Of a stretch of 64,000 nucleotides of DNA, positions 1 through 64,000 are shown piece by piece. A program made the translations under genes and the position numbers. The notes below the pieces were generated by a model that was not told the DNA's origin, ran no database searches, and saw only the letters and a list, made by a program, of their open reading frames with translations. Source of the stretch: an uncultured archaeon (GTDB lineage Archaea > Aenigmatarchaeota > Aenigmatarchaeia > Aenigmatarchaeales > JAHLMS01); the NCBI GenBank assembly GCA_964353775.1, contig CAYGWB010000006.1:115991-179990 (forward strand), in the 5' to 3' direction. How positions within the stretch are numbered: the first letter of the stretch is position 1; every line of letters starts with the position of its first letter.

Positions 1-2
1 CG

Positions 3-383
3 ACGCTGGTGAAAAAGGTGGCCGAACAGATGAAGATTGAGTCGGCGATGATAAATAAAATTTTTGACGACATAACAGAACTTGTGAAAACTGGCGTATC
101 TGACATAGAGGACGGAAGATGGTCCGAGTTCGGAAGAAAGATGAATTACAACCAATCGCTGCTGGAAAAACTCGGCGTCAGCACGCCGGAGCTGGACAGA
201 TTGATATCTGCTGCGCGCTCGGTCGGGGCCGGCGCAAAGCTTTCTGGCGCGGGCGGCGGCGATTGCATGATCGCGGTCGCTGAACCCGAGAAAGAAGAGA
301 CCGTACAAAGGGCGATAGCATCGGCCGGAGGTACGCTCATACCTGTGAAAACAGGCGTCGAGGGCGTCAAAATCGAGGGTTAG
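3..383 (+). CDS. GHMP-kinase family protein, C-terminal fragment (5' end lies outside the window)
   Basis: The frame is open to the window edge. It carries the GHMP-kinase C-terminal motif KLSGAGGGDCMIAVA. It sits directly upstream of type-2 IDI, so it may be a mevalonate-pathway kinase. Confidence 0.55.
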   Translation, partial: TLVKKVAEQMKIESAMINKIFDDITELVKTGVSDIEDGRWSEFGRKMNYNQSLLEKLGVSTPELDRLISAARSVGAGAKLSGAGGGDCMIAVAEPEKEETVQRAIASAGGTLIPVKTGVEGVKIEG

Positions 384-456
384 CTAAGCGAATTTACGAC
401 AATTGCCGAGTGAAAAGTCCGAAGCTTTAAATAGCCTTCTGATGTACTTGCTATCA

Positions 457-1524
457 ATGTCAAACGGTATAATAAAGAAACTCACAGAAAGAATCCAGAG
501 CCGAAAGCTGGACCACATACAGATATGCCTTGAGAAGGACGTCCAGAACGGCAACTCGGCAGGCTTCGAACACGTGCGGCTTATCCACAAGTCGTTGCCT
601 GAGGTCGATTTCAACAAGATTGACACTTCTTGCACTTTACTCGGAAAGGAGATGTCCGCGCCGATAATAATAGCCGGAATGACCGGCGGCTGGCCCGGAG
701 CCACTAGAATAAACAGGAACCTGGCAGGTGCCGCAGAGAAGCTCGGCCTGGCATTCGGTCTGGGAAGCCAGCGTGCGATGATACAGCATCCGAAACTCAA
801 GAAAACCTACTCTGTGCGCAGCATAGCACCGTCAATACTTCTGTTGGGCAATCTGGGCCTGATACAGTTCGGAGGCGGTTGGACGGAACGAGAGGTAAAG
901 AAGGCGGCCGGCGTCGGCATCGATGCGCTTGCGCTACACTTGAACGCTTTGCAGGAACTGGTCCAGCCGGAGGGTGACAGGAACTGGACCGGTTGTTTTG
1001 CCGCTCTGAAAAGATTATGCTCAAAGTCAAAACTGCCGATAATAGCGAAGGAGACAGGAGCCGGCATATCGGGCGAGACCGCGAAGATGCTGGAATCTGC
1101 GGGCGTCGCTGCGATCGACATATCCGGTTCTGGCGGGACGAACTTCGCACTCGTCGAATCACACCGCGGAAACCAGATCGGAAAGGTCTTCTCGGACTGG
1201 GGAATACCGACGGTCTGCTCTCTTTTGGAAGTTCACAATGCAGTGAGCATACCAATAATATGTTCAGGTGGTGTTCGGAGCGGACTGGACATCGCGAAGG
1301 CGATCGCGCTGGGCGCGGACGCTGTCGGAATAGCCAAACCACTGCTCAAGCCGGCGCTGAAAAGCCAGGAAGCCGTCGAGGAGCGGCTGAAGCTGCTGAT
1401 GAGCGAGCTCAGGACAGCGATGGCACTGACGGGCAGCCAGAACATCAACGAACTGAAGAAGACCAAATACGTTCTCACGGGCTTTGTCCACGACTGGGCA
1501 GAGCAACGGCTAACACACAAATAA
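457..1524 (+). CDS. fni: Type-2 (FMN-dependent) isopentenyl-diphosphate delta-isomerase
   Basis: Motifs IAGMTGG and GSQRAM, an N-terminal TERIQSRKLDHIQI stretch, and a length near 355 aa. The ORF track begins at 403; the ATG at 457 fits the family N-terminus better. Confidence 0.85.
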   Translation: MSNGIIKKLTERIQSRKLDHIQICLEKDVQNGNSAGFEHVRLIHKSLPEVDFNKIDTSCTLLGKEMSAPIIIAGMTGGWPGATRINRNLAGAAEKLGLAFGLGSQRAMIQHPKLKKTYSVRSIAPSILLLGNLGLIQFGGGWTEREVKKAAGVGIDALALHLNALQELVQPEGDRNWTGCFAALKRLCSKSKLPIIAKETGAGISGETAKMLESAGVAAIDISGSGGTNFALVESHRGNQIGKVFSDWGIPTVCSLLEVHNAVSIPIICSGGVRSGLDIAKAIALGADAVGIAKPLLKPALKSQEAVEERLKLLMSELRTAMALTGSQNINELKKTKYVLTGFVHDWAEQRLTHK

Positions 1525-1551
1525 AAGAGAAATAGAAAAAGAAAAAAATCT

Positions 1552-2190
1552 TTACGCCTTGCTGTAGGCCTCTGCGATAAGCGTTATCGCTGTAACGCCG
1601 CCGACGAATGTCGCTATCGCGCTTCCAAGGAACGGTATCAGCGAAAGTATCGCCGACAACACGCCCATGTATATCATGCCTATCAGCCATGCGGCGAAGT
1701 ACGGACCGTTGAATGCTTTCTTAAATATCGTATTGAGTTCGAACGCAGCACCTAACGTTCCCTTCTCAGCATAGCGTATTATCGCAGCGCTTCCAAGGAG
1801 TCCGAATATGATACCGACTATCGCTGTCACTATCAGACCGATGCCCGCTGTCGCCATTGACGTCAACAAAGTTGAAATGGCTTGTCCGGACATTAAGCCA
1901 GTGAAACCGCCTGCTGTCAGCACCGTCATGCCTATCGTCAACGCAAAGACTATGGCTGCAGGTATCATGTAAATGATCATGATTACCAACGCCACTATTC
2001 CTTTGATGAAAAGATCGAGCCAGTTGCCCCACTTGGGCATCTTGTAGTCTCGCCTTGCGGTACCCTTTGCACACTGAAGCAGATATCCGAAACCGATGAT
2101 GTTGACTATCGGTATCAGCATTATCACTATTCCTATGATGAGCGTCTTGAAATCCTGGAAAGGCCTTTTGAATGCATCTTGAAATGCCAT
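1552..2190 (-). CDS. Polytopic membrane protein of unknown function (possibly DUF4013-like)
   Basis: A 212-aa ORF with at least five hydrophobic helices and coding-like composition. It is a paralogue-like neighbour of the next gene. Confidence 0.5.
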   Translation of the reverse strand: MAFQDAFKRPFQDFKTLIIGIVIMLIPIVNIIGFGYLLQCAKGTARRDYKMPKWGNWLDLFIKGIVALVIMIIYMIPAAIVFALTIGMTVLTAGGFTGLMSGQAISTLLTSMATAGIGLIVTAIVGIIFGLLGSAAIIRYAEKGTLGAAFELNTIFKKAFNGPYFAAWLIGMIYMGVLSAILSLIPFLGSAIATFVGGVTAITLIAEAYSKA

Positions 2191-2205
2191 CTTCTCACCT
2201 CCTTT

Positions 2206-2952
2206 TCACTTCTTTTTTGACAAATAGTATGATGTCCATGTCAGCATTACGAACGGTGCTACGAAAACAACAGCCACTACCGAGCCTAGGAACGGTATTA
2301 AGCTGCTCAGCAATGTGGCTGCTCCTGCTATAATCAATACGAGTATGGAAAGTATGAACACCTTGATGTAGTTTGGACGTACGATTCGGTAGCTCTTTCG
2401 TATGCCCTCCATCGCCGCAATGCGATCGAGGACGACCGCATAAGTATTGAAATTGAAGAGCAGGCTTACCAGTATGCCAGCTATGCCCAATATTATTGCA
2501 AGGCATGCAATCGACCATGATTGTAAAGATATTGCAACCAAGCCTACAATCAGAGCGGGCAAAAAGAGCAGAACAAATATCAGCGCCTTGATTATCGACG
2601 TACCTATTATGGATTTCCAGCGGCTTCTGGCGACATCGAACATCGTCATGACCTTAGCCTTTTTCTTCAGAGCGTCTCGACCAACCGCGATGTAACCGCC
2701 CTGCAACACTATGCCGACAATAATGCCTATGAAAAACATGACAAACCCGAGCACCATGAGCGGTGCATTGAGCGTAGATATCTCCTCTACCGATGTTAGA
2801 GCTGCTAGTGGCACTATCGAGAAGATGACTCCAGGAATCACTATGACAGTGGTTATCAGTGTCATCAATATCGATGCGGTGACAAGTGGTCGGAAGTTCT
2901 TTTTGTACGCCTGCCATGCGCGCTTCAGATGCTCAACAACCATGGCTATCAA
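2206..2952 (-). CDS. Polytopic membrane protein of unknown function
   Basis: A 248-aa ORF with multiple TM helices and the same architecture as 1552-2190. Confidence 0.5.
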   Translation of the reverse strand: MIAMVVEHLKRAWQAYKKNFRPLVTASILMTLITTVIVIPGVIFSIVPLAALTSVEEISTLNAPLMVLGFVMFFIGIIVGIVLQGGYIAVGRDALKKKAKVMTMFDVARSRWKSIIGTSIIKALIFVLLFLPALIVGLVAISLQSWSIACLAIILGIAGILVSLLFNFNTYAVVLDRIAAMEGIRKSYRIVRPNYIKVFILSILVLIIAGAATLLSSLIPFLGSVVAVVFVAPFVMLTWTSYYLSKKK

Positions 2953-2979
2953 TTGCCGCAGCCGCCTTATAAATATTTG

Positions 2980-3786
2980 TCAGAACTTGTGGCCGAGCTT
3001 CTCGAATATTTTTTTCATCTTTATTGCGTCATATTCGAGCGTCGGGCCTTCCGCTATAATGGTCACATCCAGCTTGCGCTTCACTATCTCTCTGGCCAAC
3101 GGCTCGAACGGAGGGTGGCCGTTGATGGGCATGTGTGACAACTCGTTGCCCGTGCCCGGTGCCTTGCTGGAGAACTTGATGCCTTCGAAGTGGCAGTGCA
3201 GATGTTTGAACCTCTTGACGTTGTCCAGAACGGCCGCGTAGTCGATGTTTCCGCCCGCCCTCGCATACAGGTGCGCCCAATCGATGACAGGCATGCACTG
3301 CGACACTTCCTTGCAGACCGCCAGTATCTCGTCGAGCGTACCCCACTGCGACATCCGTCCGGTGGTCTCGATGCCTATCCTGACGTTATCAGAAAATCTT
3401 GACAATTTCTTGAACTCGGATATCATCTGTCCTGTAACGTTCTCGCTCTTCATTTTTCCATACCAGCCGGCATGGATGGCTATGACGACCGCGTCCATGG
3501 CTTCCGCACGACTGATCGTATCTGCTATCATGCGCTCGCTGGCAACTATCTTCTCTTTTTCAGCACTGTTCAAGTTGATGTAATACGGAGCGTGGATGGA
3601 AAGAGCGACGCCTAGCTGCTTCGCCACTTCTCCGGTCTCCTTGGCCACCGGTATCGACATCTTGACGCCGCGAACGAACTCGAGTTCCATCGCGTTAAGG
3701 CCGAGCTCTGCACAGCGTCTGACTCCGTCAACGGAAGAACCGCCCTTTGCCGATATCGGGATGCCTGCCGGCCCCAGTCTAATCAT
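2980..3786 (-). CDS. nfo: Endonuclease IV / AP-endonuclease family 2 (xylose-isomerase-like TIM barrel)
   Basis: A 268-aa protein with the spaced His, Asp and Glu metal-ligand pattern of Nfo (IHAPYYINL, ...HAGWY..., ...IDWAHL...). Confidence 0.7.
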   Translation of the reverse strand: MIRLGPAGIPISAKGGSSVDGVRRCAELGLNAMELEFVRGVKMSIPVAKETGEVAKQLGVALSIHAPYYINLNSAEKEKIVASERMIADTISRAEAMDAVVIAIHAGWYGKMKSENVTGQMISEFKKLSRFSDNVRIGIETTGRMSQWGTLDEILAVCKEVSQCMPVIDWAHLYARAGGNIDYAAVLDNVKRFKHLHCHFEGIKFSSKAPGTGNELSHMPINGHPPFEPLAREIVKRKLDVTIIAEGPTLEYDAIKMKKIFEKLGHKF

Positions 3787-3824
3787 GCCAAGGATTTCGG
3801 TCGGCTTACAAATAAATCTACTAT

Positions 3825-3989
3825 CTAAACTCTAAGGAAGAAGAACATCATTCCTTCGATGACGACAAGCGCGGCCGCGATCGCGACTATGTGCTCAGGC
3901 TTCAGCCTGATCAGGCCTTCCTCTGTGTCCTCGTAGCGGACTAGACCGGCCATTCCGGTCGGTGCCTGCATCCTTTGCTTCTCTGCCAT
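3825..3989 (-). CDS. Preprotein translocase subunit Sec61-beta (archaeal SecG)
   Basis: A hand-translated 54-aa ORF: MAEKQRMQAPTGMAGLVRYEDTEEGLIRLKPEHIVAIAAALVVIEGMMFFFLRV. It matches the archaeal Sec61-beta pattern (GLIRY.DE..I.LKPEHV plus a C-terminal TM helix). A TATA-like ctatttaaat lies about 26 nt upstream. Confidence 0.8.
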   Translation of the reverse strand: MAEKQRMQAPTGMAGLVRYEDTEEGLIRLKPEHIVAIAAALVVIEGMMFFFLRV

Positions 3990-4011
3990 ACAAACTACTT
4001 AAACCGCGAGC

Positions 4012-4020
4012 TATTTAAAT
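4012..4020. promoter_or_regulatory. TATA-like box tatttaaat between divergent genes (Sec61-beta and DUF167-like)
   Basis: A palindromic TTTAAA core about 26 nt from the minus-strand start codon, typical of archaeal leaderless promoters. Confidence 0.4.
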
Positions 4021-4026
4021 ATTCTC

Positions 4027-4236
4027 ATGTTGGTCGCCGTCAAGGTCCATCCGAACTCGAAAGAGTTCAGGATCGAGAAGCGCGGAGAGGGGTTGGAGGT
4101 CTGGCTGACCGAACCGGCCGAAAGAGGAAAGGCGAATGCGGAACTGATCAAAGAGCTGACAAAAAGATTTGGCAGCTGTCGGATAGTTTCTGGCCTGTCC
4201 TCTAAGAAGAAAACTCTGGAAATGGAGAGAATCTGA
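4027..4236 (+). CDS. DUF167/YggU-like small protein
   Basis: A 69-aa ORF whose VKVHPNSK..I pattern resembles the UPF0235/DUF167 family. Confidence 0.4.
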   Translation: MLVAVKVHPNSKEFRIEKRGEGLEVWLTEPAERGKANAELIKELTKRFGSCRIVSGLSSKKKTLEMERI

Positions 4237-4467
4237 CTATTGTGAAGGCAATTTTTCCTGCAATTTAGAAAACGTAGCTGACCTTCCTTCATATTCTACG
4301 TTCAGCGGGTTGCCTGGTGCGACCATCTCGCATATGAAAACCCGGTTATCATTCCCGTCTCTGTAGTTGCAGGGGCCTATTTTGTCGAATCCCATTCCCA
4401 CGAGCGTCTGACTTATCAGGAATATTGATTGCTCCTTAGGTATGTAATCCTTCTTGACTTCTATCAT
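4237..4467 (-). CDS. Hypothetical protein (76 aa)
   Basis: An ORF with ctatttaaatt about 25 nt upstream of its start (4489-4499). No family recognised. Confidence 0.3.
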   Translation of the reverse strand: MIEVKKDYIPKEQSIFLISQTLVGMGFDKIGPCNYRDGNDNRVFICEMVAPGNPLNVEYEGRSATFSKLQEKLPSQ

Positions 4468-4506
4468 ATTGAGAATGAAGAAGCAAAACTATTTAAATTG
4501 AATTGT

Positions 4507-4803
4507 GGTGTGCCGGGCGTAGCCCGTCTTCTGTAGTAGGTATCGGTCCGCGCAGATGCGGACGTCACTTGTCCCCTGACAGCATTCGTCTAAGCTGGGT
4601 ACCCGGCCCTCCTTCATCATCAGGCCTGCTTCCCATTGCACCTTGCCGGCGTAATGCGTTTCAGCCGGAACATGTTTTCGCTCCACTGAACGCGCCCAAA
4701 CCTCTCGACTTGATCACTTGCGTGATGGCAAATGGCTGCGCCACTGATGGCGGACGGAGCTTTCTCCCCGCTTGCGCGAGGGCAGCTGTCTGCCCGGCTC
4801 ACC
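4507..4803 (-). ncRNA. Structured ncRNA, candidate RNase P RNA (SRP RNA is the alternative)
   Basis: A 297-nt ORF-poor GC-rich segment. Its ends are complementary (ggugagccgggc with gcccggcacacc), as in P1. On the minus strand it has a GCAA-tetraloop hairpin, a CR-I-like gGAGAAAGCUCCGUCC, and a CR-V-like ACAGAAGACGGGCUA 13 nt from the 3' end. A TTTAAAAA box lies at 4826-4833, just upstream. Confidence 0.4.
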
Positions 4804-4854
4804 AAAACAGATTTGGTTTCTGAGGTTTAAAAAGATTTGCGGGAAATTTCTATC

Positions 4855-5319
4855 ATGGTCTACGACGCACCGTACAGACCGTCGCCTCCGAAAGTAGTTG
4901 AACACATGATAAATTTGGCGGACGTCAGACCAGACGACATTTTCTATGATCTGGGCTGCGGCGACGGACGTTTAGTGGTGGCCGCGGCAAAAAGAGGCGC
5001 GCAGGCCTTCGGCATCGAGAAACAGGATTATCTCGTGCGCGAATCTATAAAGAAAATAAGGGAGGCCCGTCTCGATAACGCGCATATCATCCAAGGCGAC
5101 GTGTTCAAGTACGATTTCAGCGATGCTACCGTCGTGACGCTTTACCTTATACCGCCTGCGCACGTCAAGCTGAAAAGCAGGCTCAAAAGATTGCAGAAGG
5201 GGGCGCGCATAGTCTGCCATGACTTTGAGCTCGATTGGTGGGCCCGCATGCTAGGATACTGGCCGCCCGAAAAAACAGAACGATATGAATGGCACAAGCT
5301 GTTCCTGTATCGGATTTAG
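4855..5319 (+). CDS. Small class-I SAM-dependent methyltransferase
   Basis: Motif I is DLGCGDGRL. The ATG at 4855 lies 25 nt downstream of the TATA at 4826-4833, consistent with a leaderless transcript (the ORF track begins at a TTG at 4837). Confidence 0.6.
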   Translation: MVYDAPYRPSPPKVVEHMINLADVRPDDIFYDLGCGDGRLVVAAAKRGAQAFGIEKQDYLVRESIKKIREARLDNAHIIQGDVFKYDFSDATVVTLYLIPPAHVKLKSRLKRLQKGARIVCHDFELDWWARMLGYWPPEKTERYEWHKLFLYRI

Positions 5320-5324
5320 GTCAT

Positions 5325-5483
5325 TCAGCGACGTCCGTCTTCTAGAATTCTGAGTCCGTCATTGTTGCCTGCCCAGTTGGTGGATCTTTCTCTGCCGGCA
5401 TACACGGTTGCCGATCCGCAACTTTTGCATGGCGGTGGAAACTTATTCAGATAACATTCTGTGCAGGAATCGTGGTAGTACAT
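5325..5483 (-). CDS. Small zinc-ribbon protein (52 aa), not in the ORF track
   Basis: Hand translation gives MYYHDSCTECYLNKFPPPCKSCGSATVYAGRERSTNWAGNNDGLRILEDGRR, with CxxC...CxxC. The promoter motif tattatttaaagctta sits 26 nt upstream (5504-5516). Confidence 0.3.
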   Translation of the reverse strand: MYYHDSCTECYLNKFPPPCKSCGSATVYAGRERSTNWAGNNDGLRILEDGRR

Positions 5484-5913
5484 AGCTTTCAAATGGAAAT
5501 AATATTATTTAAAGCTTACGCTAGTTCGAAATTGAAATAAAATTTAACCAGCAGAGGAATTTCAGGGGGTCAATAGAGGTGCAAAATCGTTGGCCGTTGG
5601 GGACTCCGAGCTGAACACGTCGCCGAAGCTTCGTGCGTACACCCGAGTTCCATTAAGCGGGTCATCTAGCCCGCGGCCATCGCCTCTTTTTCCCGGACGG
5701 TTCGGACTTAGTTCGGCGCACCGCTATAGCAGGTTCCTTCTTATAGCTACAGCTGGCGCTATGCCTTCAGTCCTTACCGCTTATCGCGTAGCTGCCCGGC
5801 ATTGCCTTTCGACAACCGGTCAACCAGTGGCGACGAACGCGCGTTCCTTTCGTACTTGCGCATTCTTCGGGTCAGGCGACTAAACACCCTCGGAAGATAT
5901 AAACCATACTGTC

Positions 5914-6123
5914 TATGTCGTCTCGCGTGGGCAAACACTAATCATAATTTACCGTAAGGGGTATCGTGCAGTCACAGCTAGCCAGAGCTAAAGCTCAGCA
6001 CGTTATCATACTTACGGTGTGCAAAACTAACCGGTCATAAAGGGTTTAGATATTCATAGCGGCTGACGCCGCTCAACTAACTTCAGATTACTTCATCCCG
6101 GTTCGAAGACGCCCACGTCGAAA
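5914..6123 (-). other. 210-nt intervening sequence in 23S domain V between GUCGUGA and GACAG (E. coli about 2598/2599, next to A2602); putative intron or IVS
   Basis: The flanking exon sequences are contiguous in all known 23S rRNAs. The insert ends carry the inverted repeat cgugggc/gcccacg, which could form a closing helix. Confidence 0.55.
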
Positions 6124-6271
6124 TCACGACGTATTGAACCCAGCTAACGTCCCCCTTTAATCAATAAACCCTTGCACCCTTGGCCGCTACTGCACGGCCA
6201 GGAGGGGGGGAGCCGACAGCGAGGTAGCAACGCGCGGGGTCGATAGGAGCTCTCGCCCGCCACGACTCTGT

Positions 6272-6422
6272 TATAGAGTGGCGATGCACAGAAACAGATC
6301 GGCTGCAACTTCCTTAGCCGACCTATCGGGTCCTCTGGATATCTATTTCTAATTCTAATCAAAAGGATTTTCCAGAAGACCCGTTACTCTGCACAACTTA
6401 TCTCTTCAGAATTTCTTCACCA
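6272..6422 (-). other. About 150-nt intervening sequence in 23S domain V inside GGGGAUA|ACAG (E. coli about 2449-2451, next to A2451); putative intron or IVS
   Basis: The exon flanks CCCCGGGGAUA and ACAGAGUCGUGGCGG are universally contiguous. An AUA direct repeat sits at both junctions. Confidence 0.55.
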
Positions 6423-9400
6423 TATCCCCGGGGTAGCTTTTCTGAAGTTACCGATATCCATCAAGGACGCTCGGCATATCGTTAGCCCATGCTTTCGCAG
6501 CTGGATCGCTTGCTATTCGCGATCCAGTCAAGCCAGCTTTTGCGCTTACACTCTACTCCAGATTTCTGACCTGGATGAGCTGACCTTAGGGCGCTCTTGA
6601 TATCCTGTCAAGAGCGTACCGCCCCAGCCGAGCGGCCCACCAATCGGTGTTCCCCCAAGTCGAGGGTTAGCCATGCGTCCACGAGATGGCAGTGTTACAC
6701 TTTCGAGTATCCAACGACCGAAATCGTTGGCATGACCTCTTCTGCCTACTCTATGAAACCGCAAACACACAGCAACGACAGGCTGCCGCAGAGCTCCACG
6801 GGGTCTTCTCTTCCCACCGAGGGTCAGTGGCCTTTTCACCACTATAGCAGGTTCGCCAGGTTCCAGCCCGGGACAGCGGGGAAGTCGTTAAGCCCTTCAT
6901 GCGGGTCGCTAATTAAGCGACAAGGGATTACGCTACCTTAAGACGGTCAGAGTTACCGCCGCCGTTAACCGGGGCTTAGGTCGGTTGAAACCAACTTTAA
7001 CACACCGGCACTGGGCAGGCCTCACTGACTGTACAGATCGTTTCCGATTAGCAGTCAGCTACGTTTTTGTTAAACAGTCGCTTCCCCCTTGTTAGTGACA
7101 CCTGCGCATCCCTGCGCAGGCAAAGGTTATACCGAAGATACCCTTCTAGATTGCCGAGTTCCCTGGACTGGTGTCTCCTGACACGCCATTGCCTTTTCAG
7201 CAAGGGGCACGTGTGTCCGTTCTTGGTACGGACATGGTGCGTCGTTCTCGCCTTCCTTTTCATGGACTCTGGAAATTTCTCCAATTCCCGCTTGCGCAGA
7301 AACTATGCACGCCCTCGGCTCCTTCTCTCCTTGACGGAACTCCGGAGCCTTCAGCGCTCAACTTACGTGGAAATATCCCAAAGTGTCGGAATGCGAGCTT
7401 GCGTCGCCGCAGCTAGCACCATGGTCACGGAATATTAACCGTGTTCCCTTTCGTCAACTTCAGTTAAGGGTTGACTTAGGACCGACTGACTCCCGGCCCA
7501 AAAAAGTTGCCGGGAAACCCTTGCCCTTTAGGCGGAGAGGATTCCAACCTCTCTTTGCTGTTACTTCTGGCAGGATTATCGATGCTGAACGGTCCATCGG
7601 AACTCACGCCCCGACTTCTACCCGAACAGCACGCCTTCCTATTCTATCGCTTTCGCGATCTCCGGTATCGGCCATGTACTTACCCCCGTCCATTTTGGCC
7701 GCACCGGCCCTCGAGAGGTCCGCTGTTACGCGTTGTTTGACGGATGGCTGCTTCTAAGCCTACCGCCCTCCTGTCTTGGGACCGGCACCAGCTTTGTGTA
7801 TTAGTACATAGTTAGGGGCCTTAACCAGAGGCTAGTTTGTTCACTTTTCGGGCACCGAGCTTACCCCAGTACCCTCACTCCCGCGGTCTTCGAGCCCAGC
7901 GTATTGTTAGTTTGTCAGGGATGCCGCCGATTTCTCAGCTTAACACCCCAAACAGTGCTTTACCCCACCGGGACCCTCACGCGAGGCTGTCCTGAGGGAC
8001 ATTTCGGAAGGAACCAGCTATCACCGTTTTCGATTGGCTTTTCACCCCTAATCCCAGGTCACCCGAGTGATTCGTAGCTCAACATCGGTATCAGCCCTCC
8101 ACGGGCCTTTCGGCCCGCTTCAGCTTACCCAGGATTAGATCAAACGGTTTCGGGTCTCACGCCCGTGACTACCCGCCCTTTCAGACGGCGCCCCTCACCA
8201 CTTGCGTGGATGCGGGCTTGTTGCTTTCGCTACGGTTACCTGCCTTCGCAGTTAGCCTCGCCACGAACGTGAACTCCCTGCCTCGTGTTTCGAAACGAAC
8301 TCCATAACCCTGTAATCGACCGCTCGTACACGCCGTTTGCACGGCTTTCCTTCGCAGTCGCACCTTTCAGGCCATGGATGACTATTACCAACTGGTTTCG
8401 GGATATTTTCACCTTCGGTGAAGAATACTTTTCAGCTTTCAGTCACCTTACTGATTTCGCTATCGGTTTCGCGAGATATTTAGGGTTGGCTGTTGATGTC
8501 AGCCACCTTTCGCCTGCATATCCGAGCAGACGTACTCGATTCCTGCAATCAACCCAACAGTCTACGCCTACGGGGCTATCACCCTTTGTCGCGCGCCGTT
8601 CCAGGCTACTTCGACTCGACTGCCAGGTCGTACGCAGATCCCACATCTTCGGCACATTACTGTGCAGAATTCGGTTCGCCCTGTTCCGCTTTCGATCGCC
8701 TTTACTAACGGAATCGCAATTGTTTTCTTCTCCTCCGCTTAATAAAATGCTTTAATTCAGCGGGTTCCCACTCCTCACGGAGCACCGGCCGAAGCCGGTA
8801 TGAGGTCACATTCGGAGATGATCGGTTCTCAGGCTGCGTGCGCCTCGCCGATCCTTTTCGCAGCTTGCTGCGTCCTTCATCGGTCTCGCGAACCAAGCCG
8901 TCCACCAGCTGGTTTATTTTGCGTGTGCGTAGGTCGATGCCTACGCTATTGACACCTGCTATTGACCCTATCCTATTCCTCTGCTGGTCTCATCGACAAA
9001 ATTGTCTCATGAGGCTCATTGGATAACAACGTTATCATTCACTGCCTCGGATGCGGCTTGCTTCACGTGTTGTTCTCATCGGGCTCTATAGCTACTCCGA
9101 CTTTCATCGCGCTTTCGCGCTCGTTTTGGGACGGTCGGTTCATCGCCCTCGATTTATCGACCTTGGCCGTAAAGCGTTGCCGCGTCACAGACGTAAAGTC
9201 TGTTATGACCCTTCCACCACGACTTGTGGTCGTGATGTGCACATTTTTTTCACCGCGTCATTTACCCCATGGGCATTTCATCGTGCTTTCGCACTCAGCC
9301 GCGTTTGCTGATTTTCATCCGCGGTGTTTGCGCGCGTATGGTATGCGCGCATCACATTTTCATGTGACTATGATTTTTGATGTTTTAGATGGATTTTGAT

Positions 9401-9570
9401 AAACCCATCAGTGATTTCACAGTCTATACTGTGAGAAAAAGCTTCATCTCGTCGCCGAATCCGCCTAAACAGGCAGTGCCGGTCCCAGACCGACGACCTG
9501 TGGTCCCAATGCGTGTTTATTCAACAGGCATACACCCACCGTATTAGCAAACAACAATATCTCCGTATAG

Positions 9571-9580
9571 TATTTAAAGC
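9571..9580. promoter_or_regulatory. TATA-like box tatttaaagc about 640 nt upstream of the 23S 5' end (candidate rRNA promoter)
   Basis: It belongs to the recurring tatttaaagctta motif family found in this window. Confidence 0.25.
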
Positions 9581-9732
9581 TTAATTTCTATGCGAATTTT
9601 TATAATTCAGCTCATTTCATAGTAAATATGGTCAATGTTCTCATAATTCATGATACTGAGGGCAGCCCAGAAGGAAACTGGTTCCCGTGGCTCAAAATCG
9701 AACTTGAAAAAATAAAAAATGAGCTGTGAGCT

Positions 9733-10929
9733 TCATTTCAGCCCGAGTTCTCTTTTCAGTTCGTCGGCCTTGTCCGTCTTCTCCCACGTGAAATCCGGAT
9801 CGTTCCGCCCGAAATGGCCGTAGGCAGCAGTCTTCTTGTAGATGGGCCTATTTAGCCTGAGCGTTTCTATGATCTTCTTCGGACTGCAGTTGAATATTTT
9901 CCTGACAGCCTCCAGAATCTTCTCTTCTGGCACCTTGTTCGTTCCGAAGGTCTGAACGAGTATCGAGACGGGCTGTGCGATGCCAATCGAGTATGCGAGC
10001 TGCACTTCGCACTTGTCAGCCGCGCCTGAAGCGACGATGTTCTTCGCTATATATCTTGCCATGTAGGCGGCCGACCTGTCGACCTTGGTCGGATCCTTAC
10101 CGGAGAAGCAACCGCCGCCGTGCCTTCCCATGCCGCCGTAGGTGTCAACAATTATTTTCCTGCCTGTGACGCCCGTGTCCGCCTCGGGCCCGCCAACGAC
10201 GAAAATACCAGTCTCGTTTATGAAAATTTTTGTGTCCCTGTCCATGTAGTTCTTGCAAACGGGCTTTATCACGTTTTCCAGTATGTCGCTTCTTATCTTC
10301 TCCCTGCCGACTTCAGGACTGTGGTGGACCGCCACAACGACGGCTTCCAATCTTTTCGGTTTGCCATTCTCATATTCCACCGTGACCTGGGACTTGCCAT
10401 CGGGCCTGACCCAGTCGAGAACCCTTTTCTTCCTCACTTCCGCGAGTCTCATGGTAAGCCTGTGGGCAAGCGTTATCGGGAGCGGCATGAGCTCAGGCGT
10501 CTCGTTGCAGGCAAAACCGAACATCATTCCCTGGTCCCCAGCGCCCTGTTCATGGCCATCGGTCTCGTCGACGCCAACAGCAATGTTCCGGCTCTGCTCA
10601 TGAATCGCAGTCAGGACAGCACAGTCCTTGCAATCGATACCGAACTCGGGATTGGTATAACCTATGTCTTGAAGGGTGTTTCTCACGACAGTCGGTATGT
10701 CTACGTAGCAATTGGTTGTGACCTCACCAGCAACCATAACTAGTCCCGTTGTGGTCAGACATTCGATGGCCACCCTTGCCTTCGGATCTTTGGTATATAT
10801 CGCGTCGAGAATGGCATCGGAAACCTGATCACATATCTTGTCCGGATGACCTTCTGTAACGGACTCTGACGTGAAAAGAACTTTTTCTGTCAATGATACA
10901 CACCTCCAATTTGTTAATTCAATCATCAT
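9733..10929 (-). CDS. metK: S-adenosylmethionine synthetase, bacterial/eukaryotic type (MetK)
   Basis: A 398-aa protein with [29 protein letters not shown] and GGGCFSGKD, which are canonical MetK motifs rather than those of the archaeal MAT type. Confidence 0.9.
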
Positions 10930-11092
10930 CAGTGCTTATAAATATTCATATACGCTTTTTCTGAGGACCGTGCTACCACTTTTCCCAGTGGATGAGCTCA
11001 TTCGCAGGTTTTCTTTTCGATTGGCCCGCCACCGGCATAGGTAGCCAAAACGGCCTTTCCCAGAAATCGGTTAAGTTCCTTTAACAATGATT

Positions 11093-11572
11093 TCATTTCC
11101 ATTTACCTTCGCTCCAAGGATGTGGATATAATTCCTTAATTGTGTATTTTTCTATGTTCTTGAAAAGGAAGTCAAAATTAGCGTCTTTTCTTTCAAAATA
11201 ACTGCCAGCACACAGAACGGTTGCTTTGCCATCAGAATATTCATGAATTACATCTCTGCATAAACCACAAGGAGTTAGATGGCCTCCTTTACCAACCGGA
11301 CCCATGACAAGAACAGCTTTAACTCTTGCTTTTTCAGTTTCTTTGAAAGCCATATCTGCTATAGCAACTCTTTCACAGCAAATTGTTCCGCTACAATTTT
11401 TTGGCTCAAATGGCTTACCTTCATATATTTTTCCAGAGTCAGAAATTATGCAGGCATATATAGTATCAAGTACTCCTTTCTTTCTCCTATTCATAATAAA
11501 TTTAGGGAATGCTTTTTTAGCAAAATTAATTAATTTATTTTCTTCTGCAGAAAACATTATCATCATGTCCAT
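11093..11572 (-). CDS. cdd: Cytidine/deoxycytidylate deaminase family protein (cytidine deaminase-like)
   Basis: Zinc-ligand motifs C-CERVAI (CxE) and PCGLCRDVI (PCxxC). The product is about 150 aa. Confidence 0.6.
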   Translation of the reverse strand: MDMMIMFSAEENKLINFAKKAFPKFIMNRRKKGVLDTIYACIISDSGKIYEGKPFEPKNCSGTICCERVAIADMAFKETEKARVKAVLVMGPVGKGGHLTPCGLCRDVIHEYSDGKATVLCAGSYFERKDANFDFLFKNIEKYTIKELYPHPWSEGKWK

Positions 11573-12798
11573 TGCATCACTTCTTCCATGAAGTCCCCTA
11601 TGCGCCTGACAGGTCCGAGAGGCGACCTGCAGCTCTCCTCGTCGTACTTCTGTACCTTGTTCGACTTTATTCCTTTAGTGTAGATAGCGAACGGGAACTT
11701 GCCCGGCTCGTGTCTGCCGCTGACAATGGACGTTAAGTGATCGGAAGTCACGGCCATCACCGTGTCGTCCCAGTCTATGCGGGAAAGGATGTGGCGGAAG
11801 AAGTCTCGGTCTATACGTTCGATGAAGTCGCGACGAAGATCGAAGTTCCTGTCATGTGCAGCCACGTCCGCACCGAGGATGCTGACAAGCACAAAGTTGT
11901 GGTCGCGGAGCGCGCGGAGCGCTGCTTTCGCTTTGTTCGTCAAGTTCGTGTTCAGGTCGGCTGTCGCGCCTTTCGGGATTATCATGTCCATTCCGAGTGC
12001 GGCGCCTATGCCGATGGCTGCAGGTGATGCGCCCACAACCGCGCCCTTCAGTCCGTACATTTCAGCAAATGATTTGAATTTTCGCATCTGGGCCGCACCG
12101 CGCAACAGAACGAAGTTCGCGGGAACTTTTCTTTTTTTATTCGTTGGGTGGTCCTTGAGAATCTTGTAAGCCTGAGCCGAGAACTTGTTCAGCACGGTCG
12201 CTGTGCGAACTGCCTCAGACGTCCTGTTCAGAGGCTTGATAATAGGTACCTCTATGTTGTTCGTTTGAGGATCGCTGTCTGTGACAGTGGAAGACAGACC
12301 TTTGCTTTCACGAAGCACCAGCACAGCGCGATGGCTCACAGAATGGATAAAATCTATATTGACGCCGTCTATGTTCAGTTTTGAGAGTTTCTTGGCGAAA
12401 TCTTCATAGCCAGTCGTATCGCGGCCTGCACGGCGGTCGATTATCATCAGATGCGGCAACATTCTTTTCGTCTTCGCTGTCGTCAGTTCTTCGGACGGTG
12501 GCGGCATCTCACGGACGTTCGCGAAGTTCGCGCGCAAGTAGACATTGCCTGGCTGCGGTTTCAGGCCGATGCCATAGGCATCGAACAGGCCACGACCGGG
12601 ATAATCTCGTTCAGAATAACCCAGGAGCGCCCAATGAGAAACGCCAGAGTCGGGATGATCGTCCAGCTTGTTCTCGACCAGACCGGCAACACCGCGCTCG
12701 GCGATGTTGTCAAGATACGGCTTGTGCGCCACGGCCAGCACGCTCTTATCGGGGTCGGCAGCACCATCCAAAATAACAAGAATTATTTTTTTCGGCAT
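11563..12798 (-). CDS. apgM: 2,3-bisphosphoglycerate-independent phosphoglycerate mutase, archaeal type
   Basis: A 411-aa protein with an N-terminal IILVILDGAAD metal-binding motif and the typical ApgM length. It overlaps cdd by a few nt. Confidence 0.65.
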   Translation of the reverse strand: MPKKIILVILDGAADPDKSVLAVAHKPYLDNIAERGVAGLVENKLDDHPDSGVSHWALLGYSERDYPGRGLFDAYGIGLKPQPGNVYLRANFANVREMPPPSEELTTAKTKRMLPHLMIIDRRAGRDTTGYEDFAKKLSKLNIDGVNIDFIHSVSHRAVLVLRESKGLSSTVTDSDPQTNNIEVPIIKPLNRTSEAVRTATVLNKFSAQAYKILKDHPTNKKRKVPANFVLLRGAAQMRKFKSFAEMYGLKGAVVGASPAAIGIGAALGMDMIIPKGATADLNTNLTNKAKAALRALRDHNFVLVSILGADVAAHDRNFDLRRDFIERIDRDFFRHILSRIDWDDTVMAVTSDHLTSIVSGRHEPGKFPFAIYTKGIKSNKVQKYDEESCRSPLGPVRRIGDFMEEVMQWT

Positions 12799-12806
12799 GG
12801 AATCGC

Positions 12807-14378
12807 CTATCGTTCCAGTATGAACCTATGTTTGTGGGACACCTTGGTCGGAACCCTGCCTATCAGCATGCGCTCGGATATGTGTTTGCCGGCGGCCACA
12901 GGCTTTTCCTGTTCTGCCAAAGCAAGCGCCTCATTCAGATTCGCAGTACTTGAGGAGTAAATTGTGAAAAGCGTCTGGCCTTTCTTCACATGGTCCCCGA
13001 CCTTGACACCGAGCCGTATTCCCGCACCCTTGTCCTTTGGCGCACCAGCCAATCTGGCCACGGAAGTTATTTCGGCATTGCTTATCCAGAAAACCGTGCC
13101 GTCTGTTTCCGATTTGATCTGCACCTGTTTGTCTCCGATCGGAATGTCATCTATCTTGACGCGCGGATTTCCGCCCTGCGCATCTATTATCTGTCTGAAC
13201 TTCTTCTCGGCCTTGCCGCTCTTCAGTATGTCGTGCGCCACCTTCTTGCCTCTGGCGCTGTCCTTGCCGACAAGGTCGAAAAGCAGCCCTGCCAGGCTCG
13301 TCGCCTTCTCAATCACATCAGGCGATGCCTTTCCTGCGAGCGCTGCAAGTGTTTCCTGCGCCTCGAGTGCCGGTCCCATTGACCAGCCGAGCGGCTGTTC
13401 GCCGTAGGTGATTCCGCACACAACTGTCATTCCCAAACGCTGTCCAAGCTCGATGAAGTCTTCGGCGAGAGTGTGCGCCTGTCCTATTGTTTTTATCTTG
13501 GCACCACGACCTGTCGGTATGTCTATAACAACGTACTTGGAGCCGAGTGCCTTCTTCTTTGCCATTATTGACGGTAAGAGTAACGGATCGATACCGAGAG
13601 GATATTCTATCTTTATGAAAGCGTCATCAGCTGGAGCGAGCTCCAACGCTCCGCCCCAGACAAGACAACCGTTAGTCCTTTTCACGACACGCAGTATGTC
13701 TTCATAGCTCAGCGCCACCGGACAAAGAACTTCCATGCAATCTGCTGTGCCGGCAGGTGACGTGATGGCCCGTGAAGAAGTCTTCGGTATTGTCAGACCG
13801 GCCGCGGCGACTATTGGAACGACGAGCATGCTGGACTTGTTGTTGCCTGGTATCCCGCCTATGGAGTGCTTGTCGCAGACGCATTTGCCAGGCACTCTGA
13901 TTGTCTTGCCTGTCGCAAGCATCGCCCTGGTAAGATGCTCGATCTCATCCATGGACATGCCGTGGATATCGAGGGCGGTTACGAAAGCGGAAAGCTCGGC
14001 GTCCGACAGGTGGCGCTCGACCACGTCCTTGACTATGGCAAGCATCTCAGATGCGATCAGCCTGTCGCCTTTGATCTTCTCCTTGACGAACATGACCGAT
14101 TCGGGCGCCGACACGGGTTTGATATCTATCTGCTCACCCGACCTGATATTGAAAAATGAGTTCAGCTCCGAGTTTGTAACAACCTCGCCCGGCTTCGCGA
14201 ACTTCTTGGCCGTATCGACTATTGCTATTATTGATTTATTGCCCTTTGTCAGCTTTACGCGGTCAAGGGCGCGAATGCCCATTGTTCCGACGTCTTCCTT
14301 GTTGAGTATGACTACGCTCTTGCCGCCTGTCTCCATATCGATGGGTTTTGCACGCAGTCGCATGTCATTACGCCTCAC
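12807..14378 (-). CDS. deoA: AMP phosphorylase (thymidine-phosphorylase family with an N-terminal extension)
   Basis: A 523-aa protein. Its pyrimidine-nucleoside phosphorylase core (SIGGIPGNNKSSM, TSSRAITSPAGTAD) follows an extra N-terminal domain of about 80 aa. It is co-operonic with form III RuBisCO and e2b2. Confidence 0.8.
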   Translation of the reverse strand: MRRNDMRLRAKPIDMETGGKSVVILNKEDVGTMGIRALDRVKLTKGNKSIIAIVDTAKKFAKPGEVVTNSELNSFFNIRSGEQIDIKPVSAPESVMFVKEKIKGDRLIASEMLAIVKDVVERHLSDAELSAFVTALDIHGMSMDEIEHLTRAMLATGKTIRVPGKCVCDKHSIGGIPGNNKSSMLVVPIVAAAGLTIPKTSSRAITSPAGTADCMEVLCPVALSYEDILRVVKRTNGCLVWGGALELAPADDAFIKIEYPLGIDPLLLPSIMAKKKALGSKYVVIDIPTGRGAKIKTIGQAHTLAEDFIELGQRLGMTVVCGITYGEQPLGWSMGPALEAQETLAALAGKASPDVIEKATSLAGLLFDLVGKDSARGKKVAHDILKSGKAEKKFRQIIDAQGGNPRVKIDDIPIGDKQVQIKSETDGTVFWISNAEITSVARLAGAPKDKGAGIRLGVKVGDHVKKGQTLFTIYSSSTANLNEALALAEQEKPVAAGKHISERMLIGRVPTKVSHKHRFILER

Positions 14379-15363
14379 TCTTTAATTTTTTCCAGTACAA
14401 ATAAAACCATACCATCGGAATGATTGCGGATGCCACAAGCGTGAGGGCCAAAATGTGCCACACATCGACTGACAGCGGCCATTCAGGTATTCCGAATATA
14501 GTCGCAACAGTGTTCGGTATCGCCAGTATTGTCGCGATTGCTGTCCAGACGAACATGATATAGGTCAGTCGTTTTATTGAGGCGTTCACTTTGTTCGATA
14601 TCGTCGCCAGCTTGTTCGAGAGCACGGATTCGTAGATGGTCAGCGCGTCGGAGAGTGTGTCGCGCTGCGCGGACACTATCTCCATCTGGTGTACGTATGT
14701 GTCGTGCACGTCATCGAACAGCCTTGTCAGGTTCTCGTCCATGGTGATGGGCGTCATGCCCTTTTTGATGGAAAACAGAATCTTTGAGCTGCCCCAGAAC
14801 CTTCTCCACATGTTCAGCAGATCCCGCTTGAAATTCACGACGGCCGTTATTTTTTTGCCGGCCTGCTCCGGTAAAAGAACGGATTTCTCGAGTTCGCTGA
14901 TCTTTCTTTCACTTGCCGCCAGGACATCATAAGTCTCCTCGGAATCGCTGTCCATTATTTCGTAAAGAAGGTATCCTACGTTCAGGGGCATCTTCTTTAT
15001 CCTTGAGACATTGTCCTCAAAAATCTGGTCGAAGTGGGGAAGATTGGCCCTTGTGACTGTTATCAGGAAGTGCGTTCCGACCGCATACATGATGTTCTCG
15101 AGCGCGATCTGGCCCTTGGCAATATGATAGTCGACTATCGTGAAGGTCAGCGGCTTGAACGTGTAACGCACAGACCGTTGTTCGCGTTCGAACCGTTCCA
15201 ACGGGGCTTCGGCAATACCGAAATCTTTACGGATTCTTGCCAGTTCTGCAGAAGTCGGTGCTGTAACATGTACCCAGACGAAGCCTTTAGGCGGCTTTGG
15301 ATATTTGATCCCGCTGCCTGAACCGAACTTTTTGTCGGAGAACTTGTATAGCCAGCGAAGCAT
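14368..15363 (-). CDS. CorA/MIT-family divalent-cation transporter-like protein (GMN motif replaced by GIP-EWP)
   Basis: A 331-aa protein with a cytoplasmic domain and two C-terminal TM helices separated by IFGIPEWP (compare CorA YGMNFEYMPEL), and a KK tail. Confidence 0.55.
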   Translation of the reverse strand: MLRWLYKFSDKKFGSGSGIKYPKPPKGFVWVHVTAPTSAELARIRKDFGIAEAPLERFEREQRSVRYTFKPLTFTIVDYHIAKGQIALENIMYAVGTHFLITVTRANLPHFDQIFEDNVSRIKKMPLNVGYLLYEIMDSDSEETYDVLAASERKISELEKSVLLPEQAGKKITAVVNFKRDLLNMWRRFWGSSKILFSIKKGMTPITMDENLTRLFDDVHDTYVHQMEIVSAQRDTLSDALTIYESVLSNKLATISNKVNASIKRLTYIMFVWTAIATILAIPNTVATIFGIPEWPLSVDVWHILALTLVASAIIPMVWFYLYWKKLKSEA

Positions 15364-15393
15364 GAAAGAAATATTGCGGGCCCACTTAAATTG

Positions 15394-15807
15394 CTATCCG
15401 AGCGGACAAGTGGCCTCTCCGGTCGCCTGGTTGCAGGCCAGCTTCAGGTTCGAGCAGTCCAGCTTGTCAGAATGGTACTGGTTGTGGATATTGCATAGGT
15501 TGCCGATGTACCATTCGATCTCCGGCAGGGATGGGTTCGAGCATTCCTTCCAGTCGCTGCAGTGCTCGCAGGTATAATTACCCCAGAAATCGCAATTCTC
15601 GATCATCACAGTCTTTGCAGAGTCGCACTTGTATCCGGCCCTCGCGACCTCGCACCCGTTCTTCGGCAGGTTCACAGGTATGGCGATGATGATCACGAAC
15701 ACTATCAGAACTGCGAGTGCGATCCAGTCGATGCGCCGCCAGCTCTTGAAATAGCCGACGACGTCAAACTTCTTCTTATGCTCGTGATGTGCGTGCTCTT
15801 CGGTCAT
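15394..15807 (-). CDS. Membrane-anchored Cys-rich small protein (hypothetical)
   Basis: A 137-aa protein with a His-rich N-terminus, one TM helix and 12 Cys in its ectodomain. Confidence 0.45.
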   Translation of the reverse strand: MTEEHAHHEHKKKFDVVGYFKSWRRIDWIALAVLIVFVIIIAIPVNLPKNGCEVARAGYKCDSAKTVMIENCDFWGNYTCEHCSDWKECSNPSLPEIEWYIGNLCNIHNQYHSDKLDCSNLKLACNQATGEATCPLG

Positions 15808-15842
15808 GCTATCAACTAACGGATTGAACGCTTAAAAAAGTA

Positions 15843-17138
15843 TCATCTTGGCGAGATGAAGCCCCACTTGTCGATCGCCGCCTTCAGCTCCTTGTGCGTC
15901 TTCGCGTATTCCTTTAGATCGATGCCTTTCGTCGTTGCATCCACTGCCTGACGGAAGGCGGTTGCGCCTACGCGTGTCCCGCCAGGGTGGCCGTGAACCC
16001 CACCACCAGCCTGAAGTATTATGTCGTTGCCAAGCATCTTTACGAGCGGCGGAACTAGACCGGGATGCATTCCGCCGCTGCATACGGCGAACACGGGCTT
16101 GATGTGCCTCCACTCTTCACGCATGCGGTGTCCGCTCTCGGTGACGAAGCCTTTCTCGATCTCCTCGCCGATGGATATGACCTCTTTCTTTCCACCTTCC
16201 ATCTTTCCGACGATCGTTCCGATGTGTAGCTGATCCATCCCTATGAGACGGCAGCAGTCGGCAAGGACCATCATGGATATGCCGTGCTTCTTGTTCCTGG
16301 TCAGAGCTGCATGGCCTGCGCGGTGGGCGTGTATCACGAGCTGGAGCTCGTCGTTTATGTCCCTCAGGGTCTGAAGTGCGGCCCAACCGACTGTTAGAAC
16401 ATCAACCATGACATATTCTCCGCCCGCGTTCCTGACGAACTTCGCGCGTCGTATCATCTCGTTCGTTTCTGCTGATATGTTGGCCATGTACATCTTGCGT
16501 TCTCCGGTCTCTTTCTCGGCCTTGTCCCTCATCTTCAGCGTCTCGGTCACGCGTTCATCGAACTTGTTGAATGATTGTGACGTTAGATTCTCATCGTCCT
16601 TGACTATGTCCAGTCCTCCTGCCCATGCGTCGTACGCGACCTTTGCGTGGGCCTTCCATCCCAGACCGATCTTCGGTTTCACTATTGTGCCGCAGAGCGG
16701 CCTTTTTGGAACTCTGAGCAGACGGCGTATGCCAGGGATGCCGTAGAAAGGCCCCTTGAAAGAATCCATGAGCTTCTCTGGCCAGTGAATATCCTCCAAG
16801 CGCAAATTATTGACGGCCTTCATGCCGAAGACATTGCCGGCGACCGAGCTGAGTATGCACGGCATGTTCCCGAGCTCGAACAGCTCCAGAGGGTAGGCGA
16901 TGCGCACGTACGGCCCTTTGATTTCATAAACCTTGGCAGCCATGCGCATGATGTCCGTACCGGACGTCTTCACCTCCGTCCACGTTCCGACGCTGGACTC
17001 GGCAGCAACCGCCTCGGCCGCGATCTTCATCGAAATTCCTTTCGCAGGCTCCATGCGAAAAAGGCATAACAGATCCGTCTCGGAAGGTTTGTACTTCAAA
17101 TCGATATAACCGCTATAAGCTACTTTTGGCATGTACAT
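15843..17138 (-). CDS. rbcL: Ribulose-1,5-bisphosphate carboxylase/oxygenase large subunit, form III
   Basis: A 431-aa protein with GGLDIVKDDENLTSQ, GIPGIRRLL and a KPKIGLG carbamylation-lysine context. No small-subunit gene is present. Confidence 0.9.
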   Translation of the reverse strand: MYMPKVAYSGYIDLKYKPSETDLLCLFRMEPAKGISMKIAAEAVAAESSVGTWTEVKTSGTDIMRMAAKVYEIKGPYVRIAYPLELFELGNMPCILSSVAGNVFGMKAVNNLRLEDIHWPEKLMDSFKGPFYGIPGIRRLLRVPKRPLCGTIVKPKIGLGWKAHAKVAYDAWAGGLDIVKDDENLTSQSFNKFDERVTETLKMRDKAEKETGERKMYMANISAETNEMIRRAKFVRNAGGEYVMVDVLTVGWAALQTLRDINDELQLVIHAHRAGHAALTRNKKHGISMMVLADCCRLIGMDQLHIGTIVGKMEGGKKEVISIGEEIEKGFVTESGHRMREEWRHIKPVFAVCSGGMHPGLVPPLVKMLGNDIILQAGGGVHGHPGGTRVGATAFRQAVDATTKGIDLKEYAKTHKELKAAIDKWGFISPR

Positions 17139-17167
17139 TCCACCTCATGAATATTTCTTCTGATTGT

Positions 17168-18004
17168 TCATTTTAGCAACCTTTTTACATTGCCTGGAGT
17201 CATGATGCCCTTCTCTGTTATGATGCGCGTGACCAGATTCCAGGGTGTGATATCGAAGGCCGGGTTGCGGACGGCCGCGCCGTGCAGTTCGTGCAGCTCA
17301 CGATAAACTTCTTTCGGGGGGCGCTCTTCGATTTCGAACTTCTTACGCTTGTCGAGCTTGAATGTTGAAGCGACAGTATAGAACGGCTTCTTGTGAACGT
17401 GGGCCAGTAGCGCCATCGGATAAGTTCCTGTCTTGTTTATCAGGCCCTCTTTCATACGCAGCGCGTCGCAGCCGACGATGACGGCGTCACATTCCGGCAT
17501 GAAGAAACCTGCAGCTGCATCGGTTATCAACGTGACCGGTATTTTCGCGGCCCTGAGCTCCTTTACGGTCCGTATGCCTTGCTCGACGGGCTCGGTCTCC
17601 GTGGCAATTATGTGAACCTTCTTTCCGGACGACCATGCGGCCTTCATGACGGACAGGGCCTCACCAGAATGACAATGGGTCATTATGGTCCAACCTGGTT
17701 TGATGACCTTTGAACCGATTATTCCCAGCCGTTTTGTAGCCGTCTGCAGTTGTACGAGCAGACGGTCGATTGATTTTGCGTTGCGCTCCCTTCTGACGGC
17801 CTCGATGACGTTGTGCAGCGGCACTGCTGTCGGGCGCGCGGCCTCGATCTTTTTGCAGGCATCATCGAACTTCTTTCCGAAACCGTTCTGCTTAGAGAAA
17901 TGTTTTAGAAATTTGAGACTCGCGACAGCTATCTCCTTCGCGCCTTGGATATGCAGCGCTCGGAGCTCGTGAACGAACTGTTCGAGCGTAAGCTGTTTCG
18001 GCAT
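17168..18004 (-). CDS. e2b2: Ribose-1,5-bisphosphate isomerase (eIF-2B alpha/beta/delta family)
   Basis: A 278-aa eIF2B-like fold protein (IMTHCHSGEAL..). It sits 30 nt upstream of rbcL in the AMP-salvage operon. The MTR-1-P isomerase alternative cannot be excluded. Confidence 0.6.
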   Translation of the reverse strand: MPKQLTLEQFVHELRALHIQGAKEIAVASLKFLKHFSKQNGFGKKFDDACKKIEAARPTAVPLHNVIEAVRRERNAKSIDRLLVQLQTATKRLGIIGSKVIKPGWTIMTHCHSGEALSVMKAAWSSGKKVHIIATETEPVEQGIRTVKELRAAKIPVTLITDAAAGFFMPECDAVIVGCDALRMKEGLINKTGTYPMALLAHVHKKPFYTVASTFKLDKRKKFEIEERPPKEVYRELHELHGAAVRNPAFDITPWNLVTRIITEKGIMTPGNVKRLLK

Positions 18005-18014
18005 AGACCTTTTA

Positions 18015-18695
18015 TTGTCTGGAATGCAAATTAAAGATATGCCTTCTCAAGCAGAATTGGAAGAGCTGATAAGAAATATGAAGGCTTCTGGCTACCTGAA
18101 GGACCCGGAAATAGAGAAGGCGCTTCGTGCGGTTCCTCGTCATCTTTTCGTGCCGAAGAACCTGATTGGAATGGCCTACCGCGACTGCCCGCTGGCCATC
18201 GGGCATGAACAGACCATTTCTCAGCCTAGCACCGTAGTTGCAATGACCGAGACCCTGAAGGCCGAACGCGGGCAAAAGATTCTGGAGATAGGATCCGGCA
18301 GCGGCTGGCAGGCCGGATTGCTCGGTCGTATAGTCGGTTCGAAAGGCAAGGTGTATACTATTGAGCGCATCAAGGAGCTGGTGGGAATGGCGAGGCAGAA
18401 TCTGACCTCGGCCGGAATCAAGAACGTCCGAGTTGTGCAAGGCGATGGCAGCGCCGGGCTTCCCAAGCATGCGCCGTTCGACCGTATCATTGTAACGGCC
18501 GCCTGCCCTTCTGTTCCGTCGCACCTGTTCACCCAGTTGAAAGTAAAAGGCAGGATGATCGTACCGGTAGGCGACCTCTACAGGCAAACGATGATAGTTA
18601 TAACCAAGGCAGCTAAAGGGAAGGTTGAGCAGGAAGAAATCGGATACTTCATGTTCGTGCCGCTCATCGGACGATACGGATTTAAACGGGCTTGA
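18015..18695 (+). CDS. pcm: Protein-L-isoaspartate O-methyltransferase
   Basis: Motifs TISQPSTVAMT, ILEIGSGSGW and the PIMT post-I region. The start is probably the ATG at 18024 or 18042 (the ORF track begins at TTG). Confidence 0.85.
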   Translation: MSGMQIKDMPSQAELEELIRNMKASGYLKDPEIEKALRAVPRHLFVPKNLIGMAYRDCPLAIGHEQTISQPSTVVAMTETLKAERGQKILEIGSGSGWQAGLLGRIVGSKGKVYTIERIKELVGMARQNLTSAGIKNVRVVQGDGSAGLPKHAPFDRIIVTAACPSVPSHLFTQLKVKGRMIVPVGDLYRQTMIVITKAAKGKVEQEEIGYFMFVPLIGRYGFKRA

Positions 18696-18698
18696 GTA

Positions 18699-19193
18699 GT
18701 GATATGTATGCCAAAAAAGCTGGAATGGCAACATGTTGCATTTCTCGGTAACGTACTCGAGACAAACCTTGCAATGAACGAAATAGTCGATGGCAGGGCG
18801 AACTTTCTGGCAGGTCTGTCGGGCATAATGTTGACGATAGCGCTGACCCAGGTATTCACGTCTGCAGGCTGGGACAGGGCAGGCTTCAGTGTATTGTCTT
18901 TGACGTGCTTCGTAGTGGCGTTCCTCGCCATAGGCGTGATCCGACCGAGGATCCGCGTGTTCAACAAGAACAACATGTACTATCTCGGAATCGTAAAGAA
19001 CTCCCGCGAGAACTACAGAAAACTCATGAAGAGCTTGATAAAAGACGGCAATAAGGTTATAGACGAGTACGTCGATGAAGTCTACGACCTTTCCAAGGAG
19101 CTTAAGATAAAGTTCAAACTTCTGCGCTATGCGGCGGATGTATTGGCCATCGGCCTGGCCGCCGGCATGACACTGATAATACTTCCGATATGA
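18699..19193 (+). CDS. Small 3-TM membrane protein (hypothetical; SLATT-like topology)
   Basis: A 164-aa protein with two TM helices, a soluble K/E-rich helix, and a C-terminal TM. The start lies 3 nt after the pcm stop. Confidence 0.45.
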   Translation: MICMPKKLEWQHVAFLGNVLETNLAMNEIVDGRANFLAGLSGIMLTIALTQVFTSAGWDRAGFSVLSLTCFVVAFLAIGVIRPRIRVFNKNNMYYLGIVKNSRENYRKLMKSLIKDGNKVIDEYVDEVYDLSKELKIKFKLLRYAADVLAIGLAAGMTLIILPI

Positions 19194-19570
19194 TTTTTAT
19201 GCCGATGTCAGCGAACGTTATCAAACGTGACGGCCGCGTGGAGGCGTACATACCTGAAAAGATAGCCATTTCTTGCATGCGCGCCGGCCTGAAGGCTGAC
19301 ATCTCTTATGAAATATCGAAAGAAGTTAGCAAGAAGATATATCAGAACATGCCTACGAATGAGATACGCAAACTTGTAGCCAAATATATAGGGGAATACG
19401 ACAAGGCGGCTGCCAAGAAATACTTGACGTACGGCGAGCGAAATCCGTCACAGCAGCCTTCTGAACGTAAATTCCACAGATACAAGTCCAACATAGAGAA
19501 GCAGGATAAGCTCAGTGGAAGACCAATCAAGAGACGGAGCAGGCTCGGAAAAAAGAAGTCTACTTCTTGA
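19190..19570 (+). CDS. Stand-alone ATP-cone domain protein with a Lys/Arg-rich tail
   Basis: It has an NrdR/RNR-type ATP-cone signature (VIKRDGRVEAYIPEKIAISCMRAGL) followed by a basic tail. It overlaps the upstream gene by 4 nt (ATGA). Confidence 0.55.
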   Translation: MIFMPMSANVIKRDGRVEAYIPEKIAISCMRAGLKADISYEISKEVSKKIYQNMPTNEIRKLVAKYIGEYDKAAAKKYLTYGERNPSQQPSERKFHRYKSNIEKQDKLSGRPIKRRSRLGKKKSTS

Positions 19571-20693
19571 GCAGTATGACGCTCTCGCGCATCTGTCCGA
19601 CCTTTACGGTAGCCGCACGCGTGCAACAACTTGTTCTTGCAACAAGTATCTTTTTGACGTCGAAACCTATCTGACCGGCCAGCTCTGCAACAGCCGTGTC
19701 CGTATCGACCACCCTGTCCGGGAAACAGCCGCCACCGATTACAATCGCTACGTTCGCACCTGATTTGCATACGCGATGCATCTCGCGCAACGAAAGCGCA
19801 AGGTCGTAGAAATACGTCTGCGCGACCGGCGGCAATTGGTCAAAGTCCGTCAAAGTCAGACCGAGCTTGGCTATGTCAGCCTCTGCCGTGCCGCCGATGT
19901 AGGCCCTTAGCTTTGTTATAGGCTCCTCGAAAAAGAGCGACAGCTCGAGCTTGTATATTTTCGTATATTCGATCTTGTTAAGGTACGGCGGCGATGTTAT
20001 GACAGCGTCGACGGACTCTTCACCGAGCTTCATATCGCGCGCATCGCCCAGTTCGATGACCGCCGGTACGGGCTTCAGCCCGGCTGGCCGCAGTTCTCTC
20101 AACATCCTGCGTATCTTCTGCTGAAACAGCGGACGTACGGGCGGCTTGTGCCTCTTGTCTATCTTGACCAGCGCGCCGTCCTTCACCGTCCAGCTGGCCT
20201 TTGTCGCTGCATCGATGAGCGCGAGCAGCATGTAGTTGCGTGTCTGTTCGTCCTCGAGCTCGAAAATCTTGTTCCTATAAAAAATTATGTCCTCGAGCGC
20301 CCATTTCGAGAACGCCCGTTTGAAGTATTTGTCAGAAGGCAGCTCGCGCGGTCGTTCGAACTTCCATTTTAGCGCAACCCTGACAGCCTGTTCTAGAGCA
20401 GGTATGTCATAATCGGCCGTCTTCACCTTTGAGACGAAAACGCACAGCGGACTGACATCGAATCCAATGGATTCGATCTCACGTTGTTTGCATGCAAGGC
20501 AGGTCGTGCCTACACCTACGAAAGGATCGAGAACCGTCTGGCCTGGCTGTAGCTCGAACCTGCCAATCAACCAGTCCACCAGCTGTTTTGAGTATCCTTC
20601 CTTGTACCAGTACCAATTATGTATCGGCTCGATGCGATTAGGTAAGAACGTCACAAGTTGCCCGAGCTCTGGGGCTGACTGCAAAAGAGGCAT
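19560..20693 (-). CDS. SAM-dependent N6-adenine/N4-cytosine-type methyltransferase (orphan; DNA or RNA target unresolved)
   Basis: Motif I (VLDPFVGVGTT) is N-terminal and motif IV (SPPY) lies about 170 aa downstream. A GAGGT Shine-Dalgarno sits before the ATG. No restriction endonuclease is adjacent. Confidence 0.6.
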   Translation of the reverse strand: MPLLQSAPELGQLVTFLPNRIEPIHNWYWYKEGYSKQLVDWLIGRFELQPGQTVLDPFVGVGTTCLACKQREIESIGFDVSPLCVFVSKVKTADYDIPALEQAVRVALKWKFERPRELPSDKYFKRAFSKWALEDIIFYRNKIFELEDEQTRNYMLLALIDAATKASWTVKDGALVKIDKRHKPPVRPLFQQKIRRMLRELRPAGLKPVPAVIELGDARDMKLGEESVDAVITSPPYLNKIEYTKIYKLELSLFFEEPITKLRAYIGGTAEADIAKLGLTLTDFDQLPPVAQTYFYDLALSLREMHRVCKSGANVAIVIGGGCFPDRVVDTDTAVAELAGQIGFDVKKILVARTSCCTRAATVKVGQMRESVILLKK

Positions 20694-20717
20694 ACCTCTA
20701 GATTGGCTATACGACTT

Positions 20718-20855
20718 TTAAGCCTGTTGGAGATAGCAAATAGCAGGCTCGAAGTTTATGCCCATGTTGGCCAGGTACTTGAACCTGCGCTCCGTGCGCT
20801 TTACTCGGCCCCTGTTGTACTCCCCACGTATGGTGTACATAGCGTTGTTGTCCAT
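20718..20855 (-). CDS. Small leaderless ORF (45 aa), not in the ORF track
   Basis: Hand translation gives MDNNAMYTIRGEYNRGRVKRTERRFKYLANMGINFEPAICYLQQA. The promoter motif gtatttaaagcttac (20877-20887) sits 27 nt upstream. It ends 25 nt before the SD and ATG of the methyltransferase gene. Confidence 0.3.
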   Translation of the reverse strand: MDNNAMYTIRGEYNRGRVKRTERRFKYLANMGINFEPAICYLQQA

Positions 20856-20912
20856 AATATTTCTGTATTCAGTAAAGTATTTAAAGCTTACTTTTTCACT
20901 CTACAAACCGAG

Positions 20913-21950
20913 TTACAAATTAGTGCTTTTAGCCCATTTGCCGAGCCCGTCGGCTGTCGGGCGCAGCTCGCTAAGCGTCTTGATCACTTTCTCGATGCGC
21001 TCTGCGCTGAATTCGAACTGGCCAGTCATGAACTTCCTTATATTGTCGGGCTGCAGCGGACCAGAAGTTATCTTCACGTCCTTCTGCACGGGGGGCTCCA
21101 TGAAAAATTTGAAAATCTCCTCGGCCGGCGGTCCTTCCCATTTGTCCTTGACAGCTTCAATGACGTTTGCCAGAGTCTTCTTCTCTTTGACGAGCGCCAA
21201 CGCCTTCTTCGGACCGATGCCGTGGATGCCTGGGTTGAAGTCCGTACCACAGAGCATACCGATGATTATCAGCTGCTCGCGATTGATGCCTAGCTCGGAA
21301 AGAACGGCCTTGAGATCTAGCAGCTCCGTATTGACTTCCACATAGGCGCCGGTCTTCGGTATCTTTTTCTTCCCGGAGACCGACATGTTCCTGAGCATCC
21401 GTGGCGAACCGAATAGGAGCGAGTCCCAATCCTGCGATGCCGAGGCCCATACGAGCTTCTGGCTGCACATCTCGGCGCACTGAGCTTCGCCCTCGCTCGG
21501 CGCCTGCACCCAAGGCACGCCCATGAACGTCAACAGTTGCTTCGACTGTTCTATCATCTCGCTGTTCAGCTTGGCTGACATCTTTGCTCTCTTCAATATC
21601 TCTTTTTGGTCGCCTTCGGCCAGCGCCAGCTGCCAACGCACATGCGCCTGTTCGCGTATATCCTTCCTTTTTTCGACCACGCCGCGCTTGAACGCGGGCG
21701 GCTCGCCGTCAAAAACAAAGACCGGCTGAACACCGGCTTCCAAAAATTTCGTCGTGCGATATAAAAGACCGGACAGATGAGAGGTGATCTGACCCTTGCT
21801 GTTCATCAGCGGCTGGCCCGTCATGCGGTCGCGAATGATCGTGATAAACTGGAACAAAGTGTTGAAGGCATCGATGGCTATGCGCTTGCCCTTCAGCTCC
21901 TCGAGTTCGATCGGTTTGCCGGTGATTATGCTGCCGAGTGCTACGCCCAT
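20913..21950 (-). CDS. fen: Flap endonuclease 1
   Basis: A 345-aa protein with the XPG-N motif (AIDAFNTLFQF), the XPG-I domain, a 5'-3' exonuclease C-terminal region (GIHGIGPKKA), and a C-terminal PIP-like QFEFS. Confidence 0.9.
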   Translation of the reverse strand: MGVALGSIITGKPIELEELKGKRIAIDAFNTLFQFITIIRDRMTGQPLMNSKGQITSHLSGLLYRTTKFLEAGVQPVFVFDGEPPAFKRGVVEKRKDIREQAHVRWQLALAEGDQKEILKRAKMSAKLNSEMIEQSKQLLTFMGVPWVQAPSEGEAQCAEMCSQKLVWASASQDWDSLLFGSPRMLRNMSVSGKKKIPKTGAYVEVNTELLDLKAVLSELGINREQLIIIGMLCGTDFNPGIHGIGPKKALALVKEKKTLANVIEAVKDKWEGPPAEEIFKFFMEPPVQKDVKITSGPLQPDNIRKFMTGQFEFSAERIEKVIKTLSELRPTADGLGKWAKSTNL

Positions 21951-21988
21951 ACAACCAGTTGCAGTCCTTGAATATATTAATTGCAGAA

Positions 21989-23566
21989 TCAGACGAAGCC
22001 GGCGTACGTATCCTTATAGAGCTGGGTCGCGGCCAGCTTCGCTGGGTCGCGCTTGTAGAGCTCGGACTCCAACCGCTTTCCGAACTTCTTCTCCCAGTCC
22101 TTTATCGACACGGAATACTTCCTCTGGATATCGTCGCGGTACCACTGCGGTATGACGTTGAAGGCGCAGAACGGTACTATGCGGCCGTCCGGCTGAACGT
22201 AGTGGATGCAGCAGCGCTTCACGCGCTCGATATCATAGTTCCATAGGTCCATGAAGTGCATCATACCGACGAAAAGGCTCTTGTGATGCAGTACGCGCAG
22301 CGCACCGTAGTCGTGCTTTGCGATTATGGACTTGAACATTGAGACCAGGTTAAGATCCTTCGGTTGTTTTTCCTTGTCTATGAACTTGCCAAGGGCACTT
22401 ATTACTTTCAGTGTAGTCAGCATCTTGGACTTGCCCGAATTTATTTCGTCAGCCCGTTCGTTCAAATACTCCATCAGCCCTTCAACGTCGACGAAGCGCG
22501 GTATCGGCACCACCTTGTCGCCGTCCTTGAAGACGTAGGTGGCCGCGCCGCATGCGAAATGCGATGTGAGTTCGTACTTCGGCTTTCCTGTCAGGGCCTC
22601 TATGAGATGGCTGACCGCTGTCACAATCGGTATCGGATAAAAGTCCTCCTTTGTTATCATTCCATCGGTCTGCTTTTCCAGTCTGTCGATCACTTCCGGT
22701 ATCGTTATCCTGCACTTGCGCACGTCCGCCTTGGTTATCCGGCCGACCATGCTGACTGGCTGATAATTTATTCCGCGGATGATGTCGATATGCTTCAGAC
22801 CGAAGCGAAAGATGTTGCCGACATCGTTGTCGTTAATCATGTTGATTACGGTCGGGACCAACACGACACCCATCTGAGCCTTTCGGCAGTTGTCCAAACA
22901 GCCAGGAATTTCCCAGTGGTTCTTCGGATTCGTCCTTGGTGTCGTGCCGTCGAAGCTGAGATATATGGTGTTCACGCCGGCCGCGCGTATCGCACTCGTC
23001 CATTCCGGATTGCGGCTGAGCTTGTGCGTTCCGTTGATATTGAGCTGGACGTGGGCGAACCCCTCCTTCTTGGCCAGCTTGACTATTTCGACCAGATCCT
23101 CCCGCATCTCCGGATTTCCGCCCGTCAGCTGTATGGCGTTCGGCGGGACCGGCTTCTGGGCACGTAGCGTGCGGAGCATCTGCCCGATCTGGTCGAGCGT
23201 CGGCTCGTATACGTAGCCCATTGCCGAGGCGAAAAAGAAGCAGTAGAAGCATTTCAGGTCGCAGCGATTTGTGATAACCATGTTGGCCAGTGCTGTTTGC
23301 GAGGTGTGATCCTTGCACAGACCGCAGTTCTTGGGGCAGTCGATCTTCTCGTCCGCAACGTTCGGATTCTGTATACCCTTGCCGTCATGCGCCCATTTCG
23401 AGAACCTCTTGAACATGGAGGCGTCGCCCCAATACTTGTCCTCGAAAACGCCGTGCTTTGGACATCTCTTCCTTATCCAGATCTCCCCGTCGGCCTCTTC
23501 TATCGTAGCCGATATTTTGAGTAGACAGGTTGGGCAAAGCGAAGTCGTTTGGTGTGGCAATTCCAT
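21989..23566 (-). CDS. Radical SAM enzyme with an N-terminal Cys4 rubredoxin-like ribbon (tetraether lipid synthase Tes/GDGT-MAS-like)
   Basis: A 525-aa protein with a CPTC...CPKHG ribbon, then the CxxxCxxC motif NRCDLKCFYC, and a large C-terminal domain. The architecture and length resemble MJ0619-type tetraether synthases. Confidence 0.5.
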   Translation of the reverse strand: MELPHQTTSLCPTCLLKISATIEEADGEIWIRKRCPKHGVFEDKYWGDASMFKRFSKWAHDGKGIQNPNVADEKIDCPKNCGLCKDHTSQTALANMVITNRCDLKCFYCFFFASAMGYVYEPTLDQIGQMLRTLRAQKPVPPNAIQLTGGNPEMREDLVEIVKLAKKEGFAHVQLNINGTHKLSRNPEWTSAIRAAGVNTIYLSFDGTTPRTNPKNHWEIPGCLDNCRKAQMGVVLVPTVINMINDNDVGNIFRFGLKHIDIIRGINYQPVSMVGRITKADVRKCRITIPEVIDRLEKQTDGMITKEDFYPIPIVTAVSHLIEALTGKPKYELTSHFACGAATYVFKDGDKVVPIPRFVDVEGLMEYLNERADEINSGKSKMLTTLKVISALGKFIDKEKQPKDLNLVSMFKSIIAKHDYGALRVLHHKSLFVGMMHFMDLWNYDIERVKRCCIHYVQPDGRIVPFCAFNVIPQWYRDDIQRKYSVSIKDWEKKFGKRLESELYKRDPAKLAATQLYKDTYAGFV

Positions 23567-23580
23567 ATTATCAACTTTTT

Positions 23581-23620
23581 GAACTTTTTAAAAGTTGTAA
23601 AAGTTTATATATCAGCAAGA
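23581..23620. promoter_or_regulatory. Divergent promoter region with an imperfect palindrome AACTTTTTAAAAGTT and an aaagtttatatatc TATA box
   Basis: It lies in the 70-nt spacer between the radical-SAM gene (minus strand) and the wHTH regulator gene (plus strand). The half-sites flank a TTTAAA core. Confidence 0.4.
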
Positions 23621-23635
23621 ATATAAAGATTACTC

Positions 23636-24088
23636 ATGTCCGCGAGCATCGAACGCGAGATCTATGCTACGTTCTCAGAAATCACCGTGAATATGGGATA
23701 TTCCGAGATACACGGCAGGATATTGGCCGCACTCTTCGTGGCGGGCAAGCCGCTGTCCTTGACGGAGCTGGCCCACAAGATAGGGGTGTCCGTTCCGGCC
23801 ATCTCTCTGTCACTGGACCTTCTTGAGACGCTCGGAATGGCGAGGCGAATAAAGATGCCGGGCGACCGCAACCTGTACGTGCAGCTGACCGGCGATCTGG
23901 TCTCCGGACTGCGCACCGCTTTCGTGACAAAGGCCCAGAGAACTTTGGAGAACACGTTGACACGGTTCGCCGAATACAGAAAACGGATAAAGAACGATGA
24001 CGACCTTATGGACGCGCTGAACAGACTGGAGCACGAGTCCAGAAGGCTGAAACGTTACATCGATATTCTCGGGAAGGCCCCGCTCTAG
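23636..24088 (+). CDS. Winged-helix transcriptional regulator (MarR/TrmB-like)
   Basis: A 150-aa protein with a wHTH segment (ILAALFVAGKPLSLTELAHKIGVSVPAISLSLDLLETLGMARR) and a C-terminal coiled coil. Confidence 0.6.
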   Translation: MSASIEREIYATFSEITVNMGYSEIHGRILAALFVAGKPLSLTELAHKIGVSVPAISLSLDLLETLGMARRIKMPGDRNLYVQLTGDLVSGLRTAFVTKAQRTLENTLTRFAEYRKRIKNDDDLMDALNRLEHESRRLKRYIDILGKAPL

Positions 24089-24951
24089 TGACCGAAAGCG
24101 ATCTGGATAGAGCGCGAAAGGTTAGTTTCTATTCCGGCGGCAAGCAGGATGAGCCCGATAGACATAACAATCAGACAGGCCGCTACCAACATCAGCTTGC
24201 GGCTTTTTGGCCCGAAGGGGTCGTATCTCATCATGGCGCTGGAAATCATCGCACCTGCGATGGCCGCCAAGAAGTATGACACTACCTCGGGTACGAGGTG
24301 CATTATGTAATAGGCAAAGCCGAGCGGAATTCCTTGTGCAACGGCGGTCGCAAGCCCGCCTTCCGTTGATAGGCGCCGCACGACCAGGCCTATCGCAACG
24401 CCGACAACGGAAGCGTTCCAGGCCAGGATGAACAGGGCGCCTGCGGCAAATATGAATGATAGAACTGCCATCAGGAGCACGAGCTTGATGTTGTTCATGG
24501 CTATCAGCATGAATATTTCAGTTCCGAAGGCCTGCGTGGTAGTTGCAGTGGCGGATGCCGAGGCCGCACTTATCTGGGTTATGCTGTACAGGTTGAACAG
24601 CTGTTCGGACAAGAGACCGTCTGCCATGGATGCCGGCAGCACGCTGAACCATAGGGCGATTCCGGCCACCATCCCGAGGAAAAGGAACGTGTACATCTCG
24701 ACTATGTCTATGTTCACGGTCAACAGGTCCAGCAGGCTCTTGACCTTTACCTCCTCCAGGCTCTTTCTCTTCAGTATCTGGGTGAATATGTAGACCGTAG
24801 GCAGTGTCATGAAAGTAACAATGACCATGGACGGCGCGTGGAAGAAGAGGACGGCGGAAACGAAGATGGCTATCGACGAGTAGAAGAAGCCCGTTCCGAA
24901 TAGGTGGATGGGCTTCTTGACCTCATATCCTAGCAGATATTCCAATACCAA
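24085..24951 (-). CDS. Polytopic membrane protein (SpoIIM/DUF95-like)
   Basis: A 288-aa protein with six to seven TM helices. The family assignment is tentative. Confidence 0.4.
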   Translation of the reverse strand: MVLEYLLGYEVKKPIHLFGTGFFYSSIAIFVSAVLFFHAPSMVIVTFMTLPTVYIFTQILKRKSLEEVKVKSLLDLLTVNIDIVEMYTFLFLGMVAGIALWFSVLPASMADGLLSEQLFNLYSITQISAASASATATTTQAFGTEIFMLIAMNNIKLVLLMAVLSFIFAAGALFILAWNASVVGVAIGLVVRRLSTEGGLATAVAQGIPLGFAYYIMHLVPEVVSYFLAAIAGAMISSAMMRYDPFGPKSRKLMLVAACLIVMSIGLILLAAGIETNLSRSIQIAFGH

Positions 24952-25032
24952 ACCATCACCGTATGACTAATGTGGCAAAAACTGAAATAAAAAACAAACG
25001 GATGCTACAGTCCAGAAAGGAAGTCTGAATCC

Positions 25033-25260
25033 TCAGACCTCGTTCAATGCTGCGACCAGCTGTTCGACGATTTCCTTCTCTGCCGGAAAGCCCAGCGCGT
25101 TCTTGAAGCGCTTCTGGCCGGTCGGCGTCATGAACCCTCGCGAGATCGATATGAACTCGTTCTCGCCCTCAGGACTCACTGCTTTCTTGCGAGCTACTTC
25201 CAAGAACTTGTTTTTTCCGAACTTTATTTCCTTTGTCGTTATGGTCTCGAATTCCACCAT
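25033..25260 (-). CDS. Small nucleic-acid-binding protein (PC4/YdbC-like, DUF3276-like)
   Basis: A 75-aa protein with KFGKNKFLEV...EFISISRGF...KRF, as in the bacterial and archaeal PC4-like ssDNA-binding fold. Confidence 0.35.
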   Translation of the reverse strand: MVEFETITTKEIKFGKNKFLEVARKKAVSPEGENEFISISRGFMTPTGQKRFKNALGFPAEKEIVEQLVAALNEV

Positions 25261-25319
25261 TCCTATTACCTCCCTTGTTGTGTTTCTGATTATGACATCT
25301 TCGATATTCTTAAATGTTT

Positions 25320-25568
25320 CTATATGAGAGTGACCGATTCGACCGTCACGTCCGACACTCCGGGTATTACGCGTATCTTTGCTTCGACGGCCTCAGTGCC
25401 TACGTCGCCCGCGATGACAAGTACTATGAGCGATTTGAGTCCGAAAGCGAGCGGCACCAGTTTGGTGTCCTTTATCTCGACCTTCTTCGCTATCTCGGCC
25501 TTTATTTTTTCAAGATCGGTCTCCGGACTTTCCGGCATTATCTTAAGAGAAATCGCGACCTTTCCCAC
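25320..25568 (-). CDS. Translation elongation factor aEF-1beta
   Basis: An 82-aa protein in which MGKVAISLKIMPESPETDLEKIK...LVPLAFGLKSL..V matches archaeal EF1B end to end. Confidence 0.85.
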   Translation of the reverse strand: MGKVAISLKIMPESPETDLEKIKAEIAKKVEIKDTKLVPLAFGLKSLIVLVIAGDVGTEAVEAKIRVIPGVSDVTVESVTLI

Positions 25569-25572
25569 AAAA

Positions 25573-25737
25573 TCACGGACCTTCGAATCCGCAGGCTTCG
25601 CACTTGTACGAATTGGACAGTTTCTTGCAGCGGCGGCACCTGGTTATCTCTACGCCTCCGCACTGCGGACAGTTGAACTTCACGAAACCTTCGGCCCCAA
25701 CTAGCGAGACACCGCAGGTTGAGCAGCGTATTGTCAT
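25573..25737 (-). CDS. Zn-ribbon protein conserved upstream of aEF-1beta (54 aa), not in the ORF track
   Basis: Hand translation gives MTIRCSTCGVSLVGAEGFVKFNCPQCGGVEITRCRRCKKLSNSYKCEACGFEGP, with four CxxC pairs. It ends 4 nt before the EF-1beta start, a gene pairing conserved in archaea. Confidence 0.6.
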   Translation of the reverse strand: MTIRCSTCGVSLVGAEGFVKFNCPQCGGVEITRCRRCKKLSNSYKCEACGFEGP

Positions 25738-25780
25738 AGTACAGGTATTTTTAAAGTGAAGTATTTAAAGATAGTATCAG

Positions 25781-25857
25781 GCCCCTGTAGTCTAGCCTGG
25801 ATAGGACATGAGGTTGCGGACCTCAGGACCGGGGTTCGAATCCCCGCGGGGGCACCA
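25781..25857 (+). tRNA. tRNA-Arg (anticodon GCG), CCA encoded
   Basis: Hand-folded cloverleaf: acceptor GCCCCUG/CGGGGGC with a G-U pair, anticodon stem UGAGG/CCUCA with loop UUGCGGA, and T-arm GGGGUUCGAAUCCCC. TATA-like boxes lie at 25747-25754 and 25763-25770. Confidence 0.8.
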
Positions 25858-25880
25858 ATTTTAGAAATGTAGCTATCATT

Positions 25881-26846
25881 TCAGATAGTCGTCTTGAGCA
25901 CTGAAGCTCCCTGCTGCTGTAGTGCTTTGGCAACGCGTTCCTGCAGCTCCTTTCCCGGTGTCAGCGCGACCATGTAACCGCCGAGACCGCCGCCTGTAAG
26001 CTTTGCGCCGTACGCGCCCTGCATTCTTGCCACATTGACAAGGTTGTCGAGCTCCTTGCACGAGACGCCGATATCCTGGAGCATCTTGTGGTTCTCGTTC
26101 ATGTATTGACCGAGGGCCTTCAGGTCGTTGGCCTCGATCGCCTTGCGCGCCTTTATGGCAAGTTCGCCGGCTGACTTGAATATCGCATCGTAGCGCGCCT
26201 TATCCGCATCATAGCGCTTGCGAACTGCAGCCACAGCCTCCTTCGTGTCCGTGACTATGCCGGTATTTCCCATTACAATCTCGACCGGCTGACTCATCTT
26301 CAGACGCTCCATCACTGGACCTTCTGCGGACTTCCTGAACCATATCAGCCCGCCGTATGTGGCTGCGGTGTTGTCTATCCCAGACGGTGTTCCGTGATAG
26401 CCCTTCTCACCTTCATAGGCAAGCTTGTTTATTTCATCGTCCGAGAGCTTGAGCCCGAACTCGTGGCTGAGCGCCCGCGCTATCGCCGTGCAGGAGGCCG
26501 CGCTCGCGCCAACGCCGCTAGCTGCTAGCAGCTCTCCGCCGAGAATTATTCTCAATCCGGTTTTGGCCGTGTCGATTCCGGCGGCCTTCAGTATCCTATC
26601 CGTGGAATCCTTCTGCTGGTCGTTCTTCTCTGTCTTGTAGCCCGGCGTTTCCGGTCTGTTATCCTTAATCACGAAACCTGTGCCGGGTGTTCGATCGACC
26701 TCGGCCGTAGTTCTCATACCGATCGCAGAAACGATCGACGGTATACCGTAGACGACGATGTGCTCGTTAAAAAGAATGACCTTCCCGTACCCGAAACCAA
26801 AACCCATATAGACACGCCCCCTTTCTTCCATTATTATTGCGGTCAT
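25881..26846 (-). CDS. mvk: Mevalonate kinase
   Basis: The N-terminal motif GFGYGKVILFNEHIVVYG and the GHMP motifs place it in this family. The likely start is the ATG at 26846 (322 aa); the ORF track extends to 27155. Confidence 0.8.
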   Translation of the reverse strand: MTAIIMEERGRVYMGFGFGYGKVILFNEHIVVYGIPSIVSAIGMRTTAEVDRTPGTGFVIKDNRPETPGYKTEKNDQQKDSTDRILKAAGIDTAKTGLRIILGGELLAASGVGASAASCTAIARALSHEFGLKLSDDEINKLAYEGEKGYHGTPSGIDNTAATYGGLIWFRKSAEGPVMERLKMSQPVEIVMGNTGIVTDTKEAVAAVRKRYDADKARYDAIFKSAGELAIKARKAIEANDLKALGQYMNENHKMLQDIGVSCKELDNLVNVARMQGAYGAKLTGGGLGGYMVALTPGKELQERVAKALQQQGASVLKTTI

Positions 26847-26910
26847 ATTTAACTCTTTCTCTCTTGAAAACCAACAAACTTTATATACGCAGCAAGGCAA
26901 AGGTGTTTCT

Positions 26911-27513
26911 ATGGTATTTGCGGAAATCATCGCGGCGCTGTCTGGCGTTGCCGGTTTTGTGGTTTTCTTCAACAGGAACCCAAAGAGAAGCCCGCCGAAA
27001 GGCAGGGACATAATGGTATCTCCGGCTGACGGCAAGATGAAAAAACACTTCAAGGTCAAGTCGGTAAATGGCCTGTTCGGCGCGACAGGAAAAACCATAG
27101 GAAAAATCGACGCGCAAGGCCCGCATATGGTCGTGCCCATAAATCTCTCCATCATGGATGTTCATGTGACACGCGCACCTTGCAATGCCAAAGTGATCGA
27201 TGTCATCCACCAGAGGGGAAAGTTCCTGCCGGCCATCTGCAAATCGGCGCTCGTCAAGAACCAGCGCAACATAATCGTAATGCAGGCACGCGGTGTCTAT
27301 TTCGCGGTCGTCCAGAGCACAGGCGCAATCGCAAGACGCGTACGCTGCTGGGTAAAGCCCGGCGACATGGTCGTGACAGGCCAGGCCATCGGACGCATAC
27401 TGCTCGGCTCAAACACATCTTTGATAATACCCGCCAGGCATTTCACAAATTCCAAGGACCACAGGCGCGTAAGGGCGGGAGAAACGATATTGGGAGTGCT
27501 GAAGGCTGATTGA
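26911..27513 (+). CDS. psd: Phosphatidylserine decarboxylase family proenzyme (archaeal short type)
   Basis: A 200-aa protein with an N-terminal TM helix, a PSD-like core, and LGS near the C-terminus as a candidate self-cleavage site. It sits directly upstream of a serine-type CDP-alcohol phosphatidyltransferase. Confidence 0.55.
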   Translation: MVFAEIIAALSGVAGFVVFFNRNPKRSPPKGRDIMVSPADGKMKKHFKVKSVNGLFGATGKTIGKIDAQGPHMVVPINLSIMDVHVTRAPCNAKVIDVIHQRGKFLPAICKSALVKNQRNIIVMQARGVYFAVVQSTGAIARRVRCWVKPGDMVVTGQAIGRILLGSNTSLIIPARHFTNSKDHRRVRAGETILGVLKAD

Positions 27514-27514
27514 A

Positions 27515-28069
27515 ATGCGTTTCAGCATCGCCCGACACATAACATTCGCCGACATGATATCGCTGACATCTGCGCTACTGGGCTTCGCATCTATTTTCAT
27601 GATTGTTCTTGGTCGCGTCCACACGGCCGCCCTTGCGATAGTCGCTTCTGCCATACTAGATTATCTTGACGGCCGTATCGCGCGCAAGCACGGCGGCAAC
27701 AAGGACTGGGGCAGGCAGATGGACTCGCTATGCGACATCGTAGCATTCGGCGTCGCTCCGGCGTTCCTGGCATGGCCGGTGATAGCCGCCGGCTTCGCAC
27801 AGATGAACATGAATATCGCCATTGCCGTCGGCTTCGCGTTCCCTTCACTTATAATAATAGCCGGCATACTCCGCCTTGCCAGATACAACATATCCACTCA
27901 CAATAACATCTATGTCGGAATGCCGATAACGATGAACGGTCTGATATTCCCTGTTGTCTGGGCGGTGACGCTCGGGATGGCAGTCGATCTGAGGGCGGTC
28001 ATAATGGCAATCACATGCGTGCTGTCCGCTGTTCTCATGGTCAGCGATTTCCTCATACGAAAAAGATAG
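27515..28069 (+). CDS. CDP-alcohol phosphatidyltransferase (archaetidylserine synthase-like)
   Basis: Motif D-x2-DG-x2-AR-x8-G-x3-D-x3-D appears as LDYLDGRIARKHGGNKDWGRQMDSLCD. The protein is 184 aa with multiple TM helices. Confidence 0.65.
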   Translation: MRFSIARHITFADMISLTSALLGFASIFMIVLGRVHTAALAIVASAILDYLDGRIARKHGGNKDWGRQMDSLCDIVAFGVAPAFLAWPVIAAGFAQMNMNIAIAVGFAFPSLIIIAGILRLARYNISTHNNIYVGMPITMNGLIFPVVWAVTLGMAVDLRAVIMAITCVLSAVLMVSDFLIRKR

Positions 28070-28079
28070 GCGCAATGAA

Positions 28080-28619
28080 ATGGACATCTGGATCGAACTT
28101 ATCGGTGCTTTATGGCTACTGATACCTGCCTATGCAGCGAACGGCTGGCCGCCGCTGGCCCGAGGCAGAAGGCCGATAGACGGCGGACGGAACTGGAGGG
28201 ACGGCAGGCGGATCTTCGGAGACAGCAAAACGATAGAAGGGTTCGCGCTCGGCGTCGGCGCAGGAACATTCTACGGAATCATCGAGAGCTACCTGTTCCC
28301 GATTTTCAACACCTATTCTGGCATGTGGGGCGCGTCGCTACCGTTGATGACGCCTTTTATCGGCTTCATGATAGCGTTCGGCGCAATGACCGGCGACCTT
28401 GTCGGAAGCTTCATCAAGAGACGGCTCGGAATGAAGTCCAGCGCCAATGCACCCGGTCTCGACCAGCTCAATTTCGTCGTGGGCGCGATCGTCTTCAGCT
28501 TCGCGTTCACGCACATCAGCATCGTCATGGCGGCCATAATGCTGTTAATAACACTGTTCATTCACAGGATGGTCTGCATAATCGGTTATTTGCTGGGTTT
28601 CAAGAAAGTTCCGTGGTGA
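28080..28619 (+). CDS. carS: CDP-archaeol synthase
   Basis: A 179-aa membrane protein with the CarS signature (GGRNWRDGRRIFGDSKTIEG) and the typical length. Confidence 0.65.
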   Translation: MDIWIELIGALWLLIPAYAANGWPPLARGRRPIDGGRNWRDGRRIFGDSKTIEGFALGVGAGTFYGIIESYLFPIFNTYSGMWGASLPLMTPFIGFMIAFGAMTGDLVGSFIKRRLGMKSSANAPGLDQLNFVVGAIVFSFAFTHISIVMAAIMLLITLFIHRMVCIIGYLLGFKKVPW

Positions 28620-29091
28620 AATAGCTCAGCATCCAATGCATACCGAAATATCCGGCCAGTGCAATGACAGTGTAGCGGACTATCTTCCCTGAAACGGCTG
28701 CGATGTAGAATTTCTTTGCGCTGTAGTGGATGCTACCGGCAAAAAGCCCCATGAAATCGAACGGTATTACCGGTATGGCTGCAACGACAAAGATGACCAG
28801 GCTGCCGTGATATTTTCTGAACAGCTCTTCCATGTGATGTATCTGCTTCTTGTATTTTTTCTCCAGAATTCGCTCGCCGCCCCTGGCTATCCAATACGAG
28901 GTCAGCTCGCCTGTCGCTGAACCCAGGCCTGCGGCTATACCGACGCCGATAGGGTTGAGCTTGGCCGCCGCCAAGAACACCAGCAAAGAGAGCGGGAACG
29001 TCGGCAGAAACACTGTGGCGGATGAGGCCGCTGCCACGGCAAATATTCCGAAGTAACCGTAGGTGCCGATTGCATTGTTTGCCCATATCAC
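28600..29091 (-). CDS. DedA/VTT-family membrane protein
   Basis: A 163-aa protein with the DedA-like N-terminus YGYFGIFAVAAASSATVFLPTFP and a G-rich re-entrant region. Confidence 0.55.
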   Translation of the reverse strand: MIWANNAIGTYGYFGIFAVAAASSATVFLPTFPLSLLVFLAAAKLNPIGVGIAAGLGSATGELTSYWIARGGERILEKKYKKQIHHMEELFRKYHGSLVIFVVAAIPVIPFDFMGLFAGSIHYSAKKFYIAAVSGKIVRYTVIALAGYFGMHWMLSYFTTELS

Positions 29092-29116
29092 GAACGATTC
29101 TATATCTATCGTGTTC

Positions 29117-29701
29117 TCACCTCAACGTTCTCCATAGAATGCCGAAACGCTGACCGAATGTCAACGCTGACAGCACGGATATTATAAAGACCGTAGCTCC
29201 GAGCGCTCCTGGCAAGAAGAACCCAGCTATCGCTCCGGCCGCTATAATCACTATCCTGTCGGCCCTCGTCAACATGCCCGCATATAGCCTTTTTTTAGTC
29301 AAGGCATGCGCCTCGGTGCCGATATAGCTGACGAGGAGCACTATCACGATGGTGGCCGCTCCGATCCATGGTTCTACGAAACCTCCGCCGGTTATTCCGG
29401 CTATCATAGCGATGTCGGCCAGCCTGTCTACCGTGTGATCAAGAAGGTCGCCGCGCTTGCTCGAACCGTATTTTCTGGCTATCTCGCCGTCGAGTATGTC
29501 CAGGAAGCCGTTGAAAAGAACGAGCAGAGCGGCCGGTATGAGAAGCTGCCGGTAGAATGCAAGGCCTGCCGCAATCGCTACAAAGAGTGCGAACAATGTT
29601 ACGGCGTTCGGATTTACATTTATCACGAACGGTTTGAGAATCGATTTTTTCAAGCTGGGAAGCTTAACGTTAATCCAATCGAGCATATTGATTGTTGGCA
29701 T
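29117..29701 (-). CDS. CDP-alcohol phosphatidyltransferase (second copy; polar head group unknown, possibly inositol-phosphate or glycerol-phosphate type)
   Basis: The motif appears as DILDGEIARKYGSSKRGDLLDHTVDRLAD. The protein is 194 aa. Confidence 0.65.
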   Translation of the reverse strand: MPTINMLDWINVKLPSLKKSILKPFVINVNPNAVTLFALFVAIAAGLAFYRQLLIPAALLVLFNGFLDILDGEIARKYGSSKRGDLLDHTVDRLADIAMIAGITGGGFVEPWIGAATIVIVLLVSYIGTEAHALTKKRLYAGMLTRADRIVIIAAGAIAGFFLPGALGATVFIISVLSALTFGQRFGILWRTLR

Positions 29702-29744
29702 GCCAGCTGATAAATATATAAGTTATGTTCGATAAAGGCTGGAC

Positions 29745-30083
29745 ATGAAACAGGCCATAATAATACGGGCTGACCTAAAGATGGGCAAGGGAAAAATGGT
29801 CAGCCAGGGCTCGCATGCGAGCGTCGCTTCTTTCCTTCGTTCATCCGAGATCGCGCGCGAACGATGGCTCGGCGAGGGGATGGCAAAAATAGTTCTGAAA
29901 GTCTCAAGCGAGGAGGAGCTGAGGGCGATACATGCCGCGGCCAAGCGCGCAAAGCTGCCAGCCGAACTTATTGTAGACCGCGGACTCACGCAGATCGAAC
30001 CGGGCTCGGCGACAGCCGTCGGCATCGGGCCTGCCGAGGATTCTGCGATCGATAAGATAACTGGGAAACTGAAACTGCTGTGA
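29745..30083 (+). CDS. pth2: Peptidyl-tRNA hydrolase, archaeal/eukaryotic type (Pth2)
   Basis: A 112-aa protein with KQAIIIRADLKMGKGKMVSQGSHAS and a C-terminal AIGIGPAE. Confidence 0.85.
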   Translation: MKQAIIIRADLKMGKGKMVSQGSHASVASFLRSSEIARERWLGEGMAKIVLKVSSEEELRAIHAAAKRAKLPAELIVDRGLTQIEPGSATAVGIGPAEDSAIDKITGKLKLL

Positions 30084-30889
30084 ATGTTATGGACATCGGC
30101 ACGTGGATTTCAGCGAACTACCTAGTCCCACTTTGTCACTACTACACACCTGCCGCAACGATCACCTATGGCATCATTTTGGTCGCTGCTGTCGCAGGCC
30201 TTTACAAGATGTTGCAGAAATTGCACGTCAAGATCGACAAATCATTCTTCCTAGGCATGTTGCCTTTCATAATCTATGGCGGATGGACGAGGGCGTTGCG
30301 GGACCACGGGCTTGGCATCTATGGCAGCAACGCCTGGTGGTGGTGCAGCCCGCCGATATATTTCGTGATCGCCGGCATTGCCCTTGCCAGCCTTTTCGCA
30401 GGGCTGGCGATGCAGAAGTACGGCAAAATAAAGTATCATCATGTGATGATTGCTGTCGGTGTCCTGCTTCTGTTGTACGGTCTGACGCTGACATCGATAA
30501 CCAACTGGACGGCGTTCGGAATGATTGTCGGGCTGGTCGGGTTGTTTGCCGCAGCGTTCTTCGGCTTCCACTACTTCAGACCGAAGCTGCTATCGTTCGA
30601 GAACGCGGGCATCATGGTGGCGCACATCCTGGACGCGGCCAGCAGCTTCACAGCAATCCAGTTCTTCGGATACTACGAGCAACACGTGCTGCCCGGATTC
30701 CTTATCGGCCAGGTCGGGCCGTGGGTGATGTTCCCGCTGAAGATTGTGGTCGTCCTAGCCGTGCTGCTTGCGATAGACAAGTATTCGGACGACAAGTTCT
30801 TCAACAATTTCCTGAAAATAGCCATTCTGATACTCGGACTGTCGCTAGGTGTGCGCGACTTTTTAACGGTTAGCATGCTATCTGTTTGA
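30080..30889 (+). CDS. Polytopic membrane protein (possibly DUF63 family)
   Basis: A 269-aa protein with about eight TM helices. Confidence 0.4.
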   Translation: MNVMDIGTWISANYLVPLCHYYTPAATITYGIILVAAVAGLYKMLQKLHVKIDKSFFLGMLPFIIYGGWTRALRDHGLGIYGSNAWWWCSPPIYFVIAGIALASLFAGLAMQKYGKIKYHHVMIAVGVLLLLYGLTLTSITNWTAFGMIVGLVGLFAAAFFGFHYFRPKLLSFENAGIMVAHILDAASSFTAIQFFGYYEQHVLPGFLIGQVGPWVMFPLKIVVVLAVLLAIDKYSDDKFFNNFLKIAILILGLSLGVRDFLTVSMLSV

Positions 30890-30890
30890 T

Positions 30891-32042
30891 ATGTATTTCA
30901 CGAAGGCACCCGGCGTCGGTGGACGACTGAGACAGCGCATAGAGGACTTCAAGGTAGAGGAAATACCAAAGCCCAGCCCGCCCGGCGACGAATACACCAT
31001 ATTCTGGCTCGAGAAGTTCAACTGGGATACGAACCGGGCGTTGGCGGCCGTTGCGCACGCTCTCCATGTAGGCCCGAAAAGATTCGGCATCGCCGGTACG
31101 AAGGACAGGAGGGCAGTGACGAAGCAAAGGGTCTCTGTGTGGAAAGTAGAGCCCGAGCTGCTCGAACATTTGAGGGTAAGGGACATCAAGGTTTCGGGCT
31201 TTGAGAAATCGAGCGAACGAATAAATCTCGGTGACTCTGAAGGAAACAAATTCGTCATCACCATACGCGACATAGGTCTGGAAAATGACGAGGTCAGAAT
31301 GAGATTGGAATCGCTGTTCTTCGAGCTCGATAAAGGAATACCTAATATTTTCGGTCCGCAAAGGTTCGGAGAGGTGAGGAAGGTCACGTCCGAGGTCGGG
31401 CGTGCGATGCTCCGAGGTGACACAGAAGGCGCCGTAAAACTGTATATAGCAAAGGCGTATGATAGGGAACCAGAGGACTCGAAAGCGGCCAGAAACTTCA
31501 TCTGGGAGAACTGGGGCGACAAAGAAAATTATCTCAAAGCGCTCGGCATGTTTCCTGACAGGCTTCACTTCGAACGCACGATGCTGGACTCGCTCACAAA
31601 AATACCGACTGATTTCGCCGCTGCACTGCGCAGGCTTCCGAAAAGGCTGAGAAAGATGTTCCTGAACGCCGTTCAGGCTGATGTATTCAACGAGGTAGCA
31701 ACTTGGTGCGCCACAAACTACTCGCTTGAACAGAGAACGATACCGCTTGTCGGCCACGATACGATACTCAGTCCGTCCGAACCGATCGACAATAAAATCA
31801 TGGAAATAATGAAGCGTGAGGGCATCGAGCAGTCGGCGTTCAAGATGCCGCATGCGCCCGAACTGGCCACCAGCGGCTCGTCCAGAAATTTCATGCTTGT
31901 ACCGAAGAATCTCAAGATTGACGACATAGCGGACGACGATTTCAATCCGGGCAAGCTCAAGGCCGTGATATCTTTCGAGCTGCCGGCCGGCGCCTATGCG
32001 AGCGTCGTATTGGCCGAGGTGTTGAAGATTGGACAGGAATAA
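30891..32042 (+). CDS. truD: tRNA pseudouridine(13) synthase TruD
   Basis: A 383-aa protein with N-terminal RIEDFKVEEI and the catalytic Asp context GIAGTKDRRAVTKQ. Confidence 0.85.
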   Translation: MYFTKAPGVGGRLRQRIEDFKVEEIPKPSPPGDEYTIFWLEKFNWDTNRALAAVAHALHVGPKRFGIAGTKDRRAVTKQRVSVWKVEPELLEHLRVRDIKVSGFEKSSERINLGDSEGNKFVITIRDIGLENDEVRMRLESLFFELDKGIPNIFGPQRFGEVRKVTSEVGRAMLRGDTEGAVKLYIAKAYDREPEDSKAARNFIWENWGDKENYLKALGMFPDRLHFERTMLDSLTKIPTDFAAALRRLPKRLRKMFLNAVQADVFNEVATWCATNYSLEQRTIPLVGHDTILSPSEPIDNKIMEIMKREGIEQSAFKMPHAPELATSGSSRNFMLVPKNLKIDDIADDDFNPGKLKAVISFELPAGAYASVVLAEVLKIGQE

Positions 32043-33423
32043 GCTTTGGAAATTCTGCAGAGATAATAAAATCATTTTAATCGCGTTCATCCTTTCGACT
32101 GTCTGGTTCTTTATCCAGCATGCGTCTGGCCTCAGCTGGGACTTTTCGGTTTACGTCCTCAACGGACGGTATCTACTCTGGGGCGGGCATTATTTTGATT
32201 GGAACCCGGCGCCCATCGTACCGATGATGCTCGGTCTGCTGCAGCCGTTCGGACTCTTATCAGAATATCTTTTCATCCTGATCGTTTCTCTTGTCTGGCT
32301 TGCGGTCTGCCTGAGGTTCGCGGACAGGTTCGGACTCAACAGAACGGCCCTGTACGTTCTGGCCGTCAACCCAGCCGTGCTGCTGTTCGGCCTGAGGAAC
32401 GGCACCGAGCTGCTAGCAACGGCTTTCATTGTATTGTTCTTTACGGAATGGTTCGCAAAACGAAAAGCAAAGGGTGTGCTCGCGCTTGCCGGAGCCGTCC
32501 TGATCCGTTACCCGTCAATGATATTCGCGCCGCTCCTGCTGACAAAGGACGTCAAGCGGCTCCTTATCGGCATCGTGCTGGCTGCCTGCCTGTTCGCACC
32601 TTGGCTCGCATTCAACTGGATAACGAGCGGCAATCCGTTCGCCAGCATAGAGAGCTCATACGCCATGAACGCATTGCAGAACGAGTATGTCAGACCAATC
32701 ATCAACGTCCCTGAGCTGCTGATGTTCATCAATTTCATAATACCGTTCGCCGTTGTCGGTATCATTATCAGGTTCAAGGCCGCAAAGAGGAGCGACTGGT
32801 TTATGCTGGTTGCGATGGGACTGATGATTTTAGCCTTCGCAACCATAGCGACGAAGGACGTCCGCTACATGTTCGCGATGACTGCGCCTGCCATATATTT
32901 TGGCGAGGCCGTCGTCCGCCGTGCAAGGCCATATGTCCTCTGGCTATTGCTTGTTTTGAGCGTGGTCCTGGCGATTTCTGCGACAATCGCAATATCCGAG
33001 CTCAGGCCGGAACTGCCATATCTATACGAGTCGGCTGCCGCAGACGCTGACAACTGCGGTCATGCGAGCAATGCCTGGATATTCATGAACTATCTGGGCG
33101 TCCCGAGCGAGCCGCCGCCAAGGATGGAGCAGGCCGGACAAAAATTGGACGCCGGCTACAGGATAATTTTGTTCAAAAACTATCCTGAACCTGGCTGGCA
33201 GACCAATGAGAGCTTCATGGCTGGCGTACCGGTGCTGACGGAGAAGGAAGGATATTTAATCTTAGGGTACGAAGAGAAATGTGCAGAACCTCCTGTCGTT
33301 AATTCAACCTACTTGGAGATGCTGAACGAGTGGCTGGCTGCGACCGGGAGACCGGAATACGACCCTTGCATGAAGGTATTGCCGAAAGCTTTATGCAACA
33401 TGTTCCCAATAAACATAGAGTGA
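32029..33423 (+). CDS. Large polytopic membrane protein, GT-C-fold glycosyltransferase candidate (ArnT/PMT-like)
   Basis: A 464-aa protein with about 11 TM helices followed by a C-terminal soluble domain. It sits directly upstream of a GT2 gene. Confidence 0.35.
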   Translation: MDRNKLWKFCRDNKIILIAFILSTVWFFIQHASGLSWDFSVYVLNGRYLLWGGHYFDWNPAPIVPMMLGLLQPFGLLSEYLFILIVSLVWLAVCLRFADRFGLNRTALYVLAVNPAVLLFGLRNGTELLATAFIVLFFTEWFAKRKAKGVLALAGAVLIRYPSMIFAPLLLTKDVKRLLIGIVLAACLFAPWLAFNWITSGNPFASIESSYAMNALQNEYVRPIINVPELLMFINFIIPFAVVGIIIRFKAAKRSDWFMLVAMGLMILAFATIATKDVRYMFAMTAPAIYFGEAVVRRARPYVLWLLLVLSVVLAISATIAISELRPELPYLYESAAADADNCGHASNAWIFMNYLGVPSEPPPRMEQAGQKLDAGYRIILFKNYPEPGWQTNESFMAGVPVLTEKEGYLILGYEEKCAEPPVVNSTYLEMLNEWLAATGRPEYDPCMKVLPKALCNMFPINIE

Positions 33424-33427
33424 TTGC

Positions 33428-34654
33428 ATGATGAACATAACGTTGTTGATATTGCAGATGTTCGTAGTCACGCTCACGCTGTTCTGCGGTTGCGCCATGC
33501 TGTTGACGATGCTTTCCAACAGGAAGATGATGTTCTTTGACCCGAAACCGACACGGTTTCCGACGGTGACGATCGGCGTTCCTGCATACAACAAGGCGAA
33601 AGAGATAGGGGCGACGCTGAAAAGCCTTTTGGCGCTCGACTACCCGGTCAAGCCGGAGATAATAGTCGTGGACGACGCTTCGACCGACGGGACGGCCGAT
33701 GTTGTGAGAAAGTTCGCTGGCGTGAAGCTGATACAGCTGAAGAAGAACAGCGGACACAAGGCCGTTCCTCTCAATGTCGCACTGAAGAATGCGAAGGGCG
33801 AACTTTTCGGTTTCATAGACGCGGACACGATTATGCATAAGGACGCTCTGAAATCGATGGTCGGATATTTTTCAGATGTTCAGGTCGCCGCTGTCATGCC
33901 CGCCATGAACACGCTGCCAGGCAAGGGGATACTGGTCCGTCTGCAGCGCATAGAATACATGATAACCATTTTATCGCGAAAGGTGCTGACTTTCCTGAAC
34001 GCGCTGTTCCTGACTCCGGGCTGCGCGCTGTTCAGGACAGAAGTTCTGCGGCTTGTCGGCGGGTTTGACGAGCACGACATCACGGAGGACCTGGAGATAG
34101 GGCTGAGGCTGAAAAGGGCCGGCTGGCGAATAGAGAACTCGCTGAACGCCGTCGTTTGGACAGGCGTGCCCGAGAGCTTCAAGGCCGTGACAAGACAGCG
34201 AGTGAGATGGTACAGGGGCATGATACAGAACCTCAGGAGATACCATGACCTCATAGGACAGAAGAGCGACCTGGGCGTGTTCGTGATACCGTTCCTGCTG
34301 TTGGGCGGAGCAATAGGAATAGTGGTCTTTGCCAGTGCCATGATATACATCGCCTCGAATGCTTTGCTGGACTCGTTCAATTTTGTTTCTGCGCTCGCGC
34401 TCTCCGGCTGGGACCTGTCGCTGCTCGACCTGTCCTATCTCAGCTTCCAGCCGAACATCTTCATGTTCCTCAGCGTGCTGTTCATTCTGATTTTCGGCAC
34501 CAACTTCTATTTTTCGACCGTTGCGGCGCGCCAGTCAAAAACCGGCTGCCTGGTCGATGCCATAATATTTATCTTGATATACACACCACTTGTAGGATTC
34601 TGGTGGGTGCTTAGCGTGGTACAGGAAGCCGTAGGAGCTGACAACGTATGGTGA
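33428..34654 (+). CDS. Family-2 glycosyltransferase (membrane-embedded, processive-type)
   Basis: Motifs PAYNKAKEI, VVDDASTDGT and DADT (DxD), plus QRVRWYRG (QxxRW). TM helices flank the catalytic domain. Confidence 0.8.
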   Translation: MMNITLLILQMFVVTLTLFCGCAMLLTMLSNRKMMFFDPKPTRFPTVTIGVPAYNKAKEIGATLKSLLALDYPVKPEIIVVDDASTDGTADVVRKFAGVKLIQLKKNSGHKAVPLNVALKNAKGELFGFIDADTIMHKDALKSMVGYFSDVQVAAVMPAMNTLPGKGILVRLQRIEYMITILSRKVLTFLNALFLTPGCALFRTEVLRLVGGFDEHDITEDLEIGLRLKRAGWRIENSLNAVVWTGVPESFKAVTRQRVRWYRGMIQNLRRYHDLIGQKSDLGVFVIPFLLLGGAIGIVVFASAMIYIASNALLDSFNFVSALALSGWDLSLLDLSYLSFQPNIFMFLSVLFILIFGTNFYFSTVAARQSKTGCLVDAIIFILIYTPLVGFWWVLSVVQEAVGADNVW

Positions 34655-35292
34655 AGGTAAAGGTGTACTTTGCTGCTGCAGTCATCACGGCCGCGCTTGT
34701 CATGTCCGGCTTTGCGCTCAACTGGTATTTCAACGATCTGCGCCAGGCTGGATTATCACGAACGCTGACCGAGCTCGAGACGTCCATATCCGAGTCGCAG
34801 CTCGAACTGCTGTACGTGACCGAGTTCTCGGACCAGGGCTGCAACGTGCTCGAAGAGAGCAGGCGCGTGACGACCGAGAACCTGATAGGCGTCAACCAGA
34901 AGCTCATCAGCGCGGAACAGAACCTGATACTGCCCGATTGGGAATGGAACAGGCTGAAGACCGAACAGACCATCCAGTACATCAAGCTGTGGATGCTGAC
35001 AAGGAAGATGAAGGACATGTGCGACACGAACGTTTCCACGATATTGTACTTCTTCGACACGGCCTCTGACGTGAGCAAGCAGCAGGGCTACGTGCTGGAC
35101 TCGTTGACGAACCAGTATGGTTCCAGTCGCGTGCTGGTCGTACCGCTAGACTACAATTATAATATAGGGATAATCAGGATACTGCGCACCCAGTTCAACG
35201 TGACTTCTACACCGACCGTTATCGTGGACGAGAAGAACAAGCTTGAAGGGCTGACTTCCAAGGCGGACATAGTTGCCAGTGCGGGCCTCTGA
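34648..35292 (+). CDS. Membrane-anchored hypothetical protein
   Basis: A 214-aa protein with an N-terminal TM helix and a coiled-coil-like ectodomain. It overlaps the GT2 stop by 7 nt. Confidence 0.35.
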   Translation: MVKVKVYFAAAVITAALVMSGFALNWYFNDLRQAGLSRTLTELETSISESQLELLYVTEFSDQGCNVLEESRRVTTENLIGVNQKLISAEQNLILPDWEWNRLKTEQTIQYIKLWMLTRKMKDMCDTNVSTILYFFDTASDVSKQQGYVLDSLTNQYGSSRVLVVPLDYNYNIGIIRILRTQFNVTSTPTVIVDEKNKLEGLTSKADIVASAGL

Positions 35293-35829
35293 TCATTCTT
35301 GCCACAAGAATGCCAAGAGAAGCCTGTCTGCTGCCAAGTCAAGGTCCGTATATGTCCGGTTGACCTCTGTCATGTCCAATCCTTCCACTGTTACCAGTCC
35401 GCCGTTCACCGTTACAGCCGTCTGGTTCGCACCTGCGGCAGGACCGCGCATCCATATGATTATCGCGTTCGGCTCAGGCTGGCCGGGCGTTGTGTTCAGT
35501 TCAAGTGCCCGTATGGTCGGCTTTATCCCGAACATGTCCCTGTATCCGACGACCATCTTGTACGTCAGCTCATAGCCGGCAACAGTATAGAAACCGTTCT
35601 CCTTGTCGTTCGGCATGTACGCTATATATAATATTTTCAGGCCAGGATCGTTCAATGTCTGAAGCAGTGTTGCCTTGTCCGGATATATGGGGACTTTTTC
35701 GGCTTCGTTCAGGTCCGCGCGGAAATTGAAGAGCGTGCTGCCGAAGTATTTCTTGTTCGGTTCGAGCTGAGTACAGCCCGACACTAACATGAGCAGGATT
35801 ATGGACGTTATCAGGATGAGTTTTCGCAT
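35293..35829 (-). CDS. Lipobox lipoprotein (hypothetical)
   Basis: A signal peptide ends in the lipobox LVSGC. The protein is 178 aa. Confidence 0.45.
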   Translation of the reverse strand: MRKLILITSIILLMLVSGCTQLEPNKKYFGSTLFNFRADLNEAEKVPIYPDKATLLQTLNDPGLKILYIAYMPNDKENGFYTVAGYELTYKMVVGYRDMFGIKPTIRALELNTTPGQPEPNAIIIWMRGPAAGANQTAVTVNGGLVTVEGLDMTEVNRTYTDLDLAADRLLLAFLWQE

Positions 35830-35850
35830 ATAGTATCATCTAGGTCGCTA

Positions 35851-35889
35851 ATATAAAAAATAAAAGGCGGGGGCGGTTTCCCGCCCCCG
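35851..35889 (-). terminator. Terminator-like hairpin plus T-tract downstream of the S-layer gene
   Basis: On the minus strand the 9-bp GC stem cgggggcgg-gaaa-ccgcccccg is followed by ccuuuuauuuuuuaua. The same AT tract may serve as the TATA of the lipoprotein gene. Confidence 0.55.
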
Positions 35890-35900
35890 AAATATTGTTT

Positions 35901-38660
35901 TTATGCCAGTGTCGTTATTGTCGGTGAAGCGATTGTTCCACTGACCTGTACGCCTGCAACTGCCTGTGTCTTCAACAGGTCACTCTTTGCCTGTATTACA
36001 CGTGCAGCCAAGTCTGTGTCAGCCGCTTCCCATCCTGCAATCAACACAGCTGTCTTGCCAGTCGCGAACGCGTCTGGGAAGACTTTTATGATTGCTGCGT
36101 TTTGCGGGATTCCCGAGTCGGCACCGTATGCCGGGTAGGTCTTGTCCAATAATTCAGCGGCCAGTTTGTTTACTCCCGGTCCGCCCATTACGAACAGGTC
36201 GCTACCTGTCTTTACGGAGTCTGTCACCTCGGTGTCCAACATGGCGATGTCAGCTGTCACTGCAACGACCTTGTCGGTTGTCACAGTTCCGCCTGTTCCG
36301 CCTGTTCCGACCGTCGGGCTTGCTCCGACAGCTACTGTCGCTAATGCGAAGCTGTCCGGGTAGCTCAATGATGCGCTACCAGACTGCGTGTCGTACTGGA
36401 AGAAGGTTCCGTACTGGGTCATTTTCTTTGTCTGTGTTGTTCCCGAAACGGTTCCTGTTATTCCAGTTACTGCATCTGTCGAAGGTACGCCGGCCTCAAG
36501 CTGGTTGGATGTTGCGTCGTATATCGCCGGGACGTATATCCAGTTGTGGACAGTTCCACCCTCAAGTGATTCCTCAACTAGTACGAGTCCTTTCTCGCCT
36601 ATCTTACCAGCTGCTGCGCCTGTCCACATGTAGAGACCGAGTCCACCATCTGCTGCGTTACCACAGTTGAGTACTGTAGCAGGGTTCTCCTGACAGCTCA
36701 ATCTGAAGTCCACACTATTTATGGTGAAGTCCAAGTTCGCTACTGCACCAGGTGCTCCGTCCGGAACAGTCAGTGTTCCGATCGCGCCTTGCGGTCCGGT
36801 TACTGCCACAGTGCTTGCTGCACCGCCAGCGCCGACAGTTGCTACCAACTGTATGTATCCTACACCGACTGCCGGGTAGTATGTAGCCGAACCAAGTGCT
36901 GGGGCGTCATACTCTCCATTGGAGAAGTACATTCCACCTTGTCCAGCCGATATCAAGTTCGGCACCAGGTATGCATAGTCCTGTCCTGCTGTTGCTGCTG
37001 TTAGTGCGGTGTCGCTACCGTCTGTGTCTGCGCTTCCAGCGATGTTGCCGTCTCTGTTCATGTCAACCCATATCTTCTTGTTGGTAGGCGATGGCACTCC
37101 GTTGACCTCGATGTTGTATGCGAATCCGTCCGAGATCAATTGTGCGTCATAAACACCGCCACCTATCGCGAAAGATATCTGGATTGCCTGTCCTGTTCCT
37201 ACGTCCGTGAATGTCATCAGGTTGTTTGCCGGGTCCATGCTCGTGAACTGGAGCACGTGCGAGAAACCACCAGATGCCACGACGAAGTAGTCGCCTGTCA
37301 CAGCGTTTATCACTGTGTTCTCATCTACTGCAAAGCCTATTGTAGCTGACTTACCCCAAATTACCGGTCCAGCGTTGTAGAACAGCGGAGTGAACGATTC
37401 AGTCTCGCTGTCAAGGTTCTTGTAGCTCACAGCCATGTTCGGTCCAGACGCGCTGTATGTTATGGACTGTCTGCTTGTCGTGTCATCAAGTGCCGGTGTT
37501 AATGCACCGAACAATATCTTGAATGCTCCGACGAACGCGTCGCTTATGCTACTTCCGACTGGTACTGCTACTGCCGTGTTTGGCGTGTAGGTCAACTGTA
37601 TGCTCGACATCTTGTGTGCGGCAGTCGTTATTGCCGATGTCAGACCTGTTACGATGACACCGTCCTTCTGTACGCTTCCTGCCTGCGGTAGGAGCAACTT
37701 CGAGCCTCCGATCACGAGCTCAGCGAAGTCAGGTGCTCCCGACTTGCCTTGCATGACCGATATGGCACCTACGTTTGTTCCGTCCGTCATTGTCATCGTC
37801 TGGCCTGATCTCAAGCTAAACGAATTGCCACCGATTGTTCCGAGCGCCTTGTAGTATACAACTCCGCCGATGTTCTCAGCAGCCACACCTGTCAAAGTTA
37901 CTGTGTAGGTCGTTGAACCCACAGTAGAATCGACAGATTCGGTTGTTGAAACAGTGACTTTCTGGCCACCGCCAAGAACAGTCAGACCTGTTATTGCACC
38001 GCCGACTACTGTTGCCTCGGAGATGATGAACTCCTTGCCCATCATCGTCATCTTCGAGCCCTCGAGTGACACCTTGTCTGTCGCGTCGGTTGTTCCGAGC
38101 GTCAGAGGCGTCGGGAAGCTCATTAGATAACTGTACAGGATCTTACCTGACGGTACATCCATGTACAAGCTCGGCGTTGTAGCTCCAGTCGGTGTGTCGT
38201 ATTTCACTGTTGCGTCTCCACCTGCTGGGTCGCCCATATACATGTATTCTTTGTATGTTCCTGAAGTTCCACTTGTCAGCTGGTAGGTTCCACCCTTCAA
38301 TAGGTCCAGGTTCGTGCTTGTTATCACTGGTTTCAGAGCGTTCATGCTCTGCCACGGTGTGAACTTGTCACCCGGTGACTCCAGTGCTATTCCACCTGAT
38401 ACGCTTGGTCCTACACCAGCTAGCGCAACGTTCGAAGTCTCCTTCGACATTGACGCGTAGTTCGCTGCTATGCCGATGGCACCTGCTATGTCTGCTGGCA
38501 TCGCGTCAGCACCAACTACGAAGACAGGGAACGAGTCCTTTGTCACGAGGTTGGTGATTTCGCTAACCTTTGTTACGTTTATGGCCATCGCTGGTGCAAC
38601 TGCAGCCAAGCTTCCTACTAGAGCAGATCCTGCTAGAGCTGCTATTTGTCTAAATTGCAT
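35901..38660 (-). CDS. S-layer/major surface protein (signal peptide, Thr/Gly/Ala-rich)
   Basis: A roughly 920-aa protein. The signal peptide MQFRQIAALAGSALVGSLAAVAPAMA starts at the second Met, with GGAGGT 7 nt upstream. Composition is T/G/A/S-rich and beta-rich. A C-terminal LFVMGGPGVNKLAAEL...AVLIAGWEAADTDLAA block resembles an archaeal S-layer anchoring domain. Confidence 0.6.
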   Translation of the reverse strand: MQFRQIAALAGSALVGSLAAVAPAMAINVTKVSEITNLVTKDSFPVFVVGADAMPADIAGAIGIAANYASMSKETSNVALAGVGPSVSGGIALESPGDKFTPWQSMNALKPVITSTNLDLLKGGTYQLTSGTSGTYKEYMYMGDPAGGDATVKYDTPTGATTPSLYMDVPSGKILYSYLMSFPTPLTLGTTDATDKVSLEGSKMTMMGKEFIISEATVVGGAITGLTVLGGGQKVTVSTTESVDSTVGSTTYTVTLTGVAAENIGGVVYYKALGTIGGNSFSLRSGQTMTMTDGTNVGAISVMQGKSGAPDFAELVIGGSKLLLPQAGSVQKDGVIVTGLTSAITTAAHKMSSIQLTYTPNTAVAVPVGSSISDAFVGAFKILFGALTPALDDTTSRQSITYSASGPNMAVSYKNLDSETESFTPLFYNAGPVIWGKSATIGFAVDENTVINAVTGDYFVVASGGFSHVLQFTSMDPANNLMTFTDVGTGQAIQISFAIGGGVYDAQLISDGFAYNIEVNGVPSPTNKKIWVDMNRDGNIAGSADTDGSDTALTAATAGQDYAYLVPNLISAGQGGMYFSNGEYDAPALGSATYYPAVGVGYIQLVATVGAGGAASTVAVTGPQGAIGTLTVPDGAPGAVANLDFTINSVDFRLSCQENPATVLNCGNAADGGLGLYMWTGAAAGKIGEKGLVLVEESLEGGTVHNWIYVPAIYDATSNQLEAGVPSTDAVTGITGTVSGTTQTKKMTQYGTFFQYDTQSGSASLSYPDSFALATVAVGASPTVGTGGTGGTVTTDKVVAVTADIAMLDTEVTDSVKTGSDLFVMGGPGVNKLAAELLDKTYPAYGADSGIPQNAAIIKVFPDAFATGKTAVLIAGWEAADTDLAARVIQAKSDLLKTQAVAGVQVSGTIASPTITTLA

Positions 38661-38951
38661 CTGCTTTACCTCCATTTATTTCGATTTTATTTTTTCTTAA
38701 CCTCACATGATACAACAAACTTTTCTGTCCGTTGCATCACGTTCGGTTTTGCACGAAGTTTTTCGTGCGTATTTTGAATTTCAACTCTCTGCAGCGCGCA
38801 TTGCAACCTGCTAGCGGCTGCTACAAGGTCGAAATTTTGTAAGTATACTACTATAATGATGGGATATATAATTTAGGAGAAACTGTTTCTGAAAAGGTTT
38901 GGGATTGTTTCTCGGCATGTTTTCAGGCTGAAATAACAAACAAAATGCATT

Positions 38952-39848
38952 TTAATCGTTTCTAGAGCTCTTTTGTGAGTCCTTTTTGACTTCCTTGCCC
39001 CAGAATATCCTGTTTGAGCGGCCAGTTCGCTCAAGTTTCACAAGTCCGCGTTCGTTCAAAGATTTCAGCACTTTCGACACTTTTGCCTTGGAATAGCCGC
39101 TTTCCTTCACAATCATCTTCTGATTTACACCGCTGCCGTGCTTGATTAGTCCTTCGAGAACAGATTTCTCGTCCTTCTTCAGCACGGGCAAAATAATTTT
39201 CATGTTCTCTTTCGAAGAGTTGCTGAAATAAAATTTGTAGGCGATGCCGCCCGCTATCGCAACGATTGCGAGAACAGCAATCAAGATATTCGTTGCTGAT
39301 GAGAAACCTGTCTGCTCGTACGCGATCGATGCGGACCATTGGTCACTGACATCTTTCGCGGTCCAGCTTATCAAAATATTTCTGCCGTCCGTGCCGATTG
39401 TCGCACCTTCCGGCTCGATCGCATCTGCTATCGGTTCCTTGAGCACTATTCCTGCCGGAAGTTTCACGTTCACTTTAAAATCCGAAGCTGGCTCAGTAAG
39501 TCGGAAATTGTCAGCCCACACTAGCCAATCTCCTTTGCGGTTGATGCGTTCTGAAGAAGTATAATCGACCGTGAAGAAGTTCACTGGATTGTCACATATT
39601 ATGTTCGTCTGCAGCAATGCCTTGTCGATGCGGCACGTGCTCGGACTCACCACAACGTCCTTCGGTGTTCCGGGTATGACCATTATCAACCCGGAAGAAT
39701 ATTTTGTGAAGTTGATGGAAGTGTGATATGTTGCAGTGCTGTCCGATATACTTACATCTACGGAATAGCCTTCTATTTGGGCAGCCACCGGCACCGTCAT
39801 TATCCCGAACAGGACTAGCGCCAGTGCGACCATTATTGGAGTTTTCAT
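38952..39848 (-). CDS. Membrane-tethered winged-helix regulator (signal peptide, extracellular domain, TM, cytoplasmic wHTH)
   Basis: A 298-aa protein. The C-terminus LEGLIKHGSGVNQKMIVKESGYSKAKVSKVLKSLNERGLVKLERTGRSNRIFW is a MarR/TrmB-type wHTH that follows a TM helix. Confidence 0.5.
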   Translation of the reverse strand: MKTPIMVALALVLFGIMTVPVAAQIEGYSVDVSISDSTATYHTSINFTKYSSGLIMVIPGTPKDVVVSPSTCRIDKALLQTNIICDNPVNFFTVDYTSSERINRKGDWLVWADNFRLTEPASDFKVNVKLPAGIVLKEPIADAIEPEGATIGTDGRNILISWTAKDVSDQWSASIAYEQTGFSSATNILIAVLAIVAIAGGIAYKFYFSNSSKENMKIILPVLKKDEKSVLEGLIKHGSGVNQKMIVKESGYSKAKVSKVLKSLNERGLVKLERTGRSNRIFWGKEVKKDSQKSSRND

Positions 39849-40318
39849 TTCTCCTGTCCCCGCACAAATACAATTCCGCCAAGCCCTGCCTCGGCAAAGC
39901 GGTGCATCATTGCCGCAACGGTGTTCATTATGTTCTGCGCCTCGCCCGCACCGACAGAAATCTTATTCGGTTCGAGCAGTTCGACGGACGACGGACCGTA
40001 TTCCATTACGACCTGAAACAGGCCCTCAAGGTTCTTCGCTATCAGCTCGACTTCCACGGTGCAGGAGAAACCGACCTCTATGTTTTTCAAAGGCTTATCG
40101 CGCATCACCATATCGCCGAAATCCTTCTTGTAGACCTTAACTCTCTGATCCTTATCAAGCCTGCCGACGAGCTCGTCGAGGGCGGAGCGCGTTACGTCCG
40201 CTTTTACAGCCAGCGCCTCAAAGGCGAGCCAGGCGCGCAACCATCCGCCAGATACTTTTTCATCGGCCAGTTCCTTGTTTATGATAGTAGACACCTTGCC
40301 AATTCTATGGATGGACAA
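39845..40318 (-). CDS. Hypothetical cytoplasmic protein (157 aa)
   Basis: It has coding-like composition and overlaps the downstream gene by 4 nt. No family recognised. Confidence 0.4.
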   Translation of the reverse strand: MSIHRIGKVSTIINKELADEKVSGGWLRAWLAFEALAVKADVTRSALDELVGRLDKDQRVKVYKKDFGDMVMRDKPLKNIEVGFSCTVEVELIAKNLEGLFQVVMEYGPSSVELLEPNKISVGAGEAQNIMNTVAAMMHRFAEAGLGGIVFVRGQEK

Positions 40319-40336
40319 ACCTTTTAATGTTATTGT

Positions 40337-41365
40337 TCACGGACTTTTGGGCGACCATTTTCTGCCCGCAATCGGTATTTTCGCGCCGCATCCGGGGCAT
40401 TTCGAGTCCTTCGTAAGGTCCATCCTCAGAACGCTTATCCCACTACGTTCTATGAGCATCCGCCCGCAGTCCGGGCAGTAAGTGGACTCATAATTATGGT
40501 CGGAAACGTTTCCAAGGTAGACGAACCTCAGGCCTTCATTTCGCGCTATATTATATGCCTTTTCCAGCAGCTTCACGTCCGGGCTAGGCAGCTGGAGCTT
40601 GTAGGACGGGAAGAAACGGATGAGATGTAAAGGTGTGTCTGGTCCGAGGTTCTCTACGATCCATCTGCAGAACTTCTTCATGTCTGCCATGGATTCGCCG
40701 TGCTGAGGAACTATCAGATTAGTGACCTCGATGAACACCTTGTTCGCCTTGTACGCCAGCAGCGCATCGTATATCGGCTGGACGTTCGGGACGTTGGACA
40801 GCACTTTGTAGGCCTCAGGATTGCCCGACGCTTTGAAGTCTATGACAGAGGCGTCCAGATGCTTGGATATTTCCTTTATCGTTTCCGGGCTGGTGTAGCC
40901 GTTGGTTACCCAGCAGTTGTATAGGCCGGCCTTCGAGGCGAGCTTTGCGCAGTCGAATGCGAACTCGTAGAACATCGTCGGTTCGACATATGTGTAGCAT
41001 ACGCCCGCGCAATCCTGTTTCTTTGCCGCCTTGACGATATCCTCAGGCTTCCACTCACGACCCGCTATGGTCTGCCAGTTCTGCGAGAGCTCGGCGTTGC
41101 AGCAGAACTTACATTGGAAGTTACAACCAACAGTGCTAATAGAGAACGTTTTCGAACCTGGAGCGAAATGGAAGAACGGTTTCTTCTGGATAGGATCGAT
41201 GTTGACGGCGGCTATCTTGCCGTAGTTGAGAGAAAAGAGCTTTCCGCCCAAGTTCTGCCTGACCCGGCAGAAGCCTGTGCCCTGGTCTGGAATCCTGCAC
41301 TTTCTTGCGCACAGCTGACAACGCACGAACTTGCCCTCGGTCTTCCAGAACTTTGCCGCGTGCAT
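40337..41365 (-). CDS. AmmeMemoRadiSam-system radical SAM enzyme (PFL-activase-like)
   Basis: It has an N-terminal CQLCARKC...GFCRVR cluster, the radical-SAM motif GCNFQCKFC, DPIQKKPFFHF, and a C-terminal CPDCG...CPGCG ribbon. Confidence 0.65.
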   Translation of the reverse strand: MHAAKFWKTEGKFVRCQLCARKCRIPDQGTGFCRVRQNLGGKLFSLNYGKIAAVNIDPIQKKPFFHFAPGSKTFSISTVGCNFQCKFCCNAELSQNWQTIAGREWKPEDIVKAAKKQDCAGVCYTYVEPTMFYEFAFDCAKLASKAGLYNCWVTNGYTSPETIKEISKHLDASVIDFKASGNPEAYKVLSNVPNVQPIYDALLAYKANKVFIEVTNLIVPQHGESMADMKKFCRWIVENLGPDTPLHLIRFFPSYKLQLPSPDVKLLEKAYNIARNEGLRFVYLGNVSDHNYESTYCPDCGRMLIERSGISVLRMDLTKDSKCPGCGAKIPIAGRKWSPKSP

Positions 41366-41400
41366 ACAATACTTATAAATTCCGTACCTTTAATCTCTTT

Positions 41401-41509
41401 TGCCTTGGTGGCTCAGTCAGCAGAGCGGCTGCCTCGTACGGCATGACGGCCTTCGGCCGTCTGTTCGTGTAAGCAGCAGGTCGGGAGTGCAAATCTCCCC
41501 CAAGGCTCC
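41401..41509 (+). tRNA. tRNA-Thr (anticodon CGU) with a 33-nt intron at the canonical 37/38 site (41438-41470), CCA encoded
   Basis: Acceptor GCCUUGG/CCAAGGC, D-arm GCUC/GAGC, anticodon stem GCUGC/GCAGC interrupted after CUCGUA, and T-arm GGGAGUGCAAAUCUCCC. The spliced loop is CUCGUAA. Confidence 0.75.
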
Positions 41510-41551
41510 ATACTCAGATAAACTTAAATTCTGGGAGTATGAAATCTGCCC

Positions 41552-41728
41552 ATGATAAAATACCGTATTTTTGCCTGGAGCATGGACGTCAAGGAACTTG
41601 AAGGTGGCGTGGGCCGCAGGAACGTGCTGCTCGACCTGGTTGAGCAATTTATAAATAAACTCGGTGAAGATAAAATAGTAGCTATTACGAACCAGTTCAA
41701 CGCTATAATTGTATGGTATAGGGAGTGA
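41552..41728 (+). CDS. Small ORF (58 aa), hypothetical
   Basis: Hand translation gives MIKYRIFAWSMDVKELEGGVGRRNVLLDLVEQFINKLGEDKIVAITNQFNAIIVWYRE. It is the first of three tightly spaced small genes. Confidence 0.3.
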   Translation: MIKYRIFAWSMDVKELEGGVGRRNVLLDLVEQFINKLGEDKIVAITNQFNAIIVWYRE

Positions 41729-41732
41729 TAAA

Positions 41733-42038
41733 ATGGAATTGATTTGCTTCGTGAAAAGGGAGAACGCAAGAAAGGCGGAGGAAGCGCTGCGGAAGGACTT
41801 CGATGTCGCGGCCAAGCAGTCGATAACAATCCGCGATGCGGGTGCGCTCGGCGTCAAGGACGCAGGAGACGGCAGTTTCTTCTATGTGACAGGAACGGAC
41901 GAGGGCGTGAAAAGGTGCCAGGGGTTAATCAGGGACTTCATTTTCAACGTGAAACCAGAACTTCTGAACAAGGCTAAAGCGAAGATCAAAGAAGAGGAGG
42001 ATGCTGCAGCAGCCGGCTTCGGCGGAATCTTCGGGTGA
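41733..42038 (+). CDS. Small protein (101 aa) with a C-terminal ribosomal P-stalk-like tail
   Basis: GGGAGTGA sits before the ATG. The C-terminus KIKEEEDAAAAGFGGIFG resembles the aP1/P0 stalk tail (EEE..AGLGALFG). The N-terminal 70 aa are not P1-like. Confidence 0.5.
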   Translation: MELICFVKRENARKAEEALRKDFDVAAKQSITIRDAGALGVKDAGDGSFFYVTGTDEGVKRCQGLIRDFIFNVKPELLNKAKAKIKEEEDAAAAGFGGIFG

Positions 42039-42042
42039 TAAC

Positions 42043-42393
42043 ATGGCAAAGATGGCGATTTTCACAATAGGGGCGAACCAGATCCAGATAACTAAAATGA
42101 CCACATATGCAAGGGACAAGTGGGAGTTTGCAGGCAACTATACCGAAAACAAAAGGCTGATGGACGACGCCAGAGCGGGCAGGTTCGCCTACCTTTTGGT
42201 GTTCGATCACGAGGCCGTGGACGAGATCGTGCAGAAACAGCTGAGGAGCTGCGGCATAGAGATTCTGTGCTTCAAGGATCAGAACAGGCTCGAGCTCGCG
42301 TTGGATAATGAGAGGCGCAAGAAGGAGAAGGCCGAGAAGGAAAGGAAGGTGCGGCTGGATTTCGAGAAAGACATCGCGGTAATAAAGATCTGA
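42043..42393 (+). CDS. Small hypothetical protein (116 aa) with a K/E-rich C-terminus
   Basis: GGTGAT sits before the ATG. The start lies 4 nt after the upstream stop. Confidence 0.4.
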   Translation: MAKMAIFTIGANQIQITKMTTYARDKWEFAGNYTENKRLMDDARAGRFAYLLVFDHEAVDEIVQKQLRSCGIEILCFKDQNRLELALDNERRKKEKAEKERKVRLDFEKDIAVIKI

Positions 42394-42423
42394 TTTTTAT
42401 TCTTTGGGCGCCAAGTCTGGAAT

Positions 42424-42497
42424 GCGTCCGTAGTCTAGCGGTAGGATTTGAGCTTCCCAAGCTCGCGACCCGGGTTCGAATCCCGGCGGGCGCACCA
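42424..42497 (+). tRNA. tRNA-Gly (anticodon CCC), CCA encoded
   Basis: Acceptor GCGUCCG/CGGGCGC, anticodon loop UUCCCAA, and T-arm CGGGUUCGAAUCCCG. Confidence 0.8.
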
Positions 42498-42510
42498 ATT
42501 TATTTAGGTC

Positions 42511-43050
42511 ATGTCAACTATTTGCATGCAACAAGCACCTCCGATGCAGCCGGTACCTCCGCTCGGGCCGCCTCCTAGACAGCAAGGAACGCCACGCGAA
42601 AACATGCTTGCACACTTTCACCCTTCACGACTCGCTTTCTTCAAGCTGTACGTTTCGGCCATAGCACTCATTGTTATCACGCTTTTGCTCCAGACAGAAT
42701 TGATGCCAACCATTGTCCAACAATATAGATTATACACATTGGTGCTTATTGCACCGGCCGTGATACTTCTATTATTGGCCGAGCTCAGACGGATGACCGA
42801 TACCTATACAATAACAAACCTTACCGTTGTAGAGCGCATCGGTATCCTGCGTATCAACGAGAGCTTCGTAAACGTCGACAAAATATCGAGCACCACCATC
42901 AAGCAGTCGCTGTTAGACCGTCTGTTCGACATAGGCTCAATTGAAATGTGGTCGACGGGCGGGTCGGACGAACCTGAGATATCGATAGAAAAGATAGCGA
43001 ACGTACGACGCACAAAACAAATAATTGACCAGCTAGTGCAGCAGAGCTAG
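42511..43050 (+). CDS. Membrane protein with a bacterial-PH (bPH_2/YdbT-like) domain
   Basis: A 179-aa protein with a Pro/Gln-rich N-terminus, two TM helices, and then the ITNLTVVERIGILRINESFVNVDKISS pattern. Confidence 0.45.
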   Translation: MSTICMQQAPPMQPVPPLGPPPRQQGTPRENMLAHFHPSRLAFFKLYVSAIALIVITLLLQTELMPTIVQQYRLYTLVLIAPAVILLLLAELRRMTDTYTITNLTVVERIGILRINESFVNVDKISSTTIKQSLLDRLFDIGSIEMWSTGGSDEPEISIEKIANVRRTKQIIDQLVQQS

Positions 43051-44087
43051 ATCATCTGTAGCCTGTGAATTCTCAGATAAGGCTGCTTGTCCATCATCTG
43101 GACCTTGCCCCATACGCGGTAGCGCGCAGACGGTCGCGGTGTTATGCCCTTGCCCACAGCGATCATCCTGTTGTGCAGCCTGAATACGATGTCGCCGTTC
43201 TGATATTTCTTTATCGGATCGAGCGTACCGTGCAATACCACGCGTTTGCCGGCATGACCGGCAGTAATCTTGGTAACGTCGATTATGTGTTCATATCTTA
43301 GGAAGGCCGTTGACATGCCGAACGCTGCCGCCAATATTGCGGCGCCTACGACCAGCGGCAACCACGACGGTAACGCCGCTCCCATCGGTTCTTTCTGGAT
43401 TAGATGCGCGTTTCGTGCGGACTCTGCTGCGCTGTCGGCCAGGTTCTTTGCTACGGCCCAGTTCTGATTGCCGAAAGCGTTCTGCGCTTCGGCGAAAGTG
43501 CTCTCCGCACCGCTGACGTCCTTGCCCTCGGACTTTGCGGTCTGGATTGCTGCGGCGGCGGTCGCTATAGCAGCGCTCGCATCTGCTTCCGTAACTGTCG
43601 GTTGCTCTGACGGAGGCATCGTACAGACCTGCGTTTCTGTGTATGACTTGCAGGTGTAGTTGGTAGTTGCGTTGCACCTGTAATTTGTCCTGCTCTGATT
43701 GCTGTCAGCGCACGTTGACCATGCGGTCGGAGCTGAGCAGTTCGGACAGCTCCTTGTTCCGCCACCACCTAAGCTGCCGCCGCCTCCGCTCGGGCCGCCT
43801 CCGCCACCTCCGCTCGAACATGCGCTAGTGTTGAATGTGCAGCTCGCAGTGCAGGTCAGTGTACCGCTAACATAGCCCAAACCAGTACAGGTCTGTCCGT
43901 TGAGATTCGTGCCGTCACAGCTCTCCGATCCTGTTATAGAACCGTCCCCGCATATCTGAGTTATGTTGCCGCCGATTCCTCCGGCAGAAATATTGCCGCC
44001 GGTCTCAGCGAGCGGTGCGGCCATTGCCAGAGCTGGCAAAAGTAGCAGAATCGGAATCAATATTAGTACAGCTCGCATTTCTATCAC
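43047..44087 (-). CDS. Secreted/membrane Cys- and Gly-rich protein with a C-terminal OB-fold-like domain
   Basis: A 346-aa protein with a signal peptide, a Cys-rich region, a poly-Gly tract, a helical region, a TM helix, and a C-terminus KRVVLHGTLDPIKKYQNGDIVFRL. Its start overlaps the stop of the giant gene by 4 nt. Confidence 0.45.
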   Translation of the reverse strand: MIEMRAVLILIPILLLLPALAMAAPLAETGGNISAGGIGGNITQICGDGSITGSESCDGTNLNGQTCTGLGYVSGTLTCTASCTFNTSACSSGGGGGGPSGGGGSLGGGGTRSCPNCSAPTAWSTCADSNQSRTNYRCNATTNYTCKSYTETQVCTMPPSEQPTVTEADASAAIATAAAAIQTAKSEGKDVSGAESTFAEAQNAFGNQNWAVAKNLADSAAESARNAHLIQKEPMGAALPSWLPLVVGAAILAAAFGMSTAFLRYEHIIDVTKITAGHAGKRVVLHGTLDPIKKYQNGDIVFRLHNRMIAVGKGITPRPSARYRVWGKVQMMDKQPYLRIHRLQMI

Positions 44088-47000
44088 GCATAGATACCGA
44101 ACGCATACGTCGTCGAATAGCTGGCCGGATATGTTCCAGCCGGTATCGTCTGATTCAGTATAAGAGTTGTCCAGCCGCTCGTAATGTTCAGCGCATCGAC
44201 TGCCTCTGTCTCATTGTATGAATTCAAAATGTTATAAGTCTTCCAAGTGCCGGTCGCGTTCTGGTACTGCAATCTCGCGTAGCTGGCGACTGGTATGATG
44301 TGTCCTGAGCCGTCTGTCCAGTTCGCGACCTTCATCCTTATTCTGGTTCCGCCGGAAGCGCTGACGTTGAACGTCCACTGCCAATAGTCAGTACCGCTCG
44401 CGCTGGCTGACGTCTTGTCAGGCGTTATCGAGTTGATGAATATCGCGAAGCCTGTGTTGTCCACCGTGAAGTTCTTTATACTGCTCGTTGTATATCCTAT
44501 GTTGGCGTTGTCTGAGGCTTGCACATTTGCTTGGAAATCCGACAGGTTTGCGGCGCAGCCAGCAAAACTGCAGTTCCATGTTGCGCTCCAGATATTGTTC
44601 ACCGGATCGGTAAGGGCTAGATTAATGCTATTACCTACACCAGGCAGAACTCCAAGAGGGGTTGCATTGGTTATGACGGCTATCGTAGCATTGATTCCGG
44701 ATGAAACGCCGCCCGATATTGGATCGAAAACCTTCGCGCTGATTGTTATGTTCTGATAACGCTTGACATGATTCTGACCGAGCGGGTATGTTATCGTCAC
44801 GTTGGTCACGTTCGGGAGTGTATTGTCGACGAAATAATAGACTGTCGTTGAGTTCCTGTTGCCAGCGGTATCATTAGCAACAACTTGAAGTTCGTGTATT
44901 CCTTCAGTAAATGCCACTGACACATTTCCTGTCCAGACAGTCGGCGTTATGTTTGTGAGCACGACGCCGTTGGCTGTAACCACTGACACACCTGACGGGT
45001 CTGAGGCTGTAACGTTCACGGTCATGTTATTTGCAGGGAACACATTGCCGACATAGTACGGCGGGTTGCGATCCAGAACGACCGAGCTGATTAATGCTCC
45101 TGTTGTGTCGACGGTAAAGTTGTTCAGCACGGAGACGTTGCTGTTTCCTGCCAGGTCCGTACAGTTTATGGATATGTTGTGCTGGCCGGTCGTTAACGAC
45201 AGCGTCACGTACTGCGTCGTTCCGTTTATCACGCTTGCCAGTGTGCTAGGCACTGCGTCCAGTGTGTAATAGCAGTTCAATGTGGACGAGAAGTTGTCCC
45301 ATGGCGTGTAGATGAGCTGCGTCGGATTCGTCCAAGTGCTTCCGTTGGCCGGAGCTGTCAGATTGATGTACGGCTTGCTGCTGTCAACTGTCAGTTTCCA
45401 TATCGTGCTGTCGGAAGCGCCGCCTCCTGCATCTATGGAGCTGACCCTCCAGTACCATATGCCCTGTTGTGATGTCCAAGTGTAGTTGCGGTCAGTCCAC
45501 GTGTTGTTGTACTCGGGCGAGAGCATGTTCGGGCTGTTGTCGATCTTGATGGTGTAGTTCACAGCGCCTGAGACGTTTGTCCAGTTGAAGTAGACCGTGC
45601 TGTTGGTCGTTATCGTCCCGTCGGCCGGGCTCACCAGGTCTGGTGATGGCAGCTGTCGGATGAACGTTTCGGATGAGTCTGCAGGCCAGGACATCGTAGA
45701 ATAGAACGTGTATCCGGACGTAGCACCGCTGACAATCGTTGAATTGTCATACTCGATAGTCGCCTGAACAGTTTTGTATGGCATCCCGCTCGAGCTGATG
45801 TTGTAGACGACATGAATGATCTTCGATGTTCCGTTGGTTATTATATAGGAGGTCGGTGCGAGCTCGTATGGCGACGAAGTGTCAGAAGCACCAGGTATCG
45901 GCATGCTCGGACCGCTGCTGTCATTCCAGAGCTCGACAGCTGTCAGGTTGGTGTCGTCAGCCGTGCCAGTGAACAGAACAGAGACATTGTTTAGCGTGAT
46001 GTTCTCGCCAAAGGCTGTCAAGTTCAATCGCAACATCCCGACGCTCGTACCTCTGGCCGCAGTATACGGTGCCTCGTCGGTCCAATTAGCCGTCAATATT
46101 CCATAGACGCGCGTCGTCACTGACACACCAGATGAAGGCGTGTAGTACTGCGCTGGATTCGTGGTTATGTTGCAGGTAATCAGATGCACGCCTGCGGTTG
46201 TCGGTGTCCATGTTATGTTGGACCACCCATCGAAGAGCGTATAGTTGTTTCCCAGGAATCCGGTCACGTTGGACCAGAAGTTCACGTAGTGGCTGGAAAG
46301 CGGTGAGGTCGTGTTCGCATCCACCACCCTGCATGCCAGGTTCACTGGAGTGTTTATCTGGGTTGCTGCTGGCAGGTTTGTCTCATTGACCCTTGACCAA
46401 CCCCATATCTGGATCGGCCATAGCAGACGATAATCGTCATAATAGCTCAGGTTGGTGCTGACATTCAGGACCCATACGCCAAGCGGCGTCCAGCTCTCGT
46501 TGATGTACCACGTTACATTCTCCCAGTTCGTTGTCAGGTTGGCCATCGGTGGCGTGACGTTGGTCAGGTTGGTAGAATTGATGAACCATTTCAGCGGCGG
46601 TGGCGGCACTACATTACCGTTCTCATCAAAACCAGTGACGTTCGCGCTGATGTTCTGAGTCTTGAAGAATATCTGGCCTGACACGATGTTGGTTATGTTC
46701 AGGTACAGCTTGCCCTTTATTGTCAGATATGTGGTGTTCTGGGTCGAGCTCGTGTAGTATGGGCCAGAGGCGTTGGCCATTATCGAATAGTTGCCTGGCG
46801 TCGTAGTGTTAGGCGGGTTCCAGTCGGCCTGGCACACTCCCGGGCTTAGTATCGAGTCTGTCGTGCAGTTGGCTAGCAGTGCGGGCGAGAAAGTCGCGTT
46901 CCAGAAGCTTATGTTGATATTTGGAATTTCCGCTCCTAACTCGTCCTTGACCTCGGCCCTGAAGGTAGTTACGTATGGCGTGAAGTTGTCATTCCTGTAT

Positions 47001-50000
47001 ATCGGGTTCGGACTCACGCTCATGAATATAATATAGAGATTACCGTACAGACTGGTGCTGCCTGTCCAGTTGTTGTTCACGGTGTCATTGAAGTATAATG
47101 TCTCGTTGTCCGTGATGTTGCAGGTGATGTTGTATGGACCGACCGCTTCGTTCGTGGTGTTCCAGTTCCAGACGGCTATTCCGCTGCTGTTCGTCAGGTT
47201 CGTGCCCAACAGTGTACTATTGTCGCGCCAGAAGCGTACGGGATAGTTCGTTATGCCGGCCGAAGTGTTGACGTTCGAAACTAGGCAAGCGACATTGGCA
47301 AAAGTACCGCGCTGATAGGTCGGGCTGAGAGCAGTTGCGTTGGTTATGTTCGCCCAACCCCAGATGGTCGAGAGCGCAGAGCTGTAGGGCTCTGAACCGT
47401 TCGCCTGGATCGGTAGAACGGACGTGTTGCCGATTGCGCTGATGTTGCTGTTGTTGAGTGTGACTCCGAGCGTGAATGAATTGAACGCGGTACCGGAGAT
47501 GTTGTAGAGTACGTGCACGACCTTCCAGCCGCCGGCAGGCACGACTATCGGTTGCGTCAGGGTCAGGTTCGCGACGCCACCGTTGAAGGTCGCAGGTACT
47601 GTCAGGCTTAGCGATTTGTTCGGAATGCCCGCGCTGTCGTTCCACAGCTCAATTGCGCTGACGTTAGTGTCTGTAGCTGTTCCGGTCAGCGTCACATTTA
47701 TCTGGGTGACATTGATGGTTTCGCCTTCTGCGCTGAAGTTGAGCTTCAGCATGGCGACGCGTCTCTGGTCGACCTGAACGCCGCCAGGAGCCTCGCTAGT
47801 CGAACTCACGTTCAGCTTCCCGTAAATCCTGAGTTCGGACAAAGCGCTGTTGTTCACAGAGGCCGTGTAGTATGAGGCGTTATAGTCAGTGAAGTTGCAT
47901 GTGATGTTATGTACGCCTGCGTTTGGCCAGCTGTAGGTTATGTTGGCCCAGCCGGTGCTGTCCGTATTGTCGGCGCCCAACATTCCGCTTATACTGGACC
48001 AGAAGCGCACGATGTAGCCGTTGAGCGGCGCGTTTGTGACATTGTCAGTGACCCTGCAGCTGATGTTGACAAGCGTGTTTATCGAGCCATTGACAGGTAT
48101 CGACGTGCCGTTGATCATTGAGTAGCCCCAGATTTGGATCGCCTTTGTCTGGGTGCTGTCGAAATAATAAGTGCGATTCGCTATCGCGTTCAATGAATAG
48201 TCGCCGAGTTTGAATGTCTGGTCGACGGTCCAGCTGTAGTTCTCAGCACCGTACGGGCTAAGGGTAGTGTTCCATGTGACGTTGTTCAATGTCCATGTGA
48301 CGTTGTGGTCTGTCATTACCGTGCCGTTCTCGGCTCGCGTAGTCGAATTGACGTTGTAGGTGACGTTCCTGTAGAACTTCTGGCCGGCTATGACGTTGGT
48401 AATGTTGATGTTCAGTGCACCTTGGACGACCACCCAAGTGTAGTTCGTTGTCGATGGGTTGTAGCCTGACTTTGTCGCGTTGACCGCCAGTGTGACATTG
48501 CTAGGTTCGAAGTTGTTCGGCGGGTTCCATGTGACCGAGCAGAAGCCGATGGCGTTTGTAGTACAGTTGCAGGGCTTCGTTCCGTCCGTGCAGTTGTAGA
48601 GCAGGTTGCCCGTACTGTTGTCATACCACGAGACCGTGGCGTTCAGAACGCTCGCACCTGCGGTGTCCTTGATGTGAGCGGAGAGCGAGGCCGTGTACGG
48701 CGAGTAGCTGTCGTTCCTGTAGATGAATTGGTTGTCGACGCTGTACTCGAAGATGCTCAAGGTGGCAACTACGGATATCAGTGAGGAGTTCGAGTTGCTG
48801 GCAGATGCCGTGTAATATTTTATATCGCTGCCGGTGATGTTGCACGTTACGTTGTAGACTCCTGCGGCCGCCCAACTATAAGTGGTGTTGGCCCAGCCGG
48901 TGCTGTCCGTGGTGGATGAATTTATCAGTGTGTCATTTGACCAGAACTGCACGCTGTAGCCTGATATGTTGGCGTTTGTTACGTTGTCGGAAACCCTGCA
49001 TGCCAGAGCGGTTGTCGTGTTGGCCGGCGTGCTGGCCGGTATTGCAGTGCCGTTGATCATTGAGTAGCCCCAGATTTGGATCGCCTTTGTCTGGGTGCTG
49101 TCGGTGAAGTAGGTCAAGTTTGCGGTCGCGTTCAGCGAGTAGTCGCCAATCTTCAGCCCAGTACCTACAGTCCAGCTGTAGTTCTCAGCACCGTACGGGC
49201 TAAGGGTATTGTTCCATGTGGCATTGTATAGCCGCCATGTTACACTATGACTGGTCATCGCGGTTCCGTTCTCGGCGCGCGTTGTCGAATTTATGAAGTA
49301 GTTGACGTTCCTGTAGAACTTCTGCTCGTCCACTACGTTGGTCATGTTTAAGATCAATACGCCTTGAACGACCACCCAGGTAGAATTCGTGGTCGATGGA
49401 TAATAGTTCGTTCCTGTAGCGTTTACGTCGAGCGTGATGTTGTTCGGCTCGAAGTTGCTTGATGGGTTCCACTGCACAGAGCAGAAGCCTATTGGGTCAG
49501 TCGTGCAGTTTCCTATCAAAGCACCGTTAGTGGTGTCCCACCAGGTGACGTTCGCGTTCTGCACGCTATCACCAATCGCATCCTTGATGTGGGCGGACAG
49601 TGTCGTGATGTAAGGCGAGTAGCTGTCGTTCCTGTAGATGTAAGCGTTATCGCGGGCGTACTCGAAAATTACCAATCTGTCCGTCAGATTTATCTGACCT
49701 GCCTTGCCTGCAGCATTCAGGTCAGCCGTATAGTAGAGCGTGGCGTTGTCGGTGATGTTGCATGAGATGTTGTAGAGTCCTACTGGATCGGTCGGCACGT
49801 AGTTCCATGTGGCATTTCCGACTGAATTTGTCAGTATCGTCGTGTTCTTGACGCCGTTCTTCCAGAAGTCCACAGGATAGTTGGCTATGCCGTCTCCTGT
49901 GACGTTGTCCCGGACCCTACAGATTATCGGAATCGGAATGAGGCTGCGGTTCTGCGAGTAGTCCATGGCTGTCATGTTTGTGATGTTCGAATAGCCCCAT

Positions 50001-51346
50001 ACCTGAGCGTTGACCTTCTGGTCGGTATCATCATAGTACGATTTGTTGGCGACGGCCTTCACGTAGCTCCATCCGAGGGTCTCGTTTCTGCTGACGTTCC
50101 ACGTAGTGTTCTCCGGTCCGTACAGCGGCGTGATGTTCTTGGTCGCGCCGAGATACCAGCTGACATTCACGGACACGTTGTTTCCGAATTCATTCACAGT
50201 CGTCGAGTTGAGCCAGTAGCTGACGTTCCTGTAGAACTTCTGCCCCTCAGTAACGCTCCTGATCGTTATTCCCAGCCTTCCTCTGACATCGACGCTCGTG
50301 CTTGTCGTCGTGAACGGAGTGTAGTAGTCCTTTGTGCCGTTGACGTTGATTGTCTGTGAGCCTGGCGCGTAGCTGTCCGGTGGGTTCCAGATTATCCAGC
50401 ATCTTCCGCTGGCTGTCGTACAGTTGCAGGATCCGCTCGAGGGACCGTTAGATGTTTGGGTGCAGTTGTCCAGTAAATTGGAAGTTCCATTCCAAAATCT
50501 AACAGCAACTCCGTCTACAGTGGCGGAATAGCTGTCACGCACGGTCAGCGATATGTTGAGAGTATTAGGCGTATCACTGTTGCTGCGATATATGTAGAGA
50601 TTATCCCTATTGAGTTCTGCTAAAGTCAGCGTGTCATTCACGTTCGACAATCCGGACACATAACTGAAATCCACATTGTAGTATGAATAATCGGATATGC
50701 TGCAGCTAATATTGTGTTGGCCTGGAAGGTCACCGCCACCTGGCGACCATGTCCATGTTGCGAGACCGCTTGGGTTGGTTGATACGGTTGTTTGTGGGAC
50801 ACCGCCCTTCATGAACGTGATTGGGTAGCTGTCTATGTCACCAGTGCTGTTCGAATCCGTCACCTTGCATGTGTATGGGATGCTGCCGACGCCGCGCAAG
50901 ATGCCGGGCGAACTCAACGGGGTCGTGTTCGTGAGATTTGAATATCCGAATACGGTAAATTGTTTCTGGCTAGTGACGTTCTGGCTTCCGGTCGAATTAT
51001 TGGCGAATATTTTGACATTATATACACCTAGGTTCGAGCCAGAGTTGGTAGAGATAACATGGAATGACCAGTTCGAGGCCAAGCCAGCGATTGCCGTATC
51101 ATTTGCCCAAGAGGCGCCAGCATCCTGATGGCTGAGCCACGTGAAACTTGCGGTTTCGTTCCATTTCGCGCTTACATTGACAGCCTCTCCTTTGTGTATG
51201 ATGCTTGCGTTCACAGCGGCATCGGTCGTATAGCCTATGGCAGCGAGCGCCTGCACCGCATAGAAAGCGAAGGCTATGACTATCAAGCCGACGAGCGCCA
51301 TCGCGCCCAGCTTCGCCAGACCCTTATTTCTTCGGTATATAGACAT
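44084..51346 (-). CDS. Giant (about 2400 aa) N-glycosylation-sequon-rich surface protein with tandemly repeated beta-rich modules (adhesin-like)
   Basis: A single 7.26-kb ORF. The N-terminal signal anchor MALVGLIVIAFAFYAVQALA starts at Met16 (nt 51301). It carries hundreds of N-x-S/T sequons and about six copies of a roughly 310-aa module marked by AIQIWGYS / PIQIWGWS / QFTVFGYS. An FN3-like segment lies near the C-terminus. Confidence 0.65.
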   Translation of the reverse strand: MSIYRRNKGLAKLGAMALVGLIVIAFAFYAVQALAAIGYTTDAAVNASIIHKGEAVNVSAKWNETASFTWLSHQDAGASWANDTAIAGLASNWSFHVISTNSGSNLGVYNVKIFANNSTGSQNVTSQKQFTVFGYSNLTNTTPLSSPGILRGVGSIPYTCKVTDSNSTGDIDSYPITFMKGGVPQTTVSTNPSGLATWTWSPGGGDLPGQHNISCSISDYSYYNVDFSYVSGLSNVNDTLTLAELNRDNLYIYRSNSDTPNTLNISLTVRDSYSATVDGVAVRFWNGTSNLLDNCTQTSNGPSSGSCNCTTASGRCWIIWNPPDSYAPGSQTINVNGTKDYYTPFTTTSTSVDVRGRLGITIRSVTEGQKFYRNVSYWLNSTTVNEFGNNVSVNVSWYLGATKNITPLYGPENTTWNVSRNETLGWSYVKAVANKSYYDDTDQKVNAQVWGYSNITNMTAMDYSQNRSLIPIPIICRVRDNVTGDGIANYPVDFWKNGVKNTTILTNSVGNATWNYVPTDPVGLYNISCNITDNATLYYTADLNAAGKAGQINLTDRLVIFEYARDNAYIYRNDSYSPYITTLSAHIKDAIGDSVQNANVTWWDTTNGALIGNCTTDPIGFCSVQWNPSSNFEPNNITLDVNATGTNYYPSTTNSTWVVVQGVLILNMTNVVDEQKFYRNVNYFINSTTRAENGTAMTSHSVTWRLYNATWNNTLSPYGAENYSWTVGTGLKIGDYSLNATANLTYFTDSTQTKAIQIWGYSMINGTAIPASTPANTTTALACRVSDNVTNANISGYSVQFWSNDTLINSSTTDSTGWANTTYSWAAAGVYNVTCNITGSDIKYYTASASNSNSSLISVVATLSIFEYSVDNQFIYRNDSYSPYTASLSAHIKDTAGASVLNATVSWYDNSTGNLLYNCTDGTKPCNCTTNAIGFCSVTWNPPNNFEPSNVTLAVNATKSGYNPSTTNYTWVVVQGALNINITNVIAGQKFYRNVTYNVNSTTRAENGTVMTDHNVTWTLNNVTWNTTLSPYGAENYSWTVDQTFKLGDYSLNAIANRTYYFDSTQTKAIQIWGYSMINGTSIPVNGSINTLVNISCRVTDNVTNAPLNGYIVRFWSSISGMLGADNTDSTGWANITYSWPNAGVHNITCNFTDYNASYYTASVNNSALSELRIYGKLNVSSTSEAPGGVQVDQRRVAMLKLNFSAEGETINVTQINVTLTGTATDTNVSAIELWNDSAGIPNKSLSLTVPATFNGGVANLTLTQPIVVPAGGWKVVHVLYNISGTAFNSFTLGVTLNNSNISAIGNTSVLPIQANGSEPYSSALSTIWGWANITNATALSPTYQRGTFANVACLVSNVNTSAGITNYPVRFWRDNSTLLGTNLTNSSGIAVWNWNTTNEAVGPYNITCNITDNETLYFNDTVNNNWTGSTSLYGNLYIIFMSVSPNPIYRNDNFTPYVTTFRAEVKDELGAEIPNINISFWNATFSPALLANCTTDSILSPGVCQADWNPPNTTTPGNYSIMANASGPYYTSSTQNTTYLTIKGKLYLNITNIVSGQIFFKTQNISANVTGFDENGNVVPPPPLKWFINSTNLTNVTPPMANLTTNWENVTWYINESWTPLGVWVLNVSTNLSYYDDYRLLWPIQIWGWSRVNETNLPAATQINTPVNLACRVVDANTTSPLSSHYVNFWSNVTGFLGNNYTLFDGWSNITWTPTTAGVHLITCNITTNPAQYYTPSSGVSVTTRVYGILTANWTDEAPYTAARGTSVGMLRLNLTAFGENITLNNVSVLFTGTADDTNLTAVELWNDSSGPSMPIPGASDTSSPYELAPTSYIITNGTSKIIHVVYNISSSGMPYKTVQATIEYDNSTIVSGATSGYTFYSTMSWPADSSETFIRQLPSPDLVSPADGTITTNSTVYFNWTNVSGAVNYTIKIDNSPNMLSPEYNNTWTDRNYTWTSQQGIWYWRVSSIDAGGGASDSTIWKLTVDSSKPYINLTAPANGSTWTNPTQLIYTPWDNFSSTLNCYYTLDAVPSTLASVINGTTQYVTLSLTTGQHNISINCTDLAGNSNVSVLNNFTVDTTGALISSVVLDRNPPYYVGNVFPANNMTVNVTASDPSGVSVVTANGVVLTNITPTVWTGNVSVAFTEGIHELQVVANDTAGNRNSTTVYYFVDNTLPNVTNVTITYPLGQNHVKRYQNITISAKVFDPISGGVSSGINATIAVITNATPLGVLPGVGNSINLALTDPVNNIWSATWNCSFAGCAANLSDFQANVQASDNANIGYTTSSIKNFTVDNTGFAIFINSITPDKTSASASGTDYWQWTFNVSASGGTRIRMKVANWTDGSGHIIPVASYARLQYQNATGTWKTYNILNSYNETEAVDALNITSGWTTLILNQTIPAGTYPASYSTTYAFGIYA
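46380..50930. repeat. Tandem array of roughly 940-950-bp repeats inside the giant gene
   Basis: Blocks of 24 to 54 nt are identical between copies at 48107-48160/49048-49101, 48217-48253/49158-49194 and 47935-47958/48882-48905. More diverged copies sit near 46393, 47352 and 49990. Confidence 0.7.
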
Positions 51347-51461
51347 AGGATCGTCCTACCTTTACCATGTGCAGAAGGCCCTTCGACCGCATGGCCTCTA
51401 AGAAACCGGCCGTGAAGTCCCTGCGCAACCCGACCTCTCGGGCTAACTGGGAAACCGACAT
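51324..51461 (-). CDS. Small winged-helix DNA-binding protein upstream of the giant gene (not in the ORF track)
   Basis: The reading frame gives ...TEDTESRILKLLRANPMSVSQLAREVGLRRDFTAGFLEAMRSKGLLHMVKVGRSYVYIPKK (ArsR/Lrp-type wHTH). The only ATG would truncate helix 1, so a TTG at 51476 or a non-canonical start is possible. The stop overlaps the annotated first codon of the giant gene. Confidence 0.35.
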   Translation of the reverse strand: MSVSQLAREVGLRRDFTAGFLEAMRSKGLLHMVKVGRSYVYIPKK

Positions 51462-51836
51462 GGGGTTTGCCCTAAGCAACTTGAGGATACGGCTTTCTGT
51501 GTCTTCTGTCGTCTAACCACCTATAGTTACTACGTTGAGTATGATATGGTCGGTATTTAAAGATTTATATCGTGAGATATATCAGTTTGAAATCAAGTAG
51601 TATGTGGACTCTACGTGTATTCTATTAGGTATCTATGTTGTTTTTCATATCAGTACATATGTATTATGTATGTAATTCACCACATTAGTACAAATGTCGT
51701 ATATATGTTGATTATTATTTGATAATCACATGATATTCTTAAGATTACTATATAGTAACCATACCCCCTTAGGGAGCCCTTTGGCTAAGGAATCGGAGGA
51801 ATAAAAGATATAAGCTTCCACCAGCAATTGCCATTC

Positions 51837-51911
51837 GGGCCGGTGGTCTAGCGGTATGACGTCACCCTGACACGGTGGAGGTCGTCGGTTCGAATCCGAC
51901 CCGGCCCACCA
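51837..51911 (+). tRNA. tRNA-Val (anticodon GAC), CCA encoded
   Basis: Acceptor GGGCCGG/CCGGCCC, anticodon stem UCACC/GGUGG with loop CUGACAC, and T-arm GUCGGUUCGAAUCCGAC. Confidence 0.8.
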
Positions 51912-51920
51912 GTGATCATT

Positions 51921-53210
51921 ATGAAAATGTTCGCCGATCTGCACATACACTCGCACTTCTCTCGGGCGACTTCGAAGGACATGAACATAGTCAATCTGGA
52001 GAAGTACGGGAAGCTGAAGGGCATCAACCTGATCGGATGCGGGGACTTCACGCATCCGGACTGGCTGGCCGAGCTGAAGGGCGTGCTGAAACCTGTGGGC
52101 GACTCCGGCCTTTTCCATCACACCGATGAGGGCATGTTATTCGCGCTGAGCGCCGAGATTTCTCTTATATACAGCCAGGACGGGCAGGTGAGGAAGATAC
52201 ACAACGTGCTGCTCGCGCCGTCCTTCGATGTGGTAGACCAGATAAACGAATGGCTCGGAAAGCGCGGGAATCTTTCGGCGGACGGCAGGCCGATATTCGG
52301 AAAGATAACCTGCCCTGAGTTCGTGGAAGCGATGATGAAGATTTCTAAAGACATAATGGTGATACCTGCGCATGCGTGGACGCCGTGGTTCTCACTGTTC
52401 GGTTCGATGTCCGGCTTCGACAGGATAGATGACTGCTTCCAGGACCAGACAAAGAACATTTTTGCGATCGAGACCGGCCTGTCGAGCGATCCGGCAATGA
52501 ACTGGCGGCTGTCGCAGCTCGATAGGTTCGCGCTCGTCTCGAACAGCGACTGTCACAGCTACTATCCTTGGAGACTCGGACGCGAGGCAAACGTGTTTGA
52601 CATCGAGCCCACGTATGCGAATATGATAGACGCCATAAAGACCAAGGACCCGAAAAGATTCCTGTTCACGATCGAAACTGACCCGAAGTACGGCAAATAC
52701 CACTGGGACGGCCACCGATTGTGCAATGTCGTTTTCTCTCCGAAGGAAGCGGAGAAGCACAAGAACATCTGTCCGGCATGCCGAAGGCAGCTGACAATCG
52801 GCGTGGAACACCGCGTAGAAGAACTGGCCGACAGGCCTGAGGGCTACGTACCGAAGAACGCCATACCGTTCAGATCCATGCTTCCGCTGTCCGAGCTCAT
52901 TGCAGGGCTATATAATACGCAGGCGTTCTCGAAAAAAGTGTTCGAGGTGCATGCGAAGCTGATGAAAGAGTTCGGAAATGAGTTGGCTGTTCTGCTGGAA
53001 GTGCCGGAAACGAAGTTGAAAGATGTGGTGAACGATAAAATCGTCTCCGCGATAATAACGAATAGAAGGGGCGGTATACAAGTCCAGCCCGGATATGACG
53101 GCGTCTACGGGAAAGCCATATTCGGGGCTGAAGAACTGGCAAAGCCAGAAAAAATAAAAAGGCCGCAGGCCTCACTCAGCGATTTCCTTAATTCTTCCCA
53201 ATCGCGCTGA
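51921..53210 (+). CDS. Endonuclease Q-like PHP-domain nuclease
   Basis: N-terminal DLHIHSHFSRATSKDM and GCGDFTHPDW (PHP metal ligands), a length of about 430 aa, and a C-terminal zinc finger KNICPACRRQ. It matches the Pyrococcus EndoQ architecture. The ORF track begins at a GTG at 51912, directly abutting the tRNA. Confidence 0.65.
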   Translation: MKMFADLHIHSHFSRATSKDMNIVNLEKYGKLKGINLIGCGDFTHPDWLAELKGVLKPVGDSGLFHHTDEGMLFALSAEISLIYSQDGQVRKIHNVLLAPSFDVVDQINEWLGKRGNLSADGRPIFGKITCPEFVEAMMKISKDIMVIPAHAWTPWFSLFGSMSGFDRIDDCFQDQTKNIFAIETGLSSDPAMNWRLSQLDRFALVSNSDCHSYYPWRLGREANVFDIEPTYANMIDAIKTKDPKRFLFTIETDPKYGKYHWDGHRLCNVVFSPKEAEKHKNICPACRRQLTIGVEHRVEELADRPEGYVPKNAIPFRSMLPLSELIAGLYNTQAFSKKVFEVHAKLMKEFGNELAVLLEVPETKLKDVVNDKIVSAIITNRRGGIQVQPGYDGVYGKAIFGAEELAKPEKIKRPQASLSDFLNSSQSR

Positions 53211-54129
53211 TGGAGACCTGTTGCTCTGAATAATATCCGTAGCCTGCGTTGAAGCTGACGGCATACCCTGTCTTGACGCTTGGCGGGTTCAGCACTTCCA
53301 CGTCACAGATTATGCTCGTCCTTCCACCGACCATCTGGATGTTCTGATAGCACTCGCTGCTGCTTATCTTCAGGTTCTTGCTGCCGTCCAGACCGGTTAT
53401 CTGAAGATTCAAAACATTCAGGTTAGTCTCCGAAATGGAGAATCTGCTCACATCGTTGCCGTCTGCGACACCTGTTACACTGCCATAATTGTAGGAAACT
53501 CCGCCCCCGACATTGTCGAACGTCACCTCGATGGTGAAGGTCTCGCCTGCCATCTCTATGACCGGTGGATCAGGTGCTACCCTGACTGTCATCGCTACCG
53601 GCCCTTTGGTCGTCACGAAATTCGATGACTCCAGAGTCTCGCCGCGCTCTCGCGCAGCTGTCGCCTCAGATGGCGGATATATAAATATCGTTCCTAGAGC
53701 AGTCGTGTTATAGTCGTAGTAGACCCTGCCCGTGAAGGTGAAAGGCTTTGTCTGTCCTCTCGGTAGGGTCGGCGCTTTCAGCGTCCATGTCTCTATCTGC
53801 ATGTCAGCAGGTATTCCGCGCACCGGGTCTGCCGGTCGCAGGCTCTTAGAGAAGCTGCGCACCAACATCTTGTCCGTCGGGCCCCATTCATCCGCGCCTA
53901 TCAATAGAAGTCCTCCGCCCTGCCTAACTGTGGTCTCGCCCTGGTTCTCTATCGACGCTGTCACGCGTACGTTGCTGTCGCTGTACACCTCTGTCTGATC
54001 AGAAGAGAAATCAGTAATCTCAAGGCCGTTGCCAGTTGTTGTGGTGGGCGTACCGCCCTGAGTGCAGCCGGCCACAAGCATTACGCCTAGAACCAGCAGC
54101 ACGAGCGTGATTTTTTTGTTGAAAAACAT
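53188..54129 (-). CDS. Secreted lipobox protein with beta-rich Ig/CARDB-like domains
   Basis: The signal peptide MFFNKKITLVLLVLGVMLVAGC carries a lipobox. The Thr/Gly/Val-rich beta pattern is CARDB-like (RVTASIENQGETTV). Confidence 0.5.
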   Translation of the reverse strand: MFFNKKITLVLLVLGVMLVAGCTQGGTPTTTTGNGLEITDFSSDQTEVYSDSNVRVTASIENQGETTVRQGGGLLLIGADEWGPTDKMLVRSFSKSLRPADPVRGIPADMQIETWTLKAPTLPRGQTKPFTFTGRVYYDYNTTALGTIFIYPPSEATAARERGETLESSNFVTTKGPVAMTVRVAPDPPVIEMAGETFTIEVTFDNVGGGVSYNYGSVTGVADGNDVSRFSISETNLNVLNLQITGLDGSKNLKISSSECYQNIQMVGGRTSIICDVEVLNPPSVKTGYAVSFNAGYGYYSEQQVSISAIGKN

Positions 54130-54141
54130 TACATCATCCTC

Positions 54142-54999
54142 CTATTTGTTTTTTATTTTGATAGTGAAGCTATTGTCAAGCTCGTATTTATAGTTTGCGG
54201 TCAGACTTATCGTTCCCGTGCTCACTGGGCTGTTGCCGGCTTTCGTACTGAACGTGCAGGTGCTGCGCGGCGCAGCCTTGTTTATGAACGACAGGTTGCG
54301 GTTTAGGTCGATTCCCGTGTAGTGGTTGCAATCCGAATCTTTGATATTGTCCGGCATAGTGAGCTTCACAGAACCGCTGGCCAGATTGTCGATGAATCCA
54401 CCGCCCGTGTCTGTATAGTCGATGAACATGCTTACCGTCTCGTTGTCCGCCCAGGGCTGCTCGCTGCCGAAGGTTATAGTGATAGAGACCGGGCTGTTCG
54501 ATGCGGACATGCCTGCAGTGATGTCGCCGAGCGTGCCAGCGGCTTCTCTGGCAGTATACTCCGCGTCTGAAAGGACCGTGACGCTCTGGCTAAGGCTCGC
54601 GTTCCCTTCCCAAGAAGTCCTGAACTTTATCTCGCAGTCTGTGTCGAACTGTACGGCAGGCGCGGTCCATCTGGGGTTCCAACGCAGGGTCCTGTTGGAT
54701 GTGAGGTTGTCCTTATGGTATGTGAAACCGTCCTGATCCGACCGGAACCCGCAGGTCTCGTAGACGTTGATATTGATGTTATACAAATCGGACTGCTGCG
54801 TGTTGGTGATGTCAAAATTAACGCTCATGTTCTTTTCTTCCCTGACCTCTGCCGGCACTGCGGCAACGGACATACTCATGTCAGTGTTAGTTACGGATGT
54901 CGTACCGGCTATCGGTCCGATCTGCGACTTTTGCCATGGCATCGAAACGCAGCCAGAAACGAGTATGGCAAGTGCGAGCAACAATAGCATATAGCGCAT
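54142..54999 (-). CDS. Secreted lipobox protein, beta-rich (paralogue-like)
   Basis: A signal peptide with the lipobox ILVSGC. The protein is 285 aa. Confidence 0.5.
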   Translation of the reverse strand: MRYMLLLLALAILVSGCVSMPWQKSQIGPIAGTTSVTNTDMSMSVAAVPAEVREEKNMSVNFDITNTQQSDLYNININVYETCGFRSDQDGFTYHKDNLTSNRTLRWNPRWTAPAVQFDTDCEIKFRTSWEGNASLSQSVTVLSDAEYTAREAAGTLGDITAGMSASNSPVSITITFGSEQPWADNETVSMFIDYTDTGGGFIDNLASGSVKLTMPDNIKDSDCNHYTGIDLNRNLSFINKAAPRSTCTFSTKAGNSPVSTGTISLTANYKYELDNSFTIKIKNK

Positions 55000-55035
55000 G
55001 CTATTACATCACAATATAGATAGATAAATCTTTTG

Positions 55036-56007
55036 TTAGCCTGTCAGTTCCGTGTTGATCGAGACGGACTGCTCGGCCGCCAGGTCGTAGGAATATGTGT
55101 AATTGGCTATTACCGTGAACACCTTTGTCACGTCGACCGACGGCGCCGTCAGTCCGCACCTTACCTGGATGCTCTCTTTCTGTACCATGTTGATGGTCTT
55201 GTTGTTGGTGTATATCTTAAAGTCGCCGTCCGTGTTAGTGGTATCCTTGAAGTAGCCGCCGCAGTTGTCAGTATCCATCGTCAAATCCTTCGGAATTCTC
55301 AAATCCAGGTTGCCTGTCACTATGTCCCGCAACGCGCCTGTCCCCTTGTCTTCAACCTGTATGAACAACGGTAGCGTGTTGCCGCTCTTGACTGGCAGGC
55401 TCGCGCCCCAGCTGAGGCTTATCTTGACCGGACCGGGACCGATCGTTGTCGTCGGGCTGAACGAAGCTGACTCTCCGGACCTCTGCAGCCGTTTGAGCTC
55501 ATCGGCGTTTATGACCTGCGCGGTCGATGTGCTCACGGACTCCATGGTGTAGTTGACCTTCCATCTTACCGGACAGGTCGCTTCCAATCCGCCTGTCTGC
55601 GCCTTTGTCGGCGCAGTGAAGCCGAGTTCGAAGAACTCCGTCTGCTGCGGCACTAGTTCGCCCATGTCCTTAAAGTAGGCCGACGAGCCGACTGCAGTAA
55701 AGCCTGTGGTCGTGCTTGCTGTGCAGAGGCCCCAGTCGTACAGAAGCACGCCGACGTTTTCCACTGGGAAATCGCCCGTGTTGATGACCTTGAAGTTGAG
55801 CTCGAATGTCTCGTCTGGTGAAACGCTAGAAGGAATGATGTTGATATCAGAAACTTGGATGACATCCGCCGGTGCCTCCTTTACCTCGCCTGGCTGGCCG
55901 AAGAGCCCTTGGAAACCGCCGCCGCTGATGCAGCCAGCAACGGCAACGACTGAAATCAGGAGCAGTGCGAACATCGCTTTTTGCATGATATCAATACCGT
56001 TTACCAT
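55036..56007 (-). CDS. Secreted lipobox protein, beta-rich (paralogue-like)
   Basis: A signal peptide with the lipobox VAVAGC. The protein is 323 aa. Confidence 0.5.
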   Translation of the reverse strand: MVNGIDIMQKAMFALLLISVVAVAGCISGGGFQGLFGQPGEVKEAPADVIQVSDINIIPSSVSPDETFELNFKVINTGDFPVENVGVLLYDWGLCTASTTTGFTAVGSSAYFKDMGELVPQQTEFFELGFTAPTKAQTGGLEATCPVRWKVNYTMESVSTSTAQVINADELKRLQRSGESASFSPTTTIGPGPVKISLSWGASLPVKSGNTLPLFIQVEDKGTGALRDIVTGNLDLRIPKDLTMDTDNCGGYFKDTTNTDGDFKIYTNNKTINMVQKESIQVRCGLTAPSVDVTKVFTVIANYTYSYDLAAEQSVSINTELTG

Positions 56008-56019
56008 ATATTTAATACT

Positions 56020-58143
56020 TTAACATGATGTGCATCCTTGGCACGGTGCGATCGAAGTCTGTGTTATCGTCATCTTTACCGAGTCGTCGACTGTGACATA
56101 GTGATAGTCGACGCTGCCGACGAACGCTATTGTCTTCTTGTCAAGGTTGTTCGCGATGTTGTATGCGAACTCGAACGCCCAGTTGGCAGATTCGCCAGGG
56201 CCTATCTGGCTGCTAAGGTTCAGCGTATAGCAAATGTAACTGCTGTCATCAGGGCATTCTTTTATTATCACATTATTTGCATCCGTATCGATGTTTGTAG
56301 CGGACACTGTTTTCAAGTCTACGTAAGGAGCCTCAATTCCAGAGAGGGTTTTCGGTATCCTGAGTTTTATCTTCGCGCCGTCTTTTGTCACGTTGCCGTT
56401 ACCAGTGTTCATTATCGAGATGCGTCCGAAGCTGGTCTCATTGTCTCTCAGCGGTTGCTTCTGGGCGAAAAGTGAAATCTTCACAGGCCCGCCAGAGTAT
56501 TTCGACTCCATCGATTTCAGCTGGATCTGCTTGTTCATCAGCTGCGTCTCGAACAGCGACATGTTCATTATTTCTATCGGCATGCTGACGTTCGCCATGT
56601 AGTCGAACGAATAGTCGAACGGTATGACGACTTGCCAACCACTGTGATTGTAGGTCGTTATTCCGCTCGTTAGGTCTTTTGTTTCCTTGCGTACTTTGCA
56701 GTCCTGCCAGCCGGCCGGTGCGCACTTGAAGAGCATCAGTTTTATGTCGCCCGGCAGACTTTCCTGCTTGCCTTCCTCTGTCCACTTGCAGCTGTCGGCC
56801 GTTGTGTCGGTCAGATAAGGCGTCGTGCCTGTACAGGCGGTGAATGCGCATGTATCTGATATAGATTGCCAGCACTTTTGCGGATCATTTGCAGAATATA
56901 ATGTCGGGTCGCAGACAGCCAGTTCGTGGAACTTGATGCTGATGTTGCGCGCCGTAAACGTGCCCTTGTTCTCGAGCTGCATTGAGCCTACTAACGGTAT
57001 CCTCGGGTCGAGCTCGCTCGTGCCTTCGGCGTAGTTTATCGCCATAAACTCCGTCAGTTCGATACTCTTGGCAGTGCCACCTTCAGTGACCTTGGTATTT
57101 GCCTCCTGCTGCTTCTTCTCTTGCTCGGCATAGTAGCAGGTCGGGCAGGTCATTATGGTCGTAACATCATGCATGCCGCTGCTCATCTGGTCCCAGACGC
57201 CGCCGAAAGGTTCTGCGATGGCCGTGCCGGTCGCCAGTACCTGCGGCCACCAGACACCGAATACATTGGTACCGACAACGCCGGTATATTGGAAAGAGAA
57301 CGCTATCACGGCGAGTGAAATTACGAATATGCCGAGGTAAGGTCTGGTATCCCTGCCGCCGGCATAGCCCATCACGAATGATAACAGCCATATCAGTCCG
57401 GTTATCACCTGCGCGACGGGTATGCTTGCCGCTCCAGCCGGACCCATTGTCATCCACATCACCATTGGCACGCCTCCGATGATTGCAAACGACATGAAGA
57501 TGCTGTCAGCGAACGAATCGATGGCGCCTGTGACGCCCTCCTGGAAGCCTTTGAGGGCCGTGTTCTTTATCTCAAGTACGACCTTCTGTTCGCCTTCGCG
57601 TTCCATGGGTTTCGGTGGCTGACAGAAGAAGGCTATTGCCAGGAAGAATATGGAGAAGGAAGGCGATGCGTCGCTGAAGAAATAGGAAGATAACCATGTA
57701 ATGCCGGCCCCGACGAATACCATGAATATCAAAAATATTATGAATATGAGAGCCTTCTGCCACTTCTTCTTGGCTGCGATGGTTGCGATGCCTAGACAGA
57801 TGGCAATGACGCCAGGGATGAACATCGCCATTAGATTAGTCAAGAGTTCGCCTGTGCCTCCAGGCGAAAGAATGACCAGCAGGAACACTGCCACAAGGCC
57901 GCCGACTAACATCTTGAACCAGCCCTCGATTGCCCTGAACGGCTCGTCCTTGTAGTAGCTGCTTGGCATCGTGAAGTAGGCGGCGAGCGCGGCAATCAAA
58001 CCTATTATCGGATAGAAGAAGAAGCATTGGATTGCGATGAAGAAGACCGCAAACATCTTAAGCAGGCTTTTCATCATAAGCTGGCCTATGTGTTCGCGCA
58101 TGCCCATCTTCAATTTCAGTATGTCTTCTTCTCCAGCCATCAC
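56020..58143 (-). CDS. 8-TM membrane protein with a large Cys-rich C-terminal ectodomain (unknown family)
   Basis: A 707-aa protein. The N-terminal half has about eight hydrophobic helices. The C-terminal 340 aa are rich in Cys, Thr and Asn with a C-terminal CQGCTSC. It overlaps the upstream gene by 4 nt. Confidence 0.55.
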   Translation of the reverse strand: MMAGEEDILKLKMGMREHIGQLMMKSLLKMFAVFFIAIQCFFFYPIIGLIAALAAYFTMPSSYYKDEPFRAIEGWFKMLVGGLVAVFLLVILSPGGTGELLTNLMAMFIPGVIAICLGIATIAAKKKWQKALIFIIFLIFMVFVGAGITWLSSYFFSDASPSFSIFFLAIAFFCQPPKPMEREGEQKVVLEIKNTALKGFQEGVTGAIDSFADSIFMSFAIIGGVPMVMWMTMGPAGAASIPVAQVITGLIWLLSFVMGYAGGRDTRPYLGIFVISLAVIAFSFQYTGVVGTNVFGVWWPQVLATGTAIAEPFGGVWDQMSSGMHDVTTIMTCPTCYYAEQEKKQQEANTKVTEGGTAKSIELTEFMAINYAEGTSELDPRIPLVGSMQLENKGTFTARNISIKFHELAVCDPTLYSANDPQKCWQSISDTCAFTACTGTTPYLTDTTADSCKWTEEGKQESLPGDIKLMLFKCAPAGWQDCKVRKETKDLTSGITTYNHSGWQVVIPFDYSFDYMANVSMPIEIMNMSLFETQLMNKQIQLKSMESKYSGGPVKISLFAQKQPLRDNETSFGRISIMNTGNGNVTKDGAKIKLRIPKTLSGIEAPYVDLKTVSATNIDTDANNVIIKECPDDSSYICYTLNLSSQIGPGESANWAFEFAYNIANNLDKKTIAFVGSVDYHYVTVDDSVKMTITQTSIAPCQGCTSC

Positions 58144-58916
58144 TTTCCACCTGTAAGTTCGACCTTAATCCTCCGGATCTCTCCCTGCTGTCCCGGCAGT
58201 TCTTGTCCAGCCTCTAACAATATTCTGACTATATTTTCAATCGGAACTCCACCACCTTTTAGCACTGCCACCGCATCCTGGACGCTTAAACCTGATTTCA
58301 TAAGTTGAATCATTTCTCTCTTCAGTCTTGGGAAATGCCCCGCCCTTACGGATTCCATCACTTCTGCCTCGCTGGGCATGGTTATGTAGAAAGCTAAGAA
58401 TATCAGTCCTATACCGAGCCAGATGAAATTGAAAATGCCCGCGATTAACGCGGCAGCGAACAGAATTCCCATCTCGACAAGCCTTTCTTTAACATGGATA
58501 TTCGTTACATGAATGCCGTGCTCCCAGACAGGTTTTTTCGCCTCCTCTTCTTCTTTTTTTGGCGGTAGGATTGCCTTCTTCAATCGCTTCGAATCTTCCC
58601 ATTCTTGAAATTTTGCCAGAGACCCAGGTGGCAGTCCAGCTGCCGGTCCTGCCCCCCTCCCGATCTTGGCCGTAAAACCCCCGTGCGTAGGGCACTCCCA
58701 TACATCAGTTGTTGCATCATAAGTAAGCGGGCCATTGCATGCGGGGCATACTCTCCGTGGAAATTGGGATGGTGCTGCAATGGGCGTGCTACATTCTGGA
58801 CATACTGTAGCATCATATGGTATCATCTTTCCACAAGCAGGATTGGGACATCTTTTTCTCGGAATCATCGGTGGTAAAGGAATTCTCCTTTTAAAAGTTC
58901 TAGCCAAAAGCACCAC
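58140..58916 (-). CDS. Double zinc-ribbon, TM-hairpin protein (unknown family)
   Basis: A 258-aa protein with two Cys4 ribbons (CPNPACG..CPEC and CPACNG..CPTHG), a K/E-rich linker, a hydrophobic segment of about 32 aa, and a C-terminal alpha domain. Confidence 0.5.
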   Translation of the reverse strand: MVLLARTFKRRIPLPPMIPRKRCPNPACGKMIPYDATVCPECSTPIAAPSQFPRRVCPACNGPLTYDATTDVWECPTHGGFTAKIGRGAGPAAGLPPGSLAKFQEWEDSKRLKKAILPPKKEEEEAKKPVWEHGIHVTNIHVKERLVEMGILFAAALIAGIFNFIWLGIGLIFLAFYITMPSEAEVMESVRAGHFPRLKREMIQLMKSGLSVQDAVAVLKGGGVPIENIVRILLEAGQELPGQQGEIRRIKVELTGGK

Positions 58917-58985
58917 CCTCGCTTTTACCTGTCATGAATGGAAGCATCATAACAAATAACTCCGTATCCATACTTATATTATTGC

Positions 58986-60149
58986 TCATGGACAATCGAG
59001 GCACACCCACTCGTCTTCTTCACTATCGATCGTACGTTTCTTTCGGACGTTAGTGCCTCCGCAATATGGACAAGACGGTACTTCATTCGCTGGTACTACC
59101 ACCTCGGCCATAGGCTCTCCGTACTTTTCTTCGTACTCTTCTTCTTCCTTTTCAATCGACGTTTGTGATGGCGGTGTAGGCCTTGCTGATGGTTGTACTG
59201 TGGTCGTTTGTTGCGGTCTTGGAGGCAATATTTGAATTGGGGGTGATGGCGGTAGCGGCGGTGATGGAGGTGGCGGTCGCATTACTCGCAGTGGCATATC
59301 TCTTGATGAGAGCGGCCTTAAATGTGGTGGTCTAAGCATCGGTCGTGGTGGTAGAGGTCTTTGCGGATAGTCTATGCCTTGTATTAGGTCCTTTCTTAAT
59401 TTCCGTTTTTCCCAAAAACTTAGCTCTGAGGGCGCTTTAGTACCTTTCCATTCAGGAGCCAGTTCTCCCATAGTTTCAATCATTTCTTTGGTCGGTTCTA
59501 CTAGACTTCCGCCTTCGAACAGACCTGGACTAGTCGTTTGAAAGGGCTTTCGTGGAGGCTTCATGAACGTTTTCTTTATCGGCAGTTCGGGTTCTTCCCA
59601 ATCAAGTCCTTCCAAATCAGATGGTGTACCTGTAGCTGTCTCCGTTTCCTTTGCTTCAGCCAAATCTTTATCTATTTCTTCTCCTTTTTTCTCCGCTCCT
59701 GATATCTCTTCTTCCACTACCTTTTCCTCTTTGGCCTCGATTTTCTTAGATTTCTCTATTAATTTTTCAATAGCTTCATTGCATTTTTTTTGAATTTCTG
59801 TATCACTGATGACTTGCGCATCTTTAGTCATCAGTCGAATCATATCATCGAAGAGCGAAGTATTTCCTTTTTCCAGGGCCTCTTCAGCTGTTTTAGAATT
59901 TGTCTCGAACGACTCGATACACAAATTATTAAATCCTTTCATGTATATATCCACGTCTTTCATAGCCGCTGAGAGAGAATCAATCTTTTTTACTGGCAAC
60001 GAACTCACAAGAACAGTTTCCTTTAACCTGGGTCTTTTTGGTTTAGATATGGTTGCTTCCGCACGTTGCTGTTCCGATTCTTCTATCACTTTTTCCGCGG
60101 TTTCAATATCTTGATCTGCCTTTTTCTCTGCCTCTTTTCCCTTTGGCAT
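58986..60149 (-). CDS. Acidic coiled-coil / Pro-rich protein with a C-terminal zinc ribbon (unknown family)
   Basis: A 387-aa protein with an E/K-rich N-terminal half, then a PPxP-rich tract (RPPPPSPPLPPSPP), and a terminal CPYCGG...CLDCP. Confidence 0.5.
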   Translation of the reverse strand: MPKGKEAEKKADQDIETAEKVIEESEQQRAEATISKPKRPRLKETVLVSSLPVKKIDSLSAAMKDVDIYMKGFNNLCIESFETNSKTAEEALEKGNTSLFDDMIRLMTKDAQVISDTEIQKKCNEAIEKLIEKSKKIEAKEEKVVEEEISGAEKKGEEIDKDLAEAKETETATGTPSDLEGLDWEEPELPIKKTFMKPPRKPFQTTSPGLFEGGSLVEPTKEMIETMGELAPEWKGTKAPSELSFWEKRKLRKDLIQGIDYPQRPLPPRPMLRPPHLRPLSSRDMPLRVMRPPPPSPPLPPSPPIQILPPRPQQTTTVQPSARPTPPSQTSIEKEEEEYEEKYGEPMAEVVVPANEVPSCPYCGGTNVRKKRTIDSEEDEWVCLDCP

Positions 60150-60157
60150 GCTAATTC

Positions 60158-62701
60158 TTACCTCTCCACCTTATTTATATTTTCCATTGATTCGTTTCTG
60201 ACATTCGATTCGGGCTTGAACGTAAACTCGACCGTGGATGTCAGGCCTGCCCTCTCGGCGGCCGCTATGCCCTCGACATTGCTGGCCTCAAATATCTTCT
60301 CAAGGTAAAGGTTCCTGTTCTGCACTTTTCCCTTTATGGCGGCCGGAATAATCTTGTGTTCGACCATCGTCCTCTGCTCCAGTATATTGAACTGATTTTC
60401 GAATTCGGTCGTATACTTGATGTTGTCGACGTCCAGCTCCTGCTTCACGGCAGCTAGTGCCGCCTCGACCCTGACGAGACCTCCGCCAGGAGCGCGTGAG
60501 GCCTTTGTGCCGCAGCGCGCGCAGATGTTGTAGCCGTCCTCGCCTACATAAAACTCGTGCGCGCCGTTAGGACAGCTATTCTTCCCCTCGAAGAGCGACA
60601 CGGGTGTGACGGAAGGCATTATTGTCCTTGACAATGTCTTTACTTCGCGGGGCCGCTGCAAAAATAAATCCGGGTGGACCGAAGCGATGTGCTGCTCCAG
60701 CCTTTCGTAGATTCCGTGTTCGCCGCATACCGGGCAATACAACGTTTCGAACGCCCTTTCAAATCTCTGTACCGCCTTGCGATACCTGGTGTTCAACAGA
60801 ACATTCGTCTCGCTCACGAGCTGTTTTACTGGAAGGCCGTAGAGCTGAGCAACGACATTGGACAGGACGTCCTCTCTTGACAACACCACTACGATGCTTC
60901 TGAAACGCTCAAGCTCAGGGATGAGCGACCATTCGTCCATGGTTTCTTCAGAAAGGAATATCCTCTTTATCATGCCCGGAGGTATCGGAGCGGCAGAAAT
61001 GACCTGATATTGTCCGCCCCTGGACATGCCGGGAGCGTAACGTATGAAATAGACATCGTCGGGCGCCCGCTCTATTTCCAGCACAGGACCGCCGCGGGCA
61101 TAATCGCTCGCTTCGTTCGGGTCGGCTGTCAAGTACACGGCCCTTCCTGTCACGGCCTCCCTGCCAAGACTGTCCGCTGCGAACGTGAACGAGCCGGGCT
61201 GCAGGCCGTATTTCAAAATCGCCGGCAGGCTACTGAACGAACAGCCGTGGAACCACCCCGGAAGATTCTCGATGGGAACGGTCAGTTCGCGTTTCTTTAC
61301 CTTCAATACAGGAGTCTCCTCCATCGGAAGCAGGCCTATCGGCAGCGCTTCTTCCAACGGTTGCGATCCTTCTTTAAAGGGCAGGAACGACAGTGGCAGA
61401 CCGCCCTCTTCCGCCTCGCCTCTTTCACCGGCAAGTGGCAGCAGGCCCATCGGAACTCCCTCTTCTGCGCCGCCTGTCTGTTCGATGGGCATGAAACTTA
61501 GAGGCAGCGCCTCTTCCAGACTTTCTGAAGTATCTTCCTTCGGAATGCCTAGGAAGCTCATAGGCAGCCCTTCCCGTATCGTGACAGGTCTGGGCGCCGG
61601 CGGTGCGGGTTTCGTGAACCATCCAACCTTCTTCTCAAGAGTAGGCTCGCCCTTCCTCTCGGTTACTCTGTACGTTCCGGCCGGGGCGGTTCTCTGCATC
61701 GTCCTCACGAGCTTCTCCTCGGTCACACTGCCAGGTTCTTCTCTCATCGTATATTTTGGCCCGCTGGCGGTCATGACCGGCGGCCTCTCCATGAGTTGGG
61801 GCTGTTCGGGCTCCTGATAAACAGAACCCAGCCTCGCTTCACAGCTCGGGCATGCGAATCCCGGCGGGATATCGGTCTGCAGACCGCACCTCGGACACTC
61901 GCTGTTTACAGCGTTCCTGGGGGCGCTATTGAGCGACATGCGCTGGGCATCGAGCAGCCTCTTGTGGGACTGCCAACCGGCTATGTTTTTTTGGACATCA
62001 TCCAGGGCGTTGTCCGTTTGTATTATTTTTTCATAATTCTCCTGGTCCGCTATCTGCAGCGCTCTCATGTTGTCGTTGTATTCAGTATCAATATTCAGAA
62101 GCTCGCGTTGGAATTCTTCCCTGAGGCTCTCCTGCTCCGGGCTGTACTTCTCTTTCACGTCAGGATACCATTTGATCATGGATGAAAGCTCTCTCATACG
62201 CTTGTCGAAGACCGCCTGCAGCTCCTTTTTCCTTCTCTCATTATCTTCCTTGACCTGGCTCATGCCGTTCCGTATGGTCACGATGTTGTCAGAAAGCGCT
62301 GCGTCCGTCTTGATCAATTGCTGCCTATTCGCCTCAAGCGATTGTATCTCTTCGGACACGGACTCCAGATAGACGTTCAGCTGCTCGGCCTCTGCATCGA
62401 CCTGGGCTATGAACTTCTTCGGGGCTGCCTCAATGCCTTGTATGCGCTCGAGCTCCTGGACATATGCCTCCTCGGTTATCCTTCCGGCGGAACGCGCGGT
62501 CGCGGCCTCGGACAGCCTTCTCCGGGCCTCTGCGCCGACCGGTATATATTGGGCCAGACGCCTCTCGCGTCGTCTCCTCAGCTCCTCTATAGAAAGCTCT
62601 TCAGGCACGCTGAATATTTGTCGACATGACCATAAAAACGAGAGGTTTAAATACCAACTAAAACAATTACTTGTAAGTGGTAAAAGTGTCGGAAACCCCA
62701 C
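60158..62701 (-). CDS. Large multidomain protein: coiled-coil, zinc ribbon, 14-aa LPxSFLP tandem repeats, Tpt1/KptA-like ADP-ribosyltransferase-fold domain, C-terminal zinc fingers
   Basis: An 847-aa protein from a GTG start in the ORF track. Residues 478-585 read WFHGCSFSSLPAILKYGLQPG...AVYLTADPNEAS...QYQVISAAPIPPGMI, which aligns with KptA YHGTSRRFLDEILRDGLRP...HVHLSADEATA...GVWLTDHVPPEYL. Zinc ribbons lie at residues 268-287, 655-675 and 710-731. Confidence 0.55.
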   Translation of the reverse strand: MGFPTLLPLTSNCFSWYLNLSFLWSCRQIFSVPEELSIEELRRRRERRLAQYIPVGAEARRRLSEAATARSAGRITEEAYVQELERIQGIEAAPKKFIAQVDAEAEQLNVYLESVSEEIQSLEANRQQLIKTDAALSDNIVTIRNGMSQVKEDNERRKKELQAVFDKRMRELSSMIKWYPDVKEKYSPEQESLREEFQRELLNIDTEYNDNMRALQIADQENYEKIIQTDNALDDVQKNIAGWQSHKRLLDAQRMSLNSAPRNAVNSECPRCGLQTDIPPGFACPSCEARLGSVYQEPEQPQLMERPPVMTASGPKYTMREEPGSVTEEKLVRTMQRTAPAGTYRVTERKGEPTLEKKVGWFTKPAPPAPRPVTIREGLPMSFLGIPKEDTSESLEEALPLSFMPIEQTGGAEEGVPMGLLPLAGERGEAEEGGLPLSFLPFKEGSQPLEEALPIGLLPMEETPVLKVKKRELTVPIENLPGWFHGCSFSSLPAILKYGLQPGSFTFAADSLGREAVTGRAVYLTADPNEASDYARGGPVLEIERAPDDVYFIRYAPGMSRGGQYQVISAAPIPPGMIKRIFLSEETMDEWSLIPELERFRSIVVVLSREDVLSNVVAQLYGLPVKQLVSETNVLLNTRYRKAVQRFERAFETLYCPVCGEHGIYERLEQHIASVHPDLFLQRPREVKTLSRTIMPSVTPVSLFEGKNSCPNGAHEFYVGEDGYNICARCGTKASRAPGGGLVRVEAALAAVKQELDVDNIKYTTEFENQFNILEQRTMVEHKIIPAAIKGKVQNRNLYLEKIFEASNVEGIAAAERAGLTSTVEFTFKPESNVRNESMENINKVER
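61309..61570. repeat. Tandem 14-codon repeats encoding EE(A/G)LP(L/M)(S/G)(F/L)LP x6 inside the 847-aa gene
   Basis: The protein segment GLPMSFLGIPKEDTSESLEEALPLSFMPIEQTGGAEEGVPMGLLPLAGERGEAEEGGLPLSFLPFKEGSQPLEEALPIGLLPMEETP contains the copies. The underlying DNA also repeats (ggcagcaggcc.atcggca.c..ctcttc). Confidence 0.6.
62644..62654. promoter_or_regulatory. TATA-like box ggtttaaatac in the divergent region between the 847-aa gene and the 62677 gene
   Basis: It sits about 25 nt upstream of the plus-strand GTG start at 62677. Confidence 0.3.
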
Positions 62702-63090
62702 AATATACCGGCAGTGACGTCGCGGACGCCATGCGCAGCTACGTCGCAGACGTCAGCAAGGACCTGAGAAAAATAGAGGAAGTGAAGGACCCTGCGAAAC
62801 AGCTTGAGTTCTACAAAGAGGTATTGAGCGGTATAGAAGAGGATGAAAAGGACTTCAAGATCGATATGTGCAGTATCGTGTCGGCCGAGACCGAGCTCGC
62901 GAACAGAGGTAAGATGCCGATGGAATGCATACCTATTATGGAAAAGCTAAAGACCGAACCTACGCCGGCAGAAAAGGTAGTTATCGAATACAACAATATC
63001 GAGCTGCTGAAGATGAGGGTCAATGGACGCATCAAAGAGCTTTCCAAGAAGTATTCTAAAAAGCGTGCGGAAAAATATTCCAAAAATTAG
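62677..63090 (+). CDS. Hypothetical cytoplasmic K/E-rich protein (137 aa)
   Basis: The start is a GTG in the ORF track, with an alternative ATG at about 62731. No family recognised. Confidence 0.4.
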   Translation: MVKVSETPQYTGSDVADAMRSYVADVSKDLRKIEEVKDPAKQLEFYKEVLSGIEEDEKDFKIDMCSIVSAETELANRGKMPMECIPIMEKLKTEPTPAEKVVIEYNNIELLKMRVNGRIKELSKKYSKKRAEKYSKN

Positions 63091-63238
63091 TATTCTCTTA
63101 TGGGCCAGCCGGCTATCGGCCGTCTGAAACCACAGTTCGTGCACATGTTCTTCGTCGTTTCGATGACGTTCCTGCACTTCACGCAATATGATTCCTGCAT
63201 GGGCAGGAATTGGCAATAAAAGGAGATAAAGCTTTGCC

Positions 63239-64000
63239 CTATTCGAAGTAGGCGATTATTTCGACGTGGCTTATGGCATAGCGCGTGCCTGGCATGACCG
63301 ACAGGTCGAGCCTGTTCGTGCCTATGAGGAAGTTGTCCGAACTGAAGTCGCCCAATATGTCCGTCTTGACGTCCGCGTATATCTGCTGTCCGTTCAGCTT
63401 CGCGACCAGTTGGCCGGTCCCCTCCTTGCGGTTTACGCTTATCACTAGGCGCCCCTTTGTCGAAAGAGCCACTTCCCTGTTGGACATCGAAAAGCTAAAG
63501 TTCTTTGTCAGCGCACCGGCCCAGTTGACGCTAGCCTCGGCAGACAGCACGTAGACGGTCGGCGCCCAGAACTTCCAGCCGCTGGATTCGGCCTTGACCT
63601 CCAAAGAGTTCTCGGCCTTCAGAAGCTCCGGTCCGAAGGCTAAGGAATGATCTCCTGGATAGGCATAATCGTTGAAAAGCTCATTGCCGTTCAGGCTGAC
63701 GATAAGTTTTCCGAACCTGTTCGTATCATTTACGTGCAGTACTATGTGGCCGCCTGTCGCGGATTCTGGTTCGGACAGCTGGAAGCTGTATATCTTGTCC
63801 TCTGCAGAAAGCAGGCCGCGGCTGACCGTTCCGGAAATGTTCGCGACCGGCATTTCGGCCGAGATATAGCCGATGGAAAAGTTGTCGGCGATCGGAATAT
63901 GGATAAGGTCCTGCGTTACAGCCCCTCCGCCGCCAGTAGTATGCGAAGGCGGGATGATAGCTATTGCGCCGAAGGCTACTAGGAGGCCTGCGAAAACCAG
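63239..64000 (-). CDS. Secreted/membrane-anchored beta-rich protein, 5' end outside the window
   Basis: The frame stays open upstream of the listed Met to the window edge and encodes an N-terminal hydrophobic helix LVFAGLLVAFGAIAII. The body is beta-rich. Confidence 0.5.
   Translation of the reverse strand: MVFAGLLVAFGAIAIIPPSHTTGGGGAVTQDLIHIPIADNFSIGYISAEMPVANISGTVSRGLLSAEDKIYSFQLSEPESATGGHIVLHVNDTNRFGKLIVSLNGNELFNDYAYPGDHSLAFGPELLKAENSLEVKAESSGWKFWAPTVYVLSAEASVNWAGALTKNFSFSMSNREVALSTKGRLVISVNRKEGTGQLVAKLNGQQIYADVKTDILGDFSSDNFLIGTNRLDLSVMPGTRYAISHVEIIAYFE

Follow-up and report, generated by a model that had tools for sequence, protein, structure and literature searches.

Putative relaxed bulge-helix-bulge introns in the 23S rRNA gene of a DPANN-like archaeon, one with a candidate box C/D-like guide unit

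The minus strand of the window (the whole 64,000-nt stretch of DNA that was analysed) encodes an archaeal 23S rRNA, flanked by the two strands of a processing stem and preceded by a 5' leader with two guide-like units (Table 1). A preliminary description had put the gene at 5595-8935; there is indeed a 23S gene there, with limits adjusted by alignment to the archaeal LSU model RF02540. The gene measures 3348 nt against 2987 nt for the model, and the excess of 361 nt is fully accounted for by two inserts of 151 and 210 nt, both of which the preliminary description had recognized. Their removal gives a 23S rRNA of 2987 nt, close to the ∼ 2.98 kb first estimated, and restores the universal sequences GGGGAUAACAG and GUCGUGAGACAG. 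In the local model alignment the exon between the inserts corresponds to window 6274..6113 and model 2543-2701; this exon (exon B) is 148 nt long, the same as E. coli 2450-2597, so the E. coli numbering first assigned to the sites was correct. The gene scores as a complete LSU under the Rfam model. At some positions that are otherwise conserved universally, its exons diverge (A2503C, and GGUUU for UGUUC in the A loop). The host DNA has a G+C content of 52% and its lineage appears DPANN-like and non-thermophilic; the nearest relatives of the host MetK are found in DPANN genomes, at no more than 75% identity.

Table 1. Features at the 23S locus, in window coordinates. A hyphen within a motif marks the insertion point or predicted cut.
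Feature	Position	Strand	Details
Archaeal 23S (LSU) rRNA gene	5578..8925	minus	RF02540 LSU_rRNA_archaea, 2394 bits, model 1-2987
Leader unit A, box C/D-like double guide	9251..9326	minus	23S 5' leader; architecture of the intron unit
Leader unit B, box C/D-like double guide	9081..9148	minus	23S 5' leader; architecture of the intron unit
Pre-23S processing stem, canonical BHB, 5' strand	8959..8975	minus	UAGG (H), bulge AU-A, GGGUCAAUAG (h'); predicted cut after 8970
Processing-stem BHB, 3' strand	5556..5576	minus	CUAUUGACCC (h'), CCUG (H), bulge AA-A, UUCC... (outer helix); predicted cut after 5561
Intron 1, 151 nt	6273..6423	minus	inserted at GGGGAU-AACAG, E. coli 2449/2450; no ORF
Intron 1, 5' splice motif	6417..6429	minus	H strand, exon GGGG (6429-6426); bulge A6425 U6424-A6423, predicted cut after 6424; h' strand UGGUGA (6422-6417)
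Intron 1, 3' splice motif	6272..6284	minus	h' strand UCGCCA (6284-6279); H strand CUCU (6278-6275); bulge A6274 U6273-A6272, predicted cut after 6273
Intron 2, 210 nt	5915..6124	minus	in the H93 GUGA tetraloop at GUCGUG-AGACAG, E. coli 2597/2598; no ORF
Intron 2, 5' splice motif	6111..6130	minus	H strand, exon GUCG (6130-6127); bulge U6126 G6125-A6124; h' UUUCG (6123-6119), A6118 unpaired, CGUGGGC (6117-6111) extending h'
Intron 2, 3' splice motif	5914..5932	minus	h' GCCCACG (5932-5926) + CGAGA (5925-5921); H strand CGAC (5920-5917); bulge A5916 U5915-A5914
Conserved 66-nt rod-like hairpin of intron 2	5952..6017	minus	in all six complete site-2 introns
Box C/D-like double-guide unit	6029..6103 (6103-6029)	minus	architecture scanner; homolog in L139
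D' guide UCUGAAGUUA	6078..6087	minus	10 Watson-Crick pairs with exon 6450-6441, positions 2-11 upstream of D'
D guide UAAACCCUU	6040..6048	minus	9 Watson-Crick pairs with A loop 6173-6165, positions 2-10 upstream of D
A-loop segment AAGGGUUUA, helix 92	6165..6173	minus	exon between introns; predicted D-guide target

By sequence reading and local alignment to the model, insert 1 is bounded by ccccggggata and ataacag. The junction is ambiguous over AUA, and the placement at 6272-6422 proposed earlier is therefore one of four equivalent ones, among which the splice motif described below picks that in Table 1. The borders of insert 2 are gtcgtg(a) and (a)gacag; it had been located at 5914-6123, where it is found, with the splice motif favouring the limits in Table 1. 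Inspection of the open reading frames revealed none of useful size in either insert, as had been noted before.

Folding of the junctions gave a bulge-helix-bulge (BHB)-type motif at both inserts, with a 4-bp central helix (H), 3-nt bulges on opposite strands and the predicted splice site after the second nucleotide of each bulge. Intron 1 combines H GGGG/CUCU with bulges AU-A and AU-A and a 6-bp h' helix (UGGUGA/UCGCCA); intron 2 combines H GUCG/CGAC with bulges UG-A and AU-A and an h' helix of 5 + 7 bp (UUUCG/CGAGA, then CGUGGGC/GCCCACG). The terminal repeats cgtgggc (6117-6111) and gcccacg (5932-5926), initially suggested to form the splice helix, are present and complementary, but they are the distal continuation of h' and not the central helix itself. 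The predicted cuts regenerate GGGGAU-AACAG and GUCGUG-AGACAG in the peptidyl-transferase centre. Among 200,000 shuffled versions of each intron, 126 and 117 did as well (∼ 6e-4 per intron). Neither intron has the strict hBHBh' form: on inspection of the motifs, no contiguous exon-exon pair extends beyond the 3' bulge of intron 1, and intron 2 has a single one (C6131-G5913), with the H93 basal stem AUAC/GUAU 4 nt further out. Because the outer helix is absent from both motifs, the bulge at the 3' splice site is closed on one side only. The relaxed HBh' or bulge-helix-loop form occurs in Crenarchaeota and Nanoarchaeota, and motifs of this kind go with broad-specificity endonucleases in other archaea. 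The processing stem of the pre-23S rRNA forms a canonical hBHBh' motif with an outer helix of at least 12 bp and an inner helix of 10 bp, which would indirectly support BHB processing in this host.

We compared the locus with related metagenomic contigs (L-numbered). L139 carries homologous inserts at both sites; the exons are 92-100% identical between the window and L139 and the introns 67-75%. Its site-1 intron is 149 nt long. The site-1 homolog in L165 spans 643 nt, encodes a 189-aa LAGLIDADG_3 protein (E 1e-15) and retains the splice motif in other letters (H GGGG/CCUC, h' UGGCUAGC/GCUAGCCA). Site 1 is empty in L172 and L191, both of which still have the site-2 intron, and insert 1 is missing from relatives whose exon flanks are identical. 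The more distant genomic contigs L100, L198, L134 and L092 lack an insert at either site. A close relative, L125, also lacks both introns; since that contig looks RNA-derived or permuted, it is no proof of an intron-less gene. Homologous inserts at both sites in L139, together with the absence of one or both from other relatives, indicate that the inserts are not chance gaps in the alignment.

Site-2 homologs of 188-330 nt are present in L139, L172, L152, L191 and L189, giving six complete site-2 introns; the copy in L165 is cut by the contig end. In these six, 95.8% of splice-helix cells are paired, compared with 19-47% when the partner columns are slid. Six of the 12 h' pairs, and seven pairs of the motif, have changed on both sides, and H is invariant. 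The rod-like hairpin has 25 consensus pairs, nine of which have changed on both sides. Intron 1 is also highly structured, with two hairpins on a stem (fold z -3.97).

The motifs that restore the exons, the polymorphism of the sites, the LAGLIDADG homolog, the covariation, the lack of likeness to group I or II introns and the BHB of the processing stem lead us to conclude, with a probability of roughly 80%, that both inserts are relaxed archaeal BHB introns, in which the outer exon helix is missing. This agrees with the preliminary description, which had suggested archaeal-type introns at two sites of the peptidyl-transferase centre. In the predicted mechanism, helix H would form between four exon nucleotides just upstream of each 5' splice site and the last four nucleotides that are paired in the intron; it would be bordered by 3-nt bulges, one per splice site, and by the intron-intron helix h'. 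Cleavage by the tRNA/rRNA splicing endonuclease (EndA) is expected behind the second nucleotide in every bulge, and the 23S exons would then be joined, and the introns circularized, by an RtcB-type ligase. Intron 1 is probably what remains, without its ORF, of a mobile intron that carried a LAGLIDADG gene. Intron 2 would be a member of a family fixed at its site in the clade and carries, in addition to the rod-like hairpin, a candidate box C/D-type guide. The 64-kb window holds no gene for the splicing endonuclease, RtcB, L7Ae, Nop5 or fibrillarin.

Excision without religation, leaving a mature 23S rRNA fragmented at the peptidyl-transferase centre as in the bacterial RNase III case, was the fallback of the preliminary description; it is a weaker reading than ligated introns and one that we consider improbable. 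The motifs predict two cuts alone, ligation is not demonstrable by sequence, and the window contains no ligase gene. In archaea, however, BHB cleavage goes together with RtcB ligation, both for the introns of tRNA and rRNA and for pre-rRNA circles (PMC4496867, PMC12918454), the cuts would fall within the domain V central loop and the tetraloop of H93, away from peripheral helices such as H25 or H45 that house bacterial intervening sequences, and the homing endonuclease of the site-1 homolog is typical of true introns. Bacterial-type intervening sequences were also considered as a class and rejected: the terminal helices are short and broken by 3-nt bulges, and the sites are not in peripheral helices.

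It is very improbable that a divergent ribosome retains the inserts as expansion segments or that the gene is a decaying, non-functional copy. The exon divergence noted above and the position of insert 2 at the tip of a hairpin (H93) could be read in this way. Against this, A2503C is found in many archaeal LSU genes, both sites fall within the peptidyl-transferase core, relatives with the same flanks lack insert 1, exons and inserts differ in conservation between the window and L139, the processing stem is intact with its canonical BHB and the gene matches the model as a complete LSU. Degenerate self-splicing group I or II introns, such as those at organellar LSU 2449 and DPANN LSU 2593, are scarcely credible: site 1 is the classical L2449 site, site 2 is 4 nt from LSU/2593 with its DPANN IA3 introns and the L165 homolog has its LAGLIDADG gene, but no Rfam intron family matches the inserts (E ≤ 10) or the relatives' introns (E ≤ 5), 151 and 210 nt are at or below the smallest group I core size, both introns end in U where G is required under every BHB-compatible restoring placement, intron 2 follows an exon with a terminal G and not U, and the BHB-type motif accounts for the junctions exactly. 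The Intron_gp1 covariance model detected no P3-P9 core in the inserts (E ≤ 10) or in the relatives (E ≤ 5), and this class was rejected.

Small protein-spliced BHB introns are an already known kind of element. They are the norm in archaeal rRNA, where ORF-less remnants have been described (PMC4496867), and they coexist with group I introns in DPANN LSU genes (PMC6125680). Crenarchaeal rRNA introns (Desulfurococcus, Staphylothermus, Pyrobaculum and Aeropyrum 23S; Thermoproteales 16S; PMC4496867) likewise occupy conserved rRNA sites, form the BHB core by exon-intron pairing and are structured, the crenarchaeal ones stably so. Some contain LAGLIDADG genes and others are ORF-less remnants or mini-introns, as is the case for the introns here and their homologs. 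Their removal depends on cleavage by the tRNA splicing endonuclease and on RtcB ligation, as we predict here. The present introns differ from them in the DPANN-like host, the sites 2449/2450 and 2597/2598, the lack of an outer helix and the guide-like unit. The LSU introns of DPANN and uncultured archaea (Nawrocki, Jones and Eddy, 2018, PMC6125680) also occur several to a gene, with frequent LAGLIDADG genes and a hotspot, LSU/2593, 4 nt from site 2. The introns characterized in that work are group I (IA3 at 2593 and 2500, IB4 at 1923 and 1931), whereas the ones described here are not, and both 2449 and 2597 are missing from the site table of that study. The group I introns at L2449 (yeast mitochondrial omega/I-SceI; myxomycete and fungal nuclear rDNA) share the insertion point of site 1, and those at L2593 (Chlamydomonas chloroplast/I-CreI; DPANN IA3) have one adjacent to site 2. 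LAGLIDADG homing is common to all of these, but the group I elements are self-splicing ribozymes, in contrast to the protein-dependent splice motif, without a group I core, found here.

The preliminary reading of the 210-nt insert as an ORF-less intron holds, but it missed an internal unit that resembles a box C/D double guide (Table 1). A closing stem (AACCGG/CCGGUU) leads into a terminal k-turn with the loop GAU followed by G.A and A.G pairs. The boxes (C AUGAAGU, D AUGA, D' UUGA, C' AUGAAUA) are variants of RUGAUGA/CUGA. Box D' abuts a hairpin (GCGGC-GUCA-GCCGC) followed by the loop UAU and GA, and C'/D' is closed by a hairpin in place of a short loop. Both motifs have canonical k-turn geometry, i.e. 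stem, 3-nt loop and tandem G.A pairs. The spacers are 13 and 12 nt long (∼ 12 nt expected of an archaeal box C/D sRNA). The fold has a z-score of -3.7; at minimum free energy the naked unit can adopt a plain hairpin as well. Both guides pair with the host 23S rRNA over at least 9 bp and place the target at the fifth nucleotide upstream of D or D' (N+5), as expected of archaeal box C/D sRNA guides. The predicted targets are G6170, equivalent to E. coli 2552, for the D guide and C6447 (∼ E. coli 2426) for the D' guide. The stems of the homologous unit in L139 are fully compensated; just eight of the nine D-guide pairs are kept there and D' has no match. In L153, an independent canonical C/D RNA targets U2552 in the same register, within its own differing A-loop sequence. 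No Rfam C/D family matched the intron unit; a module in a relative's intron gave a weak match to sR18 (22.7 bits, E 0.14). Curated C/D families are lineage-specific.

Two units of the same architecture lie in the 23S leader, where the Rfam C/D search gave noise-level matches alone. Their spacers measure 13/13 nt (A) and 12/12 nt (B). The D guide of leader unit A pairs with 6804-6796 (N+5 = C6802, ∼ E. coli 2064), and its D' guide has no match in the LSU. In leader unit B, the D' guide is complementary to P-loop segment UGGGGCGGU (6626-6618; one G.U pair), and its N+5 position is G6624, equivalent to E. coli G2251. Both guide cores of unit B recur in the 3' module of relatives' site-2 introns. 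Other site-2 introns carry the same or other guide modules (H69 ∼ G1910, H89 ∼ U2492, P-loop guide core).

The intron unit could instead be a mere rod-like hairpin whose complementarity to rRNA arose by chance or serves precursor folding, which we regard as unlikely. Roughly 10% of random 13-mers give an in-register duplex of at least 9 bp somewhere in the rRNA, and, given the length of the intron, complementarity over a 9-mer is expected by chance. AUGAAG is paired to CUUUAU in the minimum-free-energy fold, and the deviant boxes, the lack of an Rfam C/D match and the weaker guides of L139 point in the same direction. Against chance, three units with one and the same architecture and canonical 12-13-nt spacing occur in one 3.7-kb transcript, compared with 0.4 scanner matches per shuffled 64-kb window. 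Each of the ten C and C' boxes has AUGA without variation, a feature that the scanner did not require. Four of the six guides match the LSU in the N+5 register, and two select exactly 2552 and 2251, which we take to be the two ribose methylations conserved across life. The canonical C/D RNA of L153, matched to its own A loop, also argues against chance. Conservation of the A-loop ribose methylation across life has been described (PMC7994747).

On balance we lean towards a model where intron 2 carries a box C/D guide directed at its host and the 23S precursor supplies three guides for itself, the intron unit and both units of the leader. The intron unit probably directs 2'-O-methylation of the host rRNA at A-loop 2552 and ∼ 2426, and the guides together would install the ribose methylations of P-loop G2251 and A-loop 2552. 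The BHB endonuclease that processes the rRNA would also free or position the guide units. With the same or differing guide modules in relatives' site-2 introns, this intron family would act as a movable cassette for rRNA modification guides. A parallel is the box C/D sRNA in the BHB intron of pre-tRNA-Trp (Haloferax, Pyrococcus sR50; cited in PMC7994747), a guide that targets its own host exons, as predicted here, and is released or positioned by the splicing machinery, as we propose. The present case differs in its 23S host and in being a prediction from sequence; the unit is also a single module within a larger intron and has a closing stem as well as an internal k-turn formed by a hairpin. 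In eukaryotic intron-encoded box C/D snoRNAs the guide is also a by-product of intron removal; their hosts are spliceosomal introns of Pol II genes, whereas the host here is the precursor of the target rRNA itself.

As plain introns, the two inserts extend a class known since the 1980s by further sites and another host lineage. In practice, rRNA annotation, primers and phylogenies all break on inserts of this kind. One site is L2449 and the other is 4 nt from L2593, which bears on the idea that BHB and group I introns exchange sites via shared LAGLIDADG homing enzymes. As far as we could find, the literature holds no description of a methylation guide borne by an rRNA intron and aimed at the host rRNA; the unit, if real, would be the first that we could find. 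It would then be an archaeal counterpart of intron-encoded snoRNAs, with guide and target on one transcript. A role as guide cassette would account for the persistence of an ORF-less intron at the catalytic centre, providing a selective reason for its retention there. If the guides are real, the universal Nm2552 and Gm2251 marks can be installed in organisms with small genomes by guide RNAs that derive from the rRNA precursor itself.

The 23S gene aligns with positions 1–2987 of the Rfam archaeal LSU model (2394 bits) and, at 3348 nt, is 361 nt longer than the model. Reading of the RNA strand together with a local alignment (6274..6113 = model 2543–2701) located two stretches without a model counterpart, of 151 and 210 nt, which account for the whole excess (151 + 210 = 361) and confirm the two unmatched inserts of the preliminary description. 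Insert 1 is flanked by ccccggggata and ataacag, with a junction that slides over AUA; insert 2 is flanked by gtcgtg(a) and (a)gacag and interrupts the GUGA tetraloop of helix 93. Without the two inserts the RNA is 2987 nt long and contains the universal GGGGAUAACAG and GUCGUGAGACAG. They enclose a 148-nt exon, as long as E. coli 2450–2597, which places the sites at 2449/2450 and 2597/2598 and bears out the earlier estimate of their E. coli positions. The rRNA of the window departs from positions usually called universal, with A2503C (CCUCGCUGUCGG) in the exon between the introns and an A loop that reads GGUUU, not UGUUC (U2552G, C2556U).

No 16S or 5S gene is present in the window, and we therefore regard the rRNA genes as unlinked. 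The 23S gene is followed immediately downstream by a gene for an archaeal RNase P RNA, an order kept in two of the archaeal LSU-bearing metagenome loci compared here (L139 and L172), and copies of a TATA-like GCTTTAAATA box stand upstream of both the 23S leader and the RNase P RNA. The host looks DPANN-like. Besides archaeal rRNA, RNase P RNA and CDP-archaeol synthase, it has the AMP/RuBisCO-III pathway, and many of its ORFs are orphans. The S-adenosylmethionine synthetase (MetK) is of bacterial/eukaryotic type in an archaeal genome; a genome-contig search for its relatives, which we take as a rough taxonomic hint, returned 80 loci at no more than 75% identity, mostly DPANN and Firmicutes with DPANN nearest. 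None of the 80 had an LSU gene or shared neighbours, and an exact-protein look-up found no identical entry. AMP phosphorylase, form III RuBisCO and ribose-1,5-bisphosphate isomerase, encoded near MetK, make up the archaeal AMP salvage set. The Pycsar effector transmembrane domain (PycTM, E 2e-13) was recognized in a small protein encoded beside an ATP-cone protein and a DNA methyltransferase; the locus may serve in defence. In another block, of 20 kb, the ORFs lie mostly on one strand and lack Pfam matches; it includes a 2420-aa protein (one weak Ig-like match) and proteins of 847 and 707 aa.

An archaeal splicing-endonuclease motif is present at each junction pair of both introns, built from a 4-bp exon–intron central helix (H), bulges and an intron–intron helix (h′). 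The predicted cuts, after the second bulge nucleotide, give the exact conserved mature sequences and define the intron limits. The cgugggc/gcccacg repeat, earlier proposed as a splice helix, is present and paired, but it extends the intron helix beyond UUUCG/CGAGA, and H is formed by GUCG/CGAC. A shuffle test in which the exons were kept and the introns shuffled, requiring a 4-bp H and 5 bp or more of h′ at any mature-restoring placement, succeeded 126 (intron 1) and 117 (intron 2) times per 200,000 trials. Significance was taken from this placement-restricted test because a loose-threshold scan of the whole precursor for canonical bulge-helix-bulge (BHB) motifs gave 289 matches, mostly due to chance, of which only the one in the 23S processing stem stands out. 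In that stem, where the 5′ and 3′ flanks of the 23S pair with each other, a textbook BHB with 10 bp in its inner helix and 12 bp or more in its outer one provides a positive control in the same organism. A contiguous outer exon–exon helix is absent from both intron motifs, which are therefore of the relaxed HBh′ (bulge-helix-loop) type and not strict hBHBh′. Folding of both inserts also beats shuffled sequences (z −2.1 and −4.0). A group I, group II or other Rfam identity was rejected: no Rfam family, introns of groups I and II included, matched either insert even at E ≤ 10, and group I models found nothing in the relatives' introns at E ≤ 5. We put the probability that the inserts are two relaxed-type BHB introns at roughly 80%.

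Features of the 23S region, its introns and its neighbourhood (window positions unless a locus is named; arrows mark predicted cuts)
Feature	Position (strand)	Elements or predicted target
23S gene	5578..8925 (−)	
23S processing stem	cuts after 8970, 5561	UAGG/CCUG; bulges AU↓A and AA↓A
RNase P RNA	4508–4802 (−)	
RNase P RNA, relatives	L139 2233–2447; L172 8558–8826	
TATA-like boxes	9580–9571; 5515–5506	
Exon between introns	6125–6272	
Intron 1	6423..6273 (−)	
Intron 1 H	6429–6426/6278–6275 (−)	exon GGGG/intron CUCU
Intron 1 bulges		5′ site A6425 U6424↓A6423; 3′ site A6274 U6273↓A6272
Intron 1 h′	(−)	UGGUGA/UCGCCA
Intron 2	6124..5915 (−)	
Intron 2 H	6130–6127/5920–5917 (−)	exon GUCG/intron CGAC
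Intron 2 bulges		U6126 G6125↓A6124; A5916 U5915↓A5914
Intron 2 h′		UUUCG/CGAGA, one unpaired A, then cgugggc/gcccacg extension
Shared intron motif	6395–6421; 6078–6098 (−)	complementary exon segment 6447–6440
Rod-like hairpin	6017–5952	
Intron unit	6103–6029 (−)	
Closing stem		AACCGG/CCGGUU
Terminal k-turn		3-nt loop GAU, then GA (5′ strand), opposite stem-adjacent AUGA (3′ strand); canonical geometry
First spacer		13 nt
Internal k-turn		UUGA, hairpin GCGGC-GUCA-GCCGC, loop UAU, GA; canonical
Second spacer		12 nt, then AUGA
Leader unit A	9326–9251 (−)	23S 5′ leader; intron-unit architecture
Leader unit B	9148–9081 (−)	23S 5′ leader; intron-unit architecture
Leader k-turn-like hairpins	8990–9060; 9170–9257 (−)	
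Intron unit D guide, UAAACCCUU		A loop 6173–6165; 9 Watson-Crick pairs, positions 2–10; N+5 = G6170 = E. coli 2552
Intron unit D′ guide, UCUGAAGUUA		6450–6441; 10 pairs, positions 2–11; N+5 = C6447, ~2426
Leader B D′ guide		P loop UGGGGCGGU; N+5 = G6624 = G2251
Leader A D guide		6804–6796; N+5 = C6802, ~C2064
C/D sRNA of L153	4726–4802 (+)	
Single-guide k-turn modules	L152 1146–1192 (−); L189 432–477, 488–533 (+)	
Module 2, L152 and L189		target GCGUUGCUA, helix 89, ~U2492
Module 1, L189		target GGCGGUAACUC, helix 69, ~G1910
Conserved 3′ module, relatives' site-2 introns	L189 630–683	GAUGA-AUGGACCGCCCC...GGAGUAGCU-GAUGA
Third LSU intron site	L172 ~10540–11360 (−)	
ORF opposite leader	9019–9399 (+)	
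MetK	9733–10929 (−)	
AMP salvage set	12807–18004 (−)	
PycTM protein	18699–19193 (+)	
Block of orphan ORFs	43047–63853	

Archaeal BHB introns have protein-dependent splice motifs, are optional and sit in the most conserved rRNA regions; some carry a homing endonuclease and others are ORF-less remnants (PMC4496867). Among DPANN and other uncultured archaea they have been seen to share LSU genes with group I introns, and one hotspot there, LSU/2593, is 4 nt from our second site (PMC6125680). Relatives of the window were found with ACCTCGCTGTCGGCTC, from the exon that bears the rare A2503C change, as an exact pattern against metagenome contigs; with BLAST, anchor searches and Rfam, ∼ 18 archaeal LSU loci were identified. 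In L139, the closest, both sites are occupied by homologous introns, of 149 and 205 nt, and its identity to the window is 92–100% in the exons and only 67–75% in the introns. At site 1, L165 has a 643-nt intron with similar termini (H GGGG/CCUC, h′ UGGCUAGC/GCUAGCCA) that codes for a 189-aa LAGLIDADG_3 protein (E 1e-15), whereas L172 and L191 lack a site-1 intron. The site-2 intron occurs in L139, L172, L152, L191, L189 and L165 (188–330 nt, or cut by the contig end), and the more distant L100, L198, L134, L092, L087 and L150 have none at this site. When the junctions of six complete site-2 introns were aligned, 95.8% of cells were paired, compared with 19–47% for slid partners; both sides had changed in 6 of the 12 h′ pairs and H was invariant. 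Splice motifs, optional occurrence and the LAGLIDADG gene in a homologue thus support the archaeal-type introns of the preliminary description. Intron 1 is what remains of a LAGLIDADG intron and has no ORF; intron 2 is a member of a clade-wide family. Judging from the sequence, we infer that the introns would be cleaved, ligated and circularized; a Pfam scan of the ORFs in the 64 kb found no genes for the splicing endonuclease EndA, the ligase RtcB, L7Ae, Nop5 or fibrillarin.

Both introns are also absent from L125, a 3048-nt circularly permuted contig (1–3048), which was left out as an intron-less gene because it is probably an assembly of circular 23S RNA. LSU positions 748–2987 are followed within ∼ 20 nt by positions 1–808, with a 77-nt terminal overlap, and the 3′ and 5′ rRNA ends are linked through a 7-nt loop, CUUAAAA, that caps helix 1. 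Circular 23S rRNA has recently been reported for archaeal ribosomes (PMC12918454). Several other features of the relatives were recorded. A2503C is common to the ∼ 18 diverse loci, and L172, L152, L191 and L189 have GGGAAUAAGAG in place of GGGGAUAACAG (G2447A, C2452G). A third LSU intron site in L172, near E. coli 2070, holds an insert of ∼ 825 nt that codes for a 229-aa LAGLIDADG_3 protein and has no group I match. In L152 and L189 a short additional segment (GUUAGUGUUUUCUCUUUCUUUAGAGAAUAACGAGUAUA in L152) lies 35–38 nt after GAGAGCUCCUA, at the tip of helix 89; absent from the window and the other relatives, it could represent either a mini-intron or a small expansion.

A 66-nt rod-like hairpin is common to the six complete site-2 introns; of its 25 consensus pairs, nine have changed on both sides. 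It was rejected as a k-turn or C/D element, since its 3′ strand lacks the required G·A pair beside the stem. Introns 1 and 2 share the motif (G/A)UGAAG-NAAU-(U)CUGAAG-...-GUUG, both copies of which are complementary to one exon segment, CUUCAGAA; this could reflect common ancestry or sequence exchange.

Upstream of the hairpin, intron 2 contains a segment built like a double-guide box C/D RNA (the intron unit). Its boxes are variants of RUGAUGA and CUGA, and the unit matched none of the Rfam C/D families. Every stem pair is changed and compensated in the L139 homologue (GCAAA/UUUGC; GACAGC/GCUGUC). The naked-RNA fold of the unit also permits pairing of AUGAAG with CUUUAU. When a scanner for this architecture was run over the 64-kb window, it returned three good units, namely the intron unit and leader units A and B, which all belong to the 23S precursor and its minus strand; two matches elsewhere were poor, and shuffled windows gave 0.4 hits each. 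Across 1.9 Mb of further loci, convincing units were confined to the L139 homologue and L153, where a free-standing canonical C/D sRNA (AAUGAUGA, CUGA, GAUGAAG, CUGA) has an internal hairpin k-turn. The C and C′ boxes are AUGA in all five units, which the scanner does not demand; the five-unit alignment is structure-padded, and its 100% stem pairing, which the scanner itself enforced, adds no independent evidence. More k-turn-like hairpins occur in the leader (GAGGC-AGU-GA...AAUGA-GCCUC; AUGA-GACAA-UU-UUGUC-GAU-GA; a CGCG...GUGA-CGCG unit), which looks like an array of putative L7Ae-type sites up to the processing stem. The ORF opposite the leader has no Pfam match and is probably spurious.

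A box C/D RNA selects as its target the nucleotide paired to its own fifth residue upstream of box D or D′ (N+5). Four of the six guides match the LSU, which is unlikely by chance (binomial ∼ 1e-3) because 10% of random 13-mers score under the lenient criterion used. No LSU match was found for the D′ guide of leader unit A or the D guide of leader unit B, the targets of which may lie in 16S rRNA or tRNA. Two of the four predicted targets are exactly the two LSU ribose methylations conserved across life. To our knowledge, this conservation holds for G2251 of the P loop. Ribose methylation of the A loop is likewise conserved across life (PMC7994747). In L153 the D′ guide forms nine pairs with that contig's LSU A loop, which has its own different sequence (AGGUGUUCA; N+5 = U2552); guide and target therefore differ together between lineages. 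L139 keeps eight of the nine D-guide pairs and has no D′ match. These data incline us, with some reserve, to view the intron unit as a candidate guide RNA for host rRNA. Intron 1 was rejected as a second guide carrier: it has the motif shared with intron 2 and 8–9-nt rRNA complementarities but no k-turn architecture, and these were left as chance or remnant.

The site-2 introns of relatives contain other k-turn modules, with guides in N+5 register; the target sequence of L189 module 1 is found in the LSUs of close relatives. Their conserved 3′ module has both guide cores in common with leader unit B of the window and gives a weak match to the C/D family sR18. A hammerhead reading of CUGAUGA...GAAA in this module was rejected on element order and spacing. 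The intron 2 family appears to carry box C/D guide modules for host rRNA. A precedent is known in the C/D RNA within the BHB intron of pre-tRNA-Trp (PMC7994747), and in the open-access literature searched we found no report of a C/D RNA in an rRNA intron or rRNA leader. Plain BHB introns are an already known class, from which intron 2 is set apart by its putative intron-borne guide cargo.

Follow-up and report, generated by a model that had tools for sequence, protein, structure and literature searches.

A widespread archaeal protein family carries a ribosomal stalk-type C-terminal peptide on a non-stalk domain

What is a ribosomal stalk-type peptide doing at the end of a small protein that is encoded between two tRNA genes? 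The 14-residue stalk peptide SEEEALAGLSALFG binds aEF1A by itself with a Kd of 10-24 uM, and binding is lost once the last three residues, LFG, are removed (PMC6791870). The same stalk tail binds aEF2, aIF5B and aABCE1, and that of aP1 binds aEF1A-GDP and aEF1A-GTP alike (PMC6791870). A sequence-only reading of a locus from an uncultured aenigmatarchaeon had offered two answers for such a protein: a divergent stand-alone stalk protein, or a factor with a tail in imitation of the stalk's. Here we follow up this locus by comparative sequence and structure analysis.

Results

Layout of the locus

The window, by which we mean the whole 64-kb stretch of DNA that was analysed, contains at 41402-42497 a tRNA-Thr gene, three co-directional open reading frames (ORF1, ORF2 and ORF3 of 58, 101 and 116 aa) and a tRNA-Gly gene, at the coordinates at which the sequence-only reading had placed them:

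41402..41510, + strand: tRNA-Thr(CGU), seen by ARAGORN solely with introns allowed
41402-41438, + strand: tRNA-Thr(CGU), exon 1
41439-41471, + strand: tRNA-Thr(CGU), 33-nt intron at canonical position 37/38
41472-41510, + strand: tRNA-Thr(CGU), exon 2 including the encoded CCA
41518..41529, + strand: archaeal TATA-box-like element ATAAACTTAAAT, immediately 3' of tRNA-Thr
41552..41728, + strand: ORF1, 58 aa, inserted between the putative promoter and ORF2
41733..42038, + strand: ORF2, 101 aa, with the C-terminal end KIKEEEDAAAAGFGGIFG
42043..42393, + strand: ORF3, 116 aa, directly 3' of ORF2
42424..42497, + strand: tRNA-Gly(CCC), with an orthologue at the same place in the related loci L001, L003 and L006

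The raw ARAGORN output gives the tRNA-Thr an anticodon TGT and an intron at 33/34; comparison with the intron-less L001 orthologue shows that it is Thr(CGU) and that the 33-nt intron lies at 37/38. A tRNA-Thr(CGT) orthologue is found at the corresponding site of L001, L005 and L006. L131 and L132 share the TATA-like element without change and L003 has a near-identical copy, about 40 nt 5' of the ORF2 orthologue; we infer that the element is the putative promoter of an ORF1-ORF2-ORF3 transcript. Shine-Dalgarno-like motifs precede all three starts, as previously noted: GGGAGT 13 nt 5' of ORF1, GGGAGTGAT 3 nt 5' of ORF2 and GGGTGAT 3 nt 5' of ORF3. In six related loci the ORF2 orthologue is likewise preceded by a (G)GTGAT-like motif. 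A little downstream of the locus there is a variable insertion encoding a giant protein.

Compared with L131, synonymous changes outnumber non-synonymous ones in each reading frame (21/3 in ORF1, 37/13 in ORF2 and 36/20 in ORF3); all three are real genes. Besides the window, only L131 and L132 have ORF1, whose L131 copy is 95% identical; it is missing from L127, L129, L003, L005, L006 and L001; by this distribution it is a gene confined to the closest relatives, and it has no match in Pfam, NCBIfam, PHROGs or PADLOC. Homologues of ORF3 (40-83% identity) lie directly 3' of the ORF2 orthologue in L003, L005, L006, L127, L129, L131 and L132, with a 4-nt gap between the two genes in the window and a 4-nt overlap in L006. 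ORF3 is missing beside the ORF2 orthologue in L001 and from every other lineage sampled, and its gene order marks it as an operon partner of ORF2 that is specific to this clade. The four databases hold no family for ORF3 either, a word-indexed database search with it returned 3 close relatives only, and an AlphaFold2 (AF2) model built from 3 sequences was unreliable (pLDDT 59.8) and was left unused. Within this clade ORF2 and ORF3 would be expressed as one transcript, which in the closest relatives would also include ORF1.

Synteny around the tRNA genes

The tRNA-flanked position had been regarded as typical of small accessory islets. For a small mobile or accessory insertion of the three genes at this site one could cite the flanking tRNA genes, the narrow distribution of ORF1 and the giant-protein insertion close downstream. 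However, the order tRNA-Thr, ORF2, (ORF3), tRNA-Gly, bPH_2, tRNA-Val is conserved across Aenigmatarchaeota, and distant members of the phylum, with proteins 50-75% identical, repeat the series tRNA-Thr, ORF2, tRNA-Gly, tRNA-Val. The region has a normal G+C content (0.50-0.51 versus 0.52 for the window), no PHROG or PADLOC match and no integrase were found at the three genes, and the distribution of ORF2 over several phyla is vertical. As part of the conserved core synteny of Aenigmatarchaeota, the site is not an accessory islet; these data contradict the earlier suggestion, and we consider an insertion of this kind very improbable.

A stalk-type tail at the C terminus of ORF2

The ORF2 protein can be divided into three parts:

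41733..41948, + strand: residues 1-72, acidic alpha/beta domain of the putative order beta-alpha-alpha-beta-beta-alpha(-beta)
41955..42020, + strand: residues 75-96, long C-terminal helix running into the tail (DSSP on the AF2 model)
41982..42038, + strand: residues 84-101 and the stop codon, stalk-type tail KIKEEEDAAAAGFGGIFG

Its C-terminal 14-15-mer is EEEDAAAAGFGGIFG. The protein was scored with a matrix built on the final 12 residues of 107 canonical aP1 proteins, among which there are 28 distinct tails. ORF2 reached +16.8 bits, whereas the runner-up among the 507 six-frame ORFs of at least 60 aa in the window scored -2.8 and the highest score among 629 unrelated neighbour proteins was -8.3; a regular expression for the tail likewise matched ORF2 alone in the window. 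As determined by hhalign, a profile of the ORF2 family aligns with the aP1 profile over the last 19 columns only, with 58% identity and an E value of 5e-5. By these comparisons the likeness of the ORF2 tail to that of aP1 exceeds chance.

The tail consensus of the family reads K-I-K-E-E-E-[ED]-x-A-A-x-G-[FM]-G-x-I-F-G. Across 85 diverse members the mean column identity is 40% and only four columns are conserved to 90% or more, G95, G97 and F100 among these; the terminal I/L and F are kept in 170 and 167 of 178 family sequences, respectively. As judged from these alignments, conservation in the family peaks in the segment G-[FM]-G-x-I-F-G.

A back-translated degenerate DNA pattern for the tail, scanned over GTDB genomes in an incomplete taxonomic sample, gave at least 124 matches, of which 90 are family members, 13 aP1, 14 aP0-like and 7 internal chance matches. 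A single pattern thus retrieves both the ORF2 family and aP1/aP0, and among the matches listed the C-terminal peptide occurs only in these stalk proteins and the ORF2 family. The matrix score, the 19-column alignment and the common DNA pattern bear out the earlier description of the tail as a near-match of the archaeal stalk peptide.

Like the tails of aP0 and of aP1 (L12/P1; PF00428, Ribosomal_60s), that of ORF2 combines an acidic run, two to three alanines and a terminal G-hydrophobic-G/S-x-hydrophobic-F-G. The form in aP0 and aP1 is ...EEE-AAA-G-L-G-A-L-F-G, whereas in the ORF2 family the acidic run is followed by A-A-x and G-[F/M]-G-x-I-F-G, so that position -5 is F or M instead of L and position -2 is I instead of L.

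An unnamed family found in several phyla

Grouping of the ORF2 homologues at 50% identity gives at least 219 clusters; almost every one is 96-103 aa long and matched over its full length, and they are always annotated as 'hypothetical protein'. Neither ORF2 nor ten of its distant relatives has a family in Pfam, NCBIfam, PHROGs or PADLOC. The named sources are Aenigmatarchaeota, Micrarchaeota (Micrarchaeia), Thermoplasmatota, Methanoperedens, Methanocellales and Natronoplasma, and one homologue, P0181, has an intein. By sequence, ORF2 is thus a member of a widespread, multi-phylum, unnamed archaeal family, a breadth that the sequence-only reading had missed: judged from the clusters, it is a large family and no one-off. 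Its retention in DPANN genomes of very small size speaks for a housekeeping role. The neighbourhoods of 90 family loci contain lineage-specific genes only (among them a cytidylyltransferase-like gene, an HDAC-like gene, PolB and FtsZ); across these loci no partner gene recurs between phyla, and no link to translation genes was seen in any lineage. Literature searches turned up neither an account of a protein outside the stalk that ends in this way nor a paper with the string GMGMIFG or GFGGIFG.

The N-terminal domain is not that of a stalk protein

The AF2 model of the N-terminal domain displays three strands and helices arranged as an alpha/beta sandwich that may resemble the type I KH or ferredoxin-like kind, and outside the tail the hhalign comparison with aP1 is blank. 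This agrees with the previous view that the first 70 residues are alpha/beta, in contrast to the four-helix dimerisation domain of aP1. The two proteins are similar in size (about 100 aa). However, aP1 has an Ala/Pro hinge (AAPAAAA...) ahead of its tail, whereas ORF2 has a helix there, and its residues 73-90, KPELLNKAKAKIKEEEDA, form no Ala/Pro/Gly-rich hinge. ORF2 also fails to match PF00428 at E values up to 1, while canonical P1 proteins do match.

ORF2 differs in several respects from type I KH domains (Nova, FBP, PCBP and hnRNP K, and the divergent N4BP1/KHNYN). It lacks their GXXG loop and, unlike them, has an acidic turn between alpha1 and alpha2, which reads K-D-F-D in ORF2 itself and D-D in the majority of members, and an acidic domain overall. 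It has no Pfam KH match, and three distant members reach only sub-threshold values (E 0.015-0.16). Foldseek returned no significant match for ORF2 in the PDB, with PII/GlnK-type sandwiches ranking level with KH, and a PDB sequence search with the family profile gave chance-level matches only (the YbaB C terminus, a cyclase and the PNPase KH region), with no aEF1B chain among them. The median pI of the domain is 5.2, a value that fits a protein partner, for example the basic aEF1A, better than RNA.

The genomic context points the same way. The aP1 gene belongs to the L11-L1-L10-L12 cluster; the ORF2 gene lies outside it in the window, where the order is radical SAM, tRNA-Thr, ORF1-3, tRNA-Gly, and likewise in its relatives. 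An aP0 gene is never adjacent to a family gene in conserved contexts or in the other phyla examined. On one Thermoplasmatales contig (L086), a family member and canonical aP0-aP1 are encoded 5.5 kb apart on opposite strands. No canonical aP1 was found within the 64-kb window, and among the best 120 of 7936 matches of an aP1 profile search none is named Aenigmatarchaeota.

A divergent stand-alone stalk protein is not supported, for want of a PF00428 match, an alignment beyond 19 columns or a position beside aP0 in conserved contexts, and for its coexistence with canonical aP0-aP1 on one contig. Members of the ORF2 family are most probably not ribosomal stalk proteins. Of the two original alternatives, the N-terminal domain, the gene context and the aP0-aP1 coexistence favour the factor with a mimic of the stalk tail.

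Discussion

We propose that ORF2, as a free protein, presents a stalk-type peptide to aEF1A, aEF2, aIF5B or ABCE1 and acts as an adaptor or a competitor, and we put the chance that this is correct at about one in two. In each family member an acidic alpha/beta domain (about 70 residues) is followed by a helix (about 20 residues) and a flexible peptide at the C terminus, which most likely enters the same hydrophobic pockets of these four factors as the aP1 tail. ORF2 could then either compete with the ribosomal stalk for the factors or link a factor to the ligand of its N-terminal domain. Several observations count against the proposal: the F/M and I substitutions relative to aP1 could reflect a different specificity, translation genes are not linked to the family, and no significant relative of the N-terminal domain, by structure or by sequence, points to a ligand.

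The motif is also short, 7-14 residues, so that convergence on another partner is possible. The tail would then be a short linear motif whose stalk likeness is functionally irrelevant, and besides its shortness and the missing linkage to translation genes this account can cite a signature of its own, G-[FM]-G-x-I-F-G as opposed to G-L-G/S-A-L-F-G in aP1, together with the weak profile match to the YbaB C terminus, a sign that other proteins too have Gly-rich hydrophobic ends. Yet the likeness covers the acidic run and the Ala pair as well, over 19 aligned columns, no third protein class has this C terminus among the matches listed in the GTDB pattern scan, and the residues essential for aEF1A binding, L/M-F-G, are kept as I-F-G. 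We regard a motif for some other partner as rather unlikely.

A paralogue or replacement of aP1 that adds factor-recruiting tails to the ribosome is a more doubtful alternative. It would be consistent with the stalk-type tail on a protein of aP1-like size, with the retention of the family in very small DPANN genomes, with the lack of a canonical aP1 in the 64-kb window and with the intein in P0181, since inteins tend to occur in essential genes. The alpha/beta domain without a PF00428 match or any alignment beyond the tail, the missing Ala/Pro-rich hinge and the absence of aP0 beside the gene in conserved contexts argue against a stalk component, as do the coexistence with canonical aP0-aP1 on one Thermoplasmatales contig and the annotation of canonical P1 in lineages that have the ORF2 family. 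No more probable to our minds is a dedicated partner of aEF1A, for instance a nucleotide-exchange or holding factor whose tail docks while its acidic ferredoxin-like domain acts on the GTPase in the manner of aEF1B. A beta-alpha-beta-beta-alpha-beta sandwich would place it in the fold class of the aEF1B exchange domain, and the N-terminal domain is acidic; a further point in favour is that the aP1 tail binds both aEF1A-GDP and aEF1A-GTP (PMC6791870). Nevertheless, when PDB sequences were searched with the family profile no aEF1B chain came up, and the conserved motif DD-x-V-S-R-Q-S has no known counterpart in aEF1B.

A free carrier of the stalk-type peptide has a partial precedent in eukaryotes, where the P1/P2 peptide SDDDMGFGLFD, on which ricin A chain, trichosanthin, Shiga toxins and GCN2 dock, is likewise a short, portable acidic-hydrophobic docking handle at the C terminus. 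The family tail in Thermoplasmatota, ...EDSAASGMGMIFD, comes close to the eukaryotic M-G-F-G-L-F-D. The eukaryotic case differs in that it concerns ribosomal proteins and their binders; we found no free cellular carrier on another scaffold in the literature.

The stalk tail is a universal handle for GTPases and ABCE1 on archaeal and eukaryotic ribosomes and has so far been known on stalk proteins only. Its occurrence on an unrelated acidic domain in several phyla implies that the handle is used away from the stalk, possibly for competitive regulation, for factor delivery or for holding a pool of factors. More tentatively, at somewhat worse than even odds, a free and possibly oligomeric carrier of the tail may serve as an off-ribosome hub for aEF1A, aEF2, aIF5B or ABCE1 in many archaea (DPANN, Thermoplasmatota, Methanoperedens, Methanocellales). 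Such a hub could titrate factors off the stalk and thereby tune translation, or bring a factor to a site that lacks a stalk, such as the small subunit in initiation or recycling. Several hundred 'hypothetical' proteins now have a family definition, and since ORF2 is small and soluble and carries a defined 14-residue motif, the idea is directly testable. If true, the off-ribosome hub would represent a previously unrecognised layer of translation control through stalk-tail mimicry.

Gene layout of the locus

The three small co-directional genes that the sequence-only reading had placed between an intron-bearing tRNA-Thr and tRNA-Gly are present at 41.4-42.5 kb on the + strand. The window is archaeal, since both an archaeal LSU rRNA and an RNase P RNA are found in it.

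Features of the locus (window positions)
41402-41510, + strand, tRNA-Thr, detected only with introns allowed
41552-41728, + strand, ORF1 (58 aa)
41733-42038, + strand, ORF2 (101 aa)
42043-42393, + strand, ORF3 (116 aa)
42424-42497, + strand, tRNA-Gly(CCC)

Shine-Dalgarno-like motifs, also predicted earlier, lie 3 nt upstream of the starts of ORF2 (GGGAGTGAT) and ORF3 (GGGTGAT), and six related loci show a (G)GTGAT-like motif ahead of their ORF2 orthologue. Between the window and L131, one of its two closest relatives, synonymous and non-synonymous codon changes number 37 and 13 in ORF2, 36 and 20 in ORF3, and 21 and 3 in ORF1; all three genes are evidently under purifying selection.

ORF1, which matches nothing in any library, is confined to the window and the two closest relatives (L131 1025-1201; L132 795-971), at 95% identity and with mostly synonymous change, and is better conserved than its neighbours. 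A TATA-like element (ATAAACTTAAAT) directly 3′ of the tRNA, a putative promoter, is conserved in the window and in its closest and more distant relatives. Because in the latter ORF2 starts about 40 nt past the tRNA, ORF1 seems to have been inserted recently between the putative promoter and ORF2. Its ATG lies 23 nt downstream of the TATA-like box, a spacing at which the ORF1 transcript could be leaderless or nearly so. ORF3 matches no family and its structure model is unreliable; homologues (40-83% identity) lie directly 3′ of ORF2 in seven related loci, across a 4-6 nt gap or a 4-nt overlap, and nowhere else in the sampled loci, which marks ORF3 as a clade-specific operon partner.

ARAGORN assigned the tRNA-Thr an anticodon TGT and an intron at 33/34, which we rejected as a mis-splice. 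A relative has an intron-less tRNA-Thr(CGT) to which the exons correspond, so the gene encodes Thr(CGU) and its 33-nt intron occupies the canonical position 37/38. Introns differ between the tRNA orthologues of the syntenic block (L003 about 5880-5960; L005 4332-4418; L006 6575-6663). That of tRNA-Thr is missing from L001 and L006, measures 13 nt in L005 and 33 nt in the window and L127, and is short, and overlooked by ARAGORN, in L003; tRNA-Gly(CCC) carries a 15-nt intron in L006 only.

The LSU rRNA match (window 5578-8925, - strand) is 3348 nt long, whereas the model has 2987 positions; the surplus of about 360 nt represents insertions or an intron. The RNase P RNA (4508-4802, - strand) lies about 780 nt away. 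Neither SSU nor 5S rRNA was found within the 64 kb, and the rRNA genes therefore appear unlinked.

A stalk-type tail on an unrelated domain

The C-terminus of ORF2 (...EEEDAAAAGFGGIFG) is truly stalk-like by four independent measures, three from sequence comparison and one from published binding work on the aP1 peptide (see the last section), and the earlier description of it as nearly the archaeal stalk peptide holds. A position matrix derived from the final 12 residues of 107 canonical aP1 proteins gives it +16.8 bits, against -2.8 for the runner-up among 507 six-frame ORFs of the window and at most -8.3 for 629 unrelated proteins encoded in related loci. In a comparison of the ORF2 family profile (85 sequences) with an aP1 profile (28 sequences), exactly the last 19 columns align (58% identity, E 5e-5), with no similarity outside them. 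One genome per GTDB species was scanned with a degenerate DNA pattern encoding E/Q-E-[ED]-x-A-A-x-G-h-G-x-h-F, which gave at least 124 matches (90 ORF2-family, 13 aP1, 14 aP0-like and 7 internal chance matches); among the matches listed, the peptide terminates only stalk proteins and the ORF2 family. Across 85 diverse members (mean column identity 40%), conservation reaches 90% or more in just four columns, three of them the tail residues G95, G97 and F100; constraint on the protein is thus strongest in the tail.

As also anticipated, the N-terminal 70 residues are alpha/beta and not the helical aP1 domain. The AlphaFold2 model (38-sequence alignment; pLDDT 84.5, pTM 0.71) opens with strand 2-8 and helices 9-21 and 23-26. 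Strands 30-35 and 47-53, helix 56-65 and a brief strand around residue 70 follow, and the chain then runs through a long helix (75-96) into a disordered terminus. The GXXG loop, the hallmark of KH domains, is absent; the turn at its position is acidic (D-F-D in ORF2, D-D in most members) and is followed by a conserved V-S-R-Q-S. Since the domain as a whole is acidic as well (median pI of the family 5.2), classical RNA binding is unlikely, and a protein partner seems more plausible.

Extent and gene context of the family

Close homologues of ORF2 number 78 and measure 97-105 aa, those with names all from Aenigmatarchaeota. When 1.84 billion cluster representatives were searched exhaustively with the family profile, 219 clusters scored E ≤1e-3, nearly all of 96-103 aa, matching end to end and bearing the tail. 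Names and genome titles place the family in Aenigmatarchaeota, Micrarchaeia, Thermoplasmatota (including Natronoplasma and Methanomassiliicoccales), Methanoperedens (including enrichment strain BLZ2), Methanocellales and a Halobacteriales MAG. Its database names are all 'hypothetical protein' or plainly wrong automatic labels, and no Pfam-A or NCBIfam model covers it.

One homologue, P0181 (485 aa, on a 16 kb NCBI contig), carries an intein-like insert with LAGLIDADG_3 and HTH matches directly ahead of the conserved 'Y-I-S-G' strand; its rejoined flanks give a normal protein of ~98 aa with the tail ...ESFGGIFG. Among the architectural variants P0127, P0148 and P0149 (175-194 aa) and P0195 and P0221 (129-148 aa), some have two tandem N-domains before a single tail, others an N-domain with a CxxC...CxxC zinc-ribbon-like insert.

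Gene order is shared with Aenigmatarchaeota whose ORF2 is only 50-75% identical: on the minus strand an S-layer protein, a DUF7343 regulator, an MJ0538-like gene and a radical-SAM enzyme, then tRNA-Thr(CGT), ORF2, usually ORF3, tRNA-Gly(CCC), a bPH_2 protein, tRNA-Val(GAC) and an MJ0043_C protein. This recurring tRNA-ORF2-tRNA order, a normal G+C and the lack of phage or defence matches at the locus rule out the accessory islet suggested by the flanking tRNAs. Beyond Aenigmatarchaeota the neighbours depend on lineage (90 loci overall), with no partner recurring across lineages and no translation genes nearby; the ORF2-family gene is a stand-alone core gene.

The bPH_2 gene and tRNA-Val, adjacent in relatives such as L003, are separated in the window by a 2420-aa ORF with one Ig-like Big_13 match (44084-51346, - strand) and a 346-aa Gly/Cys/Thr-rich ORF (43047-44087, - strand). 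L128 has a comparable giant gene (>1587 aa) at the same spot, and 43047-51346 looks like a variable surface-protein insertion.

Candidate function of the ORF2 family

The tail would suit a divergent stand-alone stalk protein, one of the options first raised for ORF2. Four results concur that it is not one, and a real stalk component is very unlikely: the likeness is confined to the tail, PF00428, which canonical P1 proteins match, finds no match, an Ala/Pro hinge is missing, and no family gene adjoins aP0 in the gene contexts examined. Moreover, one contig of a Thermoplasmatales MAG (L086) encodes a normal stalk as well as a protein of the family.

Family member and stalk gene on contig CAYMMP010000023.1
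1219-1527, ORF2-family member, tail ...GMGMIFD
7090-7410, canonical aP1, ends ...AAAGLGALFG, with aP0 ahead of it

There the family gene lies merely 5.5 kb from the aP0-aP1 genes (7090-7876), on the opposite strand, and the two tails can be compared within one genome (...EDSAASGMGMIFD versus ...EEEAAAGLGALFG). The window itself contains no aP1-type N-domain, and no Aenigmatarchaeota protein is named among the best 120 of 7936 aP1-profile matches. aP1 is generally present in archaea, and its presumed coexistence with ORF2 in the window's genome rests on this and on the family-level result.

The best-supported reading is a free carrier of the stalk-type peptide, and we give binding of the tail to translational GTPases or ABCE1 a probability of about 0.5. 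The Pyrococcus aP1 14-mer SEEEALAGLSALFG alone binds aEF1A (Kd 10-24 uM), loses this binding without its final LFG, and the aP1 tail also binds aEF2, aIF5B and ABCE1 (PMC6791870). The family consensus, K-I-K-E-E-E-[ED]-x-A-A-x-G-[FM]-G-x-I-F-G, keeps the stalk pattern but replaces the two L residues of aP1 by F/M and by I, a signature that could reflect a tuned affinity or a preferred factor. That the tail serves a different partner altogether is a less probable, though conceivable, reading. An aEF1A-specific exchange or holding factor, a special case of GTPase/ABCE1 binding, appears highly improbable.

The stalk C-terminal peptide was already known; an unrelated, conserved, multi-phylum scaffold for it appears to be new, and the literature, searched with literal tail strings included, gave no account of a protein of this kind. 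As a free carrier, the ORF2 protein would fill the aP1-binding pockets of aEF1A, aEF2, aIF5B or ABCE1 with its tail while its acidic N-domain would make a second interaction, and may thereby compete with the stalk, deliver a factor to another site or act on aEF1A itself.

Follow-up and report, generated by a model that had tools for sequence, protein, structure and literature searches.

A conserved three-gene cassette for a giant, sequon-rich putative surface protein in Aenigmatarchaeota-like archaea

Giant surface proteins built of Ig-like repeats are already known in DPANN archaea: the SPEARE proteins of Nanohaloarchaeota, such as SVXNc_0300, unite in one polypeptide a tandem Ig-like ectodomain and, behind it, a transmembrane (TM) helix and a cytoplasmic VirB4/TraG-like ATPase (PMC10266531). 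A different solution is found in the SlaA/SlaB S-layer of Sulfolobus acidocaldarius (PDB 8qox), where a large glycoprotein sits with its C-terminal domains on a membrane stalk encoded by another gene (PMC10903991). The window studied here (the whole stretch of 64,000 nt) contains a three-gene cassette, kept in at least four related lineages, for a predicted winged-helix (wHTH) regulator, a giant putative surface glycoprotein and a predicted membrane partner. We regard it as a new case of a type of cell-surface fibre that is already known, and not as a new principle. Probably, the giant protein of this conserved cassette forms a glycan-shielded fibre docked on the membrane partner, its repeats being old and subject to patch conversion.

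In architecture the giant protein resembles the SPEARE proteins: it probably comes from a DPANN archaeon, has a predicted N-terminal export signal and tandem Ig-/fibronectin-like domains, whose number varies between relatives, and host attachment may be proposed for it as well. However, it measures 2420 aa against 5,000-9,400 aa and, of the SPEARE hallmarks, only the Ig arrays are present: the C-terminal TM helix is missing, no VirB4/TraG-like ATPase was matched, and the protein ends in a soluble beta-rich domain. Instead, the cassette has a separate downstream single-pass protein with a predicted cytoplasmic OB fold, and the sequon density of the giant protein is extreme by contrast. As to the bacterial giant adhesins (intimin/invasin, SiiE, Bap, LapA, MpIBP), the likeness consists in rod-like arrays of Ig-like extenders and a repeat number that is polymorphic between strains. 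The giant protein differs from them in its archaeal Sec-type context with no T1SS or T5SS signals, in being built of heterogeneous three-domain modules and not of near-identical single domains, in its dense N-glycosylation sequons, and in its Big_1 (PF02369) score of 16.8 bits, below the cut-off of 34.9.

One of its repeated domains, A (WGW/YS...C...D...F(Y/W)N.T...GW...CNIT), is shared with P0002, P0003 ('Thermoplasmata archaeon DRN08_00535'), P0005 and P0006. Judged by reading the sequences, N0-type and C-like domains are common to these proteins too, and by inspection, uncounted, they are similarly N-x-S/T-rich. Their overall architectures, C-terminal domains and gene neighbourhoods, however, are unlike those of the giant protein, and no wHTH or anchor genes were found in L001-L003.

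Gene order and the start of the regulator gene

The cassette and its upstream elements are listed in the direction of transcription.

51554..51570, minus strand: AT-rich promoter-like box ATATAAATCTTTAAATA, archaeal TATA-like, kept in the orthologous locus L084
51516..51521, minus strand: Shine-Dalgarno (SD)-like AGGTGG, 3 nt before the wHTH start position, conserved in the window and L084
51324..51512, minus strand: winged-helix (ArsR/TrmB-like) gene, 62 codons, recognised by an HTH_5 match and by orthologues
44084..51346, minus strand: gene of the giant putative surface glycoprotein, 2420 aa, an ORF with an identical protein on record in NCBI
43047..44078, minus strand: gene of the partner, a predicted membrane protein of 343 aa, whose orthologues adjoin the giant gene in L084, L086, L088 and L089

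The first-pass annotation had proposed a regulated surface-adhesin operon. Its operon-like character is borne out by the same gene order in relatives, while the adhesin role and regulation by the wHTH protein are suppositions, if reasonable ones. The comparison covers four to five lineages, all metagenomic. The wHTH, giant and partner proteins measure 62, 1794 and 339 aa in L084/L087/L085, and 63, 1558 and 369 aa in L089/L090; L086 has a partial wHTH gene, as its contig starts within it, followed in otherwise the same arrangement by genes for 1587 and 312 aa, and L088 covers the giant-anchor junction only (the end of the giant gene and a partner of 342 aa). Gene order and a 23-nt overlap of the wHTH and giant genes are identical in the window, L084/L087 and L089/L090, and the overlap is also kept in L086, a locus of an Aenigmatarchaeota MAG with more synteny to the window besides. 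The B, X and terminal domains described below, as well as the cassette, are confined to a small Aenigmatarchaeota-like group, and full-length giant proteins form 3 clusters among 1.84 billion representatives. The best RuBisCO matches are in Aenigmatarchaeota MAGs as well, and the DNA probably belongs to a DPANN archaeon with a small genome.

In the alignment of the promoter-like box with L084, ATATAAATCTTTA[A/T]ATA is conserved and the flanks have diverged; the box may act as the promoter. The wHTH frame behind it is real and, as had been noted earlier, offers no ATG, GTG or TTG that keeps helix 1. At the start position stands ACG (51512-51510; the stop TAA is at 51326-51324), replacing the ATG with which the orthologues in L084 and L089 start, and this is why the start is missing in the window. 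The sole canonical in-frame start, TTG 51479, drops helix 1 and corresponds to the Leu codon CTC in L084. Membership in HTH_5 (PF01022) is defined by a score of at least 22 bits spanning helix 1 to the recognition helix; the 62-aa stop-to-stop frame reaches 23.3 bits over residues 6-31, and the match is lost in the TTG-started version of 51 aa. NCBIfam HTH_metalloreg scores 27.3, under its cut-off of 55.

The ACG could be a true loss of the start codon, by which the regulator would be silenced or strongly under-translated in the population and the expression of the giant gene altered. This is conceivable though somewhat doubtful: the ATG of both orthologues aligns with it, the SD and the promoter box are otherwise kept and no alternative canonical start retains helix 1, but the 62-codon frame is intact and has evolved under purifying selection (dN/dS of 0.14 versus L084), and ACG differs from ATG in one base only. 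An intact frame with such a history implies that the ACG arose very recently, that a low level of initiation at ACG makes it tolerable, or that it reflects a base-call error or a minority variant. The ACG may be a sequencing error or polymorphism. The wHTH protein presumably acts as the transcription regulator of the cassette.

Signals, sequons and domains of the giant protein

The 2420-aa ORF reported in the first pass is real, and so is the hydrophobic segment at its N-terminus. A start at Met16, which had been preferred to the annotated one, does not hold: four orthologues share Met1 within M-x-x-Y-x-R/K-x-K-G, but L084 has Ile at position 16, and P0034 does not preserve that site. Translation would thus begin at Met1, its first 23 nt lying inside the wHTH gene, behind an SD-like sequence of its own (AAGGTRGG in three of the four, 9-16 nt before Met1, and the variant AAAGTGGGG in L089). 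From residue 36 onward the protein would have a mass of about 259 kDa and a pI of 4.7, and we expect this acidic product to be exported. Its layout is: signal/anchor, N0, (A-B-C)x3, A-X, A-B-C, A-X and a C-terminal region of about 540 aa.

51242..51346, minus strand: N-terminal targeting segment, aa 1-35, with basic MSIYRRNKGLAK, a 19-residue hydrophobic stretch and an AxA-like site between QALA and A
50954..51241, minus strand: N0 domain, aa 36-131; a similar stretch, by reading alone, precedes the A domain in P0002, P0003, P0005, P0006 and P0034
48134..50953, minus strand: three tandem A-B-C modules, aa 132-448, 449-757 and 758-1071, each with three predicted Ig-like beta-sandwiches
47366..48133, minus strand: A4-X4 unit, aa 1072-1327
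46409..47365, minus strand: fourth A-B-C module, aa 1328-1646, with a one-to-one orthologue in every relative
45701..46408, minus strand: A6-X6 unit, aa 1647-1882, orthologous in all relatives
44087..45700, minus strand: conserved C-terminal region, aa 1883-2420, with an FN3-like domain, Big_13-type Ig domains and the terminal domain

The tandem modules of about 310 aa announced earlier do exist, yet they are four complete A-B-C modules and two shorter A-X units and not five equal copies. The modelled A-B-C module consists of three Ig-like sandwiches, and the whole protein is predicted to comprise about 22 beta-sandwich (Ig-like) domains. N0 has no Pfam match, and X matches neither Pfam nor PDB sequences. 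Big_13 (PF19077, cut-off 27) gives 37.7 bits in two stretches when the C-terminal 550 aa are scanned alone and 24.6 bits on the whole protein, and the precomputed Big_13 matches of the orthologous giants are marked weak or faint. The terminal domain (about 140 aa, 44087-44506), ending in ...YAFGIYA, also closes P0034 and P0069. A ligand-binding domain was not identified in the giant protein.

The description of the protein as giant, repeat-built and sequon-dense is confirmed, although the "hundreds" of sequons are a mild overstatement. There are 180 N-x-S/T sites (7.4 per 100 aa), against 63 +/- 6.5 expected from composition and 66 for the reversed control S/T-x-N, and 63% of all Asn residues fall in them. 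The orthologous giants are likewise enriched; the other ORFs in the window have 0-2 sequons per 100 aa, and SlaA has about 2.2 (31 in 1424 aa). An N-glycosylated surface protein is defined by an export signal, sequons beyond composition and attached glycans; we suppose that glycans on the 180 sites form a dense coat. Within the window, no gene was recognised as AglB. A separate S-layer family gene (S_layer_C) lies nearby at 35901-38675 and is syntenic; its product has about one sequon in 924 aa.

The genes of SlaA and SlaB are adjacent in Sulfolobus. The cassette has the same gene logic, a large sequon-rich beta-sandwich protein, secreted and with predicted N-glycosylation, being followed by a separate membrane-anchored stalk with a helical region near the membrane (PMC10903991); in both systems the anchor varies less than the outer protein. 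Since the S_layer_C protein is nearly sequon-free, the glycan-bearing outer coat could consist mainly of the giant protein, which would form with its partner a two-component surface layer or sheath, and not an adhesin fibre. This we consider quite improbable. A layer of the SlaA/SlaB type comprises an outer glycoprotein, an adjacent membrane stalk with beta-sandwiches and a trimeric coiled coil, and a lattice. The gene pairing agrees with it, but the assignment was rejected because the partner has Cys-rich modules, plus the predicted cytoplasmic OB fold, where SlaB has beta-sandwich domains, because the searches showed no sequence homology to either SlaA or SlaB, and because whole modules are present in some orthologues and absent from others (1558 to 2420 aa), which is extender-like and a poor match to a fixed lattice; besides, the genome has a dedicated syntenic S-layer family gene.

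Age and mosaic pattern of the repeats

The repeat spacing in the giant gene is about 942 nt, and exact patches (48105/49047, 48228/49170, 48699/49614, 47941/48886) lie close to the coordinates given in the first pass.

48105..48161 and 49047-49103, no strand assigned: 57-nt exact repeat encoding the C/A junction peptide DSTQTKAIQIWGYSMINGT
48228..48266 and 49170-49208, no strand assigned: 39-nt exact repeat

Further exact matches measure 27 nt (48699/49614) and 25 nt (47941/48886). The 57-nt repeat looks like a conversion tract, because neither the other junctions nor the orthologues preserve its peptide. The first-pass annotation had concluded from such patches that the repeats were recently homogenised. 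Recent homogenisation would mean near-identical DNA and low synonymous divergence over the whole unit, and neither is observed: the best pair of module copies is 60% identical in protein (the others 33-47%), and in DNA the copies reach at most about 76-82% over a few hundred bases. Synonymous divergence is close to saturation, the codon identity at identical residues outside long identical runs being 0.48-0.54 versus 0.42-0.44 expected at saturation; it is 0.76 solely inside runs of >=6 identical residues (Fisher p = 4e-4). Tandem Repeats Finder reported nothing for these repeats. The pattern fits old repeats, produced by tandem duplication, in which short patches of <=57 nt are still swapped by gene conversion.

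The contig is a metagenome assembly and contains these exact repeats of 57 and 39 nt, which raises the question of whether the three consecutive A-B-C modules are an artefact of assembly expansion or collapse. We find this hardly credible: the copies differ too much in DNA, as given above, and the longest exact repeat is shorter than ordinary reads and large assembler k-mers. Moreover, the ORF is open across all module junctions, the limits of the modules coincide with domain limits in the orthologues, and the L084 orthologue is byte-identical in three separate deposits (ENA, JGI, Logan). Modules 2 and 3 are lineage-specific in-paralogues, as B2/B3 and C2/C3 are 67% and 73% identical, against 54-56% and 41-42% for the B and C domains versus L084. 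The orthologues measure 1558-1794 aa, and the giant protein of the window genome exceeds them by two A-B-C modules (six domains). Identity in the C-terminal region is 72% to L084 and 63% to L086, and in the N-terminal 131 aa just 39-41% to the orthologues. The distal half (A-B-C, A-X and the C-terminal region) corresponds one-to-one among the relatives, and the N-proximal half varies, whole modules being gained and lost.

The membrane partner and the probable orientation of the proposed fibre

The partner had been described as a Cys/Gly-rich secreted protein. It is indeed Cys/Gly-rich and encoded downstream, but it is predicted to cross the membrane once and to carry an OB fold on the cytoplasmic side. 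The reported 4-nt overlap with the stop of the giant gene exists only if the alternative GTG 44087 is used; the annotated ATG 44078 leaves a 5-nt gap after the TGA. Its N-terminal part comprises a signal peptide, a Cys-rich DUF4215-like region and a Gly-rich linker.

43623-43748, minus strand: CPxC...WSxC...NYRC...TNYxC motif, aa 111-152
aa 164-222 of the partner: three-helix region
43299-43364, minus strand: predicted TM helix, about aa 239-260
43050-43298, minus strand: basic, predicted cytoplasmic OB fold, aa 261-343

That the giant protein docks on the partner is suggested by synteny, by probable translational coupling of the two genes and by one fused homologue, P0006, which carries an A domain and, at its end, the Cys motif of the partner (48% identity over 52 aa, pairwise E 7e-13) with a TM helix behind it. 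The Cys-rich and helical ectodomain of the partner would bind the giant protein at its conserved C-terminal end, and the variable N-terminal part, lengthened by repeats, would consequently point outward as a long, glycan-shielded attachment or spacer fibre. The N-terminal third of the partner model is of low confidence (pLDDT below 35) and uninformative on the interaction surface.

The targeting segment of the giant protein may be a cleaved Sec signal, a signal anchor or a class III signal, the last being defined by a [K/R]-[G/A] motif directly before about 20 hydrophobic residues and by prepilin peptidase cleavage. In all four orthologues, including the divergent P0034, K-G is followed by about 20-25 hydrophobic residues. 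As this segment is long for the h-region of a cleaved Sec signal (19 residues in the window), the N-terminus could stay in the membrane, or be cleaved after K-G and retained in a pilus-like fibre, which would reverse the orientation: the C-terminal region would be the distal binding tip and the partner a sensor or transducer instead of the anchor. The C-terminal region is the most conserved one, as expected of a receptor-binding tip with a conserved target, the terminal domain always stands at the extreme C-terminus, and the partner is most conserved in the cytoplasmic OB fold and not in the ectodomain. Nevertheless, the reversed orientation seems to us rather unlikely. Three orthologues have an AxA-like cleavage site behind the hydrophobic stretch; archaeal pilin-type signals rarely show Lys at +3 after K-G; neither a prepilin peptidase nor a pilus ATPase was recognised among the genes of the window; and in P0006 the Cys motif and TM helix stand at the C-terminal end of the Ig-rich ectodomain. 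In the preferred orientation, with the C-terminal end at the membrane, the strong conservation of the basic, predicted OB fold (a candidate for the RPA or tRNA-anticodon-binding type, which is defined by a closed five- or six-stranded beta-barrel that can be superposed on known OB folds) suggests that the partner has a further role inside the cell.

The conserved three-gene cassette

The gene of the giant surface protein and its two neighbors form a conserved, translationally coupled cassette on the reverse strand:

51324..51512 (-), wHTH gene, small winged-helix gene of 62 codons
44084..51346 (-), giant gene, 2420-aa surface protein
43047..44078 (-), partner gene, 343-aa single-pass membrane protein

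Word-indexed protein searches with the giant protein revealed only distant proteins sharing its A, N0 or Big_13 domains, and the loci of these proteins lack the cassette neighbor genes. Both with the whole protein and with its C-terminal 550 aa such searches missed the true orthologues, probably because N/S/T-rich words saturate the candidates, and a first scan of genome contigs with the giant protein found no relative. The orthologues were reached via the partner gene and by an exhaustive HMMER search. The partner has full-length orthologues with 58, 54, and 45% identity, whose loci show the same arrangement as the window, and a further one with 40% identity over the full length in L089/L090. 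A metagenome scan with the partner alignment gave one locus, identical to L084; L087 and L085, which stem from further deposited assemblies, match L084 byte for byte. Among 1.84 billion representatives, the HMMER search with the C-terminal 550 aa of the giant protein retrieved only three full-length clusters and one more protein, P0069, that has only the terminal domain in common with it.

Cassette loci of the relatives
L084: wHTH 62 aa; 23-nt overlap; giant 1794 aa; 5-nt gap; partner 339 aa
L086: contig begins inside the wHTH gene; giant 1587 aa; 5-nt gap; partner 312 aa
L088: C-terminal end of the giant gene; partner 342 aa
L089/L090: wHTH 63 aa; 23-nt overlap; giant 1558 aa; partner 369 aa

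In L086 the partner gene is followed by radical-SAM, MJ0538, DUF7343, S_layer_C, and glycosyltransferase genes, and the window shares this arrangement of the radical-SAM, DUF7343, S_layer_C, and glycosyltransferase genes. Directly upstream of the cassette, L084 (845-4212) and L089 (1-4922) carry clusters of three to five GT2/GT4 glycosyltransferase genes (five in L089/L090), the L084 cluster also holding an EamA-like transporter gene; possibly, these are glycan-assembly genes for the giant protein. The corresponding side of the window is occupied instead by tRNA-Val (51837-51911, +) and an EndoQ-like TIGR00375 gene.

The wHTH frame is open between TAG 51515-51513 and TAA 51326-51324, and its 62-aa translation matches HTH_5 with 23.3 bits against a cut-off of 22 bits, which is reached only with helix 1 included. 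The first-pass annotation was right that no canonical start preserves this helix, the sole canonical in-frame start in the window being TTG 51479 (CTC in L084). The L084 and L089 genes begin with ATG, and at exactly that place the window has ACG (aggtggctagATG in L084, aggtggttagACG in the window); a ATATAAATCTTTA(A/T)ATA box and a Shine-Dalgarno (SD) sequence are conserved 5' of the gene. The dN/dS value of 0.14 against L084 (dS about 1.1) indicates that the gene is functional in the lineage of the window; for the ACG, the alternatives are a recent change of the start codon, weak initiation at a non-canonical codon, and a base error. A frameshift, with translation from GTG 51520 and one A lost from an AAA run, is refuted by the ATG of L084 and L089. 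Nor is the gene a recent copy of the DUF7343 wHTH gene at 38952-39848, to which it is, with 25% identity, only a distant relative. Since the start codon is non-canonical and the 51-aa TTG-started version is absent from the protein collection, this small overlapping gene has probably been missed in annotation of the window.

The overlap of the wHTH and giant genes had been ascribed to a misplaced annotated start, with translation of the latter supposed to begin at Met16. Comparison of the orthologues speaks against both proposals. Four orthologues keep Met1 together with the motif M-x-x-Y-x-(R/K)-x-K-G, while position 16 is Ile in L084 and is not conserved in the divergent orthologue P0034; moreover, a start at Met16 would cost the basic n-region. 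In three of these orthologues an SD-like AAGGTRGG lies 9-16 nt 5' of Met1, within the wing-coding stretch of the wHTH gene; the fourth, L089, has the variant AAAGTGGGG at this position. The 23-nt overlap is thus a conserved feature and not an annotation problem. At the other end of the giant gene, the proposed 4-nt overlap of its stop with the partner gene is obtained with the alternative start GTG 44087; it disappears with ATG 44078 (MRAVLILIP...), the start used by NCBI and the orthologues. Under either start the two genes are tightly coupled.

The end of the partner gene overlaps by 4 nt a convergent bPH_2 (bacterial PH domain) gene (42511-43050, +), with tRNA-Gly(CCC) (42424-42497) just upstream of the latter. 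Between these two genes no terminator-like element turned up; the promoter and terminator scan, which was of the bacterial type, is uninformative for an archaeon.

Sequons, domain architecture, and history of the repeats

The giant gene is an open frame of 2420 codons without interruption, and an identical protein is already on record in NCBI. A look-up of contigs by the exact sequences of proteins from the window gave no record. It contains 180 N-x-S/T sequons (7.4 per 100 aa), whereas shuffling of its own Asn/Ser/Thr-rich composition predicts 63 +/- 6.5; the mirror motif S/T-x-N occurs 66 times, and 63% of all Asn residues lie within sequons. Three orthologues have 7.3-8.0 sequons per 100 aa, and the remaining long ORFs of the window 0-2. 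The enrichment over the shuffled composition and over the mirror motif, found likewise in the orthologues, demonstrates selection for sequons; their occupancy by glycans is a prediction from sequence.

Self-comparison in chunks, motif mapping, and domain HMMs gave the following layout of the protein:

aa 1-35, targeting segment
aa 36-131, N0
aa 132-448, 449-757, and 758-1071, three tandem A-B-C modules
aa 1072-1327, first A-X
aa 1328-1646, fourth A-B-C module
aa 1647-1882, second A-X
end of the protein, C-terminal region of 538 aa

Of the previously suggested array of at least five tandem modules of about 310 aa, the tandem A-B-C repeats stand; instead of five, there are four A-B-C modules plus two A-X units. 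No Pfam model exceeded its cut-off on the A, B, C, X, and terminal domains, and no informative match was obtained in PDB by single-sequence searches with the C-terminal region and with the partner, or by profile searches with the terminal and X domains.

Layouts of the giant proteins according to domain HMMs
Window: N0-(ABC)3-A-X-ABC-A-X-Cterm
L084: N0-ABC-A-X-ABC-A-X-Cterm
L086: N0-A-A-X-ABC-A-X-Cterm
P0034: N0-A-(other)-ABC-A-X-Cterm

Across the relatives, the distal part (ABC-A-X-Cterm) has one-to-one orthologues with 56-72% identity, while the N-terminal 131 aa show only 39-41% identity. In the window, B2 and B3 are 67% and C2 and C3 73% identical to each other, as compared to 54-56% and 41-42%, respectively, with the L084 copies, and are therefore lineage-specific duplicates. 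The gene thus consists of a conserved C-terminal core and an N-proximal half that varies and expands. The length variation anticipated in the first-pass annotation is thus real over evolutionary time, the orthologues differing in module layout.

P0069 (1356 aa), a match from the representative library, is fragmentary and rich in Big_13-like repeats, and its C-terminal end is the same terminal domain of about 130 aa (GSDYWEYRF...YGIQDYP) as in the giant protein; this domain is therefore a reusable C-terminal module that also occurs outside the cassette family.

The idea that the repeats were recently homogenized does not agree with their divergence. The best pair (aa 520-870 and 826-1185, offset 942 nt) has 60% protein identity and further module pairs 33-47%; in runs of 1-5 identical residues the codons are identical in 48-54% of cases, which is close to the 42-44% expected for saturated synonymous sites under the codon usage of the gene. 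In runs of at least six residues, codon identity rises to 76% (Fisher p = 4e-4). The longest exact nucleotide matches are 57, 39, 27, and 25 nt, and a run of 18 identical codons was reached in none of 10,000 column shuffles. The peptide encoded by the 57-nt patch, DSTQTKAIQIWGYSMINGT at a C/A junction, is conserved neither at the remaining junctions nor in the orthologues, so that protein-level constraint does not explain the identity. The pattern is one of old duplication with exchange of short tracts. Assembly collapse or expansion seems unlikely, since the longest exact repeat is just 57 nt. Tandem Repeats Finder detected nothing at 43-53 kb because the copies are too diverged.

A QKFYRNV-coding stretch (22-23 nt each, at 48361, 49303, and 50221) has the same nucleotides in all three tandem C domains, including that of module 1, which otherwise has just 38-46% protein identity to modules 2 and 3. 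This points to conversion among all three C copies or to an unexplained nucleotide-level constraint.

Predicted surface complex and its possible role

The giant protein is an exported Ig-array protein, and its partner is a single-pass membrane protein with a predicted cytoplasmic OB fold. The parts of the latter follow in this order:

signal peptide
DUF4215-like Cys-rich stretch
Gly-rich linker
CPxC...WSxC...NYRC...TNYxC motif
Ala-rich helical region
one TM helix
83-aa tail

We suppose that the giant protein carries glycans and is exposed at the cell surface, its conserved C-terminal region docking on the partner ectodomain and its variable N-proximal modules reaching outward as a glycan-shielded fiber for attachment or spacing. 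Docking is suggested by the conserved adjacency of the genes, by a fusion-type homologue, and by the precedent of SlaA/SlaB. The homologue, P0006, unites an A domain with the Cys motif of the partner (48% identity over 52 aa; pairwise E 7e-13), and a C-terminal TM helix comes after the motif. In SlaA/SlaB, contact with the membrane-anchored stalk protein may be made through D6, the C-terminal domain of the glycosylated outer protein (PMC10903991). The main rival to docking by the C-terminus is the reversed orientation, in which the N-terminal segment of the giant protein could stay in the membrane as an anchor or act as a pilin-type signal; its conserved K-G, with a long hydrophobic stretch behind it, is in line with this. 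On balance, we lean towards the complete model with the C-terminus docked on the partner and the fiber directed outward; that the conserved cassette encodes an exported, multi-Ig, sequon-selected surface protein we hold to be highly probable.

A more far-reaching role, in which the cassette would not be a passive adhesin but would signal contact from the outside in, seems to us improbable. In this case, with the C-terminal domain of the giant protein seated on the partner, the invariant, strongly basic OB fold would bind nucleic acid or capture the 62-aa wHTH regulator, and host-cell contact would be passed on to gene expression or to the handling of nucleic acids where the cells touch. We know of no description in archaea of an OB fold that is tethered to the membrane and coupled to a giant surface fiber.

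Two-component envelopes of a glycoprotein and a membrane stalk are known in Sulfolobales, and giant Ig-repeat surface proteins are well established among bacterial adhesins. Such proteins are an established theme in DPANN archaea as well, where they are of the SPEARE type (PMC10266531). However, SPEARE proteins have a TM helix and an ATPase in cis, while the giant protein of the cassette has neither; as to SlaA/SlaB, there is no homology, the partner is different, and the cassette giant is of variable length. The cassette family is lineage-restricted and is characterized by domain types of its own, by a wHTH gene that overlaps the giant gene, and by a separately encoded membrane partner with a predicted cytoplasmic OB fold. 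As a finding, the cassette is solid; it does not demonstrate a new principle.

DPANN archaea rely on physical contact with host cells, and, to our knowledge, the contact molecules are mostly unknown outside Nanohaloarchaeota and Nanoarchaeota. The cassette, which recurs across lineages, is a concrete candidate for host contact in Aenigmatarchaeota, with a defined conserved core (A-B-C, A-X, C-terminal region, and partner) and a variable outer half gaining modules.

Genomic context and other features of the window

The window is archaeal; it encodes the tetraether lipid synthase Tes, a type III RuBisCO, AMP phosphorylase, and an S_layer_C-type protein. Among GTDB species representatives, the closest RuBisCO matches (67-71% identity) come almost exclusively from MAGs of Candidatus Aenigmatarchaeota, and L086, syntenic with the window over many genes, is from an Aenigmatarchaeota MAG. 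The archaeal gene content, the RuBisCO matches, and the L086 synteny make a small-genome archaeon a plausible source.

The S_layer_C/TIGR01564 S-layer family protein (35901-38675, -; 924 aa) has about one sequon (0.1 per 100 aa), and its gene sits 5 kb from the giant gene with its 180 sequons; if both proteins are on the surface, glycosylation would be concentrated on the giant one. Between the S-layer gene and the cassette stand, syntenic in L086, a gene for a 298-aa protein with a DUF7343/MarR-type wHTH at the C-terminus (38952-39848, -) and a radical-SAM protein gene (40337-41365, -).

The archaeal 23S rRNA gene (5578-8925, -) is 3348 nt long versus 2987 positions of the Rfam model, and the surplus of approximately 360 bases could stem from an intron or from expansion segments. 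It is adjoined by the archaeal RNase P RNA gene (4508-4802, -); no 16S or 5S rRNA was reported within the window. The methionine adenosyltransferase (9733-10929, -) matches TIGR01034 metK, a model of the bacterial-type enzyme, with 587 bits. Such an enzyme would be unusual in an archaeon, and the gene was possibly acquired horizontally.

At 53188-62701 (-) seven successive same-strand ORFs (313, 285, 323, 707, 258, 387, and 847 aa) gave no Pfam match except a sub-threshold double zinc ribbon (21.9 vs. 27.3 bits). The 285-aa product is rich in Asn (8.1%) and has 2.1 sequons per 100 aa. In L002 (230-1087), too, an ORF of 285 aa precedes the distant giant homologue.
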